DNA of 64,000 nucleotides, from the NCBI GenBank assembly GCA_903813345.2, contig CAIIXF020000001.1, forward strand, positions 9,548,001 through 9,612,000, written 5' to 3'. The notes beneath the pieces were generated by a model. The model was not told the origin of the DNA. It saw only the letters and a program-made list of their open reading frames with translations, and did not search any database. Positions 1 to 64,000 of this stretch are shown one piece after another. Made by a program: the position numbers and the translations under genes. Origin of the DNA: Owenia fusiformis. Taxonomy: Eukaryota. The first letter of the stretch is position 1. The number at the start of each line of letters is the position of its first letter.

Positions 1-63
1 ATATAGGTCAATCACTTCACTTCCTTTAATTCTATAAATTCCGTATTGTTCAACTTATCTTAT

Positions 64-375
64 AATTCTTGAAATGGTCCCATATGATGATCATGAAAGG
101 AGAAAATTCTACAGTATATATAATATCTTCTAAAATGATATATAAGCACAAATGCCTAAGGGAATACCTTTTTAACTTTGTGGTTTGTTCCCAGAATGAA
201 ATATAAAGGTTAGGCCAATGCAATTCTTGAAATTGTCCCATATGATGATCATGAAAGGAGAAAATTCTACAGAATATATATATATATATATAAATATTAT
301 AATATTTTCTAAAATAATACCTGTTTAACTTTGTGGCTAGTTCCCAGAATGAAATGTAAAGGTTAGGCCAATGCA
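64..375. repeat. Tandem duplication, 2 copies of ~155 bp
   Basis: aattcttgaaat.gtcccatatgatgatcatgaaaggagaaaattctacag occurs at ~64 and ~222; tttaactttgtgg...ggttaggccaatgca occurs at ~171 and ~324. Confidence 0.85.
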
Positions 376-1607
376 CTAGATTAATTACTAATTAGCAGTT
401 ATAGGGATGTAATTCCTCTTTATTTCGAACCAATTGTATTGACGGGAAATAAAATAGGTCGCTTGCATCTACACAACATCCTCATTCTAATGTGAAGAAA
501 TTGTCTTAGCCTGGGCAAATGTCGGCCATTTGTTTTTGAAAACCAATTATCTGAAATCCATTAGCGTCAATACGTAATCTTTTGTTTAACTTTATTTCTA
601 ATTTGACCCAGTCTGCATGTTAAGAGTTTTAGGTATAGATAATGTTTATGAATTCACAGGGAAGAAAATATCTAGAGATTATACCATAGGTTAGGTGAAG
701 ATTACTAATTGTTGCGACTTGGAGAGTGGACATTAACAATGTAGTTATGCTACTAGGATTTTATGATGATACTGACATGGTCATCCAATTAATAAAGATA
801 GATAATATATCTGAGGATAACATATATCCTATTTCATTGTCTTATACTAATGGACGCATTCTTGACTTAAAGAAAATACATTAGCGAATATCGAAATGCC
901 ATTAGATATGCTCTTTGACAATCCATTAAAAGAACGGATTGTCCCTTTACGATCATCTTAACGTCATAAAATCACACGGACGTTTCTAGAGAAAATTACA
1001 TGGTGGATTAGCGCTAAACGCAGGTTGGCAAATTCTTATTCTGTTGATAGGCTATGATATTTCTTGTTCCGAGACTGAAACCAGAACCTATACTAGTTAT
1101 TGTATACTTCGGGATCATAAAGAAGTAGATGCTGTGGCTGACTGACTCGATCATTTCTTTTGTAGCAATTGTTTAGAAATGTAACACATTCGATTGATAA
1201 TCGCTACCTAAGTAACACATCGGTTACTATTTATATATGAACTAATCGCAATGCCCAGACAACTTATTGCCAGAATACGAGAAATAGGTGAAACAAAAGC
1301 GACTAAGCCATAGACAATCTAGGATTTATTGCGAAATAAGTTTATAGGATAACATGGTATTAAAACACGGATCTCTCATAGTAATTATAGCGCTTTAATA
1401 GAACAGTTTTTCTGTTTACCAATCAACTTTAATAACACGATTTACTTATTTACAAAGTAGACAAAATAATGCAAAGCGAGACATCAGGAAAGCATTGAGT
1501 CATTGCAATGACACTGTAAACAGCTCTGAGGAAAATAAGAAACGGCTTTTTAATAGCAATTGCCGTTGAAGATTATTGCGAACTAGACGCTGATGATAAC
1601 ATACATA

Positions 1608-1890
1608 GATATTGGGGAGAGGTAAGTTAAATTTGTTCAAAAACCTTTCACGTTGTCATTACTTCTAAGATATTTTCTTTTAACAAATGCAACGAAAATT
1701 ATATTGAGAAGAGGTAAGTTTTTGTTCAAAAACCTCTTCACGTTTTCATTACTTCTAAGATATTTTCTTTTAATAAATGCAACGAAAATTATATTGAGAA
1801 GAGGTAAGTTTTTGTTCAAAAACCTCTTCACGTTTTCATTACTTCGAAGATTTTTTTTATATTCTCCTTTTACAAATGAAACGAGAATTA
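1608..1890. repeat. Tandem repeat, ~90-bp unit, ~3 copies
   Basis: gaggtaagtt...gttcaaaaacct..cacgtt.tcattactt recurs at ~1618, 1711 and 1801. It explains the repetitive ORFs 1637-1957 and 1653-1982. Confidence 0.85.
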
Positions 1891-4584
1891 TCCTCCAACA
1901 GTGTGATGTCTTACATAAAAGTAATTGTTCTGAAGCAATAAAGTATGATTTTCTCAATTATTACAATTTTATATTCTTATAGTAGGACAATTTTATTGAT
2001 GAAAATAAATCGATGCTAGGCTATTTAGTGGAATGACAAAATAACGTACACGTGTGTTTTATCTTGTTAATGGTAAAACTATATATGCCAAAACTGAAAG
2101 ATTTATCAGTTCCAATTTTTCTTTATGCGACGTTTTATTACGTAATATATGCTACCATTTGTGCCTAGATAGAAGGGCTTATCATAGTCATTTGGTGAAC
2201 AAGCGATTTCACCATGTTGTTCTAATAAAACAAAAGAGTAAATGGGACAGAAAAGACGTTAAATTCAGTTTAATTGACTTTAAAAAAGTTAATAGGGATG
2301 ATAGTGAGGTTAATCCACATTCTGTCTGGAAAATGATAAGAGTTATCTCCTGATCTCAGTGGCCATTGGACAATAATGAAAGTATATAAAAATCTCCTTT
2401 AGAGTGATTAGACGCATTATTCCTAACTTTTTATTTGAGTCAGGGTGCTCATAATAATATAATACATAAATATCACCCGTCATCAAAATATTAGCACACG
2501 TAATTGAAATTTGAATATGCAGATATATTTTGTTATCACATAAACAAAGGACCATAGCCGGTCACACTATAGGTGTTAACAAAGGCTTTGAAGGGTAGAA
2601 AAACACAGTAAAGATGTAATCATGGATCTTTACAATGATGGATGGATTGGATAGAAATCTACAATTTGCATCGTATATTGGAGGAATAGTTACGCCTGGC
2701 GATGATAACAGACTATTTAATTAAGTTATAGCAGCATTATCTAAGATTTAAAGTTATAGACTCCCGGAATGTGCAATTAACTCGACAAACTAGCGTTAAT
2801 CGCAGAGTCAATGATCATCTCAGTAGCAATAGGGCAACGACTATTAGCTTATTGCACGTTTTGAATCTTGTTATATTATAATTCGAGTTTTATAGCACAG
2901 GTATAGTAGATGAAAATGATTTATCGTAAAGTGTAACTTATTGCATAAGATGGATTCCATATTTTTACAAGTCAGTGTTTCATATCGGTGAATTGGTCTT
3001 TTTAAAAGTGTTTTTTATGATCTTCGCCATTTATAAAAATACCTGGTGAGATGAGACGTTCCCTTTTTAGTTCTAATTAATTCAGACATCTGTATCTAAA
3101 TCTTCATTACTTCCGTATTTGATCAGATGTCTATTTCAGATATTAAAATGACCGTATGCGGAACACTGCCTAGTTTCTTGACAATATTAGGGAGGCTAAG
3201 ATACACGTTTTAAAAAAACGTGTACGTGAACGTATAGAATTATGGTCCTGTGTGTAGTTGTTCTACCATTTGTACCATTTCCTTGAATTGACCGATTGAT
3301 ATTAAAGGTATACGGAAAATAAGTGTAATTAGATCCCTTGATATACAGGGTGGGCAAAAACACCACTTTTTCAAGACACTATTATAACTTTTATTTTCCA
3401 ACCTACATACACCAAATTTTGCAGTTATATAGTGTCAGGGGTCCTCAGTAATAAAATAATGTAACAAGTCCTTCAACTTGGATTGTATTTGATCTAAAAG
3501 AGGAGTTCAATTGGTCCGCCACCCTCTTTGATGATAGCCTTAAGTCAAGTCGCCATGCTGATATAGCAGTGTATAAGTAAATTGAGGGCGGGATAGTAAT
3601 CCCCAGGGGTCTAAATATTACACGCTCATGTACAGGTTCTCTTAAAATCTGAACATCCCTATTTCTGTCAACAGATCCCTTCAATGGAGGTTAGCTAACC
3701 GTTTTTATAAATAACTTGTACGCGAACGTGTAGAATTCTGATCATCTAGGGATTTGTACAACCTGTAGAGGTACAGCAAAACCTGTGTATATTGAACATT
3801 TTTTGCCGAGAAAAAGGTTCAGTGTTGGTAGGTGTTCACTACAGAGAAGGTAATTTATACAGAAGTCAGCAGAGTATGTGTGGAGGATGGTTGTCCACTA
3901 GAGACAGGTCTTCACTCGAGAAAGACGGGTTTTCTGTACCATGAAAATAGAGGTTCCTGGAGAGGTGAAGAGTAATCACTGGGGATCATAATTACGTTCA
4001 CGTTTACATTATAGTTCCTTTAAAAATGTATAGCTTAACCTCTTAATAAGGTTGTTGATAACACAGAGTAAATAATCAGTAGTTCTTTAGGAAATTAGAA
4101 CATTCTTCCTCTCGGAAAGTGCCTTTTAATCAACTAAGGTGTATTACATCCGTGGATATCGCAAACAGGTTAAAACGACTTTCGTTAATTATTCAGTCAA
4201 TTAAACTCGATGTTTTTCCTATTTCAGTTTTCCGACATATAAATGCTTCAATAAAAGTTTCTACGTGTTCTTTCAAAAGTCAACGTTCCATGCAAACATA
4301 TTTCAATAGTCCACGAGAAATACAGGTCACAAATGACAAAACTGAACAGGGGAAAAGATGACCTTGAGTAAAAAAGAATAAATATTATGATTAAAGCTAC
4401 TTTAGCTAAATAAGTGCTTATGCATGTCTTAGTGTTAGGAATTAAGTAGATACATAAAATGACCTATTTCTGAGCATTTCCTTTAAATTGCCCACACTTT
4501 TAAGAAAATAAATTGGAAGATACAATGAAATTCCAATTGGCCAACCAAAGGGAATTTATTATCAATAGAAACACCTTGACAAAA

Positions 4585-4920
4585 CAACTCATGGTTAATC
4601 TTCCTTCAAAAGGCTTTGTCTCAGATGAACTCATTCAAGCGTTGTCCCAGATAAACTCATAGTTCATCTTTCTTCAACAGGCTTTTTCAGATAAACTCAT
4701 GGTTCATATTTCATCAACAGGATTTTTCAGATAAACTCATGGTTCATATTTCATCAACAGGATTTTACAGATAAACTCATGGTTCATTTTTCATCAACAG
4801 GCTTTTTCAGATAAACTCATGGTTCATCTTCCTTCAACAGGCTTTATCCTTGATAAAATCATGGTTCATCTTTCAACAGGCCCCGTCCCAGATAAACTGG
4901 GCTCATCTTTCTTCAACCAC
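4585..4920. repeat. Minisatellite, ~40-bp unit, ~8 degenerate copies
   Basis: cagataaactcatggttcat.ttt/ccatcaacagg occurs at 4688, 4728, 4768 and 4808, with more degenerate copies on each side. Confidence 0.85.
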
Positions 4921-5937
4921 CTTTGTCCTAGATTTTCGATCGGAACGAGAGGTTAATTTTCATACTTTGTTTCTCGTGAGCCTCATTTACTTCTTTTATT
5001 TGAATTCATAGATTACTAAGGTAACAATAACATTCATATTATTCAAATTATGTAAGAAATGCTCCCGGGTCTGAATACGTGTAGTACTGAATCCATGCAC
5101 GTATATAAATAAGTTCGTGACATGGATTTTGAGTGTCGTTCTCTTACTTATGATCTTATATGTTCAGAGGTCTATACAAACGCTGAATTATCCCAATGGG
5201 GGTATTGGAACAGAATTGAGACATAAAACCCAATTGCATCTTGGAGGCTACTAATCTATGTTCTCTGACGTTGCTCTGGAATAATCTACAGATGAGCTGA
5301 TTTACTACAAATTGGCCACCCTGAGTTGCAACTAAGTATTTATCGCTGCCATACCACACAGACGATACACAAATTGTTGAAATCATGAGATTGACGGATG
5401 GTCATTACGAATGGCTTGATGATTTGTTGACTGTAAGATTGGTAATGAAATTATACATTCCGTTCTTTGAACATCATTCAAGTTAATGTTGGAGTTCTAA
5501 TGAATTCTACCTGAATGAATAAAACTTATTTGTCAATATGTTTATCTTACTACCTGTTACCATAAAATAGATTAAGGGAAAACCTCTCAAGTAAGTTTAT
5601 GCAAAGTATACTGTTGACAGGGTAGCGTTTCAATGGCTTCCAGGTTGAGCGTACTGGATGGATGATCCGAACTTTTGTCAAGGAACTTCTGTGCTAGAGA
5701 TGTGCTATGGGATTATAAAAGATACCAAAAACTATGAGAACACACGCGGTACTTTTAAAATGTCCTATTGCAATAACCCAGATGCCAGTAGGTAGTTAAC
5801 AGTTTCACCACCAGGTGGCTAATTCGGGTCAGATAACATGGCAGATATTAGAAAGTTCCCTTAAACATGAATATTCATCAGTTCTAATTGATCGATTTTC
5901 ATATTACCCTTATCTATCTGATAGTTATACGAAAATA

Positions 5938-6776
5938 CGAGAGTTGTCCAAAAAGTCTTGAAATTTTTGCTTTAACTTTCTAGAATATTCTTCATTTCAT
6001 TTTAAATTTTGCGTATTCTGCAATTAAAGTGTTATATCCTGAAGTATCAACCTCCTACAACAATGTTAAGTCTTGAAAAATGGTTCCTATAGCAACGCAG
6101 GCGTGGCATGGGTGAGGCAGGTACCAATTTTTCTAATCATGAAAACGTCTAAAGAGTTATTCCACTTATATTTCTTTTTTTCTCAATAATCAGAATAATT
6201 GGGAAATTACTACATTTATTCAGCATGGTGTTCATCAGCACAAATAATGACAATGGGCAAGATGATGTTTGCAACAGTTCAACAGTCCCAAATTTAAACT
6301 CAGTCACGTGGTCACGGTCGAGAAATTGCAAAATGGTTGCAATTCTCCGACCTGATAGGTAGTCATTGGATTCAGTTAATTGCAATGCGCATACTTGGTC
6401 TCACAACCACAAACTCACACTACCATGATAAAATATGGAATATAGACCATGCATTATAATTATGAGATGGTAAAAGAGATTTCAAAATGATAACAGACAC
6501 TTAATGACTACTCCAAACCTGGGAGGACTCGGGACTCCACGAGTCGTGGTAAAAAAGAATACATCAATCAAATTTAAAATGTGCTCTTATTTTAAGTATT
6601 GCGTCATAGGATGTGGCCCCATCTCTTGAAAGCCCGTGGTGGTCCTAAATTCAACATTTTGAATGATTTTGTCTTGATTTTAGCCTCCTTAAAAGTACCC
6701 CGATAGGGCAAATCTCATGATACTTTTGAAATGTTCATAAAAATGAAACCATGCAGATTTCTTTGGACAACCCTCG
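5938..6776. mobile_element. Mariner-like non-autonomous element with TA TSD, nested in an older dispersed repeat
   Basis: TA-CGAGAGTTGTCCAAAAAG ... CTTTGGACAACCCTCG-TA. The flanks match the reverse complement of ~24755-25120, where the site is empty. Confidence 0.8.
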
Positions 6777-7605
6777 TATGTCCAACAAAACAAAATATTA
6801 TCTGTCCAATAAAAGAAAAAATATGTCACGTTTTATGATTTTATAACATGGATTCTATGTGGAACGACCTAGAAGTCACATTTTCAAATAAAATAAAATT
6901 TTCAAAGTTGATTAATTAACAGTTTTTGGAACCACACTAGATGTAATTTTACATGTAGATTTCGGATATGACATCGCTTTGATTGAATTTTGAAATTTGA
7001 TGATGTAAATCTAGATTATTACTACTCATCTAGTCTATTGGTGTTTAATAGAATAATCCAATCTACACCGAAACTCAAATTTAAATGCTTTATGCAACTT
7101 GTATTACTGGGTGAACGTTCTAAAGTAAAATTCTAAATATGATGCCTATAATTCATAGATGCCCTCTTGATATGGTATTATGGGACCATTGGGATTAGTA
7201 GAAACGATAATGCATTACTTACGATGGGTTTTGTCGTTATAATATTAATATATGTCTTGGACAACATATAAACAATTAGTCAAAGCAATAAAAGATATAC
7301 GTGAAATGAATTTTTGAGAAGCAAGATGTCAAACGTCCAATACTGTCACATGGCGCCTCGCTGTTCACATGCACCGATATTGTGCTTGGAATTGAATAAG
7401 ATCTGATAGCAATAAATTGTTTATAAAGTAACTATATTATTTGATTTATGTAGATATTGGAAATTGCAGATTACTTAAATTCTTTTCCCCCAGTCGCAAT
7501 CATCTAGTAACACAACCATCGACAAGTCGCTATAGCAAACTAAGATGATGTCTTCATCAGTTTTTCAACAGGAAGTTGAAATATCGATTGCTACATATTA
7601 AATTT

Positions 7606-8128
7606 GTTAGGTAGGCAACTTTATTTAACAAAAAATCGATTCGTTTCTACAGGTTCAACAAAATTATAAGTCTTTAAAGTCAAAAGTGTTTTTCAAAAAA
7701 CCTCTCCCATTGAAATAACACAGGAGACGAAAATGATTTTCAAAAATGACTTTGAAGCTCTGTAACTTTAGTATTCATCAAGTAAACTAAACACTTAATG
7801 TACAAAAATTTAGACAATTCAATTTTCTATATACAAATATTATTCAATCTTATTCACACCGAACCCACCATTTCCCATTGGTTTACATGGGAATGACGAT
7901 TTTCAAAAATTCATCTTTATCATCAATTTTAGACCTTTAATTGTAATTGAGGAAAAAATTGGGAAAATTTGAAGGTATTGGAAATAAAGTCAAGTTACGT
8001 TTCCATCAATATTACAAGTTATTATCTCGCATCTCAGATTAAGTAAATAAAAATTCAAACGTATTAAAGAGGCTTTAACACGTAGTTCCATGGGGGAGCT
8101 AAGGTTGCTAAATTTATGGAGGGGAGTG
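7606..8128. mobile_element. Truncated copy of the Tc1/mariner-type MITE at 11731-12597
   Basis: Colinear with ~12035-12597 and ends in ATGGAGGGGAGTG-TA. Confidence 0.8.
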
Positions 8129-11100
8129 TACATTACATGACCACTTGTGAAAGGTTATCTTGTGCCAAGACCATCTCAGGTTCTGGTCTTGCAGACCTTC
8201 CACAGAATCCTATGTCATATTTCTTACCTCAATCGATTCTAAACATCAACCTGGCAACCTGGATGTTCTGTCACAGCCAAAAAGGCTGCGGCTGTCTCAA
8301 ATTACAAAGGTATACACTTCGATTTTTGAATCAGGTTATGAATGTGACTTTTGGGCCTCATTTTCAAAAATTCCCCCAAAAATTGGCATCGATATTTCAA
8401 AAGTGTCCAGAATTATTTTAGATTCTCGAAAAGATGTAGGCTAGAACGGATTTTCAAAAAATTGTGCTCCGTCAACCTGCTCCAGATTTGTAATTGATGA
8501 TGACATGTAGAATATCGAGCAGATCTTTCGCGGGAAGTGCTAATCACATCCAAATTTACAAGGGATAAGATTTCGGCCATGGTCTTACTTAATAAGCTCC
8601 AAAGGAACATCATTGCTTGATGATATTTAAAGAAATGCATACGGGTATGCTGATCGAGTTATCTAATTGTATACTGATACATTCATAGGATAGCTCAAGA
8701 CTAAGTTGATCTTCGTCTTTCGTGATCTGCAATTCTTGTCATCGTGATTGCGGAAATGATATTCCGATAGGGGTAATCAAATCCTGATCCAAACCAGATT
8801 ACATTTGAAAAGTATAAAATAGAGACGAGTTGTAGGATAAGCATTTCAAAAAGTTGTTATTGAAAAATTGTGAACGAGATGGGAAAGTTTAGATTTGGGA
8901 ACATGATATTTCACCAAAAATCAAGAATATCGAACAACTTGACTTGACATAAAAGTTGCTTAATCTGCATCTTTAATTTAGAGCAACTGTCATATTTCAT
9001 CGGGTGTCTCAAACGTTTTTCAGCAGTAAAGTGGGTGACTGTCATATTCCATCGGGTGTCTCAAACGTTTTTCAGCAGTAACGTTATTACACGGGTAACT
9101 TTAAGACGCTTTTTGTAATGAATTCTTCGACTTTTCACCCTCTAGCCTTTACTGCTACTATCAATTACTATTAATCCAGTTTTTAGAAATGTCAATTGAA
9201 AGATTGTTGAAAGACTCTGTGTAAAGTATGGCGCGTTGACATGAATTTGTATTCTAAACACTGCACTGCCGTCCGTGGCTTTGTGAATATAAAATATATA
9301 AAGAATTTATGAGGCCCGGAAAGGGAATTCAGACATCAAATACAATGATGGATCGGCGACCAGAATTTTAATGTATGGTCAATGAACTGAACAGCATTTT
9401 TGTGACTGGCCTTTGGCATCGGTGGTCGGCGTCTGTAACCGTCTTTTAAATAATAACTTTACAGGGCTGTGACATTTTCTATGTAAATGCTGTGATTTAA
9501 TCATTTCATAAATATTTATAATTAGATTATTAGATTATACAAAGTTTATATCAGAATGAATGGTTAAGTAAGTTGCGTTTTACTCTTTTTGAATTGTGCA
9601 GTGGGGATATTGACATTTACTAGGATGACGAAACCTTAAGAGGTTTTGTCTCCTAAAATATTGAACTGTGAAAACGACACCGCCTTTATAACAGATAACC
9701 AAGACCTCTTGTACTTCGAATGCTAAAAAGAGTACTGAGAAATGGATTTAAGTATCTGCTTCTTTGGGGTACATCCGAAAACTTTCTATTCTGACAGCGC
9801 ATTGGGAACTTGGGTGATTCCTTTTAGCACGTACCATGTCTTATAGCACGTAACCACCTCTTGCCCTTATCATTCCTGTATATTAAATGTCTCAGCATAC
9901 CATCTCATTCATTCAAGAAAAACTATGTGAACGGTTCCCTTTCTAACTTTCCATTCTGTCTAACTTTCTGCATGACATATAAAAGTAATGCAGACATCAA
10001 GCTTTGGTCATAGACCATCACTGAGAGTGCATTTTATTGCCATTTATTTATCACAAAGTTGACCTAATTTATTTTGCCGTAAGGTTGATTGGAATGAAAT
10101 CTTAACCTAATGAAAAATATATGAGCTCTAGCACTCCGTTCCCGGAAACCCAAGCGGTGCAGCAAAGCAATAACCATCACTCAAGATTGATAAGGGTATG
10201 GTTAGGATGCAGAAAAGAATAGATCTTAACACGCCTGATCTAACAGGACTGTAGACGTCAAATATCTTTTTTGCACCAAAGCGTCTATAAGTTGTTGTTT
10301 TATGTCATACCATGGGCATTGAAGAGACATGGTCAAACTATAACCTGTTACGTATTTCCCAGTGCAATTTTCTTGCGTCTTCAATCAAAGCGAATGTTAA
10401 CAAGGTAAGAAAATAAAAAACATGACTTAAAATGTCATGACAATCCAGTGACATTGGTATGTACATACATAAATCAAATTAACCTATACAATGCAACATG
10501 GTGTGCAGGAAAATGGAAATTGCAAGCGGAATTTGATAAATATTAGATTTACCATTTTAGACTACTTTATTAAAGAATCGATGTTTTTGAAAGCCTTGAA
10601 GATAAATATTTGTCATTATATTGACCTTATTGGTGATGTTCTCAAATAGCATGTTGCTGTCTTTTAATGCATCGATCGAGTAAATAAATCATCAAATGAA
10701 TTCTATCATCTATTAATTTACAGCGATTAACGATCATCTTTCATTTTCGGGTTTTGGTCGTGGTATGACGTTCCGAGATATTTTGTATTTAGGGTGAACT
10801 TAACCTCGGTCGGCTGAACGATATCAAAGATTGTCTTTTGTTTATAGTTCGAGTATTATTCCTTTAAAAACATTTCCGTAAATTTCGAATACGGATTGCA
10901 TGAATATGTCTGAAGACGACGTTTTCATTAATAATTTTTATTTAATTTTTAAGATGAAAAATTGAATAAAAATTCTATTTAACACCATGTGCAATTGATG
11001 TAGAAGTTAATTGCTTAGTTGATTCTAGACACTGTGTTATCATTCAAAAGTGCTTCGATTGCTTTATCTCAGCCATACTTGGTCTTGATTCCAAACATAT

Positions 11101-11730
11101 TTTTCTCAGCCAATAAACCAAATGTCGCTGAACTTATGGTTGGAAACAATAAATTCAGTTATCGAAAAATCAAAAGAGTATTCGAGAATAGAAATTAAAT
11201 AACTTCACGTAAATTATTATATTCCTCATGACCTTCTTGGTTATAAATCAAACGTGACTAGTCAATATAATTTTTACATAATAAGATTTCCCCGGTATGA
11301 TTTATTTCAAATTCTAATATCAAAACATGTTTCCAATCGCCCGGGGTCTTTAAACAAAATCTAACTTGAGGAGGGACAAGTTCACATATTAGCAGAAATA
11401 AAAAAAATTAACCATCTGAGACATGAGTTATGAATAACTTTCTATTGAGGAGAGGTTAATATCCCCATAACACTTTTTGGTGTTTCTCTGAGACACTTGG
11501 TGCAACTCGTTCAAGATCTTTCTTTCAAAATTTGAAGGGTGACACACTTTGGGAGCATCCCGGGGGAGCATTTAAGAAAAATAGCTTAGGCGTACTAAAA
11601 TCTGCATATAATATGAAGTTCGGTTCATAAATAAAGTTAACATGATAGACATGGGCATATTCATAATAGGGCCCTAAAAAGCAAGTCAGCTCTAACCCTG
11701 TTTATGATTCTTTTCTAAAATGGGTTCTTA

Positions 11731-12597
11731 CACTCCCCTCCATAAGTTTGGCAACCTTAGCTCCACCATTGAACTACGTGTTACTAGAGCATCTTTACTT
11801 TGGATTTTTATTTACTTAACATGCGATGAAAATACTATATACTGTTGATGGAAACGTAATTTGACTTCATTACCAATGCCTCCAAATTTATCATTTTTTC
11901 CTCAATTACAATAGGTTGAAAATTGATGATAAATTTTTGAAAATCGACATTCCCATGTTAACCAAAGGGAAATGGTAGGCTTGCCGCAAGTCATATGACA
12001 GAATATTCATCCGAGTCCTTGCAAAAAATACAAGTTAGGTAGGCAATTGAATTTGCTAACTTTATTTAACAAAAATTTAATACGTTTCTTCAGGTTCAAC
12101 AAAATTATAAGTCTTTAAAGTCAAAAGTGTTTTTCAAAAAAAACTCTCCCATTGAAATAACAAAGGAGGCGAAAAATGATTTTCAAAAATGACTTTGAAG
12201 CTCTGTAACTTTAGTATTCATCAAGCAAACTAAACACAAAAAAAGTGCACAAAAAGTTAGAAAATTCAATTTTCGATATAAAAATATTTTTGCTGAATCT
12301 TTTACTGAATAGATATCCTGATTTCTGATTTACCCCGAACCCACCATTTCCCATTAGTTTACATGGGAATGACGATTTTCAAATATTCATCAAATTTATC
12401 ATCAATCTTCGACCTTTTGTAATTGAGGAAAAAATTGATAAAGGAGATATTTGAAATAAGGTCAAGTTACGTTTCCATCAATATCATAAGTTATTTCATC
12501 GCAGGTTCAGGTTAAGTGAATAAAAAGTCAAACGTAAAGAGGCTTTAACACGTAGTTCAATGGGGAGCTAAAGTTGCCAAACCTATGGAGGGGAGTG
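11731..12597. mobile_element. Tc1/mariner-type MITE with ~250-bp imperfect TIRs and TA TSD
   Basis: TA-CACTCCCCTCCATAAGTTTGGCAAC ... GTTGCCAAACCTATGGAGGGGAGTG-TA. Confidence 0.85.
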
Positions 12598-14407
12598 TAT
12601 GTTGCCGCAGTACTGATTTGAAATGTGACTGTGGCTTTAGTTATAGCCTATACAAAGTTCCATTTCATCATACTTATTCTACAATGAAAAATACCCAGAT
12701 GAATTACTACTTCACATCAACTCTTATCGAAATCGTAAATATTTCACTCAATAACCATGCTCTGCATATACAAAAATTCACCCGAGTAGAAATTGGAGTA
12801 CTGTAGTTGCTCTATTGCTTTAAGATAATGGTATACTTCCATACTATATCCGTTTTTTATTTTCTCCCATTTTACCCATCATTCACGTTTAAGCAGCACC
12901 ATGTGTGCCCAGTACCTATGGTACTATTTTTATGGAATTCATCAATTAAAAACACTATAGTTGTTTACCTTATGCCAAGTAGAGTTTTAGGGAGATAAGT
13001 TGGTAAGATATATCCCGTATCCTGATTTTGATAGGTTTCCATATTTAGAACCTCCATATCCCCCGTCATATCTCCTGCTCCAGGAAATATCTTCCCGCTT
13101 TGAAAAAAAATTGAAAAAAAAATGAAAAAATTGTTTAAAAAAATGTTGAAAAAATCAGATTTTCTTAGAAAACTCCACTTGGTTTAGGATAAAGCAGTTA
13201 TGTACGGTCGGTTTGGATATGGGGTATATCCACCCTCTGGATAAACCCCATATCCAAAACCTCCCAGCACATAACCCTTATTTATGTGTTTCGTTATGTA
13301 TTGAATACAAAAAATGATTCAGTTGCATAACTAAACAAAAAAACGTGATCTTCAAATATTTTATTGCTGCATTTCCTGATCTACCTTCAAATATAATGCA
13401 TATGACAATTTAAAATCAGAAATGATCAGTTCACTTCTTTAATGAACAAATGCAATCCCGCTCGATATTTAAATCATCATTACATATTATGTGATACCTT
13501 GATGAGTATCTATTATCTAATGTAAATAGAACAGATATTCCTCTCAGAATAAACCGGATTTCCTTTCTTTGAATCCAGGTGAATGAGGTAGATTTTTATA
13601 GTTTGCACGGGGTACATGATCATGAATATTGAGATAATATTGTACTTTGATATTTCTGGAATATCTCAATATGAAGTTCACAGAGCTTGTTTATGCGTTT
13701 TAGACTAGGGGGAAAGGCGTTTATAAAAGACTTATATTGAGTGGTTCCCATCGTTCATATCTAATGTTGGATTTTCTATTTTTATAGGTTGATATCCTTA
13801 GGCAAGTTTTCCGTTCAGACGAGTGCACTTTACTAAGAACTGAGATGGACGGATTCTCGTACCACATAGCGATTTTCACACAAGTTATCGTATTAGGTGA
13901 GGAAATAGATGTAGCAATTAAAATGTTGTTCCTCATTTACTTTTCCGTATCCATGCAATGTATATATTTTTCATAGAGTCTGGCCGAGAATGAACAATGG
14001 AAAAATATGTTTAGCGATGCAGAGATTGTCGTCGAGTGCCTTTTAGGACATGCATCATGCAATTTTATGGTTAAATAAAGAAACACAACTAAACCCGGGG
14101 TCCCTTCGTCATTTCCACCATGGGCCATCTTCACGTAGTCAGACTCGCCGATTTCTTCCTGGATGTTTTATGGAGACTGGAGTGGTATAAAAATGTCAAA
14201 ATTTGTTGAGACGAATATCCGTATACCATTTTTTACCAGTATTATTCAAGCAAATCTATTCAATCTTTTATCGACATTGAGTTTCTCGTCGGAGTGACTT
14301 TGACCGAAGTACTTGTTTCCGCGCAAAGTGTTTTATCTTGGTACTTTATGAATCTACTAGCAGGTTTCAGGAAGCATTTGCTCAGCGAAGTCAGCAAAAC
14401 CTACTTC

Positions 14408-14480
14408 ATGAATAGTGCTCCTGATCTTCTTAGTATTGCTTACATTTTTGATATGGCTTTTTCAATTAAGTTTAAAACAG
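14408..14480 (+). CDS. Candidate first coding exon of the GPCR (MNSAPDLLSIAYIFDMAFSIKFKT); alternative in-frame ATG at 14348
   Basis: The donor ACAG|gtaaat is phase 1 and matches the phase of the next exon. The peptide has no recognisable motif, so the start is uncertain. Confidence 0.4.
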
Positions 14481-14685
14481 GTAAATACGACATTATTCAC
14501 TGATATTATGCCACCGCCAAAAGTGATGACATATTGTTATGGTCTCCATTTTTGTGACGGTGTCTGGCGTTCGGCGTCTGTAACAAATGGCAGGTGGTGA
14601 TATTTTGCATGATAATGCGTTGCTTTAATTTAAATTGAATGTCATAATTGTAAAAATCGTTAAAGCCCATGATTTTCCCTTTCAG

Positions 14686-15120
14686 TTGCGTGTGATGTTA
14701 GAGTTACTTTACGTACAGAGATACTACCAACTCCCGAAAATGATGCTACTACCAGCATTGGTGTTTCTACAAATCTCAGTGCAACGACCGACATTCCAAA
14801 CATTACCACCTCAAACTCATCCCCATTCCCCAAAGTCACAACATTGTCCACCAGTAACGTCACCGCAAAGACAACAACCAAGGATCCGATGTGTAAGTAT
14901 CCTCCTGCACCTGACCCTGAAAGCCGCGCAAGACTCCACTGGTATATCTGCAACTGCTTACCAAGCAGGCTCTGTCCAGCCGAAGATATAATGAATGAAA
15001 CAAACAAAGATAAACTCCTTCGACATCAGCAAAGGAAGAATACATGGATTCGGGTAGACATGCCGACCGCCATTATAACCTTAGTCCTGTATAGCGCCAT
15101 GTGGATCTTGGGGGTTGGGG
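14686..15120 (+). CDS. Class A GPCR exon: Thr/Ser-rich N-terminus, Cys cluster and most of TM1
   Basis: Acceptor ttttccctttcag|. Open frame ACDVRVTLRTEILPTPENDATTS...DPMCKY...WYICNCLPSRLCP...AIITLVLYSAMWILGVG. Donor G|gtaagt, phase 1. Confidence 0.8.
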
Positions 15121-16079
15121 GTAAGTGACGTATTTACTTATCTCTCAATTCTTTTGCTGATATCAAAGCAGTAAAATAGTGTACTTCAGTATGCAATTTA
15201 ACTGACAGATTCAACCACATTGCTAATAAAAGTATGCACGCGAATTACCTTTCAGATTATTCAGAGATGCGCGTCACTGGTCTCTTTTTTTATTAACACT
15301 TTTCGCCCCTTATCTTATCGCGGAATGTCATCCTGTTCTTAAAAAGAATACAAATTGAGCTACAAATCAACTACATACTGAGTCGTTCATGAGTTATTGG
15401 ACTAAAGTACATCGAGACTGCATTTCATATCGCTTTTGTAATACCAATCATTATCACAAAAATACAATAATCTTTACCTGTGTTGAGAAGGCTTTTAAAA
15501 TAAATCAAGTTGCAATCACTATAGATTGGGATATAAATGTCATACATTTGCGGCGCGTGGATTTTATAGTTTTAATTTTACATTGGATTGCGCTAGTTTC
15601 CCTTGTCATCATGTAACTAGTGTTTGAAGTCTTGTATCACGTCCCCTCTCCCCCTCATCTTCTTCATTTCAATGTAGTGTTGAGGTGTGTAGAGGGACCT
15701 TGGAGCAAGATTAGTGTTTGTATCTCGAGCCCCATTCAATTTATCATCTCGCTTGCAGAATGCAGGTTCATATTTTATTTCTAATATTAAATCAAGGGCG
15801 CAAATCGAGCTCGTGTTGTTAGTTGTTAACTCAGAATGACTGCTTCTGACCGATGTAACATCAATGGCGTAGCTAGGATCAAAAACTGGTGAGGCAAATG
15901 TAAATAGGCGAGGCAAATTGAGGCTAAAGGAGATGTATTACTACCTTTTGACTTTCTTTCTACACTTTTAGTTGAAACAACGCCTGAATATAATTTCTGT
16001 AGAAATGCCCCGCCTGTATTATGCCTGGCTACGCTCTCATGTATCTCCTGGATGCCTGAATGTAACATGCTTTTTTCAG

Positions 16080-16201
16080 GTAACATACTTGTAATCATTA
16101 CGATCGTGAGATTTCTGAACAAGAAAAGTGTCACAAATATATTCCTGGCTAGTTTGGCATCAGCGGATCTGATGCTGTTGTTGCTGTGTTTACCTGTCAA
16201 G
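16080..16201 (+). CDS. GPCR exon: end of TM1 to TM2
   Basis: ttttttcag|GNILVIITIVRFLNKKSVTNIFLASLASADLMLLLLCLPVK|gtgagt, with the GN and LAxAD motifs. Confidence 0.93.
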
Positions 16202-16707
16202 GTGAGTACTTAATTTTCATAGTGACAATTATTTGAGCAGTGGGGCTATAAACAGGGCAGATATGACAAATACCCAACAACACAACTTGTCTGTCACAAC
16301 GATGAAACACTTGTACCCTGGAATCTATTAAATGTTATTCAATTCATCTAGTTGAGGATAATAAACACAAGGAGAGCAATAATGAGCTTGTACGGCTTAT
16401 TGTTCATTACTGTCTGATTTGAAAGAACAAAATGAAATTACTATAAATGCCTCTTTATATATATGGAGCCTCAAATAGGTCAATAGAATGCTCCCTGGGA
16501 GCCCAAAGTAGGTCGGTACTGATGCTAATGTAATCCTTTTAACCTACATAACATGTTAGTCATCCGCTTTGAACTAATGTAATATATCAACTAAAGAATC
16601 CTCCTTTCCTTCCGTCCTGTCTTTATTTGATATATAATCACAATCAATCGGTGCTGGTTTATGACAGTTTGCATATAGTGGAATCAGTTAGGACAATAAA
16701 ACCCTAG

Positions 16708-19700
16708 AATTGCACTTGCTATATATAAAGCACAATTTTTTGACAGAAGTATCATTGATACATATATATTCGATATCTAACGAAGTGGTATTGGAAAGTG
16801 GCCCCAGTTGATAATAGCAGCCCTCGAAGATTTTGCACATTTACATTGAGCCCCATGTTAATTTATCAATCTTCTCAAGACCCCCTGCAGAACAGTTCTA
16901 GAGTAATAAAGCCCATATTCCCAGTATGTTACAATTATATGATTATCTTCAAAATAAGAAGGGTTAAATTTTTTCTTTAGCCTAGTTCCAAAGATATTGA
17001 CGTTTGAATTTTGGAAAATCTCCATTGGCTGCCATTATAAACCACTATAAATATGGCTTTACTAAAGTGTTAATTTCTCAAAAAGTTTACAATGGAATTT
17101 TCTAATATTGCAGATTTCTATAGTTAATACATTGAATTTAAAAAAATCAAACAGACACATTTCTAAAAATTTCTTATTTTTGAAATACTTAACCGTTAAG
17201 TTGCGCAGGAAACTATAAAAAACCTATATTGAGCCCCATGTTAATTTATCAATCTTCAAAAGACCTCCTGCAGAACAGTTCTCTAGAGTAAAAAAGCCAA
17301 TATTCCTAGTATGTTACAATTTTACGATTATCTTTTAAATACAGAATGTAAAGTGTTTTCTTTCGCCTAGTTCAAAAGATATTGCCGTTTGAATTTTGGA
17401 AAATCCCCATTGGCTGCCATTATAAACCGCTATCAATATGGCTTTACTAAAGTGTCCTTTTCTCAAAAAGTCAACTAAGGAATTTTCTAATATTGCAGAT
17501 TTCTATAGTAAATATATTGAATTAAGTGATAACTTACTGAAATACTGGCAAAATGTTTTAGGCTTATCAGTCAAGCCAAGTAAGTAAGTCAACGTTCGAA
17601 AATAAAAATCTCAAAAATCGTACATCTTTGATTTCCAAAATAATTTGTGAGGTGGTTATTTAGATGATAATACACATTTTAACGCATTAATTTTGAGTAC
17701 ATCTCGAATCAATTCTCAACAAAGCGTTCTCGAAATAAGTGTTCGAAATGTTTGAGTTCGGGATGATAAAAATACGTTAAGATATACCGCTCCTTAACAA
17801 ACTCCTTCAGGAACAAGATATAGAATCAAATGCATATTCTTCCTATTTATTCCCTGACACATGCCAATAAATGTTGCATAAGTAAATATCTCCGTTTTAA
17901 AATTTATTGAAAACGTTGTTCTCTACAGGTGCCATTTTTTATAATTGAAAAACAAAATTGAACAATTTGCATTTCTAAATTGATAAGTTTCTTGGAATAC
18001 AACTTAACTGTAAACAATTTAAGTCATTAATAATATTTCCCTTAGTGAACCCATGCTGAATAGACAGTAACTGGGTCAATGTTTTGTGTTCAACCATGTT
18101 TTCATGACTTTTAAACATGAGTCGACGATTATGTAGGAAATTTCATTTTCAAATGTAAGCGTGTCAACTCCTGTTTTTGCACAATATTTTGCCCTTTATA
18201 ATGATAGATCGCCAAAATATGCATGTACCTCTCAATTAGGCGATATGTTTTTCAATTAATAGATGTAAACTATAAACTCAAACAAAAATTCAAACCACCC
18301 GCTCTATTATTTTGATTACACAAGACGAAATTTCCACTCCCGGGGAGCACTTTGGGATCACTTTGAAGGAGGATTCTTGAAAAATCGTTCGAATTTTCAC
18401 AAAAGGTTTCATGTAATTTTATTGCTTTGTTTAAGCATCGAATTATAGCATACTCAAATCCGATACCATAATTATGAATCAAAATGAAACATTAAATTCA
18501 CCAGGTTAAATAATAAACCGTTTCGAGAATTGATGATTTGAGTTAATTGTGGATATTTATATAAATGTAAGTTGGCATGTATTCGACAGTTAATGTACAC
18601 ACATGATGTATGCATCAACGTGTGACTTAAATATCAATTCGTGACTATCACATTTGGCTTCCAAAAATTAAGTTGGAAATTACAGTGGTAGGAGATTAAC
18701 GAAAACGTCAATCACATCCAAATATCCGTACGACGTCAAGTATTAACAAAACACTTTTCGTGCATCTCGAACATGGCAAGGTTCTGTTATCCAGCAATGT
18801 GCATTTCGAAAGAAAAAAATTCACAAATATCAACAAATTTCATTGAGTAGGATATCACATTCGAAATCACAACTTTCAAATTATTTTTTATAACCGAGAA
18901 TTGTAAGAACTTGAAACATGTTGTGAGTTTTTCAAACGACATATCCTCATTCACGTTCTTTGACAAGGATGAATCCATTTGAAAACATGGATTTTCTTGA
19001 TTATTCTTCAAAACTACCCTTGAAATATAAGTATGTAGGATATTACAGTGTAAATTGACACGCATTTGTTTGCTCGATATCCTGAACAAATGAATGCAGT
19101 ACCGTCTTGCAATATTTGAAAACCGAAAGTTCATTCTGTATGTAAACAAGAAAAAATACATTTATGGTTGGTTCATAAAGAAAAATGACGAATAACATAT
19201 ATCTTTTGAAGTAGGGGTATACAGGGACACAGTGGAAAATCAGAAATTTAGGTCATATCCCAAAGATTGCTTCACCAATATGTAACAGAACATCAAAATT
19301 ATCATTTACACGTTTGCTGATAGGTTTATTGAAAATGATTAACCAGAGGTTTACTTCAATTGTGGCACCATTCTTAGTAAATATTGATGAACATACGAAT
19401 ATCGAATGTTGACTAAGTAACTTGTCTTGACCGTTATGCCATTATAGCACTAATAGCCGTAAGACCTCTGCTAGAGAGGGAATTTCCAATATGGCTGTTC
19501 AATTGAAAATGTCTGCTATTTTCTGCTATTTTGGATTATTTTTTTTATAATCCGACTTCAATTTATTTCGCCTATTGATTTCTTTGAAGGAGTTCATTCC
19601 ATAAATAAATAAAATTATAAGATGCACGATTTTTGCTATTTTGTAATGAAATAATCATTGTACATGTTGACAGGGATTCATTTTATCTTTTGAAACAATT

Positions 19701-20896
19701 AAGTATGAATAAAACAACATTTAGTTTACAAACTTGAAAGACATCAATATATCTATTTTACTTGAAAGGCGATGCTGTTGGCGTAAGTTTCTGATATTAA
19801 GTCCTAAACATTGGGTCAAACATTGTACCGTATATTTATTTTCAAAATATGTGATTTAAATCATTTTCAGAGCATTTAAGATGTGATGATAAATGTTTTG
19901 ACCCTTCTTATATTTTGAAGATAATCATGCTATTGTAACACAATAGCAATATGGCTTTATTACTCTAGAACTGTTCTGAGGGTGGTCTTTTGAAGATTAA
20001 TTAAAATTAACATGGGGCATAGGTTTTCTATGGTTTTGTGTGCAACTTAACGGCTAAATATTTCAAAAGTAAGAATTTTTTAGAATTGTGTCTGTTTTTT
20101 TAAATTCAATGTATTAACAATAGAAATCTGCAATATTAGAAAATTTCATAGTAATCTTTTTGAGAAATCGACACTTTAGTAAAGCCATATTGATAACGGT
20201 TTATAATGGGAGTCAATAGGAATTTTCCAAAATTCAAAAGCCAATATCTTTGGAAACTAGGAAAAAATAAAAATTTAACCCTTCTTATTTTAGAAATAAT
20301 CATGTTATTGGAATAAACCAGCAATATGTGCTTTATTACTCTAGAACTGCTCTGGCGTCGGTCTTTTGAAGATTGATAAATTAACATGGGGCTCAATATA
20401 GGATTTCTATAGTTTCGTGTGCAACCTAATGGCTAAATATTTCAAAAATAGGAAATTTTTAGAAATGTGTCTGTTTGATTTGTTTAAATGCAATATATTA
20501 ACAATAGAAGTCTGCAATATTAGAAAATTCCATTGTGGACTTTTTGAGAAAAGGACACTTTAGTAAAGCCATGTTGATTGTGGTTTATAATGGCAGCCAA
20601 TGGAGATTTTCCAAAATTCAAACGTCGATATCTTTGGAACTAGGGAAAAGAAAAAATTTAATTATATAATTGTAACATACTGGGAATATGGGCTTTATTA
20701 CTCTAGAACTGTTCTGCAGGGGGTCTTTAGAAGATTGATAAATTAACACGGGGCTCAATGTAAAAATGCAAAATTTTCAAGGGCTGCTATTATTAAATGG
20801 GGACACTTTTCATTACCACTTCGTTAGATATCAAATTTATATGTATTAAGGATACTTTGGTCAAAAAATGGTGCTTTATATATAGCAAGTGCAATT
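16708..20896. mobile_element. Foldback-like element of ~4.2 kb with ~0.8-1 kb TIRs built from ~360-380 bp tandem units
   Basis: aattgcacttgctatatataaagcac ... gtgctttatatatagcaagtgcaatt. The arms are ~16708-17520 and ~19900-20896. An internal unit repeats at 16846/17228 and, inverted, at ~20390/20750. Confidence 0.85.
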
Positions 20897-22139
20897 GAAC
20901 AGCTAACTGGCCCCACTAATACGTATGCTTACAATATTCCTGGTTGTGCTATGTCCCCGTCTCTCATGGTGGCAGGCATATTGTCAGACTATTTGCGTTT
21001 ATCTGTCCGTCCAAAATAGTTTGATAGATTGCTTGACAATCACCGTGAAAAATGGTCTAGTTTGTAGTATCAAACTATTTCTTTAAAAAACGTATAGTTT
21101 GCGTTTCACCTAAAATATTGGCGAGAATAGGCTCTCCCATATTCCTAAACGGAACACTTTCATATAAGTCGTGATATACTAGAGGTATAGTACTCTTCGG
21201 TACCCCCATATAAACTGAAATAAGTTGCAGAGTATATATCTTTACTGAACTATATTCCACTTATACTGTACGTATGGATCAAACCTACTATATGCGGTGA
21301 TAGTCAACTTATATTAAACAAAGACAGACTATTTTAAACTATTCTTGACTTATTCTTTTCTTGCCCCCCCCCCCCAAAATAAACTATACCGTCTCTTATA
21401 TGCAGTATTACGTAATAACTTCAGTTATCTATCATGATAATTATACTGTTATACATAAAATATACTAGTGATAATCCATGCCACATGGTGAAGTCACAAA
21501 ACTTGTATGAGGATTAATCAGGAAGTCTAGAAGTAGTTCCAGCAAACAAAATGGTGGACATAAAATATTTATAAGAAACTATGGTTTGAGCTTTATCATA
21601 CTCTAACAAAGCAAGAAGTGCACATTTTCATGCTCCTTCGATGTTCCTTGGTAAGGTAAGATGATTTGTGGAAATTTTGGATTCTTGCAAATGTGTCACT
21701 GTTGCAATCCTACTCCTTGAAACTTTCAAAAATTAGCCTCATTTCATGGTCTTCATGCTAGCTTAGTGGACCCATGCACCTCCAATTCATAGTTATGAAA
21801 AATGCGTTTAAATCTGAAGTTTTCTTGGACATGTCTCTTTAGTCAGAAAATGCATTCACATATAAAGATAACAGATACACAAAATCTTGTGACTTCATCA
21901 AAAAAATATGGCTGCCAGTTTTTTGTACTTTTGATTAACTTTAGCGCTACCTTAAAAAGGGGGACTATAATCCCTGGGGGACCATAATTTCTTTCACACC
22001 GGGTTTACTCCATGGTTTCCTGTCACATTGAATGATATATTAGACGAGTCAGACGACATTTCAATAATCATCAGCACGTTCCAACCTTCCCGATTTAAGT
22101 TAAATTATTTTTCTGGTCATTCCACCAGACAAAACGCAT

Positions 22140-22264
22140 AAATGTAAATTTGGTATTACATAAATTTATGACGCACATGCTAGAATATTTCACATGCTAG
22201 AATATATATATTCTAGCATGTGAAAACATGCGTCATAAATTTATGTAATACCAAATTTACATTT
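22140..22264. repeat. Near-perfect palindrome (~125 bp)
   Basis: aaatgtaaatttggtattacataaatttatgacgca ... cacatgctagaatatatatattctagcatgtg ... tgcgtcataaatttatgtaataccaaatttacattt. Confidence 0.85.
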
Positions 22265-23762
22265 GATATACGTGTACTGTATGGAGACCATATGAGGTCT
22301 GTAGCTTCCAAAATCAAGATAAATATAATGCAACAAAATAAAGGGATACGGTAAACCGTACGATGCAATTTTCCATGTTGATTTTGTAGAGCTATGGTCG
22401 CCATGCGTCCGCCGTAGATCAAATGTGCCTGAGATTTTGAGCTTAATTTTACACACTTTTGTTTAGAATTGGACCATATTGTTGCTTTTTAAGCCGGTGC
22501 TATTTGACATAGGTTTGCTTTTCATTTCACAAACATATTCACAAAGGCGCTTGATTCGGTATAATTTGATAATTATTAAATTAAATAATAAAGAAATAAA
22601 AAACAGGTATATTTTACACTTATTGCCACTGCTTCATCTGACAAATCGATGATTCGCTTTGAGCAAATTGGTGGCAAGAGCAAACTGATGAAAATAACAT
22701 TTTGACATATCAGAGCATTACGGTTTGCTTACATGTACATGAACCTTTTATCCCTAATTATTCAATTTCTATGAAATGAGTTTCGTTTACATCAATAATT
22801 AATCCGTTTGTTACAGTTAATGGATTAATTTCTACAGCCGATGGGTCTAATTTTCACAAAAGATAATTTAATGTCGTCCTTATTATCCCACCGAACGAGG
22901 CTCGCACGGATGCGAGTATAGAGAAGTCGTCCATTCGTTCCTTCGTTCGTGTGTCATGGCGATAACTCAAATACCGGTTGACAGATTTGGTTAGCATATT
23001 GGTTAATTTACTAAGCATATGAATGTTATGTAAATAATGCATACCAATTATTTGAAAATATGATTTCTGACTTATATAATAAATGCTTGCCTTTGCAAAT
23101 TAAAACTATAAAGGTGTACACTACTAAGTACATGTAATTCAAGTAAACCATGGTTAACCACTGGTCTGATTACATCCTGCAAAATTAAAAATAAGCTCTA
23201 TCGCTACATGAAATATCAATCTTTAGAAACACTTGAAAAATATTCGACCTTCTGTAAATAGATATTATGTAGCTAAAGGAGTGGTATCGATATGGAGAAC
23301 TGAATTCACCAATGTTTTTCTCTTAAACCAATCATTGAAAACATTCTGTAAAAAACACGGTATTTTATGTGTAATGTTGACGACTGATTGACAACAATTT
23401 AATGCGAAAATTATTTAGAAATATTTTCTAAAACTGTTTTTGTTAACATTTTTTGGTTTTTAGTGCAATTGTTTTTGCTCCTTTCTACCAATTCTTGAGA
23501 ATGAAATAAAATGTCTTTCCGAACCTTGTTGGAACAAAATAGCATATACAACATGTTTTTAGACCTCTCAATATTTTTTGATGACTGGTTTAAGAGAAAC
23601 GTGTGTTCAAAAAGTTCGCCATATCGATACCCATCCTTTGATATATAATATGCTTGGAAACTATTAGCATATTTCATAATGACATTTTAAGAATGTATAT
23701 TCCCTTTGAATGTAACGATTTTTGTTCATAATGCTATATGAATTATCTTCTGATTTAACCAG

Positions 23763-23884
23763 GCATCGGAGTTTATTTATGAGGCGTGGCTGTTGGGGGA
23801 CGTGGCCTGTAAAATCGTGTACTATGTGCGAGATGTCTCGTTCGCATGTTCCATAATGACACTAACTGCAATGTGCTTTGAAAG
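23763..23884 (+). CDS. GPCR exon: ECL1 to TM3
   Basis: ag|ASEFIYEAWLLGDVACKIVYYVRDVSFACSIMTLTAMCFE-AG|gtgggt, with the WxxGxxxCK motif; phase 2. Confidence 0.93.
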
Positions 23885-26502
23885 GTGGGTACTTTATTTC
23901 TTATTTTATTGATCAGCTCCGTTTGTGTCTCCTCAAGGTAAATGGTTTCCCAAGGACCATGATAGTATTAGTTGAGCAACCTAGAGTTACAAAGATGCTC
24001 CTTTTGGGTCAAGTAAGACACAATTTACCCCAAAGGCAGTTATTAATCCCGAGGTTCAAATACATCGTGATCATTATAACGCTAGGAGTGTCAATCTTAT
24101 GAATCTAAACATTTTGATTGTGTATCTGTTTTCTTTATTCTGACTGATTAAAATGGGATATACTCAATCATGTAACCCATGAGTATGTACGCCTCTTTTT
24201 GGGCAATCAATGTGGAACACATCTGTGGAAGACCTAGACATACAGGGTGGTCCAAAAAAGTGAACTGTTGCAACAGGCTATATTTCCCTTATTACCAGCT
24301 GGAATCCATTCATATTTTCACATATTGTAGATTAAGGTCTAAACTTTTTGTTGGTACTATCCTTTTACGAAGTCTTGAAATTTGAAACTATAAGCCCTAA
24401 CCAAACATCACTGAAAATCGATAAAATGTGAACTTCAACGTTTGCAATTCTTCAACCCTTCAATAATCTTCCTGGGAAAATCTTTTTAGCTGCAGTCTGA
24501 AAAACCTAATGTTTTCTGACTTTGTTTGGTTTTGAATCCCACACATGATGGTGTAAAAATAGCCTTCTCATATTTTGGGTCACATGGGGTAACTTTCCCC
24601 CCCTCCTCTAACCGTTTGTGTAGGTAACATGTTCTGTTCAGTTCAGTTCAAAAATTTTAGACCTTTCTCTACAAGATGTGATAATATGAGCTAATAACCC
24701 TGATGCGAGTAGAAATAATCTTGATTTACTTCATTAAAAAGTAATATCATATTTGAAATCTACATGTAAAATTACATCTAGAAATGTGGTTTTAAAAAGT
24801 GTTTATCAACTTTGAAAAATTAATTTTCTTTGAAAATGTGACTTCTAGCTTGGGGAGATTCCCCATAGACCCCATGCTGTAAAATCACAAAAAATGAAAT
24901 ATCTTTTCTTTTAGTGGACAGATAATATTTTGCTTTACTGGACATATTTTCATTAGTATAAGTATCAGGCACATAAGGGTTCTATGAAAATTGAGCCACT
25001 TAAATTGATAATATTCAAGTTTAAGGGAACTTTCTTATATACCTGCCATGTTAATTGACCCGAATCAGCCACCTGGTGGTGAAACTGGTACCTACTCGCA
25101 TTTGGGTAATTCATGCATGTGTTAAGTAAAATATATTTTTGGGGTACCAATATTATATATTTTTAGTCACATGATATCTGATTGACCAATGAGAGAACGA
25201 GTATCGAAGCTTGGTCGAACATTTTCTGGGGGTGTCTGAAAATGTTTGGATGATGTTTCTTCATACATTGTTTGCAAAGGCCAATTTGCGCACAAGCTTA
25301 CGTTTTACTTTGTCGAAATTCTTTAATTCTATGAATGTAGTAGTACAAACCTGCTTCAGAAACATCACACACGTCCAAAATGGGATAAAAATCATTACTG
25401 GATATAACAAGGATGCTGAGTAGAAAATGGCGCTCGGGGTAATATTTTCTGGCTTTCTGTGTTTATCTTACATTATATATAAAAGGGCATCTCACTGTTT
25501 CATATTACATGCGTCATTCCTAAGATTAGTCAAGAGCAATATAAAGATACTTGTTAAAAAGATGAGTGTGACAATGAAGGACAGACGTCGAAAGCACAGT
25601 CCTTTGTCATTATATGTATATCCAGAAAAAATATATAAAAAATATCAAAAATATCAAAAAAATCCTTTTTTGATTTTCTTTTTTTTGACATATCATGAGT
25701 TTATGGAATCTATGGAATTCCTTTTTTATTTATTTTCATCATTTTGATACACAAGTTTATGGTATTTATTGAGTTCATTTTTGTTTTGTTTTTACTCCCA
25801 TATTCATTGTCTTGTTGGGATGTTTCGATGGAATTAATTTTTTGACTTTTTGATATTTTTGACACACAAGTTTATGGTATTTATGGAATTCATTTTATTG
25901 ATTTTTTTGATTTTTGACACCCATATTCATGGTATTGTTGGGTTGTTTTGACATAGTTTCATGGTCTTGATGGACACCAAACGTGTGGTATTTACAAAAA
26001 CAGAGATGAAAATTGTAAACTAATTGACTTCACAAATGAGCCATTTTGAGTCAAATGTAATCTTAAATTTTTTATTATGAAATACATGTAACTTATTTGA
26101 TCGTTTGAATTCGGAACAATACTACCCACGCTACCTTATATTAGAGATAACAATGAAGTTACTGATCAATTGTAAAAGACACATTAACCTTCACTACATC
26201 AACTGCATCTTTTCAGATTCTGATAGCTGAAACAAAAGTCGCTAGAACCGATCAATTTGGCCAGCACTGATTTATTTAAATAATTTCACTTTGATCCGAA
26301 AGTAAATTGATAAATGTAATTATCTTCCTGTAAAACACTATTTGTAAATCGGCTATTCACTTTAGCTTTATCAACATGATAAAAAGCACAAGGAAACACA
26401 CAGTTAAAAAGCCCTGCGTTATACTCCAGGTTAACCTTAGACTGGTGGTACGTATATGTAGATAGACACGTGAAGTTGTCAGTCGCCTCATACCTGGTAT
26501 AA

Positions 26503-27948
26503 CCCTAATGTGTACAGGGGGACCCCCCATCCGGATTTTCCCCCGGTACTTCTCTGCCAAGAAAAACTATTTTTATAACCGTAGTACCTATACCTACAAA
26601 TTAAAGATCATTTTTGGTGCAAAAGTCGAGGTGATCGGTGGTAATTTGGCTGAGTTAGGATGGTGGGAACTTGGGAATTTTTTCAGAAATTGCTTGAAAA
26701 TCAAAGAATAAAAATACAAGCTGGTTCTTTTTACTTTCTTTTGGATAAAGACCATAGAATGGTAAATACCCTTTCATCCAGGCCATATTACAAGGTAATC
26801 TGACTTTTATTGACTGAGATACGAAGTTTTCAATATTATATTGTGGTCCGCTACTCGCGTTTCGATCAAAAAAATTGAGTAAAAATTGATAACTAGTGAT
26901 CACATATCCATGAATTTTTTTCTGGATGGTCCTGAAGATGATTGTCAGATGCCTGCAAAACAATATAACCATATCTTAACCAATATTTTATAATATTTCT
27001 TTTTGAAGAAATAATCTTTTGTCTCCCCTACCCCAAGATTTTTCCGTTTCGCTGGTATTAGTCATTTTTCCATCTTAATATGCATATAATTTACAAACTT
27101 GAGAATATGTATGCATCGAAATATTACACAATCATTTGAAGTATGTAAAAAACAAGTAGGAAAGAGTAAATTGTATTTGAAGTTCTAGTCTTTGAGAAAA
27201 AAGTTCTGTCATCTCGGGTGGCTTTATTTATTAACTTTTTTTCTTAAATCAGTAAATATAGAGCCAAACATGAGATTCTATGAGATATTTTGATTATGTA
27301 CCAGTAGAAACATATGGCGTCTATAATTACAAGCAAAATAAACCATGAAAATATGTCAATGCTGCAAATTTTGGCTCAAATACACTTATTTTCAACACGC
27401 GAGATTGCGTTTTCGCTGGCCGAGATGCACTAAAAACAATTTTTTCATCTAATACGCAACCAATATCCAAAATTATTGCGCTATATTATAGAAAGAGGTA
27501 TGTCCTATGAGGTGATTTTTAAAATAATATTATTTATTCAGTATCTTAGGTCCTGGACTGTGATTTGTCTCCAATTCCCCCATTTTTAGATATTTCATTT
27601 CGTCAGACTTTCGAATTGGATCTAGGATAGGTAGTATATTTACCCACGGTTTTTTGTCCTAAAAAGGTAGATACTATATACACCTATTACATTTAGTACC
27701 CATTTCTGGCTAAAATACATTATATGATGTTTTTTAATGAAAAAAGTAAAGCTCACCCATATGTTCCTCTGACCTACTTTTGACCCCATTTGACTTACAT
27801 TTTTGAGATTTTAATAGATCCCCTCGAGAGTTTTGAATAACCTACAATGTGGTACCGTACCTCTTACTGTACCTCTTCAACTTTTGTCATCCGAACCCCC
27901 CCCCCCCTGTACATTAATGTTATGAAAAATACGTTGTACACATTAGGG
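26503..27948. mobile_element. piggyBac-like non-autonomous element with ATAA target duplication
   Basis: ATAA-CCCTAATGTGTACA ... TGTACACATTAGGG-ATAA (14-bp perfect TIR), plus a subterminal inverted copy near 27890-27915. Confidence 0.75.
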
Positions 27949-28130
27949 ATAAGGTAGTTGTTCACCTGTAGGGATGATATGGTAAATATTCCTTGGATTA
28001 TATCGATATTTCCCTCGGCCACCAGGTTCTCTCAGAAAATATTGATATCATCCTTGTGATACTCCCCATATCAAATCCCTCCTGGTAAAAATCTCTTGTT
28101 TGCTACATTTTTATCAATTATTCTATTCAG

Positions 28131-28254
28131 ATATTTTGCCATATGTGACCCGATGAAAGCGCATTACATCAGCACACCTGGCAGAGCAAGAAAAACTGTG
28201 ATTGTAGTTTGGCTTTTGTCATTTATCAGTGTTATTCCGAGTCTACTGATAATG
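28131..28254 (+). CDS. GPCR exon: ERY motif, ICL2 and TM4
   Basis: ttctattcag|(R)YFAICDPMKAHYISTPGRARKTVIVVWLLSFISVIPSLLIM|gtaaga. Confidence 0.93.
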
Positions 28255-28579
28255 GTAAGATAAATTCATCGTTTTGTTCAGTTGATTTGTGGTCGTTAGC
28301 TTTGCTCCTGATAATACCTTCTTCAAGTGTTTGAGACAGATTGTACATTAACCTTTTAGAAAAAACAATACTTTAGCTTTGCTATAATGAACATGGTCAC
28401 GGATGTTCTGTAAGATATTCTAATAGACTCAACTCGTCGAAGTAACAATGATGTATTTCTGTTTACTTAGAGAATTTTCAAACAATTAGTCTGGGGTCTT
28501 TTTAGTCTAATGAAGGCTCCTGAATGTATTCAAATAGTGACACATAGCATTCTATTTACAAAACACTTTACTTCTCAAG

Positions 28580-28782
28580 GAGACAGCCCCAACTGAATAT
28601 GAAGGAGAAGAAGTGTGTCGCACGGCCAGTGACATTAAGATTCTTTATATGCACCTTTACGCCAACTATCTTCTTGGTATATTCCTGGTTGCACCATTTG
28701 TGTTTATGATCTATGCGTATGGACGCACGTGTTATGAGCTTTGGGTCAGCACGAGGAATGCACAACGCATGAGCGGACTCAG
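28580..28782 (+). CDS. GPCR exon: ECL2 and TM5
   Basis: cttctcaag|ETAPTEYEGEEVCRTASD...LLGIFLVAPFVFMIYAYGRTCYELW...SGL-AG|gtgggt. Confidence 0.88.
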
Positions 28783-29212
28783 GTGGGTGGACGTCATGGG
28801 GAGTAAGTCACCCTCCCCCCCCTCCCTCCCCCTCTCTTTTATAGACTACCCTATAATATAGAGTATGATAGAGAGGAGGTTACTTACTCCCCGTGGTAAA
28901 AGTGTTTAGACATCCCAAACTTTTTAGTCTTGCTTCTAGACCCTGGACCCTCTCTTATCTACTTTGTGTTTTGAAGTTGATAGGGGGTCCACTGTCTTGA
29001 AGCAAGACTATCTCGTTTAGGAAAGAATTTATTTTTGCACGATACATTCCTTGACTTGACCTTGTAAACAGCTCCTACAACTTTGATATCAAATTCCAAT
29101 TAATTTCTTAGCATAACGTTTCATCATTTTGAAATCTTACATATGAGTTGTATACTGTACATCGATTGTGTTTTTGAAATGCAATTGTACATACGTATGT
29201 TTTATTGTTTAG

Positions 29213-29306
29213 ACATCCTGTAGAGAGTCACCTCCATAGCAGGTGGAACACAAGGTCCGTGAAGACAGTGGTCAGAAAAGGAGACGATCTGTTAAACAGA
29301 AAAAGG
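29213..29306 (+). CDS. GPCR exon: ICL3
   Basis: ttattgtttag|(R)HPVESHLHSRWNTRSVKTVVRKGDDLLNRKR|gttcgt. The phases fit both neighbouring exons. Confidence 0.8.
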
Positions 29307-29758
29307 GTTCGTCAGATATATTAAAATTCCAATTACTATCTAGTAATTTTCTTTTGTATGGTAATCTTAATTGTAATCAACTTTTCTTGTCATCTTGTCC
29401 TTTTTAAGATGTTCAATAACATCAGTCATGTTATTTCCGACAGCATCGCGAGGATATCCACCCGTCTAAATAACAAGAAAAGTCGTTTTTTATAAATGCC
29501 GATTATTCAACAAATGACTTATTAATTTGACCGCAATTGTAGCAACTGATGGATGATGAGAAATTGGTGTTAACTACACTTGTAGACACTTATGATCATT
29601 ATGACCTAACTTGGTTAAGCTGTTAGGGGCGTTGATCAAGTTCTGCTCCTCTGATTGGTTGGGGAAATGGAGCGTGACACGAGGTAGAAATCCCTGGGAA
29701 GAAACTTCTTGCAAAACTTATTACAAAATGTATTTTTGATATTTGTTGTTATTTGTAG

Positions 29759-29955
29759 GTCATCAAAATGCTTATAGTTGTCGTCTTGATCTTCTTTTTC
29801 TCTTGGGGACCGATCACATTGTATACGGTTATCAGCCAGTTTGGAGTGGGCTTGCTGAAATATTACCATATAAAACAACGCCTCAGATTGTACCTGGCAA
29901 CGCTCGCATATATGAACAGCTGTTTAAATCCCGTTGTCTACGCATTCATGTCCAG
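29759..29955 (+). CDS. GPCR exon: TM6 to TM7
   Basis: atttgtag|VIKMLIVVVLIFFFSWGP...LAYMNSCLNPVVYAFMS-AG|gtacgt, with the NPxxY motif. Confidence 0.93.
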
Positions 29956-30227
29956 GTACGTTAATAGCAAAATCAGTTCAGTCCAAGTAAATATCAGATC
30001 TATTTATGTTTTGTTCCCGAAGCATTAACGTGATTCTATTTAGCTTCATTCGAGGGATGATTTGGTTCAATGATTTTGAAATGGTAATGAAACACAAAAT
30101 GGAAATCAAGACTTGCGAGTACATGGCGTTTAAAACACATTATGCATTTTTCATAAATACTATTCATATCAAGAATTGTATACATAATTCCGGCATAACC
30201 GCCCAAATGGGCATTGTATAATTTCAG

Positions 30228-30429
30228 CCACTTTCGCATAGGATTCAAGAAGTGTTTCTATTGCTTTGTGAAGAAGCGCCCTCGAACGAAACACGGAGGG
30301 CACTCGACCAGTGACTTCAGAGCACACCACAATGGTAGTTCAGTCAAAAGTCGTGTATCTTACACCGAATCTAACACATCAATGACAACTGTACAATATT
30401 CCAGTCAACCTCAACCAAACATGTTATAA
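30228..30429 (+). CDS. GPCR last exon: helix 8 and Ser/Thr-rich C-tail
   Basis: atttcag|HFRIGFKKCFYCF...QPNML*. The spliced total from ATG 14408 is 1572 nt (523 aa). Confidence 0.88.
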
Positions 30430-31028
30430 AACACTGAATATAAAAATGGAGAGATATTTAGAATTTTTGTGATCAGTGATGTACTGTTTAATTGTCGTAT
30501 CAGATGACCTTGCATGCTACGTTTTTCATTTCGACATTATGGAATTTCATTATTTGGGTGGCTTTGGTAGTCAATATATTGAAATACTTTCTTTTATCCA
30601 AGGTTCCACCCTAGATATGGTGTTAATTAACACGTCAGGGACGCAGCTATACTCACAGAACAGTCAACAACAAAATGAAAGCACCTGTTTATGACAACTG
30701 TAGTAGCTTAGTATATAACTATTATGATATTGACACAATAAACGAGATAATCAATGAAAAACGCTTAAATTGAACTTATGTTCATTGAAAGACATTAAAG
30801 AAATACATCACTGTCAACAACAGCTTGGCAGTTTAAGACAATTAAATGAAGAATTAATTAGAATTAACTACCAGTTGATACCCATGTGAATTAAAAACGA
30901 CATATATGTGTGACAGGGAAAAGTTACGCCTTTCCAACGTTTTAACATTGGAGAACAAGCGTCTATGCAGAGAAAAAATATGATGAAGCGGACCACCTTG
31001 CAAGGATTATTTAATTAGATTATCAACA

Positions 31029-31080
31029 ATGATGCGTTTGTTGTACCTCGTCATTTGGATATTGGCGTCTGAATACAAAG
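31029..31080 (+). CDS. Ly6/three-finger gene A, exon 1 (signal peptide)
   Basis: MMRLLYLVIWILASEYK-G|gtaaac, phase 1, matching exon 2. Confidence 0.75.
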
Positions 31081-31489
31081 GTAAACATATTTATTTGTAA
31101 CCATGGTTTTAGTTGTCTCACGTCGACAAATTAAAATAAGTTCAGCGGTCTTTATTGGAGTACTGGATCAATGTAGTGCGTATGGCATTGTAAATAAAAG
31201 AAAATCAGGATGTCTCTGATCCCTTTGATTGTGAACAACTATTCAAACACAAATAAAAGGAGATGAATGAGATTATAATGTTAAAGTGTCAATAATTGAA
31301 AACTGATGGCTAAAACCATGTGAAGATTTAACATTGATTAACGACCCCTTACTTCACCGCAAATTGAATTGATAATGCCGCTGCATCTCTTAAAGTTAAA
31401 AATAAGTAAATTTGAAACTTTCCTCAAGATTAAATCCATGTCGATATGATAGTACTCTGGAAATTGAATATTTAATATGTCCTTTACAG

Positions 31490-31654
31490 CGATGGGTTTG
31501 GAGTGGTGTTACCATTGCATCTATACGACGGAAACTATGGCAAATGATCGAGACTACGCATGCGTGACATCTCCATGGAGAATGGGTCAAGCGTCGTCCC
31601 AGATCCCCTGTATCTTCAGCAAATACTGTTCTACGTTCCGTCAAGTGGAAAAAT
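31490..31654 (+). CDS. Ly6/three-finger gene A, exon 2 (Cys1-5)
   Basis: cctttacag|AMGLEWCYHCIYTTETMANDRDYACVTSPW...PCIFSKYCSTFRQVEK-T|gtaaga. Confidence 0.85.
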
Positions 31655-32997
31655 GTAAGACAACACATTCGGGTCATAATCACACTTATGAGGACTACAT
31701 GTCCTAATTACTAATGCAATAGCTTAATCCGTCCATCAGAAAAATAACTATGTTTCTAAGAGAAAATAAAATCTATCATTAATTATTAAGTCTTCATCAT
31801 ATTACGGACTTGTTTTTACATGCTAATATAATGGAATAATGTAATTATCCACTCCATATGCTCAGGCTATAGTCTAAGTAAGTGATACATTACTATTATA
31901 TTTGGTGATGACATAGTAATGGTATTATATTTTAAGATAAATAACGAGGAGAGTGCGATCATTTTGTCGAAATCTATCATTTATTATTTTGTCGTCGTGT
32001 TACAGACTTGAACAACACCTAAATAATTGAAATGGAATAATGCAATCATCTACTTCATCTGAAAAAAACATTCTTCAAGCTATAGTCTAAGTAAGCCGAT
32101 GCTTGGTGATGACATACTAATGACTTTATACACTAAATAACAAGTATCATTCTCTCGAGTTTCCTTTGTAAAATTCATATCTTTGATAATTCAATTCTAA
32201 TTTTCAAAGTTGTATCTGGAACAATCCCCCTTTATATGATAATGGTTAATATGGCTACCCCGGGTATTTTGTAAAGTAAAATGTTCTCAGCATATAAAAA
32301 TGTCACAATTGTGTGTTTTTTAGAAACTTACTACTTACTTACTTTTTAGGAACATTGCTCTCATGGTAAATTAGAGTGAAATCACTGTGACATTCTAAGT
32401 TATAGATGAATACGGAGACAATAGTTAATCAGATAATACATTGTTGGGATTAGTTTTTACCACGTTCAAGATAATTCTTTGAAACCCTGGGGCTGAATTA
32501 CCCTATGCATTCGTTCGACTTCACTATTGAACATTTCAAACGTATTCTATCTTTTAAAAGGGAGGCCCATATTGTTCCCTATCAACCACCCTACAGTTTT
32601 AGATCTCGAGTACAACATGTTAAAGTAATCAGCTAAGTTCGGGCAACGTGATCTTCTAGCCTTTCAAGTAGCCGTACAACCTATTCTCTAAATAAAAAAG
32701 TTTGCTTCGAATTATCTCAATTACCTGTATGATCCACGTCATAAAGAAGTTAGTAAAGTTCAGCTTGTTATTAAGTCAAAAAATAATTGCGTCAAGGATA
32801 CTGCTTTGCAATTAAAAACGTGAATAGCAATGGGTCATGGCTATTGGCCATAAAATGGACGATGATGGTCTTTCCTCAAGCCCGTTACGCTTTATTTCAT
32901 ATTATCATTCGAGGCGATTAGTTGAAAGGTTCTTACATTTTTTATACTGATAACGTAAATAGTTGCATAATTAATTTGGTGTATTGATTTCTTTCAG

Positions 32998-33821
32998 CGA
33001 CAGGGCGAATAGTGTCTTTCTCTAGAAACTGTGACAACAATTGGCGTGGCAACAACTGTATCCATGACAACCAATATGTTACGTGTTTTACGTCATGCAC
33101 CACCGACTATTGCAACGACGGTAATGGAATTCCATCTAAGGAAGCACGCCAAAGAAAACAATCAATCATAATTAGAGAGCAAACTACCCTTAAACCTACT
33201 TTGATTAACAGGTTTATGAAATTCAAACCTAGCAAAGAAACCACAAAGCCTGAACAATCAAGAAGAGAAAATATGAATAAGAGTACTAATGTGAGTGATT
33301 TATCAAATAAATCGAAGGTTACTAGGCCAAGCTTGGAAGGGGAAGTATCAAGACAACGCGTAACTAAAAATCATTTTGGATTTAGGTCCATGAACAGACT
33401 TCCAGTTGCCCCTCAAATCCCCAAATCCTTGTATCCTTTCCGCAATCGAAACTTCAACAAAACGAAAGATGGAGCTGTTAGTCAGAAAAAAGCAACCTCG
33501 CCAAAGTTAGTTACCCCTGGGAGTAAACACGTGACTCCAAAAGAAAAAACTAGAGACACGCTAAATAGACCTTTATATCTGAGCCCAACCACTCCAGTTG
33601 TAAGACAAACTCAGGATAAACGGGGAAATAACATTGTTCTTGATGGTAAAAGGAATGGTAGAGGTAATCGTCGACGAGGATACAAAAGAGATGGTCAGAA
33701 TTGTGGCTATGGAAATAGACCTTGTAATATTGCTAAAGGACTCCATGCAAAATCTTTTGAATCACTTTATTGTGTTTTATTCACATATGTATATTTAATG
33801 GTCATAAATTATTCAATGTAA
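32998..33821 (+). CDS. Ly6/three-finger gene A, exon 3 (Cys6-10, long basic stalk, hydrophobic tail); spliced protein ~346 aa
   Basis: ctttcag|STGRIVSFSRNCDNNWRGNNCIHDNQYVTCFTSCTTDYCN... ending SLYCVLFTYVYLMVINYSM*. Confidence 0.85.
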
Positions 33822-36591
33822 CTAATATATTGATGTTAAGACTTGTTTTCTGTGTCACACGTAAGGGTGTGGTCAAACAAGCCTTGGCAATGACAGGCAT
33901 GTCGAGGCGAAAAATAACATGCCTGGGCAAACATATGGGCGGAATCGAGCATGCATCACCAGGGCATCCTGATTATCATTCCTCAATCTTACCACACTTA
34001 AACAGTGGAGTCTATTTATCACCGTATCAGTTCAGTACTTACGCTAAGTCGTAGGCGTGACTGCTTGTGGCTGATTAGTGTTTGTATTAAAATGATTTGC
34101 GATTTGTCATTTTGTCATACTTGAGCTTCCAGCAAGTCAAGTAATTTCGAATCTTGGTAAAATCATCCCAAGGTCAACTCAACCCTGATGCTTTAAGTAC
34201 AATATGATATTAATATTAATAATCAGAAATTGTAACGTTGATACATTTTTATAAAGTACAAAAATGTTGTACTCCAGTATAAATATCATAAAAGTATACT
34301 TAAATATGCAGGGTGACACAAAAATACCACCGACTAATTTTGAAACATCTTTTCGAAGATTTTTTTTGTGATATGTACGTTCAATTTTTTTTATTGTGAT
34401 GCCTATTTTTAATTTAATATACTCATTCATCTGCTAATATCATGCCAGATATGATAAATCCAGACTCGGATGAATGGATTACAGGTGACTAGTATTGCAT
34501 CGTATCGTCACTAAGAATCTCTGGGAATAAAATGTATATATTACATTGGGGTTAAGTCGAGAACAACCTGGATATCCGAACACCTAGCTAAATCATACAC
34601 CTTTCAATCCAAACACATATTTTCACCCCTTCTCTTTTTCAATGACTTCCATGTTCAAAAACCTTGAAAAGTGAACACCTCTCAGTTTGAACAGTGAATA
34701 GTCATATTTGAAAATTAACCCGTCATACTTTTCATTAAACATCATAAGTTTTAAACAAAGTCGCTTAAACACAAACATGGTTCAGATAAGTTATTCTAAA
34801 GGGATGTCCATTTCGCATTGACTGAAATCTAACGTTCACTAATTTAAGAAAAACGAGACGTGTCTGATATGTTTGAAAGAAACATAGCTAATCATAATAT
34901 AATTACTTAATTTACTCTGGATGTATAAATTTAGTCAAGATATGCATGTTTTTATTTCTTGGACAGCGAAAACTTGTCGATTTATTAGAAAATCAAACAG
35001 ATGCATTTAATCAAATCAGAACGATGTAATTTTCCAATCAGTCATTAATAATTAAATTATAAATGTAATCAGAAGTCTCAGACTAATTTAGGAGGACAGG
35101 ATGTGTCTGACCGAAAACAATTGGACTAACTTTTTGTGACTACGGGAGGGGTTTCGGCGTCTATTACATGGCGTCTGTAACAAATGACAGATGGTGACAT
35201 TTTACGCTTTGTTACTTAAAATGGCGTATTTTAAGTGTTCCATAGCAAAAAAGACTTACCATTATGTTACATTTCATCGCCGTATTATATTTATTCCCAA
35301 TGGATTGAAAAGTACTCAATCTCATTCTAGTCCAAAATGGCCGCATCGGGCGTACAATAAATTGTCAAAATTAAATATTTTCGATCCGTTAAAGTTTTAT
35401 GCCATATTTTTCAAATGTCAAACGTCAGGTGGCAAAAATATCTACGTCATGATTCATTTAATTCAAAGTGTTGATCATATTCGCCATCTATATTCATTCA
35501 AAGTAATTTAAAATCACCTTTGTGAAAAGTTTGCTCACGCTGGTAGCGATCTTTGAACGTGTATAGCTTTTTCTGTGGGTTATCTCTTCTCGCTTCAATA
35601 TTTACACAAAGGAAGCTTTGAATAGTACGCATTTCACTGTGTGAGGAACATATTTCCACGATTGTCCATGTCATTTGTTAAAGTAAAGTTAATTGCATTC
35701 TTGCATTTAAAGTAATACAGCTCGAGTTAAAGGCAATTTTAGCAAAAATATTTCATATCACATGAAGAACATTGTCTTACCTTGATATTAGGATATATTC
35801 AACTCATAGTACTGAAGGGTATAGGAGATTTCTCATATTGAAGTGGGTACATTGAAATAGATTTTGCATCACCCAGTTCAGAATTGCGCACTGAAGTTGA
35901 TGACGTCGGCAAAATAGGTTTGTGTACATATTTTCTTGCATGTCTCAGAGCAATCTGGCATATTAAACTTGTGAGAAAATTTGACCTACTTTTGAAAATA
36001 GTTATTTTCGCGTTCTGTACATAGTAATTACACAATAGTTATTCTTTTGCTAGAAAGAAATTTAGTGTAGAAAACCGTCAGAAATAAGTGGAACTAAGAA
36101 TATTAAAATTCCCCTAGCGTCTCCATTGGAGGAGCTTAAAGGTCATAGCCTCTTTCTGATTATTAGTCACATGATCTTTGACTAGGGAATCCCAAACAAT
36201 GTGCATATTTGACCAAAATCTTCTGTTAAAAACGCTGAACTGTGAAAGCCAAACACAACTAAGGTCAGTCAAAACGATGTTAATATGTACCATTGTTCTT
36301 TGGGATTCAGTATTTCTTATTCGTATAAAGGTTGAACTAACATTTCATCTGTGCTGTATAACTTCAACTTATATAAATAGTTAGATTAAACAATTAAACG
36401 GTTTGTGTACGATGTAAGAACATTATTGTACATTTTGTTCGCATATAAAGGTATGTAACAGGACACAATTTTAATTTCTATAAAATATGTACTACGTATG
36501 AATGTATGTTTTGTGAATCTTATATACTTGAGCAAAATAGAGCCTCCAAGTGCGCTCCTTAGTGATTTTTAAATTGCCTCTTCTGCACTTA

Positions 36592-37420
36592 GGTTCCAAT
36601 ACACCGTTGGAAAGCTGAGAGTGTCAGCTTTAAGAATCCAACCTACATTAGAATTTTCGCTGAGTGCAAAATTAGATATTAACCCTTTCATTAACTAGGG
36701 GTTAAATTAAGAAATCGATCGTGCTTTTTCAATCAAAATATATTTGTCCAATCGATTTCTATTTTCAATCTAAATATCCATAACAACAAATGTTGTGGTC
36801 TAGGCAACACAACAGTATATAATTATGATGTTTTCATTTTGTGGTTATGATTAAATTTCCTCTTTGAAATTACCACCCAAATACCCATAAAAACAATGCC
36901 AAGTTTCTTTTTTACATCATCATTTTTCATATAAATCAAGAGAGTGTACTTTAATTGCATACAGGATATACCCCTTGGGTATGAAAGGGTTAATATCTAA
37001 TTTTGCATTCGCTTGAAATTCAATTGGAGGTCAGATTCTAAACTGACCCTTCAGCTTTCCAACGGTGTATTGGAACTACACACTTTTTTCAAATATCCAA
37101 TCTCATTTCGACCGAAAACAAAAATTCTGAAGCATTTTGTAGCATAACGGGGCCACTGAACTTAATGACCCCTATCTTGGTTCAAACTTTTAAATGTTCT
37201 CCAAAGTATAATTTGACATTGAATTAGTTATTGTAAACCTAAAAATAATCCATTCTGGCCAAAGGGGGTAGTTGTCAATTTGAAATTGATTTTCATAAAA
37301 TTAATAAATGACCCTTGGGGATGAAAGCGTTAATATCTAATTTTGCATTCACTAAAAATTCAAATAGAGGTCAGATTCTTATAGCTGACCCTTTCAGCTT
37401 TCCAACGGTACATTGGAACC
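36592..37420. mobile_element. PIF/Harbinger-type MITE with TTA TSD
   Basis: TTA-GGTTCCAATACACCGTTGGAAAGCTGA ... TCAGCTTTCCAACGGTACATTGGAACC-TTA, with an extra internal copy of the right end at ~36985-37077. Confidence 0.75.
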
Positions 37421-37498
37421 TTAGTTCAGAAGTGGTCATTTATATCATATATAGTGTTTGGATACTGTTTGGTTTTGTTGCCCAAAGTTTCGATCAGA

Positions 37499-38126
37499 CT
37501 GTTACGCGGTAAACTCGATACAAAATATATGTCATATTCCGCAACGAATATGACATATTCACTTGCGGTGTATGACAGATTCACCTGCGGTATATGTCAT
37601 ACACACTAACAAATGAGAACGTGATACGGAAGTACGCAATTGTCAATAACTGCATCCATTGAACGAACAAGTAAAACGTTATAGATTAATATAATGATTA
37701 CTGAATCAACAGTACTGTGTATCGAATATATTAACTTAGCAGAAGTTTCATTCACCAATCTCGCGTAATAAACTTACTGAATCAATCCAGGATTCATATA
37801 CTAACTAACTATATTGGTAATCCAGCGTAGTTTTACATTTAGAGTCGATTCTCGCAACCAATCAAATCAAGGCTTTCTGTATCACGTTTTCACCTGCGGT
37901 ATATGTCATATTCACCTGCGGTGTATGGCATATTCCGCAAGTGAGTATGTCATATTCCGCAGGTGCGTATCGGATATTCACTGAAATCAATGTATCGCAT
38001 ATTCACTGCGGAATATCGCATACTCACCTGCGGAATATGCCATATACCGCAGGTGAGTATGGCATATTCACCTGTGTCACAAATACCGCGCAACCATGAA
38101 TGTATGCCATATACCGCGTAAAACAG
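37499..38126. mobile_element. Probable MITE with arrays of short subterminal repeats
   Basis: The ends ctgttacgcggta / taccgcgtaaaacag are inverted. Many direct and inverted copies of catattcacctgcgg / ccgcaggtg occur at ~37525-37600 and ~37885-38115. Confidence 0.55.
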
Positions 38127-39164
38127 ACGTGCACACTTTGTGCGATGTTATTGACGACACAAGCGGATCCATTGGTAGATATGGCTCTTATCCTGAAAGA
38201 TAAACATGCCACGGTGATAAAACTTGCTAAACTCAAAGACCAACTTTACTGAAGCCGAAAAAGATTTTTCAAGCTCTATATGTTTCATTTTCAAAAACGA
38301 TCCATGTTCATTCTGAAGTATAGCTTGTAATATCTCTTATGTAAATATATGAAATATTAAATATTCATTAAATATTCCATACATACCAAAGCAATTTACC
38401 AAACCTTTACCCAGCAGTCTATCGAATGTTCTTTTTATTTTATCGAATATAATAATCTATACATTTTATATTCACTAATTATAAATAATAGTTTCACTTG
38501 TTCTTTGTGTTGGCATTTACATTTGATATTCATACATGTATTTGTGCGATTCAGCGAATCAATTTGTTTTCCTTAACGCACGTATACTTTCGGTATTTGA
38601 ATTTATATTCGGTAAGTATCGAATAACATATTCGATAAATTTCGTTATTTCTCGTTACTTTACGAGACTTTCAATCACGTGAGAATGAAAACCATGTAGA
38701 ATAGATGTGCGACCATTTTGCAAAACTCGAGGTCACGTGACAAAATATCGAACAACAACGAAAGTTATCGAATATTGCTTTGTTGGATTCGGTAAATAGC
38801 AAATTAGCTTTCGGTAAAATGCATTAAGTATGTTATAGAAAAATAAATCATTTGATAAGTACAGACAAACTAATATCGACAGGGTTCAAACAGAAATTCG
38901 ATATTGCGGATATAATGTGTTACTCTTAAGGAATACCATAACAATTTACGCAAGAAATATATCATTTAGCAAATAAAATATGTAATTTAATGCACATAGT
39001 ATTTAAGAGATTTAATCTATTTAATGAATAAAGAAGCAAATAAAATGCCAACTGAACATCATTTTAATGATTAATACACTATTTCCCATAGTCAATGCGT
39101 ATCAAAAAACGCAACAAACTGTTGTCTCTGAAAATCATAAAGTCAGTGATAATAGCATTGATTT

Positions 39165-39975
39165 CATTCAATGTGCCATAAAGCCATGTGTCTCCTCTTA
39201 CCAATGGCATGTCAATTCTATTGATGTTGAGTTATGGTTGGGCGAATAATCATTCCTTTTGCAAAGGACCAAAATTAACTTTTGACCAAGTTATAAGCAT
39301 CGCAAAAGTCAGTGAACTGGGCCAGGTGCTATGGGAAGAAACCATAAAACTAGTGATGACTACATCCTTTTCATTCAATGTACCACAAAGCCACATTTCT
39401 TCTTTTTGCAATCAGCTCGAGCTCAGGACCGAGTTTTAAACATTGCTGCAAAAGTCAGTGCTCGGTGCATTTGTGCTATTGGAAGATGAGAAAGGTGTGA
39501 CATAGAAAGTTAAGTGTTTATACTCATGCTCTTGCAACCTTGCATCCCATACCCCTCACTATGGCCACCATTTCTTTGCATACACAAATTGGCTCATCTC
39601 TCTATGCCATGCATGGCTCAGCCCAAAGTCATCTGTGGATTCAGGTGGAGAACGGCAGCCCATTAGCGATTCTTTCTCGACGTTTATCAGTATCTGGTGG
39701 AGGAATGGTGACCACTCTGCTCCTGAGGTGCTCATGAGCTCCAAAAGAAAAAGTCACATCAAGTCAGGTCAGGAGAACTACCATTAGCATTTAGCCCTTG
39801 CACTGACTTTCGCAATATCTGAAACTTCATCCAAAGTCGATTTTGGCCTACAGTGCAAATGTAATGATTTTTCACCCAACCATGACGTCATGTGAATGAA
39901 TGACATACCATTCCAAAGAGGAGAGACGTGGCTTTATGGTACATAATGAAAGTAATGTAGTCATCACTGGCTTTG
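39165..39975. repeat. Imperfect inverted repeats, probably a decayed transposon
   Basis: agtgatgactacat...ttcatt...gtaccacaaagccac (~39352-39395) is inverted at ~39925-39968; cgcaaaagtcagtg is inverted as cactgacttttcgc (~39801). Confidence 0.5.
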
Positions 39976-40325
39976 TTGTTTCATTTTTCAATGAACTTTT
40001 TTGGAACATTGAAAGATAAAAGAGCGTATTCTTGAGACTAATTAAACCTTCCTGGAGTAACGTTTGAATATCCATATACAGTATAAGGAATAATTCAATC
40101 CAAACATAAAGCAGTATATAATACTTCAACACATGCTCCCCAATACTGAGTTTACACATACTGTCACATTGACGGGACAGCTGTTGTCATTGCAAATTAA
40201 ATACACTGTACCATGTTTGTGAGAACGAAATTATCTTATTAAACAACATTAAATTGTGTTATATGTACATCGCAATTAAAATGATTTAACGTGTTAAAAT
40301 GGTAGAATATATAACATCATTAACA

Positions 40326-40386
40326 ATGAATCTTGTTTGGAAAAACTTTAGGATTTGTCTGTTTCTAGGAGTTTTCTTCAGCATAG
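40326..40386 (+). CDS. Ly6/three-finger gene B, exon 1 (signal peptide)
   Basis: MNLVWKNFRICLFLGVFFSI-G|gtgagt, phase 1. Confidence 0.75.
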
Positions 40387-40406
40387 GTGAGTAAAGATTT
40401 CTATTC

Positions 40407-41401
40407 CAGGGTGTTCAAAAAAACGCTACCCAAAGAAATCGCTATATCTTGAAAAATACTGGTTCAATTATGTTCATATTTTCAGGAAATAAAGAAGAGA
40501 CTGTGTATGTATAGCTCTTGTAAATGGTTAGTTGTAAAACATGATGCCTTGGACACCTGCTCAAGAGACAGTTGTGCTAGGAAAATACGAAAAACGCAGT
40601 CAGGGGTGACTGCAACCGGAAAAAAACTAAGTGACTCCCTAACCATAGTGTTTTGGCTAGATTCAAATTTGGCGTAAATCATCTTCATTCACTGTATGGT
40701 AAATCTATAGAGAGGAATCAAAATCACTTCAGGGACTTTACAGTCATGGTCGAAATGCTTTCAAATCGCAGTCAAACGCCCTGGTTCAGGGAGATTTAAG
40801 AAGGCATTTTGACCATGACTGTAAAGTCCCTGGAGCATTCTGGTATGCCAGAGCCCCTCTTATCTGCCGTTTGCGGAAGGAAAAAGACAAAGGGGGCGCG
40901 GCTATCGCGATGTCCCTGGAGTAATTTTGATGAAACTCCACAAATTCACCACACATGTACAATTGAATGAGGATAATTTGTGCCAAATCTGAAGTGCCAA
41001 GTTATTTGGTTTTATTGCTGTGGCAGTCACCTCTCACTGCGTTTTTATATTTTCCTAGTACAACTGTCATTTGAGCAGGTATCCAAGGCATCATGTTTTA
41101 CAACTTACTGACAACAGGCGCTATACGTACACACACAGTCTCTTCTTTCTTTTCCTGAAAAAAGAACAAAATTGAATCAGTATTTTCCAAGATAAAGTGA
41201 TTTTCCATTCACGTTTTTCGTATTTTGCTAGTACAAGTGTCTTTTGAGCAAGTGTCCAAGACATCATGTTTTACAACTAACTAACAACAGGGGCTATACA
41301 TACACAGTCTCTTCTTTCTTTCCTGAAAATATGAACATAATTGGATTAGTATTTTCCAAGATATAGCGATTTCTTTGGGTTGCGTTTTTTTGAACACCTT
41401 G
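40407..41401. mobile_element. Tc1/mariner-type MITE with ~200-bp TIRs in intron 1 of gene B
   Basis: CAGGGTGTTCAAAAAAACGCTACCCAAAGAAATCGCTATATCTTG ... CAAGATATAGCGATTTCTTTGGGTTGCGTTTTTTTGAACACCTTG-TA. The right arm carries a ~170-bp internal duplication. Confidence 0.85.
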
Positions 41402-41853
41402 TATATTGTAAATCATTGCCCTGGGCGAAGCCAGTTATGAGGCAAGCGAGGCAATTGCCTCACCAAAAATGTATGTATTCATTCAGACGTTATTTCAACC
41501 AAAACTGTGGAAGTGAAGTCCAAATACACTAATAGCTCAATTTTACACACCTTTTTGTCCATCATGTTACAGTGAAAACGTGTCCCTGTAGTGTGATCTT
41601 GGGTGGCATGGCAGTCACAAGTAGAAATCTTACAAAATTTGAAAGCCATGTTATTTGTCCAAGTTGCAGGATCGGAACTGATTTTTAAATTAAATAATCA
41701 AATCAAATATGACTTATATGAGCAGATTCGTAAAAACGTGTGTAACAAAGACTGTGTAGAGTAAGTTTAGAGTAAGTTTCGAAACCCTGTTAACAATTCT
41801 ACAATAGTTATTGCTCTAATCATTCCATGCCTACTTTTAAGACTTTCCAATAG

Positions 41854-42009
41854 TTGAAGGAGTGAATTGGTGCTACCATTGTATCTACACAGCCGAAGCC
41901 AACGTGCCGAACCTTGATCCAACCTGCATCTACAAACCACAGAGAGTTGCATATAGCAAATACCCGTGCAATGTCAAATACTGCACGACATACAAGAGGA
42001 CAAATATCG
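41854..42009 (+). CDS. Ly6/three-finger gene B, exon 2 (Cys1-5), using the first donor
   Basis: ttccaatag|VEGVNWCYHCIYTAEANVPNLDPTCIYKPQRVAYSKYPCNVKYCTTYKRTNI-G|gtaggt; paralogous to gene A exon 2. Confidence 0.85.
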
Positions 42010-42780
42010 GTAGGTACATAGCCAACCGCAATTACCCGTGCAATGTGAAATACTGCACGACATACAAGAGGACAAATATCGGTAGGTACATAGCCAACCG
42101 CAATTACCCGTGCAATGTCAAATACTGCACGACATACAAGAGGAAAAATATCGGTAGGTACATAGCCAACCGCAATAATCCGTGCAATGTCAAATAATGT
42201 TCTACATACAAGAGGACAAACATCGGTAGGTACATAACCAACCGCAATTACCCGTGCAATGTCAAATACTGCACGACATACAAGAGGACAAATATCGGTA
42301 GGTACATAGCCAACCGCAATTACCCGTGCAATGTCAAATAATGCACGACATACAAGAGGACAAATATCGGTAGGTACATAGCCAACCGCAATTACCCGTG
42401 CAATGTCAAATACTGCACGACATACAAGAGGACAAATATCGGTAGGTACATAGCCAACCGCAATTACCCGTGCAATGTCAAATACTGCACGACATACAAG
42501 AGGACAAATATCGGTAGGTACATAGCCAATCGCAATTACTCGTGCAATGTCAAATTCTGCACGACATACAAGAGGACAAATATCGGTATGTACATAGCCA
42601 ACCGCAATTACCCGTGCAATGTCAAATAATGTTCTACATACAAGAGGACAAATATCGGTAGGTACATAGCCAACCGCAAAAATGAACATACAGTAGCCAA
42701 CAGCAAGTACCCAAACAATGTCAAATAATACAGTACATACAAGAAGACAAATATTGGTAGGTGCAAAGCCAACAGCAAAT
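41961..42780 (+). repeat. 72-bp minisatellite spanning the exon-2/intron boundary: 10 good copies plus a degenerate one, with further remnants at ~43737-43850
   Basis: The unit tacccgtgcaatgtcaaatactgcacgacatacaagaggacaaatatcg|gtaggtacatagccaaccgcaat occurs at 41961, 42033 ... 42609. Confidence 0.95.
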
Positions 42781-42798
42781 ACCCAAGCATTGTCTGCA

Positions 42799-43734
42799 CA
42801 ATGTGTCTCAAAAAAATGTTACACTTACAAAAAGTTCAATATCTTTCATAATTTTGACTTTTCCCCTTAAATATACTTTGGATACCATCAGATTCAAAAT
42901 CTGTCCTTGATTGGCTCTACGGGACAGCTTTTAGTGTTCCATGGTAAAATCTGACTTGCGCCAACATCTAAGTGATTGGATGGACCAAATGACAAAAGAG
43001 GAATAGTTTCTTTAACATTTAACTTTCTTTTGAGTAGAAGCTTGACCTTTAACTGAGTCATTCTGTAATTTTCCTATTTGTCTTACATATGATCATTGGG
43101 TCTATCCACTTAAACATGTGGTCTCCTCAACATGTTCTCCAAAGCAAATCTGAGGTACCCTTGCCCATGCGCACATGCAATATCACACTGATCCCATCAA
43201 TTATTTCTGCAGAAGTTCATTTAGGTCAGTTTGTGATGCTGTAATTAAAGCGCTTTCAGAGGCCCTTCAAAAAATCAAGGGTGTAAAGTAGGATGACGTC
43301 TCTGGGGGCCAATCCATGGGGTAATTCAATGCTATCTTTTGATTTCCAAAGAGTTCTACCAAACATTCTGCCATAGACCTTTGCACCATCCTATTGCCAT
43401 CATACGTAACAAAATTGAACACTCTGACAATGAAATCTTGTATTTCTATCCAGGAAAGAAACAACTGGATCATTGATTAATCAAGATATCACTGTCCACA
43501 TCATTTACACAAAAAAAGAATTGTCCAACCACTGAAAAGTTGGCGCAAATCAGATTTCACGTGCGTCTTTAAAATCTGTCCTGTGTAGCCAATCATAGAC
43601 GGATTTTGAATCTGATGATGTGGATTTATTCGAGAAAGACTTGTCTTTTGGTATCTAAGCATATTTTAGGGGAAAAGTCAAAATCATGAAATATATTGAA
43701 CTTTTTGTAAGTGTAACGTTTTTGAGACACACTG
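42799..43734. mobile_element. Tc1/mariner-type MITE with ~170-bp imperfect TIRs
   Basis: CAATGTGTCTCAAAAAAATGTTACACTTACAAAAAGTTCAATAT ... ATATTGAACTTTTTGTAAGTGTAACGTTTTTGAGACACACTG-TA. Confidence 0.85.
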
Positions 43735-44036
43735 TAGTGTGCTACATTACACGGGGACAAACATAGGTAGATACATATAGACCCAAACACTCTTTATCGT
43801 GACAATGTTGCGATCGTGGTACAAGAGGACAACTATCGGTAGGTACATACTGACGTAATGTCAATTATTTTCTAAAATGTTCAGCTGTTCACATTCTAAT
43901 TAGGATACATTAGAGTTAACGTATATGCTAACCTGCACTAAGTACTATACTATATTATATATGTCTTCCAGATAATAGATTATCGTTTTTGCTATTCAGT
44001 CTTCGATTTATAAAATCTACAAAATTTGTGTTTTAG

Positions 44037-44599
44037 AAACTGGGGAACTAGCTTCTTTTTCTCGTCAGTGTGAGGAGCACTCTAGAGGGAACGCCTGCAG
44101 CAGAGATGGCGAATACGAGGCATGCTTCACGGCGTGTACTGAGGACGGTTGCAACACCGGTGATGGACTCCCAGAAGATTTTGACTTCACCACGGATCCC
44201 CCAAAGGCTAAGGGTAAAGGTAAAGGAAGACGACTTAAACCTGGCATGAAAAGAAGATTTCAGCCTAAAGTTCGTCTCAATAAGAAGGGCCATTGCGATA
44301 CAGAACGTTGTCGTTTCTCTGATAGGAACTTGTCTACCAAAAACCCTGGGAACGCAACACTTAACTCAAAGACGCAATTCGTAAAACTCGGAAAATCAGG
44401 GAAGAAAAAGATGACGAATGCAAATACGGATGAGAATGAAACTATGGACAAACCAAGCAAAGACGACACATCCTATATAAGGAGACGAAACAATAATATA
44501 AAAGGGGAAACTTCGAGGAGAAATTCTGCATCTCAAATTAAAATGAGTTTTCCAATAATTGTTACATTTTCTTTGTATATTTTCTTTTCTCGTCTATAA
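44037..44599 (+). CDS. Ly6/three-finger gene B, exon 3 (Cys6-10, basic stalk, GPI-signal-like tail); spliced protein ~259 aa
   Basis: gtgttttag|ETGELASFSRQCEEHSRGNACSRDGEYEACFTACTEDGCNTGDG..., in frame with ORF 44246-44599 and ending NSASQIKMSFPIIVTFSLYIFFSRL*. AATAAA follows at ~44648. Confidence 0.85.
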
Positions 44600-44840
44600 T
44601 TGTTATTATGATCAATTTTAGTGCTGTAATATTTAATCAAAAGTAGTAATAAATTTTAAAACGTCATTTTGTCTCCGTAATTTAGAACTTAAAAAGGTAG
44701 ATCATCAAACAAAAGGCAAAATCTCTCTAATTTTTACTGAACTATGTATGAACCTAAGGATGTACTACATAAAGCAGTAACTTCCCCAATAAGTGTGTGT
44801 TTACGATAAAGTAACGTACAAAAAAAAACTTAAACAAAAG

Positions 44841-46277
44841 CAGTGTTCACAACAGAGTAACTAACACGACCAGTGTTTACAACAGAGTAACTAACACGAC
44901 CAGTGTTTACAACAGAGTAACTAACACGACCAGTGTTTACAACAGAGTAACTAACATGACCAGTGTTTACAACAGAGTAACTAACACGACCAGTGTTTAC
45001 AACAGAGTAACTAACATGACCAGTGTACAGAATAGAGTAACTAACACGACCAGTGTTTACAACAGAGTAACTAACATGACCAGTGTTTACAACAGAGTAA
45101 CTAACATGACCAGTGTTCACAACAGAGTAACTAACACGATCAGTGTTTACAACAGAGTAACTAACACGACCAGTGTACAGAATAGAGTAACTAACACGAC
45201 CAGTGTTTACAACAGAGTGACTAACATGACCAGTGTTTACAACAGAGTAACTAACATGACCAGTGTTCACAACAGAGTAACTAACACGATCAGTGTTTAC
45301 AACAGAGTAACTAACTCGACCAGTGTACACACCAGAGTAACTAACATGACCAGTGTTTACAACAGAGTAACTAACATGACCAGTGTTCACAACAGAGTAA
45401 CTAACACGATCAGTGTTTACAACAGAGTAACTAACACGACCAGTGTACAGAATATGGTAACTAACACGACCAGTGTTTACAACAGAGTGACTAACATGAC
45501 CAGTGTTTACAACAGAGTAACTAACATGACCAGTGTTCACAACAGAGTAACTAACACGATCAGTGTTTACAACAGAGTAACTAACACGACCAGTGTACAG
45601 AATAGAGTAACTAACACGATCAGTGTTTACAACAGAGTAACTAACATGACCAGTGTTTACAACAGAGTAACTAACATGACCAGTGTTCACAACAGAGTAA
45701 CTAACACGATCAGTGTTTACAACAGAGTAACTAACACGACCAGTGTACAGAATAGAGTAACTAACACGACCAGTGTTTACAACAGAGTGACTAACATGAC
45801 CAGTGTTTACAACAGAGTAACTAACATGACCAGTGTTCACAACAGAGTAACTAACACGATCAGTGTTTACAACAGAGTAACTAACACGACCAGTGTTTAC
45901 AACAGAGTAACTAACACGACCAGTGTTTACAACAGAGTAACTAACACGACCAGTGTACAGAATAGAGTAACTAACACGACCAGTGTTTACAACAGAGTAA
46001 CTAACACGACCAGTGTTTACAACAGAGTAACTAACACGACCAGTGTTTACAACAGAGTAATTAACACGACCAGTGTACAGAATAGAGTAACTAACACGAT
46101 CAGTGTTTACAACAGAGTAACTAACATGACCAGTGTACAGAATAGAGTAACTAACACGACCAGTGTTTACAACAGAGTGACTAACATGACCAGTGTTCAC
46201 AACAGAGTAACTAACACGATCAGTGTTTACAACAGAGTAACTAACACGACCAGTGTACACAAAAGAGTAACTAACAC
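44841..46277. repeat. 30-bp satellite, ~48 copies
   Basis: Consensus cagtgtttacaacagagtaactaacacgac, with recurring variants. Confidence 0.97.
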
Positions 46278-46952
46278 GGCACAATATCAACGAACCATGA
46301 GTTTTTATTAGTACTCAGTTCTCTGCAGTCAACTCCTGAATGAGCAGTTCGTTTGGGAGAAACATTGACTTTGTTCCAAAGTCGCCAATTACTAATTGAA
46401 GTTATTTTGCAAAACCCTCTACCACTTGTCCGGAAATACATTACTTCCGACCTGTAGAATAGATATCAGTCACATCTACTACAACCTGGCACTTGTGTCA
46501 AGTTGATTCTAGGTGTGCTCTGTGAAGAAATGAGATTACGACCCGAAATGTTGAAATCGAACATGACATTGTCGGTTGTTACACATCCTTTTACGTCAGA
46601 CACAATTGCATGTTATGAACTTATACTCAATTAAATAACGTTGAAGTTCAAAAATGTTAACGTCAAATGAAAATTTATAATCATTGATTTTAAATTATTT
46701 TGATTATACTTTGAGGATGACTAATTACTACAAACACTCATGTGAACTGATAATAATACTAATTCAAAGTGTGCTAAAGTGTCTCTATTTTGGTACTCGA
46801 GTGGGCCCTACATATGAGATACCCAGTGAAATAATCATATCGGATTATTAAAAGACCATGGTTAGATCCAAATCTGAAAATAAAACGTTGCTTCAATAAC
46901 TGAGACAGTCAATTGCTTTTAAAAAAAGAAAAAAGGATTTACTTCTTCAAAC

Positions 46953-47097
46953 ATGCAGAGTTTCATCGGAGTAGCTGGGGCGGTTAAAGCGCTCGAGGGT
47001 AACAGGGACGATGATACCATAGACAGACTTAACCATCGTTACACCTTTATGGTCATCGCCATTCTAGTAATCGTAGTGACAACTCAACAGTACGTTG
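46953..47097 (+). CDS. Innexin variable first exon V1 (N-terminal helix + TM1)
   Basis: MQSFIGVAGAVKALEGNRDDDTIDRLNHRYTFMVIAILVIVVTTQQYV-G|gtaagt, with the innexin DD..DRLN..YT...QYVG signature. Confidence 0.92.
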
Positions 47098-49418
47098 GTA
47101 AGTTGGATTTTGTGAATGTAATCTATAGAACATTACATAATGACTGATTTGGGCCTGGAGGTCAATTTATAACTTCTTTGAAAATCAAAATATTATTTTC
47201 CTACAAATACACAGTAACATATATATTTCCAATCCGTTAGAGTAAGTCTGTGTATTCAAATGAAGAAAACAATTTTCACAGTATAATTAATCTATGGTTG
47301 ATTTGATTCTTAATTCAAATTTAAGAATACAAAATTTATTCGAATTCAATGCAGACATCGTGATATGGATCTTCAACTTTCGATTCGATTACTTTTTTGA
47401 GGAAAAATAGATGGCAAATAAAGCAAACTAGCTGATACGATATGAACAAAATGTGATCGTATTCGTGTTTCATTTATTTCATTCATTATTTATTCATTGC
47501 GGTCTGCATTTTCTTATAAGGTATCATTTAGGATGTGGATTAAAAATCAGTTAATGGTTCAGAAACAAAACATTTACAGAGAATATTTGAATGACTAAGT
47601 ATGAAAGCATATCTAGATTAAAAAGGTTTTATTATCAAAAAATAGAATTGCATTTTTGGACCACCTTGTACACCTTTCTTGACCGAACTGGCAACTTAAA
47701 TCGTTGCTATTTGTTGATTTGATGAGTATCAAAATGTATATTTTTTATATCAAACGGTATTTATATATTTATATCTGATATACTTTCACCTTTCAGAAAA
47801 TATAAAAATGTTGATGTTCATCTCGTTTAATCTGGTCATTTGCCAGAGATGTCGTGATGTATTCTGCCTTTGGGCTTGTCTTCCTCGATTTGCTCTCGAG
47901 CGTCTTTAATTGCGTGCTTAACCTTTAAGTTGATTTCATTGACATAATACTCAGTCTTAACTTTCACAAAGTATACATACTTTCCAGCCCAATTTTAAAA
48001 GGACAATATGTCAATACCAGCTTGTAAGTTATTGCAAATACAGTAGTTACAAAAAATGTAACAATTAGTTACAGAAACCAAACGCCCGTTACGATGGCTA
48101 CATTATGCTTCCCCTATTGGTAGTGACTTAAAAATACCGTATGGTGATTCATTTTCCTGCGCAGTTCATTGACCTTCCTACGTATTCTTCCTTCGCCCAA
48201 TTATAGTATAGTATAACTGAATTGTATAAAAACAATAATAGTTTGTGTTGAATAATAATTTGGTGTTGACTTTCATACTCTGTAAGATTATGGTTAGAGT
48301 AACACATCGTGTTTTTAAATTGCTTCGTTACACTATTTTGACAAAAAAGCTTCAACACAGGCACAAATCATTATGGATCTTTTTGTCAAAATGCTTTCAA
48401 ACGAATCAATTTAATCCTGCTGAGTAATGCCTCAGTCGCATTTGACCTACAAAAACCGTACGACGGCCGTAGCTTCTCAAAATCAGAAAAGGCTTATCAG
48501 AAAAGATTACAGTACATAAGAGTATAATAAATCTTTTTTTTAAATCTGACAGTTCATGATGACGTTTGTTTCCTTTAGACCAAGCCTAAATAAATAAAAA
48601 ATATGATATCATTTTTCAGGAAGCGTTCTTTATTGAATAGTTAAATGTGAGGTATGCTTATTTTATGGTGCGTGGTTGTACATTTAAAATATTGAAACTG
48701 TATGTAAAATATGTACTAATATATTATTTAAGTTGAATTAATCGAGTTCTGCGTTGAATGTCTTTCAGGCATCTTTCAAAGGAGTTTATAAAACGCTTGG
48801 GTGACCAATATATGTATTCACATGTGTAATTTGAGTAAAAAACAAGTTCCCAAAAAATAAACTCGCCACTGGACAAAATGGTTGAACGATGATGTATTAC
48901 TTTCTTAATGACTAAGGCTAAAATACCAAGTTTTTGTACCACGGGGTATATCGATACAAAGCCAAACATGCCAAAATAAAAATGCAAATGGTGCAATGGA
49001 CATGGGAAGTATACAATTTTCATTCAACACTCAAAAGGAAGTGGGCGAAATAATATCATCTTTTGATAATAAAAATTTGAAGTGTGCAATTTTATGATTT
49101 TTCATTTACGAGAAAAATATGAGACTAAAGAAGTTGAGGTAGTAATATTTGAATAAATTAGGTCAGCAAATGCTTATTTGGATAGATAAGTCCTGAATAT
49201 ACAACCTTTAAATAAGGTAGGAAGAAGTACATGTAAAGTTTAAAACACTTTAGGGTATTTGAGCAAAATAGGATTCATATATCAATACATCCACAATTAA
49301 AAACAAATTGATATCACACAAAAGTATCAAACAATTAAGATCAAAAAGACAGAAAGGAAAGTACCATTCATAAAGGAAACTACTCATTAAGAACTAATCA
49401 AAATACAGTCGTGCCAAC

Positions 49419-49563
49419 ATGGATAAATTCTTTGATGCAGTTTCTGCAGTTGCTAAGATATCTCCGCGTCAAGACGAGGATGGGTGTGATAGGTTGAACC
49501 ACCGTTATACTCTGGCCCTCTTAGCAATATTCGCACTTCTATGTACAACCACACAATATGTCG
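49419..49563 (+). CDS. Innexin variable first exon V2
   Basis: MDKFFDAVSAVAKISPRQDEDGCDRLNHRYTLALLAIFALLCTTTQYV-G|gtacgt. Confidence 0.92.
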
Positions 49564-50536
49564 GTACGTATGTTCATGAACATCTACATTTCTCAATAGT
49601 TACTTTAGTAGCTATTTCATTTTGATTTACAATGTTTCAGTTGTCGGTGCAAATACACGTGTATGGTAACTGATTTGTTCTGATGCATGGCTTTCGTATC
49701 GAGCTAAAAGATGACTGCTCTTGGTTAGGGAAAGGCTTATTCTGGAGTTGTCGTTATCGTTTCATACGATTCAGAATGACTGTTGGCACATTTCTCAATA
49801 TTTCGATTCGCTTTTTTCTCATCTATACTGAATTAGAAACAACCCTTTAATCTAACCTTACCCAATCAAACTGGATGGAACTACATAATCAGGATTGCAG
49901 TCATAGATTCCTTTGTTTCCATATTTAGCTGGCAACTATTTCATATTCAAACTTTAATTTATCTCTAAAGCTTGTGAGACACAGAGGTTTTGGATCCCAC
50001 AATAATGAAATTTCATTACAGTTATTTGTTGGGGTCAGGATAAAATCTGTTATATTGGTTGCCCTAGTCAGAGCGTAGTGATTCATACTCTAGCCTCTAG
50101 ATCTCAGGGTAGACTGATAGTATTCCTTTTAATCCCATTCATTAATTTAGGGGATTTCCACATTCATTATCATACCTTGTTGAGAAACGGCAGTAAAACA
50201 ATATAAAACGCTTATATACATGTATATAGTCATAAACATTGGCCATCAAAGACTGCATACTCAAACATAAAAATGTGAAGGGCCATAACTTTTTTAGTAA
50301 AGGGTCGCGCCTGACGCTGACACCCAAGGATTAGCTGGTCTTTGCAAGTCCCAAGATCATTTTATATTCTTAAGAAAGCGCGTGTAGGAAGACGTGATTA
50401 CTTCTAGTTGAACGCCTTAGGTGGAACCAAATTTGAGTTGAGCCATCATTAAAATTGGACAAACAAACAGAATTAAGCTTTATAGATATTGTTTGAATAT
50501 TTAAAAAGGATATAACTGAGAACTGGCAATTCAATC

Positions 50537-50681
50537 ATGGAAAAGTTTTTTGATGCCGTTGGTGCTGTAGCCAAAATCTCTCCAAGCAAAGATGAGGACG
50601 GTGGGGATAGATTGAACCACAGATACACGATTGCTCTTTTAGCGATATTTACTTTCATTTGTACAACCACACAATATGTTG
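50537..50681 (+). CDS. Innexin variable first exon V3
   Basis: MEKFFDAVGAVAKISPSKDEDGGDRLNHRYTIALLAIFTFICTTTQYV-G|gtacgt. Confidence 0.92.
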
Positions 50682-51339
50682 GTACGTATACTCCCAATCC
50701 TCTCCAATTTCATTTTGTAACATTCTAACAGGAGCATTTTGTTTTTCATCATAACTTCGCTTTTGCATTTACTTGTTTCACTTAAAAATTCACTTAAAAA
50801 CAGCGACAAGGAACTCGTGGTTGTTCGTCTTGAAATCATTTTTTAATTCATTTACAAAAATCAACTATGAAATATAACGAATCAGAGTGCTTGTTTTCAG
50901 TGCAATATAACTAAACCATGGACAACCAAATGTATTTGCTGTATCTTAGCGTAATAATTTTAGTTCACGTTCATTAATCTATAGGGCATTTCCACATTAG
51001 CCTTACCTTGTTAGAAAGGGGTAGTAAAACAATGTAAAACTTGTACATAGCCATGAACATTGGCCATCGAAGATTGCATACTCAAATATAAAAAGGGTGA
51101 AGGGGCCATAAATTATCCAATAGTGCTTAACGTTGTTACTAAATGGTCGCGTTTGACGGTCACACCCAAGGATTAGATGGTCTTTGGAGATCATTTTATT
51201 CTCATCAAAGCTCGCGTGGGAAGACGAGATTACTTCTAGATGAACGTCGCTGGTGTAACCAAATTTAATTTGAGCCATTATAAAAACTGCACATACAAAT
51301 TTAAAAACGTTATTTTAAACGAGAACTGGCAATTCAATC

Positions 51340-51484
51340 ATGGATAAGTTTTTTGATGCCGTTGGTGCTGTAGCCAAAATCTCTCCAAGCAAAGATGAGG
51401 ACGGTTCGGATAGGTTGAATCACAGATACACGATTGCTCTTTTAGCGATATTTACTTTCATTTGTACAACCACACAATATGTTG
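51340..51484 (+). CDS. Innexin variable first exon V4 (not in the ORF track)
   Basis: Translated by hand: MDKFFDAVGAVAKISPSKDEDGSDRLNHRYTIALLAIFTFICTTTQYV-G|gtacgt. Confidence 0.92.
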
Positions 51485-53958
51485 GTACGTATACTAAATT
51501 ACAATCCTCTAAAACATAGTTGTAACATCCTAACAAGAGCATTTGGATCTTCATCATAATGAAACTCATTTTGTATGCATTTAGTTGCTCCACTTAGAAA
51601 TGCATTTAGAAATAGCGACAATGAACTCGTAGTTGTCAATATGCAACTTCTTCAAATTCTTATAACTTCCAATAACTTAATAAGTACGTATATACTGTTT
51701 AGACTGACTTCAAACGTTTACTGTCAACATATATAAAAAATATCATCAGTTCCAACAAATTTCTGCCAATATCTGTTACCCTGGCAAGATATTGAATGTC
51801 GAAAAAGGTAAAAAAGGTATTTTTCAACTTGCTTCAAATTCATCAATTTCCTTTTCAAAATCATCTTCAAGCTTTCAGAAGTTAAAATCTTACTTTAGAT
51901 TTGAAACAATTGTTACACTGTTGGTCACAGGTGGTGACGTTTTATCATATTAATGCCTCGTTTTGTCATAAAGCATCTGTAACACAAGATTCCGAACCTG
52001 ATGGCTGGTATAAAAAATAAACACAATTCAAACATTCCAATATAAAAATATCAAGGGGAAACAAAATTTTCTCCGCTGACAATGCCTCTTTAACGATGGC
52101 CTTGTTAAATGACAACCTTGTCAGCCAGGACTAAATTCTATGTGTTCCAGACCTTGACTTTTGGACGTTAAATTTTAATCGACGTTAGGGTTGTGGGTTT
52201 GCCCTTTTTTACAAATATCTGATAATAAATGATTTATGGATTAAGGTCAATTGTAAATCATCAGGCCTCGAAATTATACATTGTTGTATACTGGCGCCAT
52301 GAAGAATATTTAATAGTGTCAATGTACGATAATATAAGAAACGTGAAATTTAAAGTCATACTTGAAATATAACGCATCGAAAAAGAATCATAATTTTTAC
52401 GTTATCACTGTTTGGCCATTTTAATTGACCGGTGCCATAAACCTGCCATCCACCCCGATGTGAAATTCCCACTCTACTCCTACCATTTGAATTCCGCGCA
52501 AATCAGCATAAGTCAGCACTTCTTCCTCTTACCATCACCATTAGGGTGTCAACCATTGAATGAGAGAGCGAAATTCGTCTTGGATTTTCATGTTAGAAAA
52601 CGGAAAGAAATCAAAGATCGTGTATCACGTGTAATTAAAATTAACCAGATTTATAGCTCCATTATAAGAATATATTTGGATATCAACTAACGGTATGGAT
52701 TAAGAGACCATCGTCACTTTAAATGTACATCTCAGCATTTCGAATCCAATTACATAGGCAAATGACATCAATTAAAATTTAATTCTTGAAATATAACTTA
52801 CTAGTAATCAACATTTAAATGATATGAAACTAAACTCTGATTAATACTATAATAAGTCTGTGCACACACGATTGACTCGGATCCCCACTCAGATATGAAT
52901 ATGATGGCACAATGATCGAAAACGCTCCGATATTTTGATTTCTATGCCATGCCCAATGTAAATTCTACCCGTTACCCATTTAGATTGTATTTTGGAGATC
53001 AGACTGTGCCCCCTTAACAATTAATCTCAAAACGACTTTCGCTTGATCTTTTGAAGTTGAATTTTTATTGCCAACCAATTATGTGTGTTTTTATATTACA
53101 AGGTTCATTGTTTGTCTATCTCCAAACATAATATTTTGCACGTTCATCACGTTGAATGTCGTTCCGCACTGCATCGAGCATCTTGAACTGTCTGAGGTAT
53201 CCTTTCTCCGAAGAAGGACTTCGAGGGCTCGGTGTGGCATCAAGAAATTGAGCTATTTTTCTGAGAGACTATATTTTAATATGATGATTTAAGATGCTTC
53301 TTGGTTTCTGGCTTCAAATGAAATTGCGTAGAGAAAATGTTCATCTTTGATTTTTCAATTTGTAGTTTTGAAAATTAAAATCTTGATAGAAAAGATGAAG
53401 AATGCCCCTTTTCTCTTCATTGGCTATGCATCCGATGATAGATAAAGAGGATATCCACTGGAAGATATCCTCGGGATTCAAAGTATCCGAGTCATTCTTT
53501 TTTTAAGGCATTAGTGTATGATAATGTAGATACGAATCGTATACAGCAATCGTGCATGTTGTTCATGGATTAACTGGTATAGGGTCAATCCTTCATTTAA
53601 CTTCGGATGCCTTGTTTTTTGATTGACCTGTATATATGTCAAGTATAAACAAAGAACATGTGGTTAAAGTAGATGCAAATTTACCTTCTCCGTAAAAATC
53701 AAATTGCACGTTTCTCGAATGTGGTTGAATAGAGTCGCACACACATTAATGGGTAATTTATACCATAAGTAACGCCAGGAAGGCAAAACTGAATCACATT
53801 GAGAAATATTTATGTTTGATGCCAAAACAGGGGCCTCAGTCATTTAAAAAATCTTATCGTCGTATAGCTCGAGAAGTTAGGACACCATAAAGTTAAGACA
53901 TATAAAATTGAAACTCTGGCTCCTATCGTAACTGAGTTGGAGTTGGAAGGAAGACAAG

Positions 53959-54112
53959 ATGGGGGGCATGGATATGTTTATGGCTGCCGTGAGCAGCGCT
54001 GGAAAACTGCAGTCAAAAAGGGATACCGATGGCGTTGATAGAATAAACTCTGTAGGATCTGTAGCTTTACTTGCTGTGTTTGTGCTTCTCACTAGTACAT
54101 CGTCTTACGTAG
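53959..54112 (+). CDS. Innexin variable first exon V5 (homologous ATG at 53968; upstream ATG 53959 adds MGG)
   Basis: MGGMDMFMAAVSSAGKLQSKRDTDGVDRINSVGSVALLAVFVLLTSTSSYV-G|gtaagg. Confidence 0.88.
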
Positions 54113-55992
54113 GTAAGGACGTCTTCATTGGGGAAATCGCCATTGTCATTCTCGACCGTAGAACACAGGGGTGGATCTGAAAACTAACAAGGGGTTCACA
54201 TTTCAAGTCAGAAAAAAATTTGGGCCACTAACATCAAAGATTGGGTCCAAATTTTGAAAACTTAAGGCCCATTTTCTTTATAATGTGACCTAAAATATAA
54301 ATAATAAGGCCTGAGGGGCCCACTGATGCCCTAAAAGGCCCATAATTGGGGCCTTACAATTTTGTGGGGCCCAACATTTTTCTGAGCCCATCCACCCCAG
54401 ATCCGCTAGCGGAACACTGGTGTAAAATACAGCTAGACTCCGGAGACAAATTCACCTTTCTCCATGTCTTACTTTTTATAAGTCCATGTTAAAAACCCCG
54501 AAGCACAGTGGCTATTAGTAATCATAACCCTCTGACTAAAAGACATAGAGTTATAAATATAAAGAAATAATTGCCAGCGTCTTAATCTTGCCTTAAGACT
54601 TTTTACCCCTCCCCTCTGTGTTCTTCAAATTCCAAAGGTACGGGGGTACACTCTTGGGGCAAGACTACCTACAAATAAAGGTAGAAGAGGCAGGCTGAAG
54701 AGACGATGACAGCTATTTTGAATGGGCGTTCTTGCTTGACAAAAACCCGATTTGGGTGAGGCTAGATCAGAGAATTGTTTCTTCTTCCTTGAAAGAGTGA
54801 AGATGACGCTCTCTTTTAGAGACGCAGAATCAGGAGGGTAGAGGTTTTTGGGACAGGCTGTCGTTTTAACACTATATATTGTGAAATATATCTGTTACAA
54901 CATTCTAAGTCTGTATTAAAGAACAAGTAACCTGTCATGTTCTGAAGAATATATTGAGCACCTTTGTTTGAAGAACTAAAAACCTACTTCAAGTTTGAAT
55001 CACAATATGCATGTCTGTATTGTTTTACCCTAAATAAGGCAAATGTATGATTGATATATTGGACCAAACAAAAACGAGTGTTTTTTTCTTCTGACGAATA
55101 TTTCGAAGTTTCATATGTACAAATCTAAAAGTAGTTGTTTTTATAACAAAATGGTTTAAGTTTGCAATATTTCGATTAATTCTATAATTTTTTTCAGGAA
55201 CTAAAATATATACTTAGTTTCAGTTTGTACAAATCAAAGTATAGAAATGGTACAAATTAAAAAATCATTTTCTAAATCTGGTTTGAAATAAGGACACTAG
55301 ATAGATACGTAATAAAATAGATTATGTAAACAACACCTTCAGTTGAAGATAAGTAGTCAGCAAATTCCATTGAAAATTTTAAAATCTGAAAATTAAAGCT
55401 ATATTTCAAAAAGGCAAAATGAACAGATGATGGCTCAAAGTATTTATCTTGCATGATCCACTTTTTACATTCACTGATTAGAGCAGTTATGTGTCCGTTG
55501 ATGTAACATTTTGTAATAACAATAAACCCCAAAGCTAAAGAGGGATAGGCAGTAATTATAAATGGGCGAAATCAGAATTTATTTGTATGTATTTGAAAGC
55601 ATATTCCCGTTTGCCCTTCACCAGCATTCATTTCACTTGACAAACTAATCTTTGAGAAAACACGTACTTTATTCGTTTGGCGTCAGTGAGTTTGTAAAGG
55701 TTTCTATGGATACATTTAGGAATTCTTTACAGATGCGTGGTAGTCAGGTATAATTGCATGTAGTACATTCATTTGCCATTGGGACATGTGAATAAGGTGA
55801 TGTCGATCAGATCCACTTGACTAACCCTTGCTTCAATATTGAGATGACCCGTTTTGAACCTGGACTTCCACTTTTTTAACATCACCAGTACGCTTCGGGA
55901 GTAGGCCTTTCGCCAACCTCGACAACGATTCAAACAGGATAGGAGTGTAACACTATAATCGAGACTTTTAAAAAACATAAGCGTGAATCAAG

Positions 55993-56137
55993 ATGGATCA
56001 GTTCTTTTCTGCGTTTGGGGCTGCTAGTAAGCTCTCTCCGCAGTACGATGTTGACGGGTGTGATCGGCTCAATTCTCGCTATAGCCTGGGTTTGGTGGCC
56101 ATCTTTGCGCTTCTTGTTGGCACCAACCAATATGTCG
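55993..56137 (+). CDS. Innexin variable first exon V6 (not in the ORF track on +)
   Basis: Translated by hand: MDQFFSAFGAASKLSPQYDVDGCDRLNSRYSLGLVAIFALLVGTNQYV-G|gtgagt. Confidence 0.92.
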
Positions 56138-56645
56138 GTGAGTTAAAAAACTATTAATGAGGCTGAACCTTTAAAAACTGTTGGGTATAATCCATAAAAT
56201 TTAATCATATAATTTGTGACGACGAATAAGTGAAGATTGCACATTAATTATCTAGTTTAATTATTCACTGTATGCATAGGTGACTTTGTTAACTCGATCA
56301 AAATTACTCTTTTGGATACAAATGTAACAAATTATTTATGATTGGTACCAAAACAACTTCGACACATTTGTTTGATATGACGCGTTAAAAATGTGGTTTA
56401 TTGTAATGTTACCAGGTATCACAAGAAATAAAATAAAACATGATGTATGAAGTAAATCTCTTTGAAAGTTACTGACGCCAAACGAGTTACAACATCACGT
56501 TTACCAAGGACTTTTAAAATTTAAAAAACTGGAGTCACATCTCACGTATTGACGCAACCACCTCGGAACTTGCGAAACAAGCTACGATTATTGGAATTAA
56601 AACTTATTTGTATTGAATATTGAATAACAAGCTCAAAGGGAAATC

Positions 56646-56790
56646 ATGGAGAAGTTTTTTTCTGCGTTTAGAGCAGTTAATAAACTCGCTCCTCATAGAG
56701 ATTGCGATGGGTCAGACCGAATGAATTCTCGTTACAGTGTCGGGTTGCTTGCTGTGTATGCGCTGGTTGTGGGTACAGGCCAGTATGTGG
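56646..56790 (+). CDS. Innexin variable first exon V7
   Basis: MEKFFSAFRAVNKLAPHRDCDGSDRMNSRYSVGLLAVYALVVGTGQYV-G|gtaaga. Confidence 0.92.
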
Positions 56791-58046
56791 GTAAGACTCC
56801 TTATAAACAATGTCTTTTGCAACTTTATTTTAATTTCGGGTGTAAGTGGTAGAACTTTTTTAATATGGCCGGTTTGCGCATGCAGTTTACGTTTCGTGTC
56901 AAATGTTTAATAAGCACTTAGCCAGTATTTACTTTTTCTAACCAGACATATCAAAAGTTCTTCTTTTAAGTCTTGAACAATCTAAATTGGTCCCAATGAC
57001 TACACATTGGCCACAACTGCATTGTCATCTAAACATCAGTTTATGTTGTCAATAAGTACATCATGTGACTCACCACAAATTAGTCCTTTTTCTCAGTAAT
57101 CTTACATTACAAAAGGCCTGTCTATATAAATGTGCGAGTCGGAATCTTGAAACCACATTTCTTTTCATAAATATAGACTTTTTGATTCCTTAGACTGTCT
57201 GATTATTGACCCGTGAATCTATTGAGCCCAGAGACAGGAATGGGAAACATAGCGTCCTTTGTAGCATGGGTGGGGTCATCCAGTTCGTCTTGAGAATGTT
57301 TGTGAAATATATGAAACACGAGATGTAAAATCACTGAAATCGTAGGGCATATTTAATGTTAAAACCTTTTCAGATAGGCATCTTTACATTAATAGTTGTT
57401 CATCAATCGTGAAAGGATCTCCATGTCCTGTCTTATCATTTGCTATCACATCATCCGTTACACCATTTTCTAGTTGAGATCAAATGTGTAACTTTACAAT
57501 ATAAAAGTGGATTAGATTAAATGTACCCAAACTAATATGAGTCTGGGGTACATTAAAATTATTGTAGAAGTAGCGCTTTTCAGGGTACAATTCCCCAATT
57601 TCTGGGTACAGCAGTGACACAGTAAGAGATAGACAGTCTGTTTAAAATGTCACGTCAGCCAGTACTTTTTTTACGATGGTAGAATATCACTTTGACATTG
57701 TGGCCCATTTCTTTGGATCAATAATGATTCTCGGGGCATTTCATTTCGCATTCTGTATATTTTCAACCAAAAGACAAGTAAGTGAGAATCACTTTGAATG
57801 GTCAGTTTGTGAATCAGTTGCTGATGCCAGTTACATGTGTATTACTCCCCCATAGAAAGATAAGACAATATGAAAGCGTTAGATAGGAGTGATTTCTTTA
57901 TTAGATGACATAAGATATATTGTAAATAGATAAGGTTGAAGTTCAAGATTTAAGTGCACTGGTGATAAATTAGAGTAAGGCCTTCAGTCCTTCATGTTCT
58001 CTTGAATTCTGACCACAGTGCATTGGACATTCTTAGAGACAGCACT

Positions 58047-58191
58047 ATGGAACAGTTTATAGGAGCAGTTGGTTCCATTGGAAAACTTGATGCTAAATTC
58101 TATGACGACTCCGTTGATAAACTTAACCATAGATACACAGTTGCTGTTTTAGCAGTTTTCGCTCTACTTGTTTCAACATCTAGTTATGTCG
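58047..58191 (+). CDS. Innexin variable first exon V8
   Basis: MEQFIGAVGSIGKLDAKFYDDSVDKLNHRYTVAVLAVFALLVSTSSYV-G|gtaagt. Confidence 0.92.
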
Positions 58192-59357
58192 GTAAGTTAG
58201 TACAAGCAGTGACAGGTGCACGTCATCATATATGTTATATATAGATGATTATTTTGAAATATATGTTCTTATCACGTTTTTAGGTATTACTGCAAAATGT
58301 CTTGGGTCTGATTATTTCACTAAAATAAAATGTAGGACGCGTTTATATGCTTTTTATAGCCGATAAAATGTTATTTATAAATGCAAAGGTATGCAAAAAT
58401 TAAGTGTTTGTCTAAAGATTCAAACTTGGGGTTTTTCATACTCGTTATTTATATCCAAGGTACAATCACGAACGTGTCCAATCGCTGACACTGCTAACAT
58501 GTTTCTTTTTTAAAATGAAAACATGACTTAAAGCTGTTATTATATAACATGCGTTCAGTGATAATATCCCTATGGAGATAACGCACGAAAGAGACCATTT
58601 TGAGCGTAACGTTTTAACTGGTTTAATACCTGGTGTCAAATATCGGAAATAATCTCTATAAAATATGTTATTGGGTACTTCAATACTAAAAAGTAAATAT
58701 TTAATTTGTTTTGGGCTGTGGCTACAAACACGTTTTAAGTACAGGAAAATATTGTTTAAAGGTAAATTACGTATTTCGGTGTTATTGACTTTTGATTCAA
58801 GTTGTCAATCGACGATTCATTGGTTGCGAAATATTTATCACTTATGATATGAAGAAATATCATCCAATCGGAAATAGCAGATACATGAGATAATAGGTAC
58901 AAGTAAGCAACACGACGTGCCTTTGTTTATATATTCAAAGAAAAACTTTTTTATTTACCTATCCCATTGAAAAGTGTACTTTTGACTTCCGAGTTTACTA
59001 GAACATCCTTTTTTACGTTTTACGTTTATAAGATCACGTCGCCCTGATATCATTTCAAAGAAAGATTAGAACAATGACAAGTATACCACAATCCATAAAT
59101 GCCACTGACAGTTGAAGATATATTACTTCAGTTATTTTATTATCACCAATACTAGAATAGAAGGTGACCAGTCACCCAGTGATAACAAAGGACGCTAGAT
59201 ACAACCCTAACGTACTCCAGACAATAGATACCAGACTCGTTTCTACTTTCTGATCAGTTGTAAAACTGATAAGCTTTAGTGTTCAAGTGCAAAGTTAAAA
59301 TTATATGATAGGACTGTGGACACATTCATTGTATAGGACTCTCTTAGAGTAAGGACC

Positions 59358-59502
59358 ATGGAACGGTTCATTGGAGCCATTGGCTCAGTTGGAAAATTAG
59401 ACGCCAAACTTCACGATGATGCGGTTGATAGAATCAATCATAGATACACAGTCGCTGTTTTAGCAGTTTTCGCTTTATTAGTCTCAACATCTAGTTATGT
59501 CG
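59358..59502 (+). CDS. Innexin variable first exon V9
   Basis: MERFIGAIGSVGKLDAKLHDDAVDRINHRYTVAVLAVFALLVSTSSYV-G|gtaaga. Confidence 0.92.
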
Positions 59503-62500
59503 GTAAGAAAGGATACATACATATTGTTAATAAATTTCGCGATCGACCAAAGTTCAATTTAGTATATATTGAAATTTAACATAGAAACATTTCTCACAAG
59601 TTGTCATGAGTTTACTTTAATTGAGCTATAGAAAACACTTTTGAATAAGATTACTTTAGTGTATAATTATGAGACGTCGGCCAGACAAAATTGGGCAATG
59701 AGCAAAAAATGTTTAAAAGGAAGAATCAATAATAAGTACTTACACGAAATGTAATTTCAATCATAGCAATGACGTTAAATGAAGCTTATAATTATCTCAG
59801 ATTCGTTTTTGGGGCTTACATAGGTTTCGTGTTATTTTTCTTCGTTTGTGTGCTTAGATTGACGATCATGTACCTTATGTTGCGTCCTTAGAGGTGTGTG
59901 TGTTTATTTATTTATTTAGATATACACTTTTTTAACAGTGGCACTCTTACATTAAGGTGCATCTAATCGAAAAATATCCACAATGCCATGTTGGTTAAAA
60001 ACAGACATTTTATCAAACTAAAATGAGTCTTAAAAAGAATTAAAACATAGGTATGTTGATATTTACTTAAAATCTTATTTAGAAAGCGTTTTTAGAGTCG
60101 AATAAGACACCATATTCGTGTTGTTGACACGATCAATTTATCATTTGAAATTATATCTCATGGACATATATTTATAAGATATAAGATATAACTTTGGTAG
60201 TATGATACCTTTAGGCGTTTTTATGATCTGGCTATCTGTCATTCGATTCGATCCTGTTTTCTTCTTGGGGTGACTTGTTGCAGTTTGTTCAGTAGTTATT
60301 TTGATATGATTTGTTTACTTTCTGCGATAAAGTTTCATAAAAAAGGATAGATATCCATATTTCTTTTATCTATATTTATGCAAAATAGTTTTTTGAGGGT
60401 GACTTTTACTTGTAATTTTGATATTACTTTTTTCAGTTGGTTTAGTTTGTTGAATAGAAGATGTTCAAGCAAATGATTTAAATAAGAGCTAAAAGTCAAG
60501 TTGAATTCTTGTTTTGGTCTAAATTACTCTCTTGTGGTACAAATCTTTGAAATATCAACTCGTTCGTAAGTGCTAAGCATAGATTGCAGCAACATTAGTA
60601 AAATTCAAAAAATAAAACACCCACAACCTGAATTAACAAAAAACACATTTAAAATGCATATATTTACAATGTCAGATGAATGTGGTTGTATCTTAACAGT
60701 TAGTTATGAGGATATGGATGTTTCGTCGAAAGTCCTGTGTACATTAATGTTGCCCTTAAGCGGCACGAGTATTTTTTAACTGTCAAGTTTAGCGTCATCG
60801 TTGTAACTTTACTACATTAACGACCAGACTCCTAGGTCATCGTATACTGTGAATCTGCTATAACGTTCCTAATTCAGTTTAAGTTCATTAATTTCAACTT
60901 AATGACCTAATTTATTGAGGTTCAAATGTGTGTATAATTAAGCAATACTAATTTACTACTCCAGTTTTATCTTATACTCCTTGGGCCTGAACAGTGCTGT
61001 TAATTGATCGACAGTTAAAAAGTTAAAAGTTATATAACATGTAGCTCTTCTGAATAACAGCAGATCTAAATTGATCCTTGTAGAACGCCATGTAGAATTG
61101 AATCGTTGTAAATTTAATGAACAATCCAGAATGTTCATTGTTTCTGGAATTCTATGACCACGATTATCAGGTTCAAATTCAATACATACATCGGGACAAA
61201 AGTTGTGATCTGTAGCCCCAATAAACGACTGGTATTGCAACTGCAGTCTGGTCATTCTATAAGACATACTGTGATAGACTTACATTAAACGCGCCCACAA
61301 CGTCAAATTGATGATGAACGTGACTTTTGAGTTCAAACTGGCTGGTTGTCTGGTATTTCAATAAACAAAAATGCGTGCAGAATAAAATGTGACAGTTTTG
61401 AAATATGGAACAATGGATTGGTCTGGGGATAGTCTTGTAATGTGAAATGGACATTGTTTATTAATGGCTGTGGACAAAGAATGGCGTCCTTTATCGTGAT
61501 ATATAACTTGTGACCATACTCTGGACTCTGGACGTATCACTTCTCCGTTACTTTAATTTTACTAAAATATTTTAAGTATTGTTACAAATTGCCTTAATGG
61601 TTTCATGAAATAGCATAATATCAAAACAAATTGCAAAAATCCAAATATAAAATATTTACATTCAGTAGAGATGCTGAGCTCGATTGCCGTATAATACTTC
61701 ATTTTAGGCACCATACGGCGATTGCCGTATCATACTTAAATTGTATAAAACCGTTATTTTTCAAAATAAAGCTCGGGCGTAAAGACGTATATCTTGAGTT
61801 TGTTCCATTTTTTAAGGTACGTATGTATATTTGTATGTTTAGATCTTTAACTTGCTATACAATTAGCTAAGCTTGTTTAGCGTGCTTAAAATAGTAAGTA
61901 AATGAATAGCCTTTTGAAAATAAAATACCCAAGTCAAAAGTACACGGATCACTTCTGAAATACTATAAAAATCGAGGAAAATAATATCCAGTAATTTTTA
62001 ATCATTCTTTGGAAATATCAAAAATAAGTATGGAAGCTATTTTATTTCTCTATAAGAAAGAAGATTGTTTTAAATGTATTTCCCTCGAGGGAATTAAAAT
62101 TCTATCATTGGGAATTCACGCTATAGTCTTATGAACTTTAATGAAGGACTTTACCGTAAATTGACGACGTGATTTGTATGCAGCTGTACGTTAACATATT
62201 CCTTATCTTAACTTACCTTGCGTGCGTGGAGCTAGGGGCAACGTGAAGTCCAATGGTCCTTTAGTCTAGTTCAATAAATATTTTTAAAATAAATATGCCG
62301 CCTGGTTCATAAGGGAACCTGGGATAAGATGGCCTTTAGTGATTTAGTAGTCTTGATCCAGTTTTGAAACTATTCTTGCTCCGAGTAAGTCGTGTAGGTG
62401 CCAAGTTGGAAGGTGATTCGAAAGAAGACTCTATTCTATTGTAGACAATGAATTAATGATTAGGTTGTTACAATTGGGAAACAAATGCAACGGGACCATT

Positions 62501-62724
62501 TTCCCCCAGTTTCCCTTATTGCATTTGAGACTTTGTTCGGGGTGGTGTCAATTTAAATGACTACATGGTCTGATTTTTAAACTTTAAATTGCAGTAATGA
62601 ATAAGCTATTACGTAATTGTATATGGAGAACACTAAGGTACTATCTTGCCCCTGGCTCCCCTATTAGTGTGAACTTAATGTTGTCTTTCTAAAAAAACTA
62701 ATTTACTAAGTTTCTTTCTAGACG

Positions 62725-63375
62725 ATGGGGCGGTTCAAGACAAAACAACGTTGTGCATCCCAAAATATTCATGGCGAGAATAATGAACAAATGCACCAAC
62801 TGATTGACTCAAAATATATAAAGGCTTCAACCAGAGACCGTCTGTGTGAACTTGCCCAAATAGACTTTTTTAGTTTTCGAAAAAGGCACAAACTAAAGCC
62901 CCTTTCATTTTGTAAATCCTGCATCAAAAACGTTGAATTAGAAAACGGTGGAAACGCACCCGCAAGAAAACAAAACCTATCACATGTTAATCACGATCAT
63001 AGTTACAATTCTGGAGGGAAAAAAGACAATGATATATCTATACAAACAACAAATACTATTCTTGATCTTGGAGATAATCACCAAGACTTGTCGAACCAAA
63101 TGGAGACGTTGCCATCGTCATATTTAAAGAACCTAATCTATGCACTGGGGAAAATTATTAAACAGGAAATAAAAACATATTCTAACAACTCAAACATTGA
63201 TTTGGATTTTGAAAAATTACGCCTGAGCAATGCAGATTATTTCACGTCATGCCCAAAACTACTTGCAACATTGCTTTTAAGCATATCTGGTGTTCCAATG
63301 GACTATACGTTTAAATCAAGCAATGTCCCTGGTCAGTATCCAGATGCATTAGAAACCCTAGAATACACGTTTTAA
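62725..63375 (+). other. Unassigned 216-aa ORF, possibly transposon-derived; not innexin-like
   Basis: A long ORF for this base composition, preceded by an acceptor-like tttctttctag (ending 62721), with a CKSC motif. I recognise no family. Confidence 0.3.
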
Positions 63376-64000
63376 ATCAGCATGATGCTTGTACTTCAAG
63401 TAGTTACTACTTCATGTTTGCTCTACATACGCTTGTTTTACGTTATATAAAGCATATCCCGCAAAACATATGTAACGATTTTTATGTGAATAGAAAACGT
63501 GAAAAACAACTAAAAACTCGTGCGCGAATTATTTTTAGGTATTTCAAAATGCTTTATCACGCGTCAAATGTCCGCGCAAAATAATTTAACAAGGAATGTT
63601 TATAATGTTCCATGTTCAGTTTGTGCATTTTAGTGCAACATACTTTTCTAATGACAGTGTTTATAGGCCTACCAGATCTTCCAAAATGGTGAAACGGAAT
63701 AAACGAATTCAAATTTTTCTTTCTATTGCAGTTAACCAGATTTCAATAGAGCTTTGAGTTGATATTCGGGTCATTATACGACGTTCATAAAATTCCGCCA
63801 TTAATCGCCATCTCCATAATATGACTACACCAGTAATGCAAAAGTGGGTTTAAATCTAGGATGAAGAATCCTAGGTTTGAATCGATGAAAATGAAAAAGT
63901 TTCAAATAATTCCTATCCATTTTCGCACGCTCGGTCTTTACTGCGTTCGACCGACGGGAGCCGAGTGAACGAAGATGATTTCTATCGGCAATTGGAAAGA

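What the first reader, a model, noticed from the sequence alone, without database searches (positions are those of the whole stretch)
46953..59502. Tandem array of nine alternative innexin first exons: a protocadherin/UGT1-like variable-constant gap-junction locus
Seen: nine intact + strand cassettes (46953, 49419, 50537, 51340, 53968, 55993, 56646, 58047, 59358). Each is exactly 145 nt from the homologous ATG to a phase-1 GT donor (gtaagt, gtacgt, gtaagg, gtgagt or gtaaga), has a purine at -3, and encodes 48 aa ending YV-G. Known: DD..DRLN..YT...QYVG is the innexin N-terminus/TM1, normally followed by the Cys-containing extracellular loop 1 (PI.C..P) and three more TM helices. Seen: I found no such downstream exon between the cassettes or up to 64000. 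The gaps V3-V4 (658 bp) and V6-V7 (508 bp) are too short for the remaining ~1 kb of coding sequence, so these cannot be nine complete genes. Inference: they are alternative first exons spliced to one shared constant region beyond the window. I am not aware of this organisation being described at this scale for innexins, but cannot check the literature.
Basis: partly seen in the sequence, partly recalled or inferred. Interest (0 to 1): 0.95.

Follow-up and report, generated by a model that had tools for sequence, protein, structure and literature searches.

The report
Nine alternative innexin first exons
One gap-junction (innexin) gene of the annelid Owenia fusiformis carries nine interchangeable first coding exons in a row, each encoding a different version of the channel's pore-lining start, so a single gene could make up to nine channel subunits.

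Summary
Nine + strand cassettes lie at the stated coordinates. Each runs 145 nt from ATG to a GT donor and encodes 48 aa. No tenth copy and no decayed copy is in the window.

The window is Owenia fusiformis. Two public proteins, CAH1772865.1 and CAH1772864.1, start with V9 and V6 at 100% identity. They then share an identical 354-aa constant part, none of which lies in the window. Splicing to a shared constant region beyond 64000 is therefore documented for 2 of 9 cassettes.

For the other seven the evidence is selection:
- Synonymous sites are saturated while frame, length and donor are kept.
- dN/dS is 0.09–0.40 where it can be computed.
- Similarity stops at the exon edges.
- 5 of 5 listed variants inside V1–V3 are synonymous.

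Each cassette encodes the N-terminal helix plus TM1. Separate promoters are likely but not shown.

Alternative innexin N-termini are known (ShakB, UNC-7). A nine-fold tandem series of homologous NTH/TM1 exons turned up in none of my seven literature searches. It is a new variant of a known kind.

The parts
46953..47097 (+). V1: alternative first coding exon (48 aa + 1 nt), donor GTAAGT at 47098
   Evidence: Pfam Innexin positions 1-29, 22.7 bits. The 2 listed variants inside it are both synonymous. It is the most divergent cassette, 29-46% aa identity to the others. Use in mRNA is not shown.
49419..49563 (+). V2: alternative first coding exon, donor GTACGT
   Evidence: 81-83% aa but only 74% nt identity to V3/V4, with 28 of the 38 differences from V3 at third codon positions. 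The 1 listed variant is synonymous. Use in mRNA is not shown.
50537..50681 (+). V3: alternative first coding exon, donor GTACGT
   Evidence: Recent duplicate of V4 (97% nt identity). The 2 listed variants are synonymous. Use in mRNA is not shown.
51340..51484 (+). V4: alternative first coding exon, donor GTACGT
   Evidence: It is the only cassette whose flanks still resemble a neighbour's (V3-V4 flanks 49-69% identical). Use in mRNA is not shown.
53968..54112 (+). V5: alternative first coding exon, donor GTAAGG; a further in-frame ATG lies at 53959
   Evidence: No Pfam hit. It reads SVGS where the others read (H/S)RY(T/S), but keeps the columns invariant in all nine: M1 F4 D21 D24 N27 A36 T44 Y47 V48. 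It is the least certain member. Use in mRNA is not shown.
55993..56137 (+). V6: first coding exon of the annotated isoform CAH1772864.1 (P0002), donor GTGAGT
   Evidence: P0002 residues 1-48 are 100% identical to V6, followed by the shared constant part.
56646..56790 (+). V7: alternative first coding exon, donor GTAAGA
   Evidence: dN/dS against V6 is 0.11 with dS about 2.1. Net charge of residues 1-24 is 0, against -1 to -3 in the others. Use in mRNA is not shown.
58047..58191 (+). V8: alternative first coding exon, donor GTAAGT
   Evidence: dN/dS against V9 is 0.096 with dS about 1.0. No database protein carries it. Use in mRNA is not shown.
59358..59502 (+). V9: first coding exon of the annotated isoform CAH1772865.1 (P0001), donor GTAAGA
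   Evidence: P0001 residues 1-49 match 59358-59504 at 100%.
59503..64000 (+). First 4498 bases of the intron between the array and the shared exon 2, which lies beyond the window
   Evidence: No match to P0001 residues 50-402 in the window. No further cassette here.

Best explanation
This is the 5' end of one innexin (gap-junction channel) gene of Owenia fusiformis. Its first coding exon has been multiplied by local tandem duplication into nine homologous, equal-length versions.

Each version starts with its own ATG and encodes the N-terminal helix (about residues 2-12), a short loop and the first transmembrane helix (about 22-48). Each ends in a phase-1 GT donor. A transcript that starts at one cassette splices from that cassette's donor to the single acceptor of exon 2 downstream of the window. 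The cassettes in between are removed as intron.

The result is up to nine subunits with the same 354-aa body but different pore-funnel and pore-lining segments.

Shown: the array, its intactness, and the shared constant part for V6 and V9.

Inferred:
- The other seven are used too (from selection).
- Each has its own promoter (from the lack of acceptors).
- The variants differ in gating, rectification or heteromer compatibility. This is by analogy with ShakB and UNC-7, where N-terminal variants set rectification.
For: Array and intactness:
- Nine of nine detectable copies are intact, with identical length, phase and donor position.

Shared constant region:
- P0001 (V9) and P0002 (V6) are both 402 aa and identical from residue 47 on.
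- Both are full Innexin matches: 354.5 and 344.1 bits against a cut-off of 25.
- The methods passage of the genome paper says the gene set was made with Mikado, Augustus and PASA. It also says 31,678 of 31,903 transcripts have RNA-seq support (PMC9977687). No constant exon is in the window.

Selection on the cassettes:
- NG86 dS is undefined (saturated) in 26 of 36 pairs. In the 10 defined pairs dN/dS is 0.09-0.40, for example V8-V9 0.096, V6-V7 0.11 and V2-V6 0.16.
- In 6 of 7 pairs examined the exons are 56-80% identical while the flanks are 44-53%. Random 150-mers give 47 +/- 2.7, maximum 52. Similarity therefore ends at the exon plus donor.
- 5 of 5 listed variants inside V1-V3 against a DNA run's contigs are synonymous.
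- All nine keep D21 and D24, which are invariant across 67 innexins, plus Y47 and V48.

Structure:
- The model of P0001 (pLDDT 87.7, pTM 0.85) has helices at 2-12 and 22-48.
- Its best fold match is INX-6, 5h1q_A, E 5e-15; the sequence match is E 4.7e-54.
- In INX-6, TM1 faces the pore and the N-terminal helix forms the pore funnel (PMC6084585 passages).

First-exon status:
- Only 3 acceptor-like sites fall in 9 x 200 nt upstream, against a background of 0.37 per 200 nt, so there is no enrichment.
- A + strand ORF with a stop at 44599 and a minisatellite at 44841-46278 leave little room for a shared leader.

Origin:
- Adjacent cassettes are the most alike.
- All nine, plus the N-termini of two Owenia paralogues, form one starred clade (99/96) among 103 innexin N-termini.
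Against: - Only 2 of 9 cassettes appear in any database protein. Two searches for longer proteins, one with V8 and one with a profile of all nine, returned only the P0001 cluster. That cluster has 2 members.
- The published annotation used many RNA-seq samples and still lists only these two forms, so the other seven may be rare, highly cell-specific or unused.
- V5 has no Pfam hit and an altered motif.
- Exon 2, the promoters and the 5' ends were not observed.
- The acceptor test is a crude home-made rule. V8 and V9 both carry TTCTTAG/CTCTTAG 12 nt before the ATG, which that rule rejects but a spliceosome might not.
- The synonymous-variant count rests on the 39 rows read from the 40 printed; 158 further rows were not shown.
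Confidence: 0.82

Rival explanations
1. Mutually exclusive splicing. One promoter and a common non-coding leader lie upstream of V1, and each cassette is an internal exon with its own acceptor, chosen one at a time as in Dscam-type clusters.
For: In 31 isoform groups of stored innexins, most of them mollusc or brachiopod, most groups share everything from the canonical start of the N-terminal helix on. Their NTH exon therefore has an acceptor just before its first codon and can be internal. In the annelid-like locus L014 the second of two tandem cassettes has no in-frame ATG, with a TGA directly upstream, so it must be entered by splicing. V8 and V9 share a TCTTAG 12 nt before the ATG.
Against: All nine cassettes begin with an ATG in a purine -3 context. 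Acceptor-like sites upstream are no more frequent than background. The sequences upstream of 7 of 9 cassettes are purine- or A-rich. A + strand ORF ends at 44599 and a minisatellite fills 44841-46278, leaving about 670 bp for a leader.
Confidence: 0.13
2. Only V6 and V9 are functional first exons. The other seven are relic duplicates that are not spliced into mRNA.
For: Only V6 and V9 occur in database proteins. V5 is atypical.
Against: Nine of nine copies keep frame, length, ATG and donor although synonymous sites are saturated and the flanks are at random-level identity. By my own estimate from the window's base composition, an unconstrained 48-codon frame would stay open only about 3% of the time. 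dN/dS is 0.09-0.40 in pairs that include V2, V3, V4, V5, V7 and V8. 5 of 5 listed variants in V1-V3 are synonymous.
Confidence: 0.08
3. Nine separate innexin genes, or an assembly artefact that stacked first exons from several loci.
For: None beyond the repetition itself.
Against: No innexin exon other than the cassettes is in the window, and gaps of 508-2483 bp cannot hold 354 codons. Two annotated isoforms share one constant part. Contigs of a DNA-like run cover the region at even depth (about 12-35), and one contig spans V6 and V7.
Confidence: 0.01

Closest known systems
Drosophila shaking-B (ShakB) isoforms N+16 and Lethal
   Same: It is the same protein family. One gene gives subunits with different N-terminal parts and one common C-terminal body. 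[quoted passage not shown]
   Different: The passages I saw discuss two such variants, not nine. There the variable part reaches TM2, whereas here it ends right after TM1 (residue 48). The Owenia cassettes are equal-length homologous tandem duplicates.
C. elegans unc-7 N-terminal isoforms
   Same: One innexin gene has 10 isoforms in six N-terminal groups. The N-terminus sets voltage dependence and rectification, and at least unc-7b has its own promoter and first exon (PMC7455501, abstract and passages).
   Different: UNC-7 variants differ in the length (24-168 aa) and sequence of the segment before TM1. In Owenia the whole NTH-loop-TM1 unit is exchanged at constant length.
Clustered protocadherin and UGT1A variable-constant loci
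   Same: There is a tandem row of homologous variable first exons, each with its own start codon and donor, joined to shared constant exons. The cassettes lack obvious acceptors, as that mechanism requires.
   Different: The protein family is different. The variable exon is tiny (145 nt) rather than about 2.4 kb. No conserved promoter element is shared by the cassettes beyond what random regions give. Promoter choice is not shown.
N-terminal extension isoforms of mollusc and brachiopod innexins (RefSeq models)
   Same: Many alternative 5' exons per innexin gene, for example nine Haliotis rufescens, seven Pomacea and six Lingula forms.
   Different: In the 27 isoform sequences I read, the NTH/TM1 segment is constant and only a leader peptide of 0-79 aa in front of it varies. 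Among 509 stored pairs with a constant part at least 97% identical, and 501 by a second rule, only the Owenia pair swaps NTH/TM1.
Two-cassette innexin locus in an annelid-like metagenome contig (L014, L012)
   Same: Two tandem copies of the first coding exon lie about 360 bp apart and are 87% identical over 47 aa. Both have a GT donor after the same codon, and a single constant exon follows at 10944-11948. A neighbouring gene on the same contig is 82.5% identical to a Capitella teleta innexin.
   Different: There are only two copies. The cassette is longer (about 70 aa, reaching into extracellular loop 1). The second copy lacks an ATG. The other 44 loci show a single cassette (2 of 46 show two), and most are under 5 kb.

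Membership tests
Innexin (Pfam PF00876) | Full-length match to the family profile above the curated cut-off | tested here: met
   P0001 scores 354.5 bits and P0002 344.1 bits against a cut-off of 25, covering profile positions 1-333 and 2-333 of 333. The cassettes alone score 11.1-24.4 bits in 8 of 9 and get no hit in V5. They are fragments covering profile positions 1-29.
Innexin (Pfam PF00876) | Four-helix fold with an N-terminal helix, as in the solved INX-6 | tested here: met
   phmmer against 5h1q_A gives E 4.7e-54. The AlphaFold2 model has pLDDT 87.7 and pTM 0.85. The top Foldseek hits are the five INX-6 entries, at E 5e-15 to 2.5e-12 and TM (target) 0.73-0.76.
Innexin (Pfam PF00876) | Two conserved cysteines in each extracellular loop (stated in PMC5412853) and the YYQW motif (recalled) | tested here: met
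   C54, C72, C259 and C276, and Y99 Y100 W102, are invariant across 67 aligned innexins including P0001 (sequence).
Innexin (Pfam PF00876) | Forms gap-junction channels or hemichannels | not testable with these tools
   Needs expression and paired electrophysiology.
Variable-constant alternative-first-exon cluster (protocadherin/UGT1A type) | Tandem homologous variable exons, each with its own ATG and 5' splice donor and no acceptor | tested here: met
   ATG and donor are present in 9 of 9. Acceptor-like sites upstream are not enriched: 3 in 1800 nt against about 3.3 expected. That rule is a crude one of my own.
Variable-constant alternative-first-exon cluster (protocadherin/UGT1A type) | Every variable exon splices to the same constant exons | tested here: inconclusive
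   Shown for V6 and V9 by annotated isoforms with an identical constant part. No transcript evidence was obtained for the other seven.
Variable-constant alternative-first-exon cluster (protocadherin/UGT1A type) | Each variable exon has its own promoter | not testable with these tools
   No 5' end data. The flanks are unrelated between cassettes, which fits independent regulation but does not show it.
Variable-constant alternative-first-exon cluster (protocadherin/UGT1A type) | A conserved sequence element shared by the variable-exon promoters (protocadherin feature, recalled) | tested here: not met
   The best 8-10-mers (one mismatch allowed) shared by the 400 nt upstream of 8 cassettes occur no more widely than in 30 random sets of regions from the same window.
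Mutually exclusive internal exon cluster (Dscam type) | Each alternative exon is flanked by both an acceptor and a donor and lies behind a common upstream exon | tested here: not met
   Donors are present but there is no enrichment of acceptor-like sites. Every cassette starts with an ATG. No common upstream exon could be sought in RNA.

The most novel reading that the evidence does not exclude
The nine cassettes are switched on by separate, cell-type-specific promoters, so different neurons and tissues build the same innexin body with different pore funnels and TM1 helices. If the channel is octameric per hemichannel like INX-6 (recalled; not established for this innexin), mixing even a few variants would give a large repertoire of conductance, voltage gating and rectification. 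Pairing different variants across a junction would make directional electrical synapses, as ShakB N+16/L and UNC-7b/UNC-9 do. That would be a one-gene 'identity code' for gap junctions, laid out like the protocadherin cluster.
Probability: 0.3. Interest if true: 0.85.

Novelty: new variant of a known kind. Interest (0 to 1): 0.66.

Why it matters
The N-terminal helix and TM1 line the pore of innexin channels (PMC6084585). In the two cases studied they decide voltage gating and rectification of electrical synapses (PMC5412853; PMC7455501).

A natural series of nine same-length versions of exactly this segment on one constant body has two uses. It is a ready-made chimera set for structure-function work. 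It also suggests how an animal could diversify electrical coupling without multiplying whole genes.

It matters for annotation and gene counting too. The public gene set lists two of the nine possible products. Studies that collapse genes to the longest isoform would see one innexin where there may be nine.

The two-cassette locus in another annelid-like contig hints that duplication of this exon recurs in annelids.

Tried and rejected
RNA evidence:
- The look-up of sequencing runs listed no holder on record as RNA.
- I laid three raw RNA-seq runs of the same species label, of which only about 6-12% is read, plus one contig run.
- The RNA runs gave essentially no depth on any cassette (0-0.2). 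They gave reads only on repeats at 51619-52209, 59893-60483 and 63439-64000.
- The contig run behaves like DNA.
- This says nothing either way about expression.

Genome access:
- No genome is held for this window, so exon 2 could not be located.

Database and notes:
- Earlier scan notes held nothing on this genome or topic.
- Protein searches for longer proteins carrying V8, or any of the nine as a profile, returned only the known cluster. The tool itself calls such a blank weak.

Promoter motif:
- A search for a shared promoter motif gave nothing above random controls.

Literature:
- Seven searches found no paper describing an innexin exon array: innexin with 'alternative first exon', 'splice variants/N-terminal/exon', 'shaking-B/isoforms/amino terminus', 'Owenia fusiformis', 'mutually exclusive exons', 'alternative promoters/first exon' and 'exon duplication'.
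- Supplements were closed, and subscription journals are largely outside the library.
- The 2026 preprint that mentions both Owenia and innexins concerns connexin-like domains, not this locus.

Other loci:
- A four-cassette alignment worked.

Rejected readings:
- Nine separate genes, and assembly collapse: see the rivals.
- The Pfam hits DPBB_1 and IMP2_C on the - strand ORF 41820-42818 are probably artefacts of a 24-aa tandem repeat.


Full report
**Observation**

- Each has an ATG with a purine at -3 (A in eight, G in V5).
- Each has 144 coding bases plus one G, then a GT donor: GTAAGT, GTACGT, GTAAGG, GTGAGT or GTAAGA.
- tblastn of the nine peptides against all 64 kb finds these nine at E <= 1e-27. 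Every other hit has E >= 0.26, so there is no tenth copy and no decayed copy.
- The spacers are 2321, 973, 658, 2483, 1880, 508, 1256 and 1166 bp, and 4498 bp follow V9.
- V5 has an extra in-frame ATG 9 nt upstream.

**Identity of the locus**

A database search with V8 returned one protein, a 402-aa innexin of Owenia fusiformis on a 62.2-Mb contig.
- Its first 49 residues match 59358-59504 (V9) at 100%.
- Its 90% cluster has a second member from the same contig with the neighbouring accession.
- That protein begins with V6 at 100% identity and is then identical to the first. The common suffix is 356 aa and starts at YVG.
- Both are complete Innexin matches at 354.5 and 344.1 bits.
- Residues 50-402 have no match in the window.

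The public annotation therefore already contains two transcripts that start at different cassettes and join the same constant exons beyond 64000. The methods passage of the genome paper says the gene set came from Mikado, Augustus and PASA, and that 99.29% of transcripts had RNA-seq support (PMC9977687). That these two particular models are transcript-based is my inference.

**Are the other seven real exons?**

I could get no transcript evidence. The three RNA runs I could lay, read at 6-12%, put no reads on any cassette. That is uninformative. The sequence itself argues for function.
- Pairwise nucleotide identity is 43-97%.
- NG86 dS is saturated in 26 of 36 pairs. Where it is defined, dN/dS is 0.09-0.40: V8-V9 0.096, V6-V7 0.11, V2-V6 0.16.
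- V2 and V3 differ at 28 third positions but at only 9 first and 1 second positions.
- In 6 of 7 pairs the flanks are at the identity of random window segments (44-53% against 47 +/- 2.7), while the exons are 56-80% identical. Only the young pair V3/V4 keeps flank similarity.
- Against contigs of a DNA-like run, 5 of 5 listed differences inside V1-V3 are synonymous. Only 40 of 198 rows were printed, of which I read 39.
- All nine keep D21 and D24, invariant in 67 innexins, and Y47 and V48.
- V5 is the weakest member: no Pfam hit and an altered motif.

**What a cassette encodes**

P0001 aligns to C. elegans INX-6 from residue 5 at E 4.7e-54.
- An AlphaFold2 model built on 67 sequences (pLDDT 87.7, pTM 0.85) has helices at 2-12 and 22-48.
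- Its best fold matches are the five INX-6 entries.
- In INX-6 the innermost helix, TM1, faces the pore. The N-terminal helix sits in the vestibule and forms the funnel, the narrowest point (PMC6084585 passages).

The exchanged unit is thus exactly the pore-lining start of the subunit. The cassettes differ in net charge of residues 1-24 (0 to -3) and in most TM1 positions.

**How a cassette is chosen**

Every cassette starts with an ATG.
- The 200 nt upstream carry no more acceptor-like sites than background: 3 observed against about 3.3 expected, by a simple rule of my own.
- Upstream of V1, a + strand ORF ends at 44599 and a 30-bp minisatellite occupies 44841-46278. Little room is left for a shared leader.
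- I found no promoter motif common to the cassettes.

I therefore favour separate promoters with cap-proximal donor use (the protocadherin/UGT1A logic, recalled) over mutually exclusive splicing. This is inference only. V8 and V9 share a TCTTAG 12 nt before the ATG.

**Origin**

Neighbours are the most alike: V3-V4, V2 with V3/V4, V6-V7, V8-V9.
- In a tree of 103 innexin N-terminal segments (48 columns, so weakly resolved), the nine cassettes form one starred clade (99/96). That clade also contains the N-termini of two Owenia paralogues from another contig.
- Inside that clade (V8,V9), (V2,(V3,V4)) and (V5,(V6,V7)) are supported.

The array is a lineage-specific tandem expansion.

**Comparison with what is known**

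Alternative N-termini in innexins are established.
- ShakB N+16 and Lethal are identical only from the end of TM2 on.
- UNC-7 has six N-terminal groups that set rectification.
- RefSeq models of molluscs and a brachiopod show up to nine 5' variants per gene. In the 27 isoform sequences I read, these are leader extensions in front of a constant NTH/TM1.
- Among 509 stored pairs with near-identical bodies, and 501 by a second rule, only the Owenia pair swaps NTH/TM1.

A scan of metagenome contigs gave 46 innexin exon-1 loci.
- Two of them, L012 and L014, which look like the same gene in two assemblies, hold two tandem first-exon cassettes before one constant exon.
- A neighbouring gene on the L014 contig (seen in locus L013) is 82.5% identical to a Capitella innexin.

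The principle therefore recurs in annelids at small scale.

Seven literature searches found no description of such an array. Supplements and most subscription journals were out of reach.

**Verdict**

This is a new, much enlarged variant of a known way to diversify innexins. It is partly visible in public annotation but, as far as I could search, not described.

Noticed in passing
window 44841-46278: A 30-bp minisatellite (47.9 copies, 89% matches, no indels) lies directly upstream of V1. It is open in frames on both strands (498 and 494 codons), which is a side effect of the repeat.
   Followed up: partly
window 32988-33821 (+) and 43979-44599 (+): Two paralogous open frames share a Cys-rich stretch (…SFSR.C…C….C.T.CT.D.CN.G.G…), followed by a long basic tail and a hydrophobic C-terminus. 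From memory this resembles the end of a Ly6/uPAR-type domain with a GPI signal. Pfam finds nothing. They bound the innexin locus on the 5' side.
   Followed up: partly
window 41820-42818 (-): A 332-codon open frame is made of a 24-aa unit repeated about ten times (VGYVPTDICPLVCRAVFDIARVIA). The Pfam hits DPBB_1 and IMP2_C have no separately significant stretch and are probably repeat artefacts.
   Followed up: no
window 51619-52209, 54574-55164, 59893-60483, 63439-64000: These are high-copy repeats between and after the cassettes. Summed contig depth is 190-1557 against about 12-35 elsewhere. Three of the four bins (not 54574-55164) are the main places where the RNA runs put reads, many with loose ends and odd joints. 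They are probably transposon fragments expressed from elsewhere.
   Followed up: no
window 62722-63375 (+): A 217-codon open frame inside the intron after V9 has no Pfam match.
   Followed up: no
L014 9634-11948; L012 714-1321: An annelid-like metagenome contig carries an innexin gene with two tandem first-coding-exon cassettes of about 70 aa, covering NTH, TM1 and the start of loop E1. The first has an ATG. The second has a TGA just upstream and so needs an acceptor. One constant exon follows.
   Followed up: partly
stored proteins P0122-P0131, P0193-P0205, P0220-P0224 and others: RefSeq models of mollusc and brachiopod innexin genes list up to nine isoforms that differ only by N-terminal leader peptides of 0-79 aa in front of a constant N-terminal helix. 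This is a widespread second way of varying the innexin N-terminus.
   Followed up: partly

Follow-up and report, generated by a model that had tools for sequence, protein, structure and literature searches.

One innexin gene of Owenia fusiformis probably carries nine selectively maintained first coding exons, from which it would produce nine subunits with docking surfaces alike and pore entrances different. Nine paralogous coding exons of 145 nt, V1 to V9, were found by motif scan on the plus strand between positions 46953 (first base of V1) and 59502 (last exon base of V9) of the window, i.e. the whole stretch of 64,000 nucleotides that was analyzed. It is likely that the window contains the 5′ part of a clustered variable-exon innexin gene, in which each transcript would carry one V exon spliced to shared constant exons.

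All the V exons display the same layout: an ATG start, 48 codons plus one base, and a phase-1 donor at the end. In 9/9 cases the open reading frame is intact from the ATG, with in-frame stops a short way upstream, and the length counted from the aligned Met is constant, as the initial annotation had it. A profile HMM built from the nine copies and run against all six frames of the window recovered exactly these nine, all on the plus strand (E from 2.5e-32 to 2.3e-26), and gave no tenth copy in the window, where the next segment reached only E = 1.5. Successive V starts are 653–2628 nt apart. Considering the copies in order along the plus strand, with a slash at the exon end of each donor, the alternative first coding exon V1 (46953..47097, donor G/GTAAGT, HMM E 1.6e-27) runs from Met1 to the first base of Gly49, and taken alone it matched Pfam Innexin over profile positions 1–29 with 22.7 bits, under the cut-off of 25. 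The next three alternative first coding exons share the donor G/GTACGT: V2 (49419..49563, HMM E 2.5e-32), V3 (50537..50681) and V4 (51340..51484). V5 (53968..54112, donor G/GTAAGG, HMM E 2.3e-26) is the most divergent copy. Then follow the alternative first coding exons V6 (55993..56137, donor G/GTGAGT), V7 (56646..56790, donor G/GTAAGA) and V8 (58047..58191, donor G/GTAAGT), and the last V exon, V9 (59358..59502, donor G/GTAAGA).

The public proteins that join a V exon to the constant part account for two of the nine V exons. The translation of V6 is identical with residues 1–49 of CAH1772864.1 (P0121), and that of V9 with residues 1–49 of CAH1772865.1 (P0001). These proteins show 27 differences from each other, all located in residues 2–46, and are identical over residues 47–402, both extracellular loops included. 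As no difference between them lies outside the V-encoded part, two V exons or more are spliced to one set of constant exons. The docking loops common to all isoforms that the initial annotation had postulated were thus found for V6 and V9, whose proteins are alike at all residues from 50 to 402; going by these two annotated proteins, the downstream exons appear to be single rather than multiplied. Both proteins matched the Pfam Innexin profile PF00876 over its full length (positions 1–333 of 333), with 354.5 bits for P0001 and 344.1 bits for P0121 (cut-off 25). The hallmarks of the family are present, namely two cysteines per extracellular loop and, at TM2, the YYQW motif; in an alignment of 63 sequences, the columns of C54, C72, C259, C276, Y99, Y100 and W102 show no variation. 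Constant exons were absent from the window: no frame of the P-x-x-C-W type occurs after V9, and the best tblastn match of P0001 residues 50–402 to the window had E 3.3. The segment 59503..64000 of the plus strand can be taken as the start of the intron leading toward the constant exons for E1 to the C-terminus; these would be placed beyond the window end. Concerning other proteins with the V profile, 38 short candidates of 26–86 residues included none at E <= 0.01, and among 7997 scored candidates of greater length P0001 alone was returned. When 472 pairs of innexins with the same constant region were examined, the Owenia array was the only case of a swap between exons of the same length that replaces TM1.

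The content of the variable exon was deduced from an AlphaFold model and from the alignment with C. elegans INX-6 (PDB 5H1Q/5H1R), which has the family and the fold of the Owenia protein but four extra residues in the loop between the N-terminal helix (NTH) and TM1. The inx-6 gene is not known to have an exon array. The INX-6 sequence match had E 4.7e-54 with about 31% identity. The best Foldseek match for the model was INX-6 5h1q (E 1.6e-14, TM 0.70/0.78), and the five best matches were all INX-6 entries (E 1.6e-14 to 5.8e-12), with the innexin/pannexin fold of an N-terminal helix and four TM helices. The model (pLDDT 82.8) shows a helix at 2–12, a loop at 13–21 and helices at 22–43 and 45–48, so that each V exon encodes NTH, the NTH-TM1 loop and TM1, and ends at the TM1/E1 hinge. 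In agreement with this, residues V48 and G49 align with I52 and G53 of INX-6, described in PMC5146279 as a disordered hinge after TM1; the exon boundary therefore falls right after TM1, as had been proposed from the initial inspection. Residue D21, invariant across the V exons, aligns with INX-6 D25, which according to the same source links the N-terminal loop with the cytoplasmic dome. As PMC5146279 depicts it, NTH forms the INX-6 funnel, TM1 is the innermost helix, docking is through E1 and E2, and the disulfide pairs are Cys58-Cys265 and Cys76-Cys248. The view that the variable segment is exactly the pore/gating module has to be narrowed: NTH, loop and TM1 are indeed encoded by the V exons, but the E1 helix, which PMC5146279 gives as the second pore constriction of INX-6, belongs to the constant part here.

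Within this module, the V exons vary at residues R17, D19, D20, V42 and Q46, positions that are 92–98% conserved in 61 related innexins. The net charge of residues 1–27 goes from -2 to +1, the latter value being that of V7. The strings that had been cited as examples of such differences were all recovered: LEGNRDDD in V1, SPRQDEDGC in V2, LQSKRDTDG in V5, APHRDCDGS in V7 and DAKFYDDS in V8. Likewise, the TM1 cysteine (C42) occurs in V2, V3 and V4 only, as previously noticed, while loop cysteines occur in V2 (C23), V6 (C23) and V7 (C20). The variability was also inspected for helical periodicity along TM1 and NTH, without finding a 100-degree peak; so, along TM1 no pore-facing face is singled out.

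The V copies are under purifying selection, with dN/dS about 0.1 and synonymous sites near saturation. Nei-Gojobori estimates gave dN/dS 0.10 for V8-V9 (pS 0.56, pN 0.09) and also for V6-V7, and pS 0.81 with pN 0.11 for V2-V3. For 25 of the 36 V pairs the synonymous sites were too saturated for a distance, with pN 0.10–0.48. When the reference was compared with contigs of another individual, obtained from a run with DNA-like character (X4; 29/30 bins covered) that served only as a source of variants, the variant codons found within V1, V2, V6 and V7 were synonymous in 8/8 cases, including a change of AGC to TCT, both Ser. The selection and donor evidence led to the rejection of the array as a whole being made of pseudo-exons or chance ORFs.

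A different question is whether part of the array is dead, with some copies, above all V5, being pseudo-exons out of use. V5 has VGS at 29–31 instead of the conserved RYT, lacks a Pfam match when taken alone, and has the highest dN/dS in the array (0.35–0.39); its start is ambiguous, as there are three further in-frame ATGs, one upstream at 53959 (adding 3 residues) and two downstream at 53974 and 53980. Judging from the missing RYT motif and the dN/dS value, V5 may be decaying. Against its being dead, its frame is open, its donor GTAAGG lies in precisely the common phase, it retains the invariant D21, D24, N27, T44 and Y47-G49, and in its comparisons pN (0.35–0.48) is well under pS (0.63–0.92). 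All considered, we regard dead copies as decidedly unlikely.

Concerning the splice signals, a donor GT was found at the identical phase-1 position in the nine V exons (G/GTAAG, GTACG or GTGAG). The Gly49 codon is GGT in 9/9 V exons although third positions nearby vary, which fits selection on the donor. On the upstream side, the best AG within 120 nt had a pyrimidine score of 0.44–0.72, by a crude measure whose mean over 2000 random windows was 0.65, so that no acceptor signal above random was observed for any V exon. The sequence upstream of the V exons is A-rich. The flanks are unalignable except those of V3/V4 and the 31 nt upstream of V8/V9. These data bear on the possibility that the V exons are internal, mutually exclusive cassettes, in the style of Dscam or myosin, used from a shared non-coding 5′ exon. 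The 31 alignable bases 5′ of the V8 and V9 ATG would agree with it, as they include TCTTAG/AG, where the TCTTAG common to both copies just 5′ of the ATG is a possible acceptor. So would the lack of individual promoter motifs: in the 350 nt upstream of the 8 non-redundant V exons, no shared promoter or selector motif was found beyond chance, as 8-mers with one mismatch allowed reached 8/8 flanks but did so too in 51/60 random sets. However, the same 350-nt flanks yielded no Dscam-type selector sequence beside every V exon, nor any selector-like common sequence, the best upstream AG of 7/9 V exons scored 0.44–0.67, about the random mean or lower, in A-rich surroundings, and all nine V exons open exactly at a start codon, like those of variable-first-exon clusters. 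Internal cassettes are thus a possible arrangement, but one that we consider doubtful.

Vertebrate clustered protocadherins and UGT1A are variable-first-exon loci, in which each variable exon has a donor and no evident acceptor. One trait of such clusters, tandem paralogous exons each with a 5′ splice site, was found in Owenia (nine copies, 9/9 donors). Clustered protocadherins and chelicerate sDscam resemble the Owenia locus in having tandem paralogous 5′ exons joined to constant exons, and the 5′ cassette arrays of sDscam are described as having alternative promoters (PMC4835542; PMC9258826). The variable exons of protocadherins, sDscam and UGT1A encode extracellular recognition or substrate-binding domains, whereas those of Owenia encode an intracellular helix and a pore-lining membrane helix. 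It is reasonable to argue against a trans recognition code, as the initial annotation did, because the residues that vary lie in the cytoplasm or within the membrane.

Drosophila shakB and the unc-7 gene of C. elegans are further innexin genes whose isoforms are distinguished by their N-terminal part, as are those with V6 and V9. Like the Owenia gene, shakB (inx8), with ShakB(L), ShakB(N) and ShakB(N+16), combines a common C-terminal body with alternative N-terminal parts. It is reported to give three proteins from five transcripts, with L and N+16 differing up to the extracellular end of TM2 (PMC5412853). Heterotypic N+16/L junctions rectify (PMC2663713), and the amino terminus has been implicated in gating (PMC4197764; PMC5412853). 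In shakB, unlike Owenia, the E1 docking loop also differs; the Owenia array is made of nine paralogous exons of equal length that end before E1. The unc-7 gene also gives many N-terminal variants, for which PMC7455501 lists six N-terminal groups and 10 isoforms, with Vj dependence that differs between isoforms and with UNC-7b/UNC-9 rectification dependent on charged N-terminal residues. Those variants, unlike the Owenia ones, differ in length (24–168 residues) and sequence before TM1, and, going by what PMC7455501 describes, TM1 is not exchanged and there is no tandem array of homologous exons. The innexin isoforms of molluscs and brachiopods follow the unc-7 pattern and not that of Owenia.

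The latter isoforms are relevant to the proposal that the array is mainly regulatory, i.e. that the nine promoters serve to express one channel in various tissues or at various stages, the protein differences being tolerated drift with no channel phenotype of their own. Many of the mollusc and brachiopod isoforms (9 groups inspected) differ only upstream of an unchanged NTH and TM1, meaning that innexin 5′ diversity is often a matter of alternative starts, and the compact spacing of the V starts would suit small promoters. Yet a regulatory role needs no duplication of a coding exon kept at the dN/dS given above, the copies differ at the very positions conserved in the 61 relatives, and N-terminal differences do alter gating in unc-7 and shakB. 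A mainly regulatory array seems unlikely on balance.

The explanation that we prefer is that of a variable-first-exon gene. The nine paralogous exons of the tandem array, all of which have a start codon and a strong donor, would each be selected by its own promoter, and the one V exon of a transcript would be spliced to common exons for E1, TM2, cytoplasmic loop, TM3, E2, TM4 and C-terminus. If, as we infer, all nine are used, up to nine subunits would result, with the same docking loops and cytoplasmic dome, and with differences in the N-terminal helix of the pore funnel, the acidic loop in contact with the dome, and the innermost helix TM1. By analogy with the N-terminal isoforms of shakB and unc-7, they would be expected to differ in voltage gating, rectification or permeation. 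The proposals of the initial annotation that isoforms would differ in conductance, gating or rectification, co-assemble freely and form a combinatorial code have strong precedents in shakB and unc-7.

It could be thought instead that the V module is a cis assembly code, determining which subunits co-oligomerize or traffic together, and not a determinant of pore properties. According to PMC5412853, N-terminal deletions abolish innexin function, and large ones disturb the trafficking and oligomerization of Cx37. In the INX-6 structure, as presented in PMC5146279, it is instead the cytoplasmic dome and extracellular domain that provide the subunit contacts, with the TM bundles loosely spaced, and both contact regions are constant in the Owenia gene. 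A code of this kind seems very unlikely.

An extension of the variable-first-exon explanation would be that each cell uses one or a few of the nine pore-entrance modules by promoter choice, and that the V pair sets polarity, rectification and permeability of the junction. This is speculative, and the chances are against it. If true, neurons would dock via the same loops, forming heterotypic or heteromeric junctions; the pure pairings would number 9 homotypic and 36 heterotypic ones, and heteromers would add many more. The locus would then be organized in protocadherin style but would code electrical-synapse physiology, not recognition.

With regard to novelty, searches of the openly accessible literature on innexin alternative first exons, tandem or duplicated exons, promoters and annelids gave no description of such an array, and nine exons of the same length replacing TM1 look like an undescribed architecture. 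The functional idea is not new, having direct precedents in shakB and unc-7, where N-terminal isoforms of one innexin decide the rectification of electrical synapses; in shakB this variation is small, and in unc-7 it takes the form of extensions that differ in length. Nine NTH and TM1 modules of the same length on one body make a natural domain-swap series, usable to find the residues of funnel, acidic loop and TM1 that set voltage gating, rectification and permeation. The locus would extend to a channel pore the clustered variable-exon design, so far applied to recognition or substrate-binding domains, and it offers a practicable starting point for studying the diversity of electrical synapses in an annelid that evolves slowly.

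Three RNA raw-read runs, sampled at 6, 6 and 12%, gave mean depths of 0–0.33 in V-exon bins and no splice joint touching a V exon, a coverage that is uninformative as to expression. In these 6–12% samples, the reads piled only on repeats near 51.7–51.85 kb, 59.9–60.5 kb and 63.4–64 kb.

Concerning ancestry, in a tree of 49-residue N-termini (106 rows) V1-V9 formed one clade together with the Owenia paralogues P0002 and P0003 (support 99/98). Monophyly of the V exons within this clade appeared in 25% of bootstrap trees only, a value too low to place exon duplications and gene duplications in order. P0002 and P0003 were considered as isoforms and rejected, as the identity of about 60% is evenly distributed along their length, corresponding to separate genes. 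V3 is a recent duplicate of V4: their exons are identical in 141 of 146 columns, and their flanks by about 80% and 77%, and in the upstream alignment 279 columns match, 68 mismatch and 75 contain gaps.

The stretch of AT-rich eukaryotic DNA under study (GC 0.31–0.39) was searched by a motif scan and with a profile HMM built from the V copies themselves and run against all six frames of the window. Exactly nine homologous coding segments were found, all on the + strand, with E-values of 2.5e-32 to 2.3e-26 vs 1.5 for the next best segment. This confirms the variable exons of the initial annotation, whose span of 46953–59502 is exact, from the start of V1 to the last exon base of V9, and whose invariant length also holds: every copy has 48 codons plus one base, counted from its ATG. 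The donor is GTAAGT in V1 (46953–47097) and V8 (58047–58191), GTACGT in V2 (49419–49563), V3 (50537–50681) and V4 (51340–51484), GTAAGG in V5 (53968–54112), GTGAGT in V6 (55993–56137), and GTAAGA in V7 (56646–56790) and V9 (59358–59502). The starts are spaced by 653 to 2628 nt, and an in-frame stop lies a few codons before the ATG in most copies. The 3′ end of every exon reads TAY GTN G|GT, the GT belonging to the donor. The Gly49 codon is GGT in all nine copies beside variable third positions in the two preceding codons, as predicted under splice-donor constraint.

The only long protein found with the V profile was P0001 (CAH1772865.1), a 402-residue innexin from Owenia fusiformis that is identical to V9 over residues 1–49. 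The only other member of its 90% cluster, P0121 (CAH1772864.1), also has 402 residues, the first 49 being V6. Both match Pfam Innexin (354 and 344 bits, respectively). Their 27 differences all fall between residues 2 and 46, and residues 47–402 are identical, so the public annotation has at least two V exons sharing one set of downstream exons. These constant exons are absent from the window: no frame of the P-x-x-C-W type follows V9, and tblastn of residues 50–402 against the window gave a best E of only 3.3. The locus is best read as a clustered array of variable exons that provides one innexin with a series of N-terminal isoforms.

Concerning the position of the exon boundary in the protein, P0001 aligned by sequence to C. 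elegans INX-6 (E 4.7e-54). An AlphaFold model obtained from a 63-sequence alignment (pLDDT 82.8, pTM 0.81) had five INX-6 entries as best structural matches (E 1.6e-14 to 5.8e-12), and its predicted elements are a helix at 2–12, a loop at 13–21 and helices at 22–43 and 45–48, followed by those of E1. As far as the INX-6 structural description goes (PMC5146279), the pore is narrowest at the funnel formed by the N-terminal helices, with TM1 as the innermost helix. TM1 is isolated from E1 by the disordered Ile52 and Gly53, and D25 links the N-terminal loop with the cytoplasmic dome. The docking surface consists of E1 and E2, and the helix of E1 constricts the pore a second time. Owenia V48 and G49 align with I52 and G53, so the V exon ends at a natural hinge right after TM1, as had been proposed, and each V exon encodes the N-terminal helix (NTH), loop and TM1 as a single unit. 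D21, which aligns with the dome-anchoring D25, is the same in each of the nine copies, and so are D24, N27, A36, T44 and Y47–G49. The structural half of the earlier interpretation, that the variable segment is exactly the pore/gating module, is therefore supported with one correction: E1, which does not vary, lines the pore too, and the variable unit thus corresponds to the pore module on the cytoplasmic side rather than to the whole pore.

Within this unit, charge and Cys content vary, as first noted. Net charge over residues 1–27 is −2 in V1–V4, V6 and V8, −1 in V9, 0 in V5 and +1 in V7; Cys occurs at position 42, in TM1, only in V2–V4, at position 23 in V2 and V6, and at position 20 in V7. 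The copies also vary at positions that are 92–98% conserved in 61 related lophotrochozoan innexins: R17 is represented by six different residues, D19 by Y in V8 and H in V9, D20 by E, T, V or C in six copies (V2–V7), V42 by C or T in four (V2–V5), and Q46 by S in three. The closest Owenia paralogues, P0002 and P0003, depart from the DDD motif as well, so part of this relaxation belongs to the whole Owenia clade.

Nucleotide identity between V exons is 44–80%, except for V3/V4 (97%), and the flanks cannot be aligned apart from the V3/V4 duplication and 31 nt upstream of V8 and V9. For all pairs but V3/V4, pS was 0.56–1.0 vs pN of 0.09–0.48 (Nei-Gojobori, 48 codons), with dN/dS of 0.09–0.40 where the distance was computable (0.10 for both V8–V9 and V6–V7), as under purifying selection. 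Within the species, the reference was compared with contigs of X4, a sequencing run behaving like DNA and coming from another individual. Among the best-supported differences (122 further ones exist), all eight changed codons, in V1, V2, V6 and V7, were synonymous, one being a serine codon with all three bases replaced (AGC to TCT). V5 is an outlier, with VGS at positions 29–31 where the family has RYT, dN/dS of 0.35–0.39, an additional, earlier in-frame ATG and no Pfam match on its own; its reading frame and donor are intact, and it carries the invariant residues.

The V3/V4 duplication (50138–50824 vs 50970–51636) comprises an exon block with 141 of 146 columns identical and no gaps, an upstream flank with 279 matches, 68 mismatches and 75 gap columns, and a downstream flank with 113, 33 and 13, respectively. 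The exon, about 20 nt upstream of it and the donor are near-identical vs flanks about 77–80% identical with many indels, and synonymous divergence in the exon (0.07) is below that of the flanks. The low exon divergence could reflect selection but also gene conversion confined to the exon.

With respect to how a V exon is chosen, the 150 nt upstream of each are A-rich. As a rough measure of acceptor strength, the fraction of pyrimidines preceding the best AG in the 120 nt upstream was 0.44–0.72 for the nine copies vs a mean of 0.65 for 2000 random windows, so nothing marks them as internal exons, even if V8 and V9 have in common a TCTTAG close to the ATG; no 8-mers beyond chance are common to the upstream flanks. 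Strong donors, no evident acceptors and a leading start codon are typical of variable first exons each driven by a separate promoter. Judging from these sequence features, this arrangement is about twice as probable here as mutually exclusive splicing from a shared leader.

The functional half of the earlier interpretation, that isoforms sharing docking loops would differ in conductance, is plausible by analogy. In the published accounts, Drosophila shakB gives three proteins from five transcripts, with the amino terminus implicated in gating (PMC2663713; PMC4197764; PMC5412853), and the ten isoforms of C. elegans unc-7 fall into six N-terminal groups that differ before TM1 in length (24–168 residues) and sequence and also in voltage dependence, UNC-7b/UNC-9 rectification depending on charged N-terminal residues (PMC7455501). 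So, the idea is well precedented rather than a new concept. The architecture, in contrast, differs: the isoform sets of molluscs and brachiopods follow the unc-7 pattern, with varied extensions ahead of an unchanged NTH and TM1. A survey set of 337 proteins (120 cluster representatives plus the listed members of 20 clusters) included 281 with a Y-V-G motif and enough sequence on both sides. Among these, 472 pairs were at least 97% identical over the 200 residues after the motif, and only one, the Owenia pair, was below 90% in the 48 residues before it. A description of an innexin variable-exon array was not found in the literature searched (subscription journals and supplements lay outside the search).

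Outside the window, many lophotrochozoan innexin genes (P0020–P0215, from molluscs and Lingula) are annotated with 2–13 isoforms that have an identical NTH and TM1 and are distinguished solely by the N-terminal extension in front, which is 0 to more than 60 residues long and in some cases His-rich; the unc-7-like pattern looks widespread in lophotrochozoan innexins.

Other features of the window are as follows. Two paralogous + strand open frames, at 32988–33818 and 43979–44596, have a common Cys-rich stretch (…SFSR.C…C…C.T.C..D.CN.G.G.P…) and no Pfam match in either; their cysteine pattern presumably recalls small secreted proteins of the Ly6/uPAR type. A 72-nt tandem repeat (41956–42679, and 42591–42779; 10.1 copies, 94% matches) is covered by a long minus-strand frame with weak Pfam matches to DPBB_1 and IMP2_C, which are probably spurious, no stretch passing alone. 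A 30-nt tandem repeat at 44841–46278 (47.9 copies, 89% matches), about 675 nt upstream of V1, lies between the upstream Cys-rich frame and the innexin array; its open frames on both strands are a repeat artefact. A transcribed repeat of high copy number lies between V4 and V5, at about 51692–51852. It shows an RNA read pile-up (bin depth up to about 25, first mate mostly on the minus strand), numerous loose ends and internal joints among the reads, and an X4 summed word depth of 1726 vs about 5–12 in most other bins; the excess depth at 54580–55169 and 63430–64000 is similar. Finally, a 217-residue + strand open frame at 62722–63372, in the intron after V9 and with no Pfam match, lies on a 2307-nt X4 contig (61663–63969) with roughly threefold the depth of most other bins and may thus belong to a repeated element.
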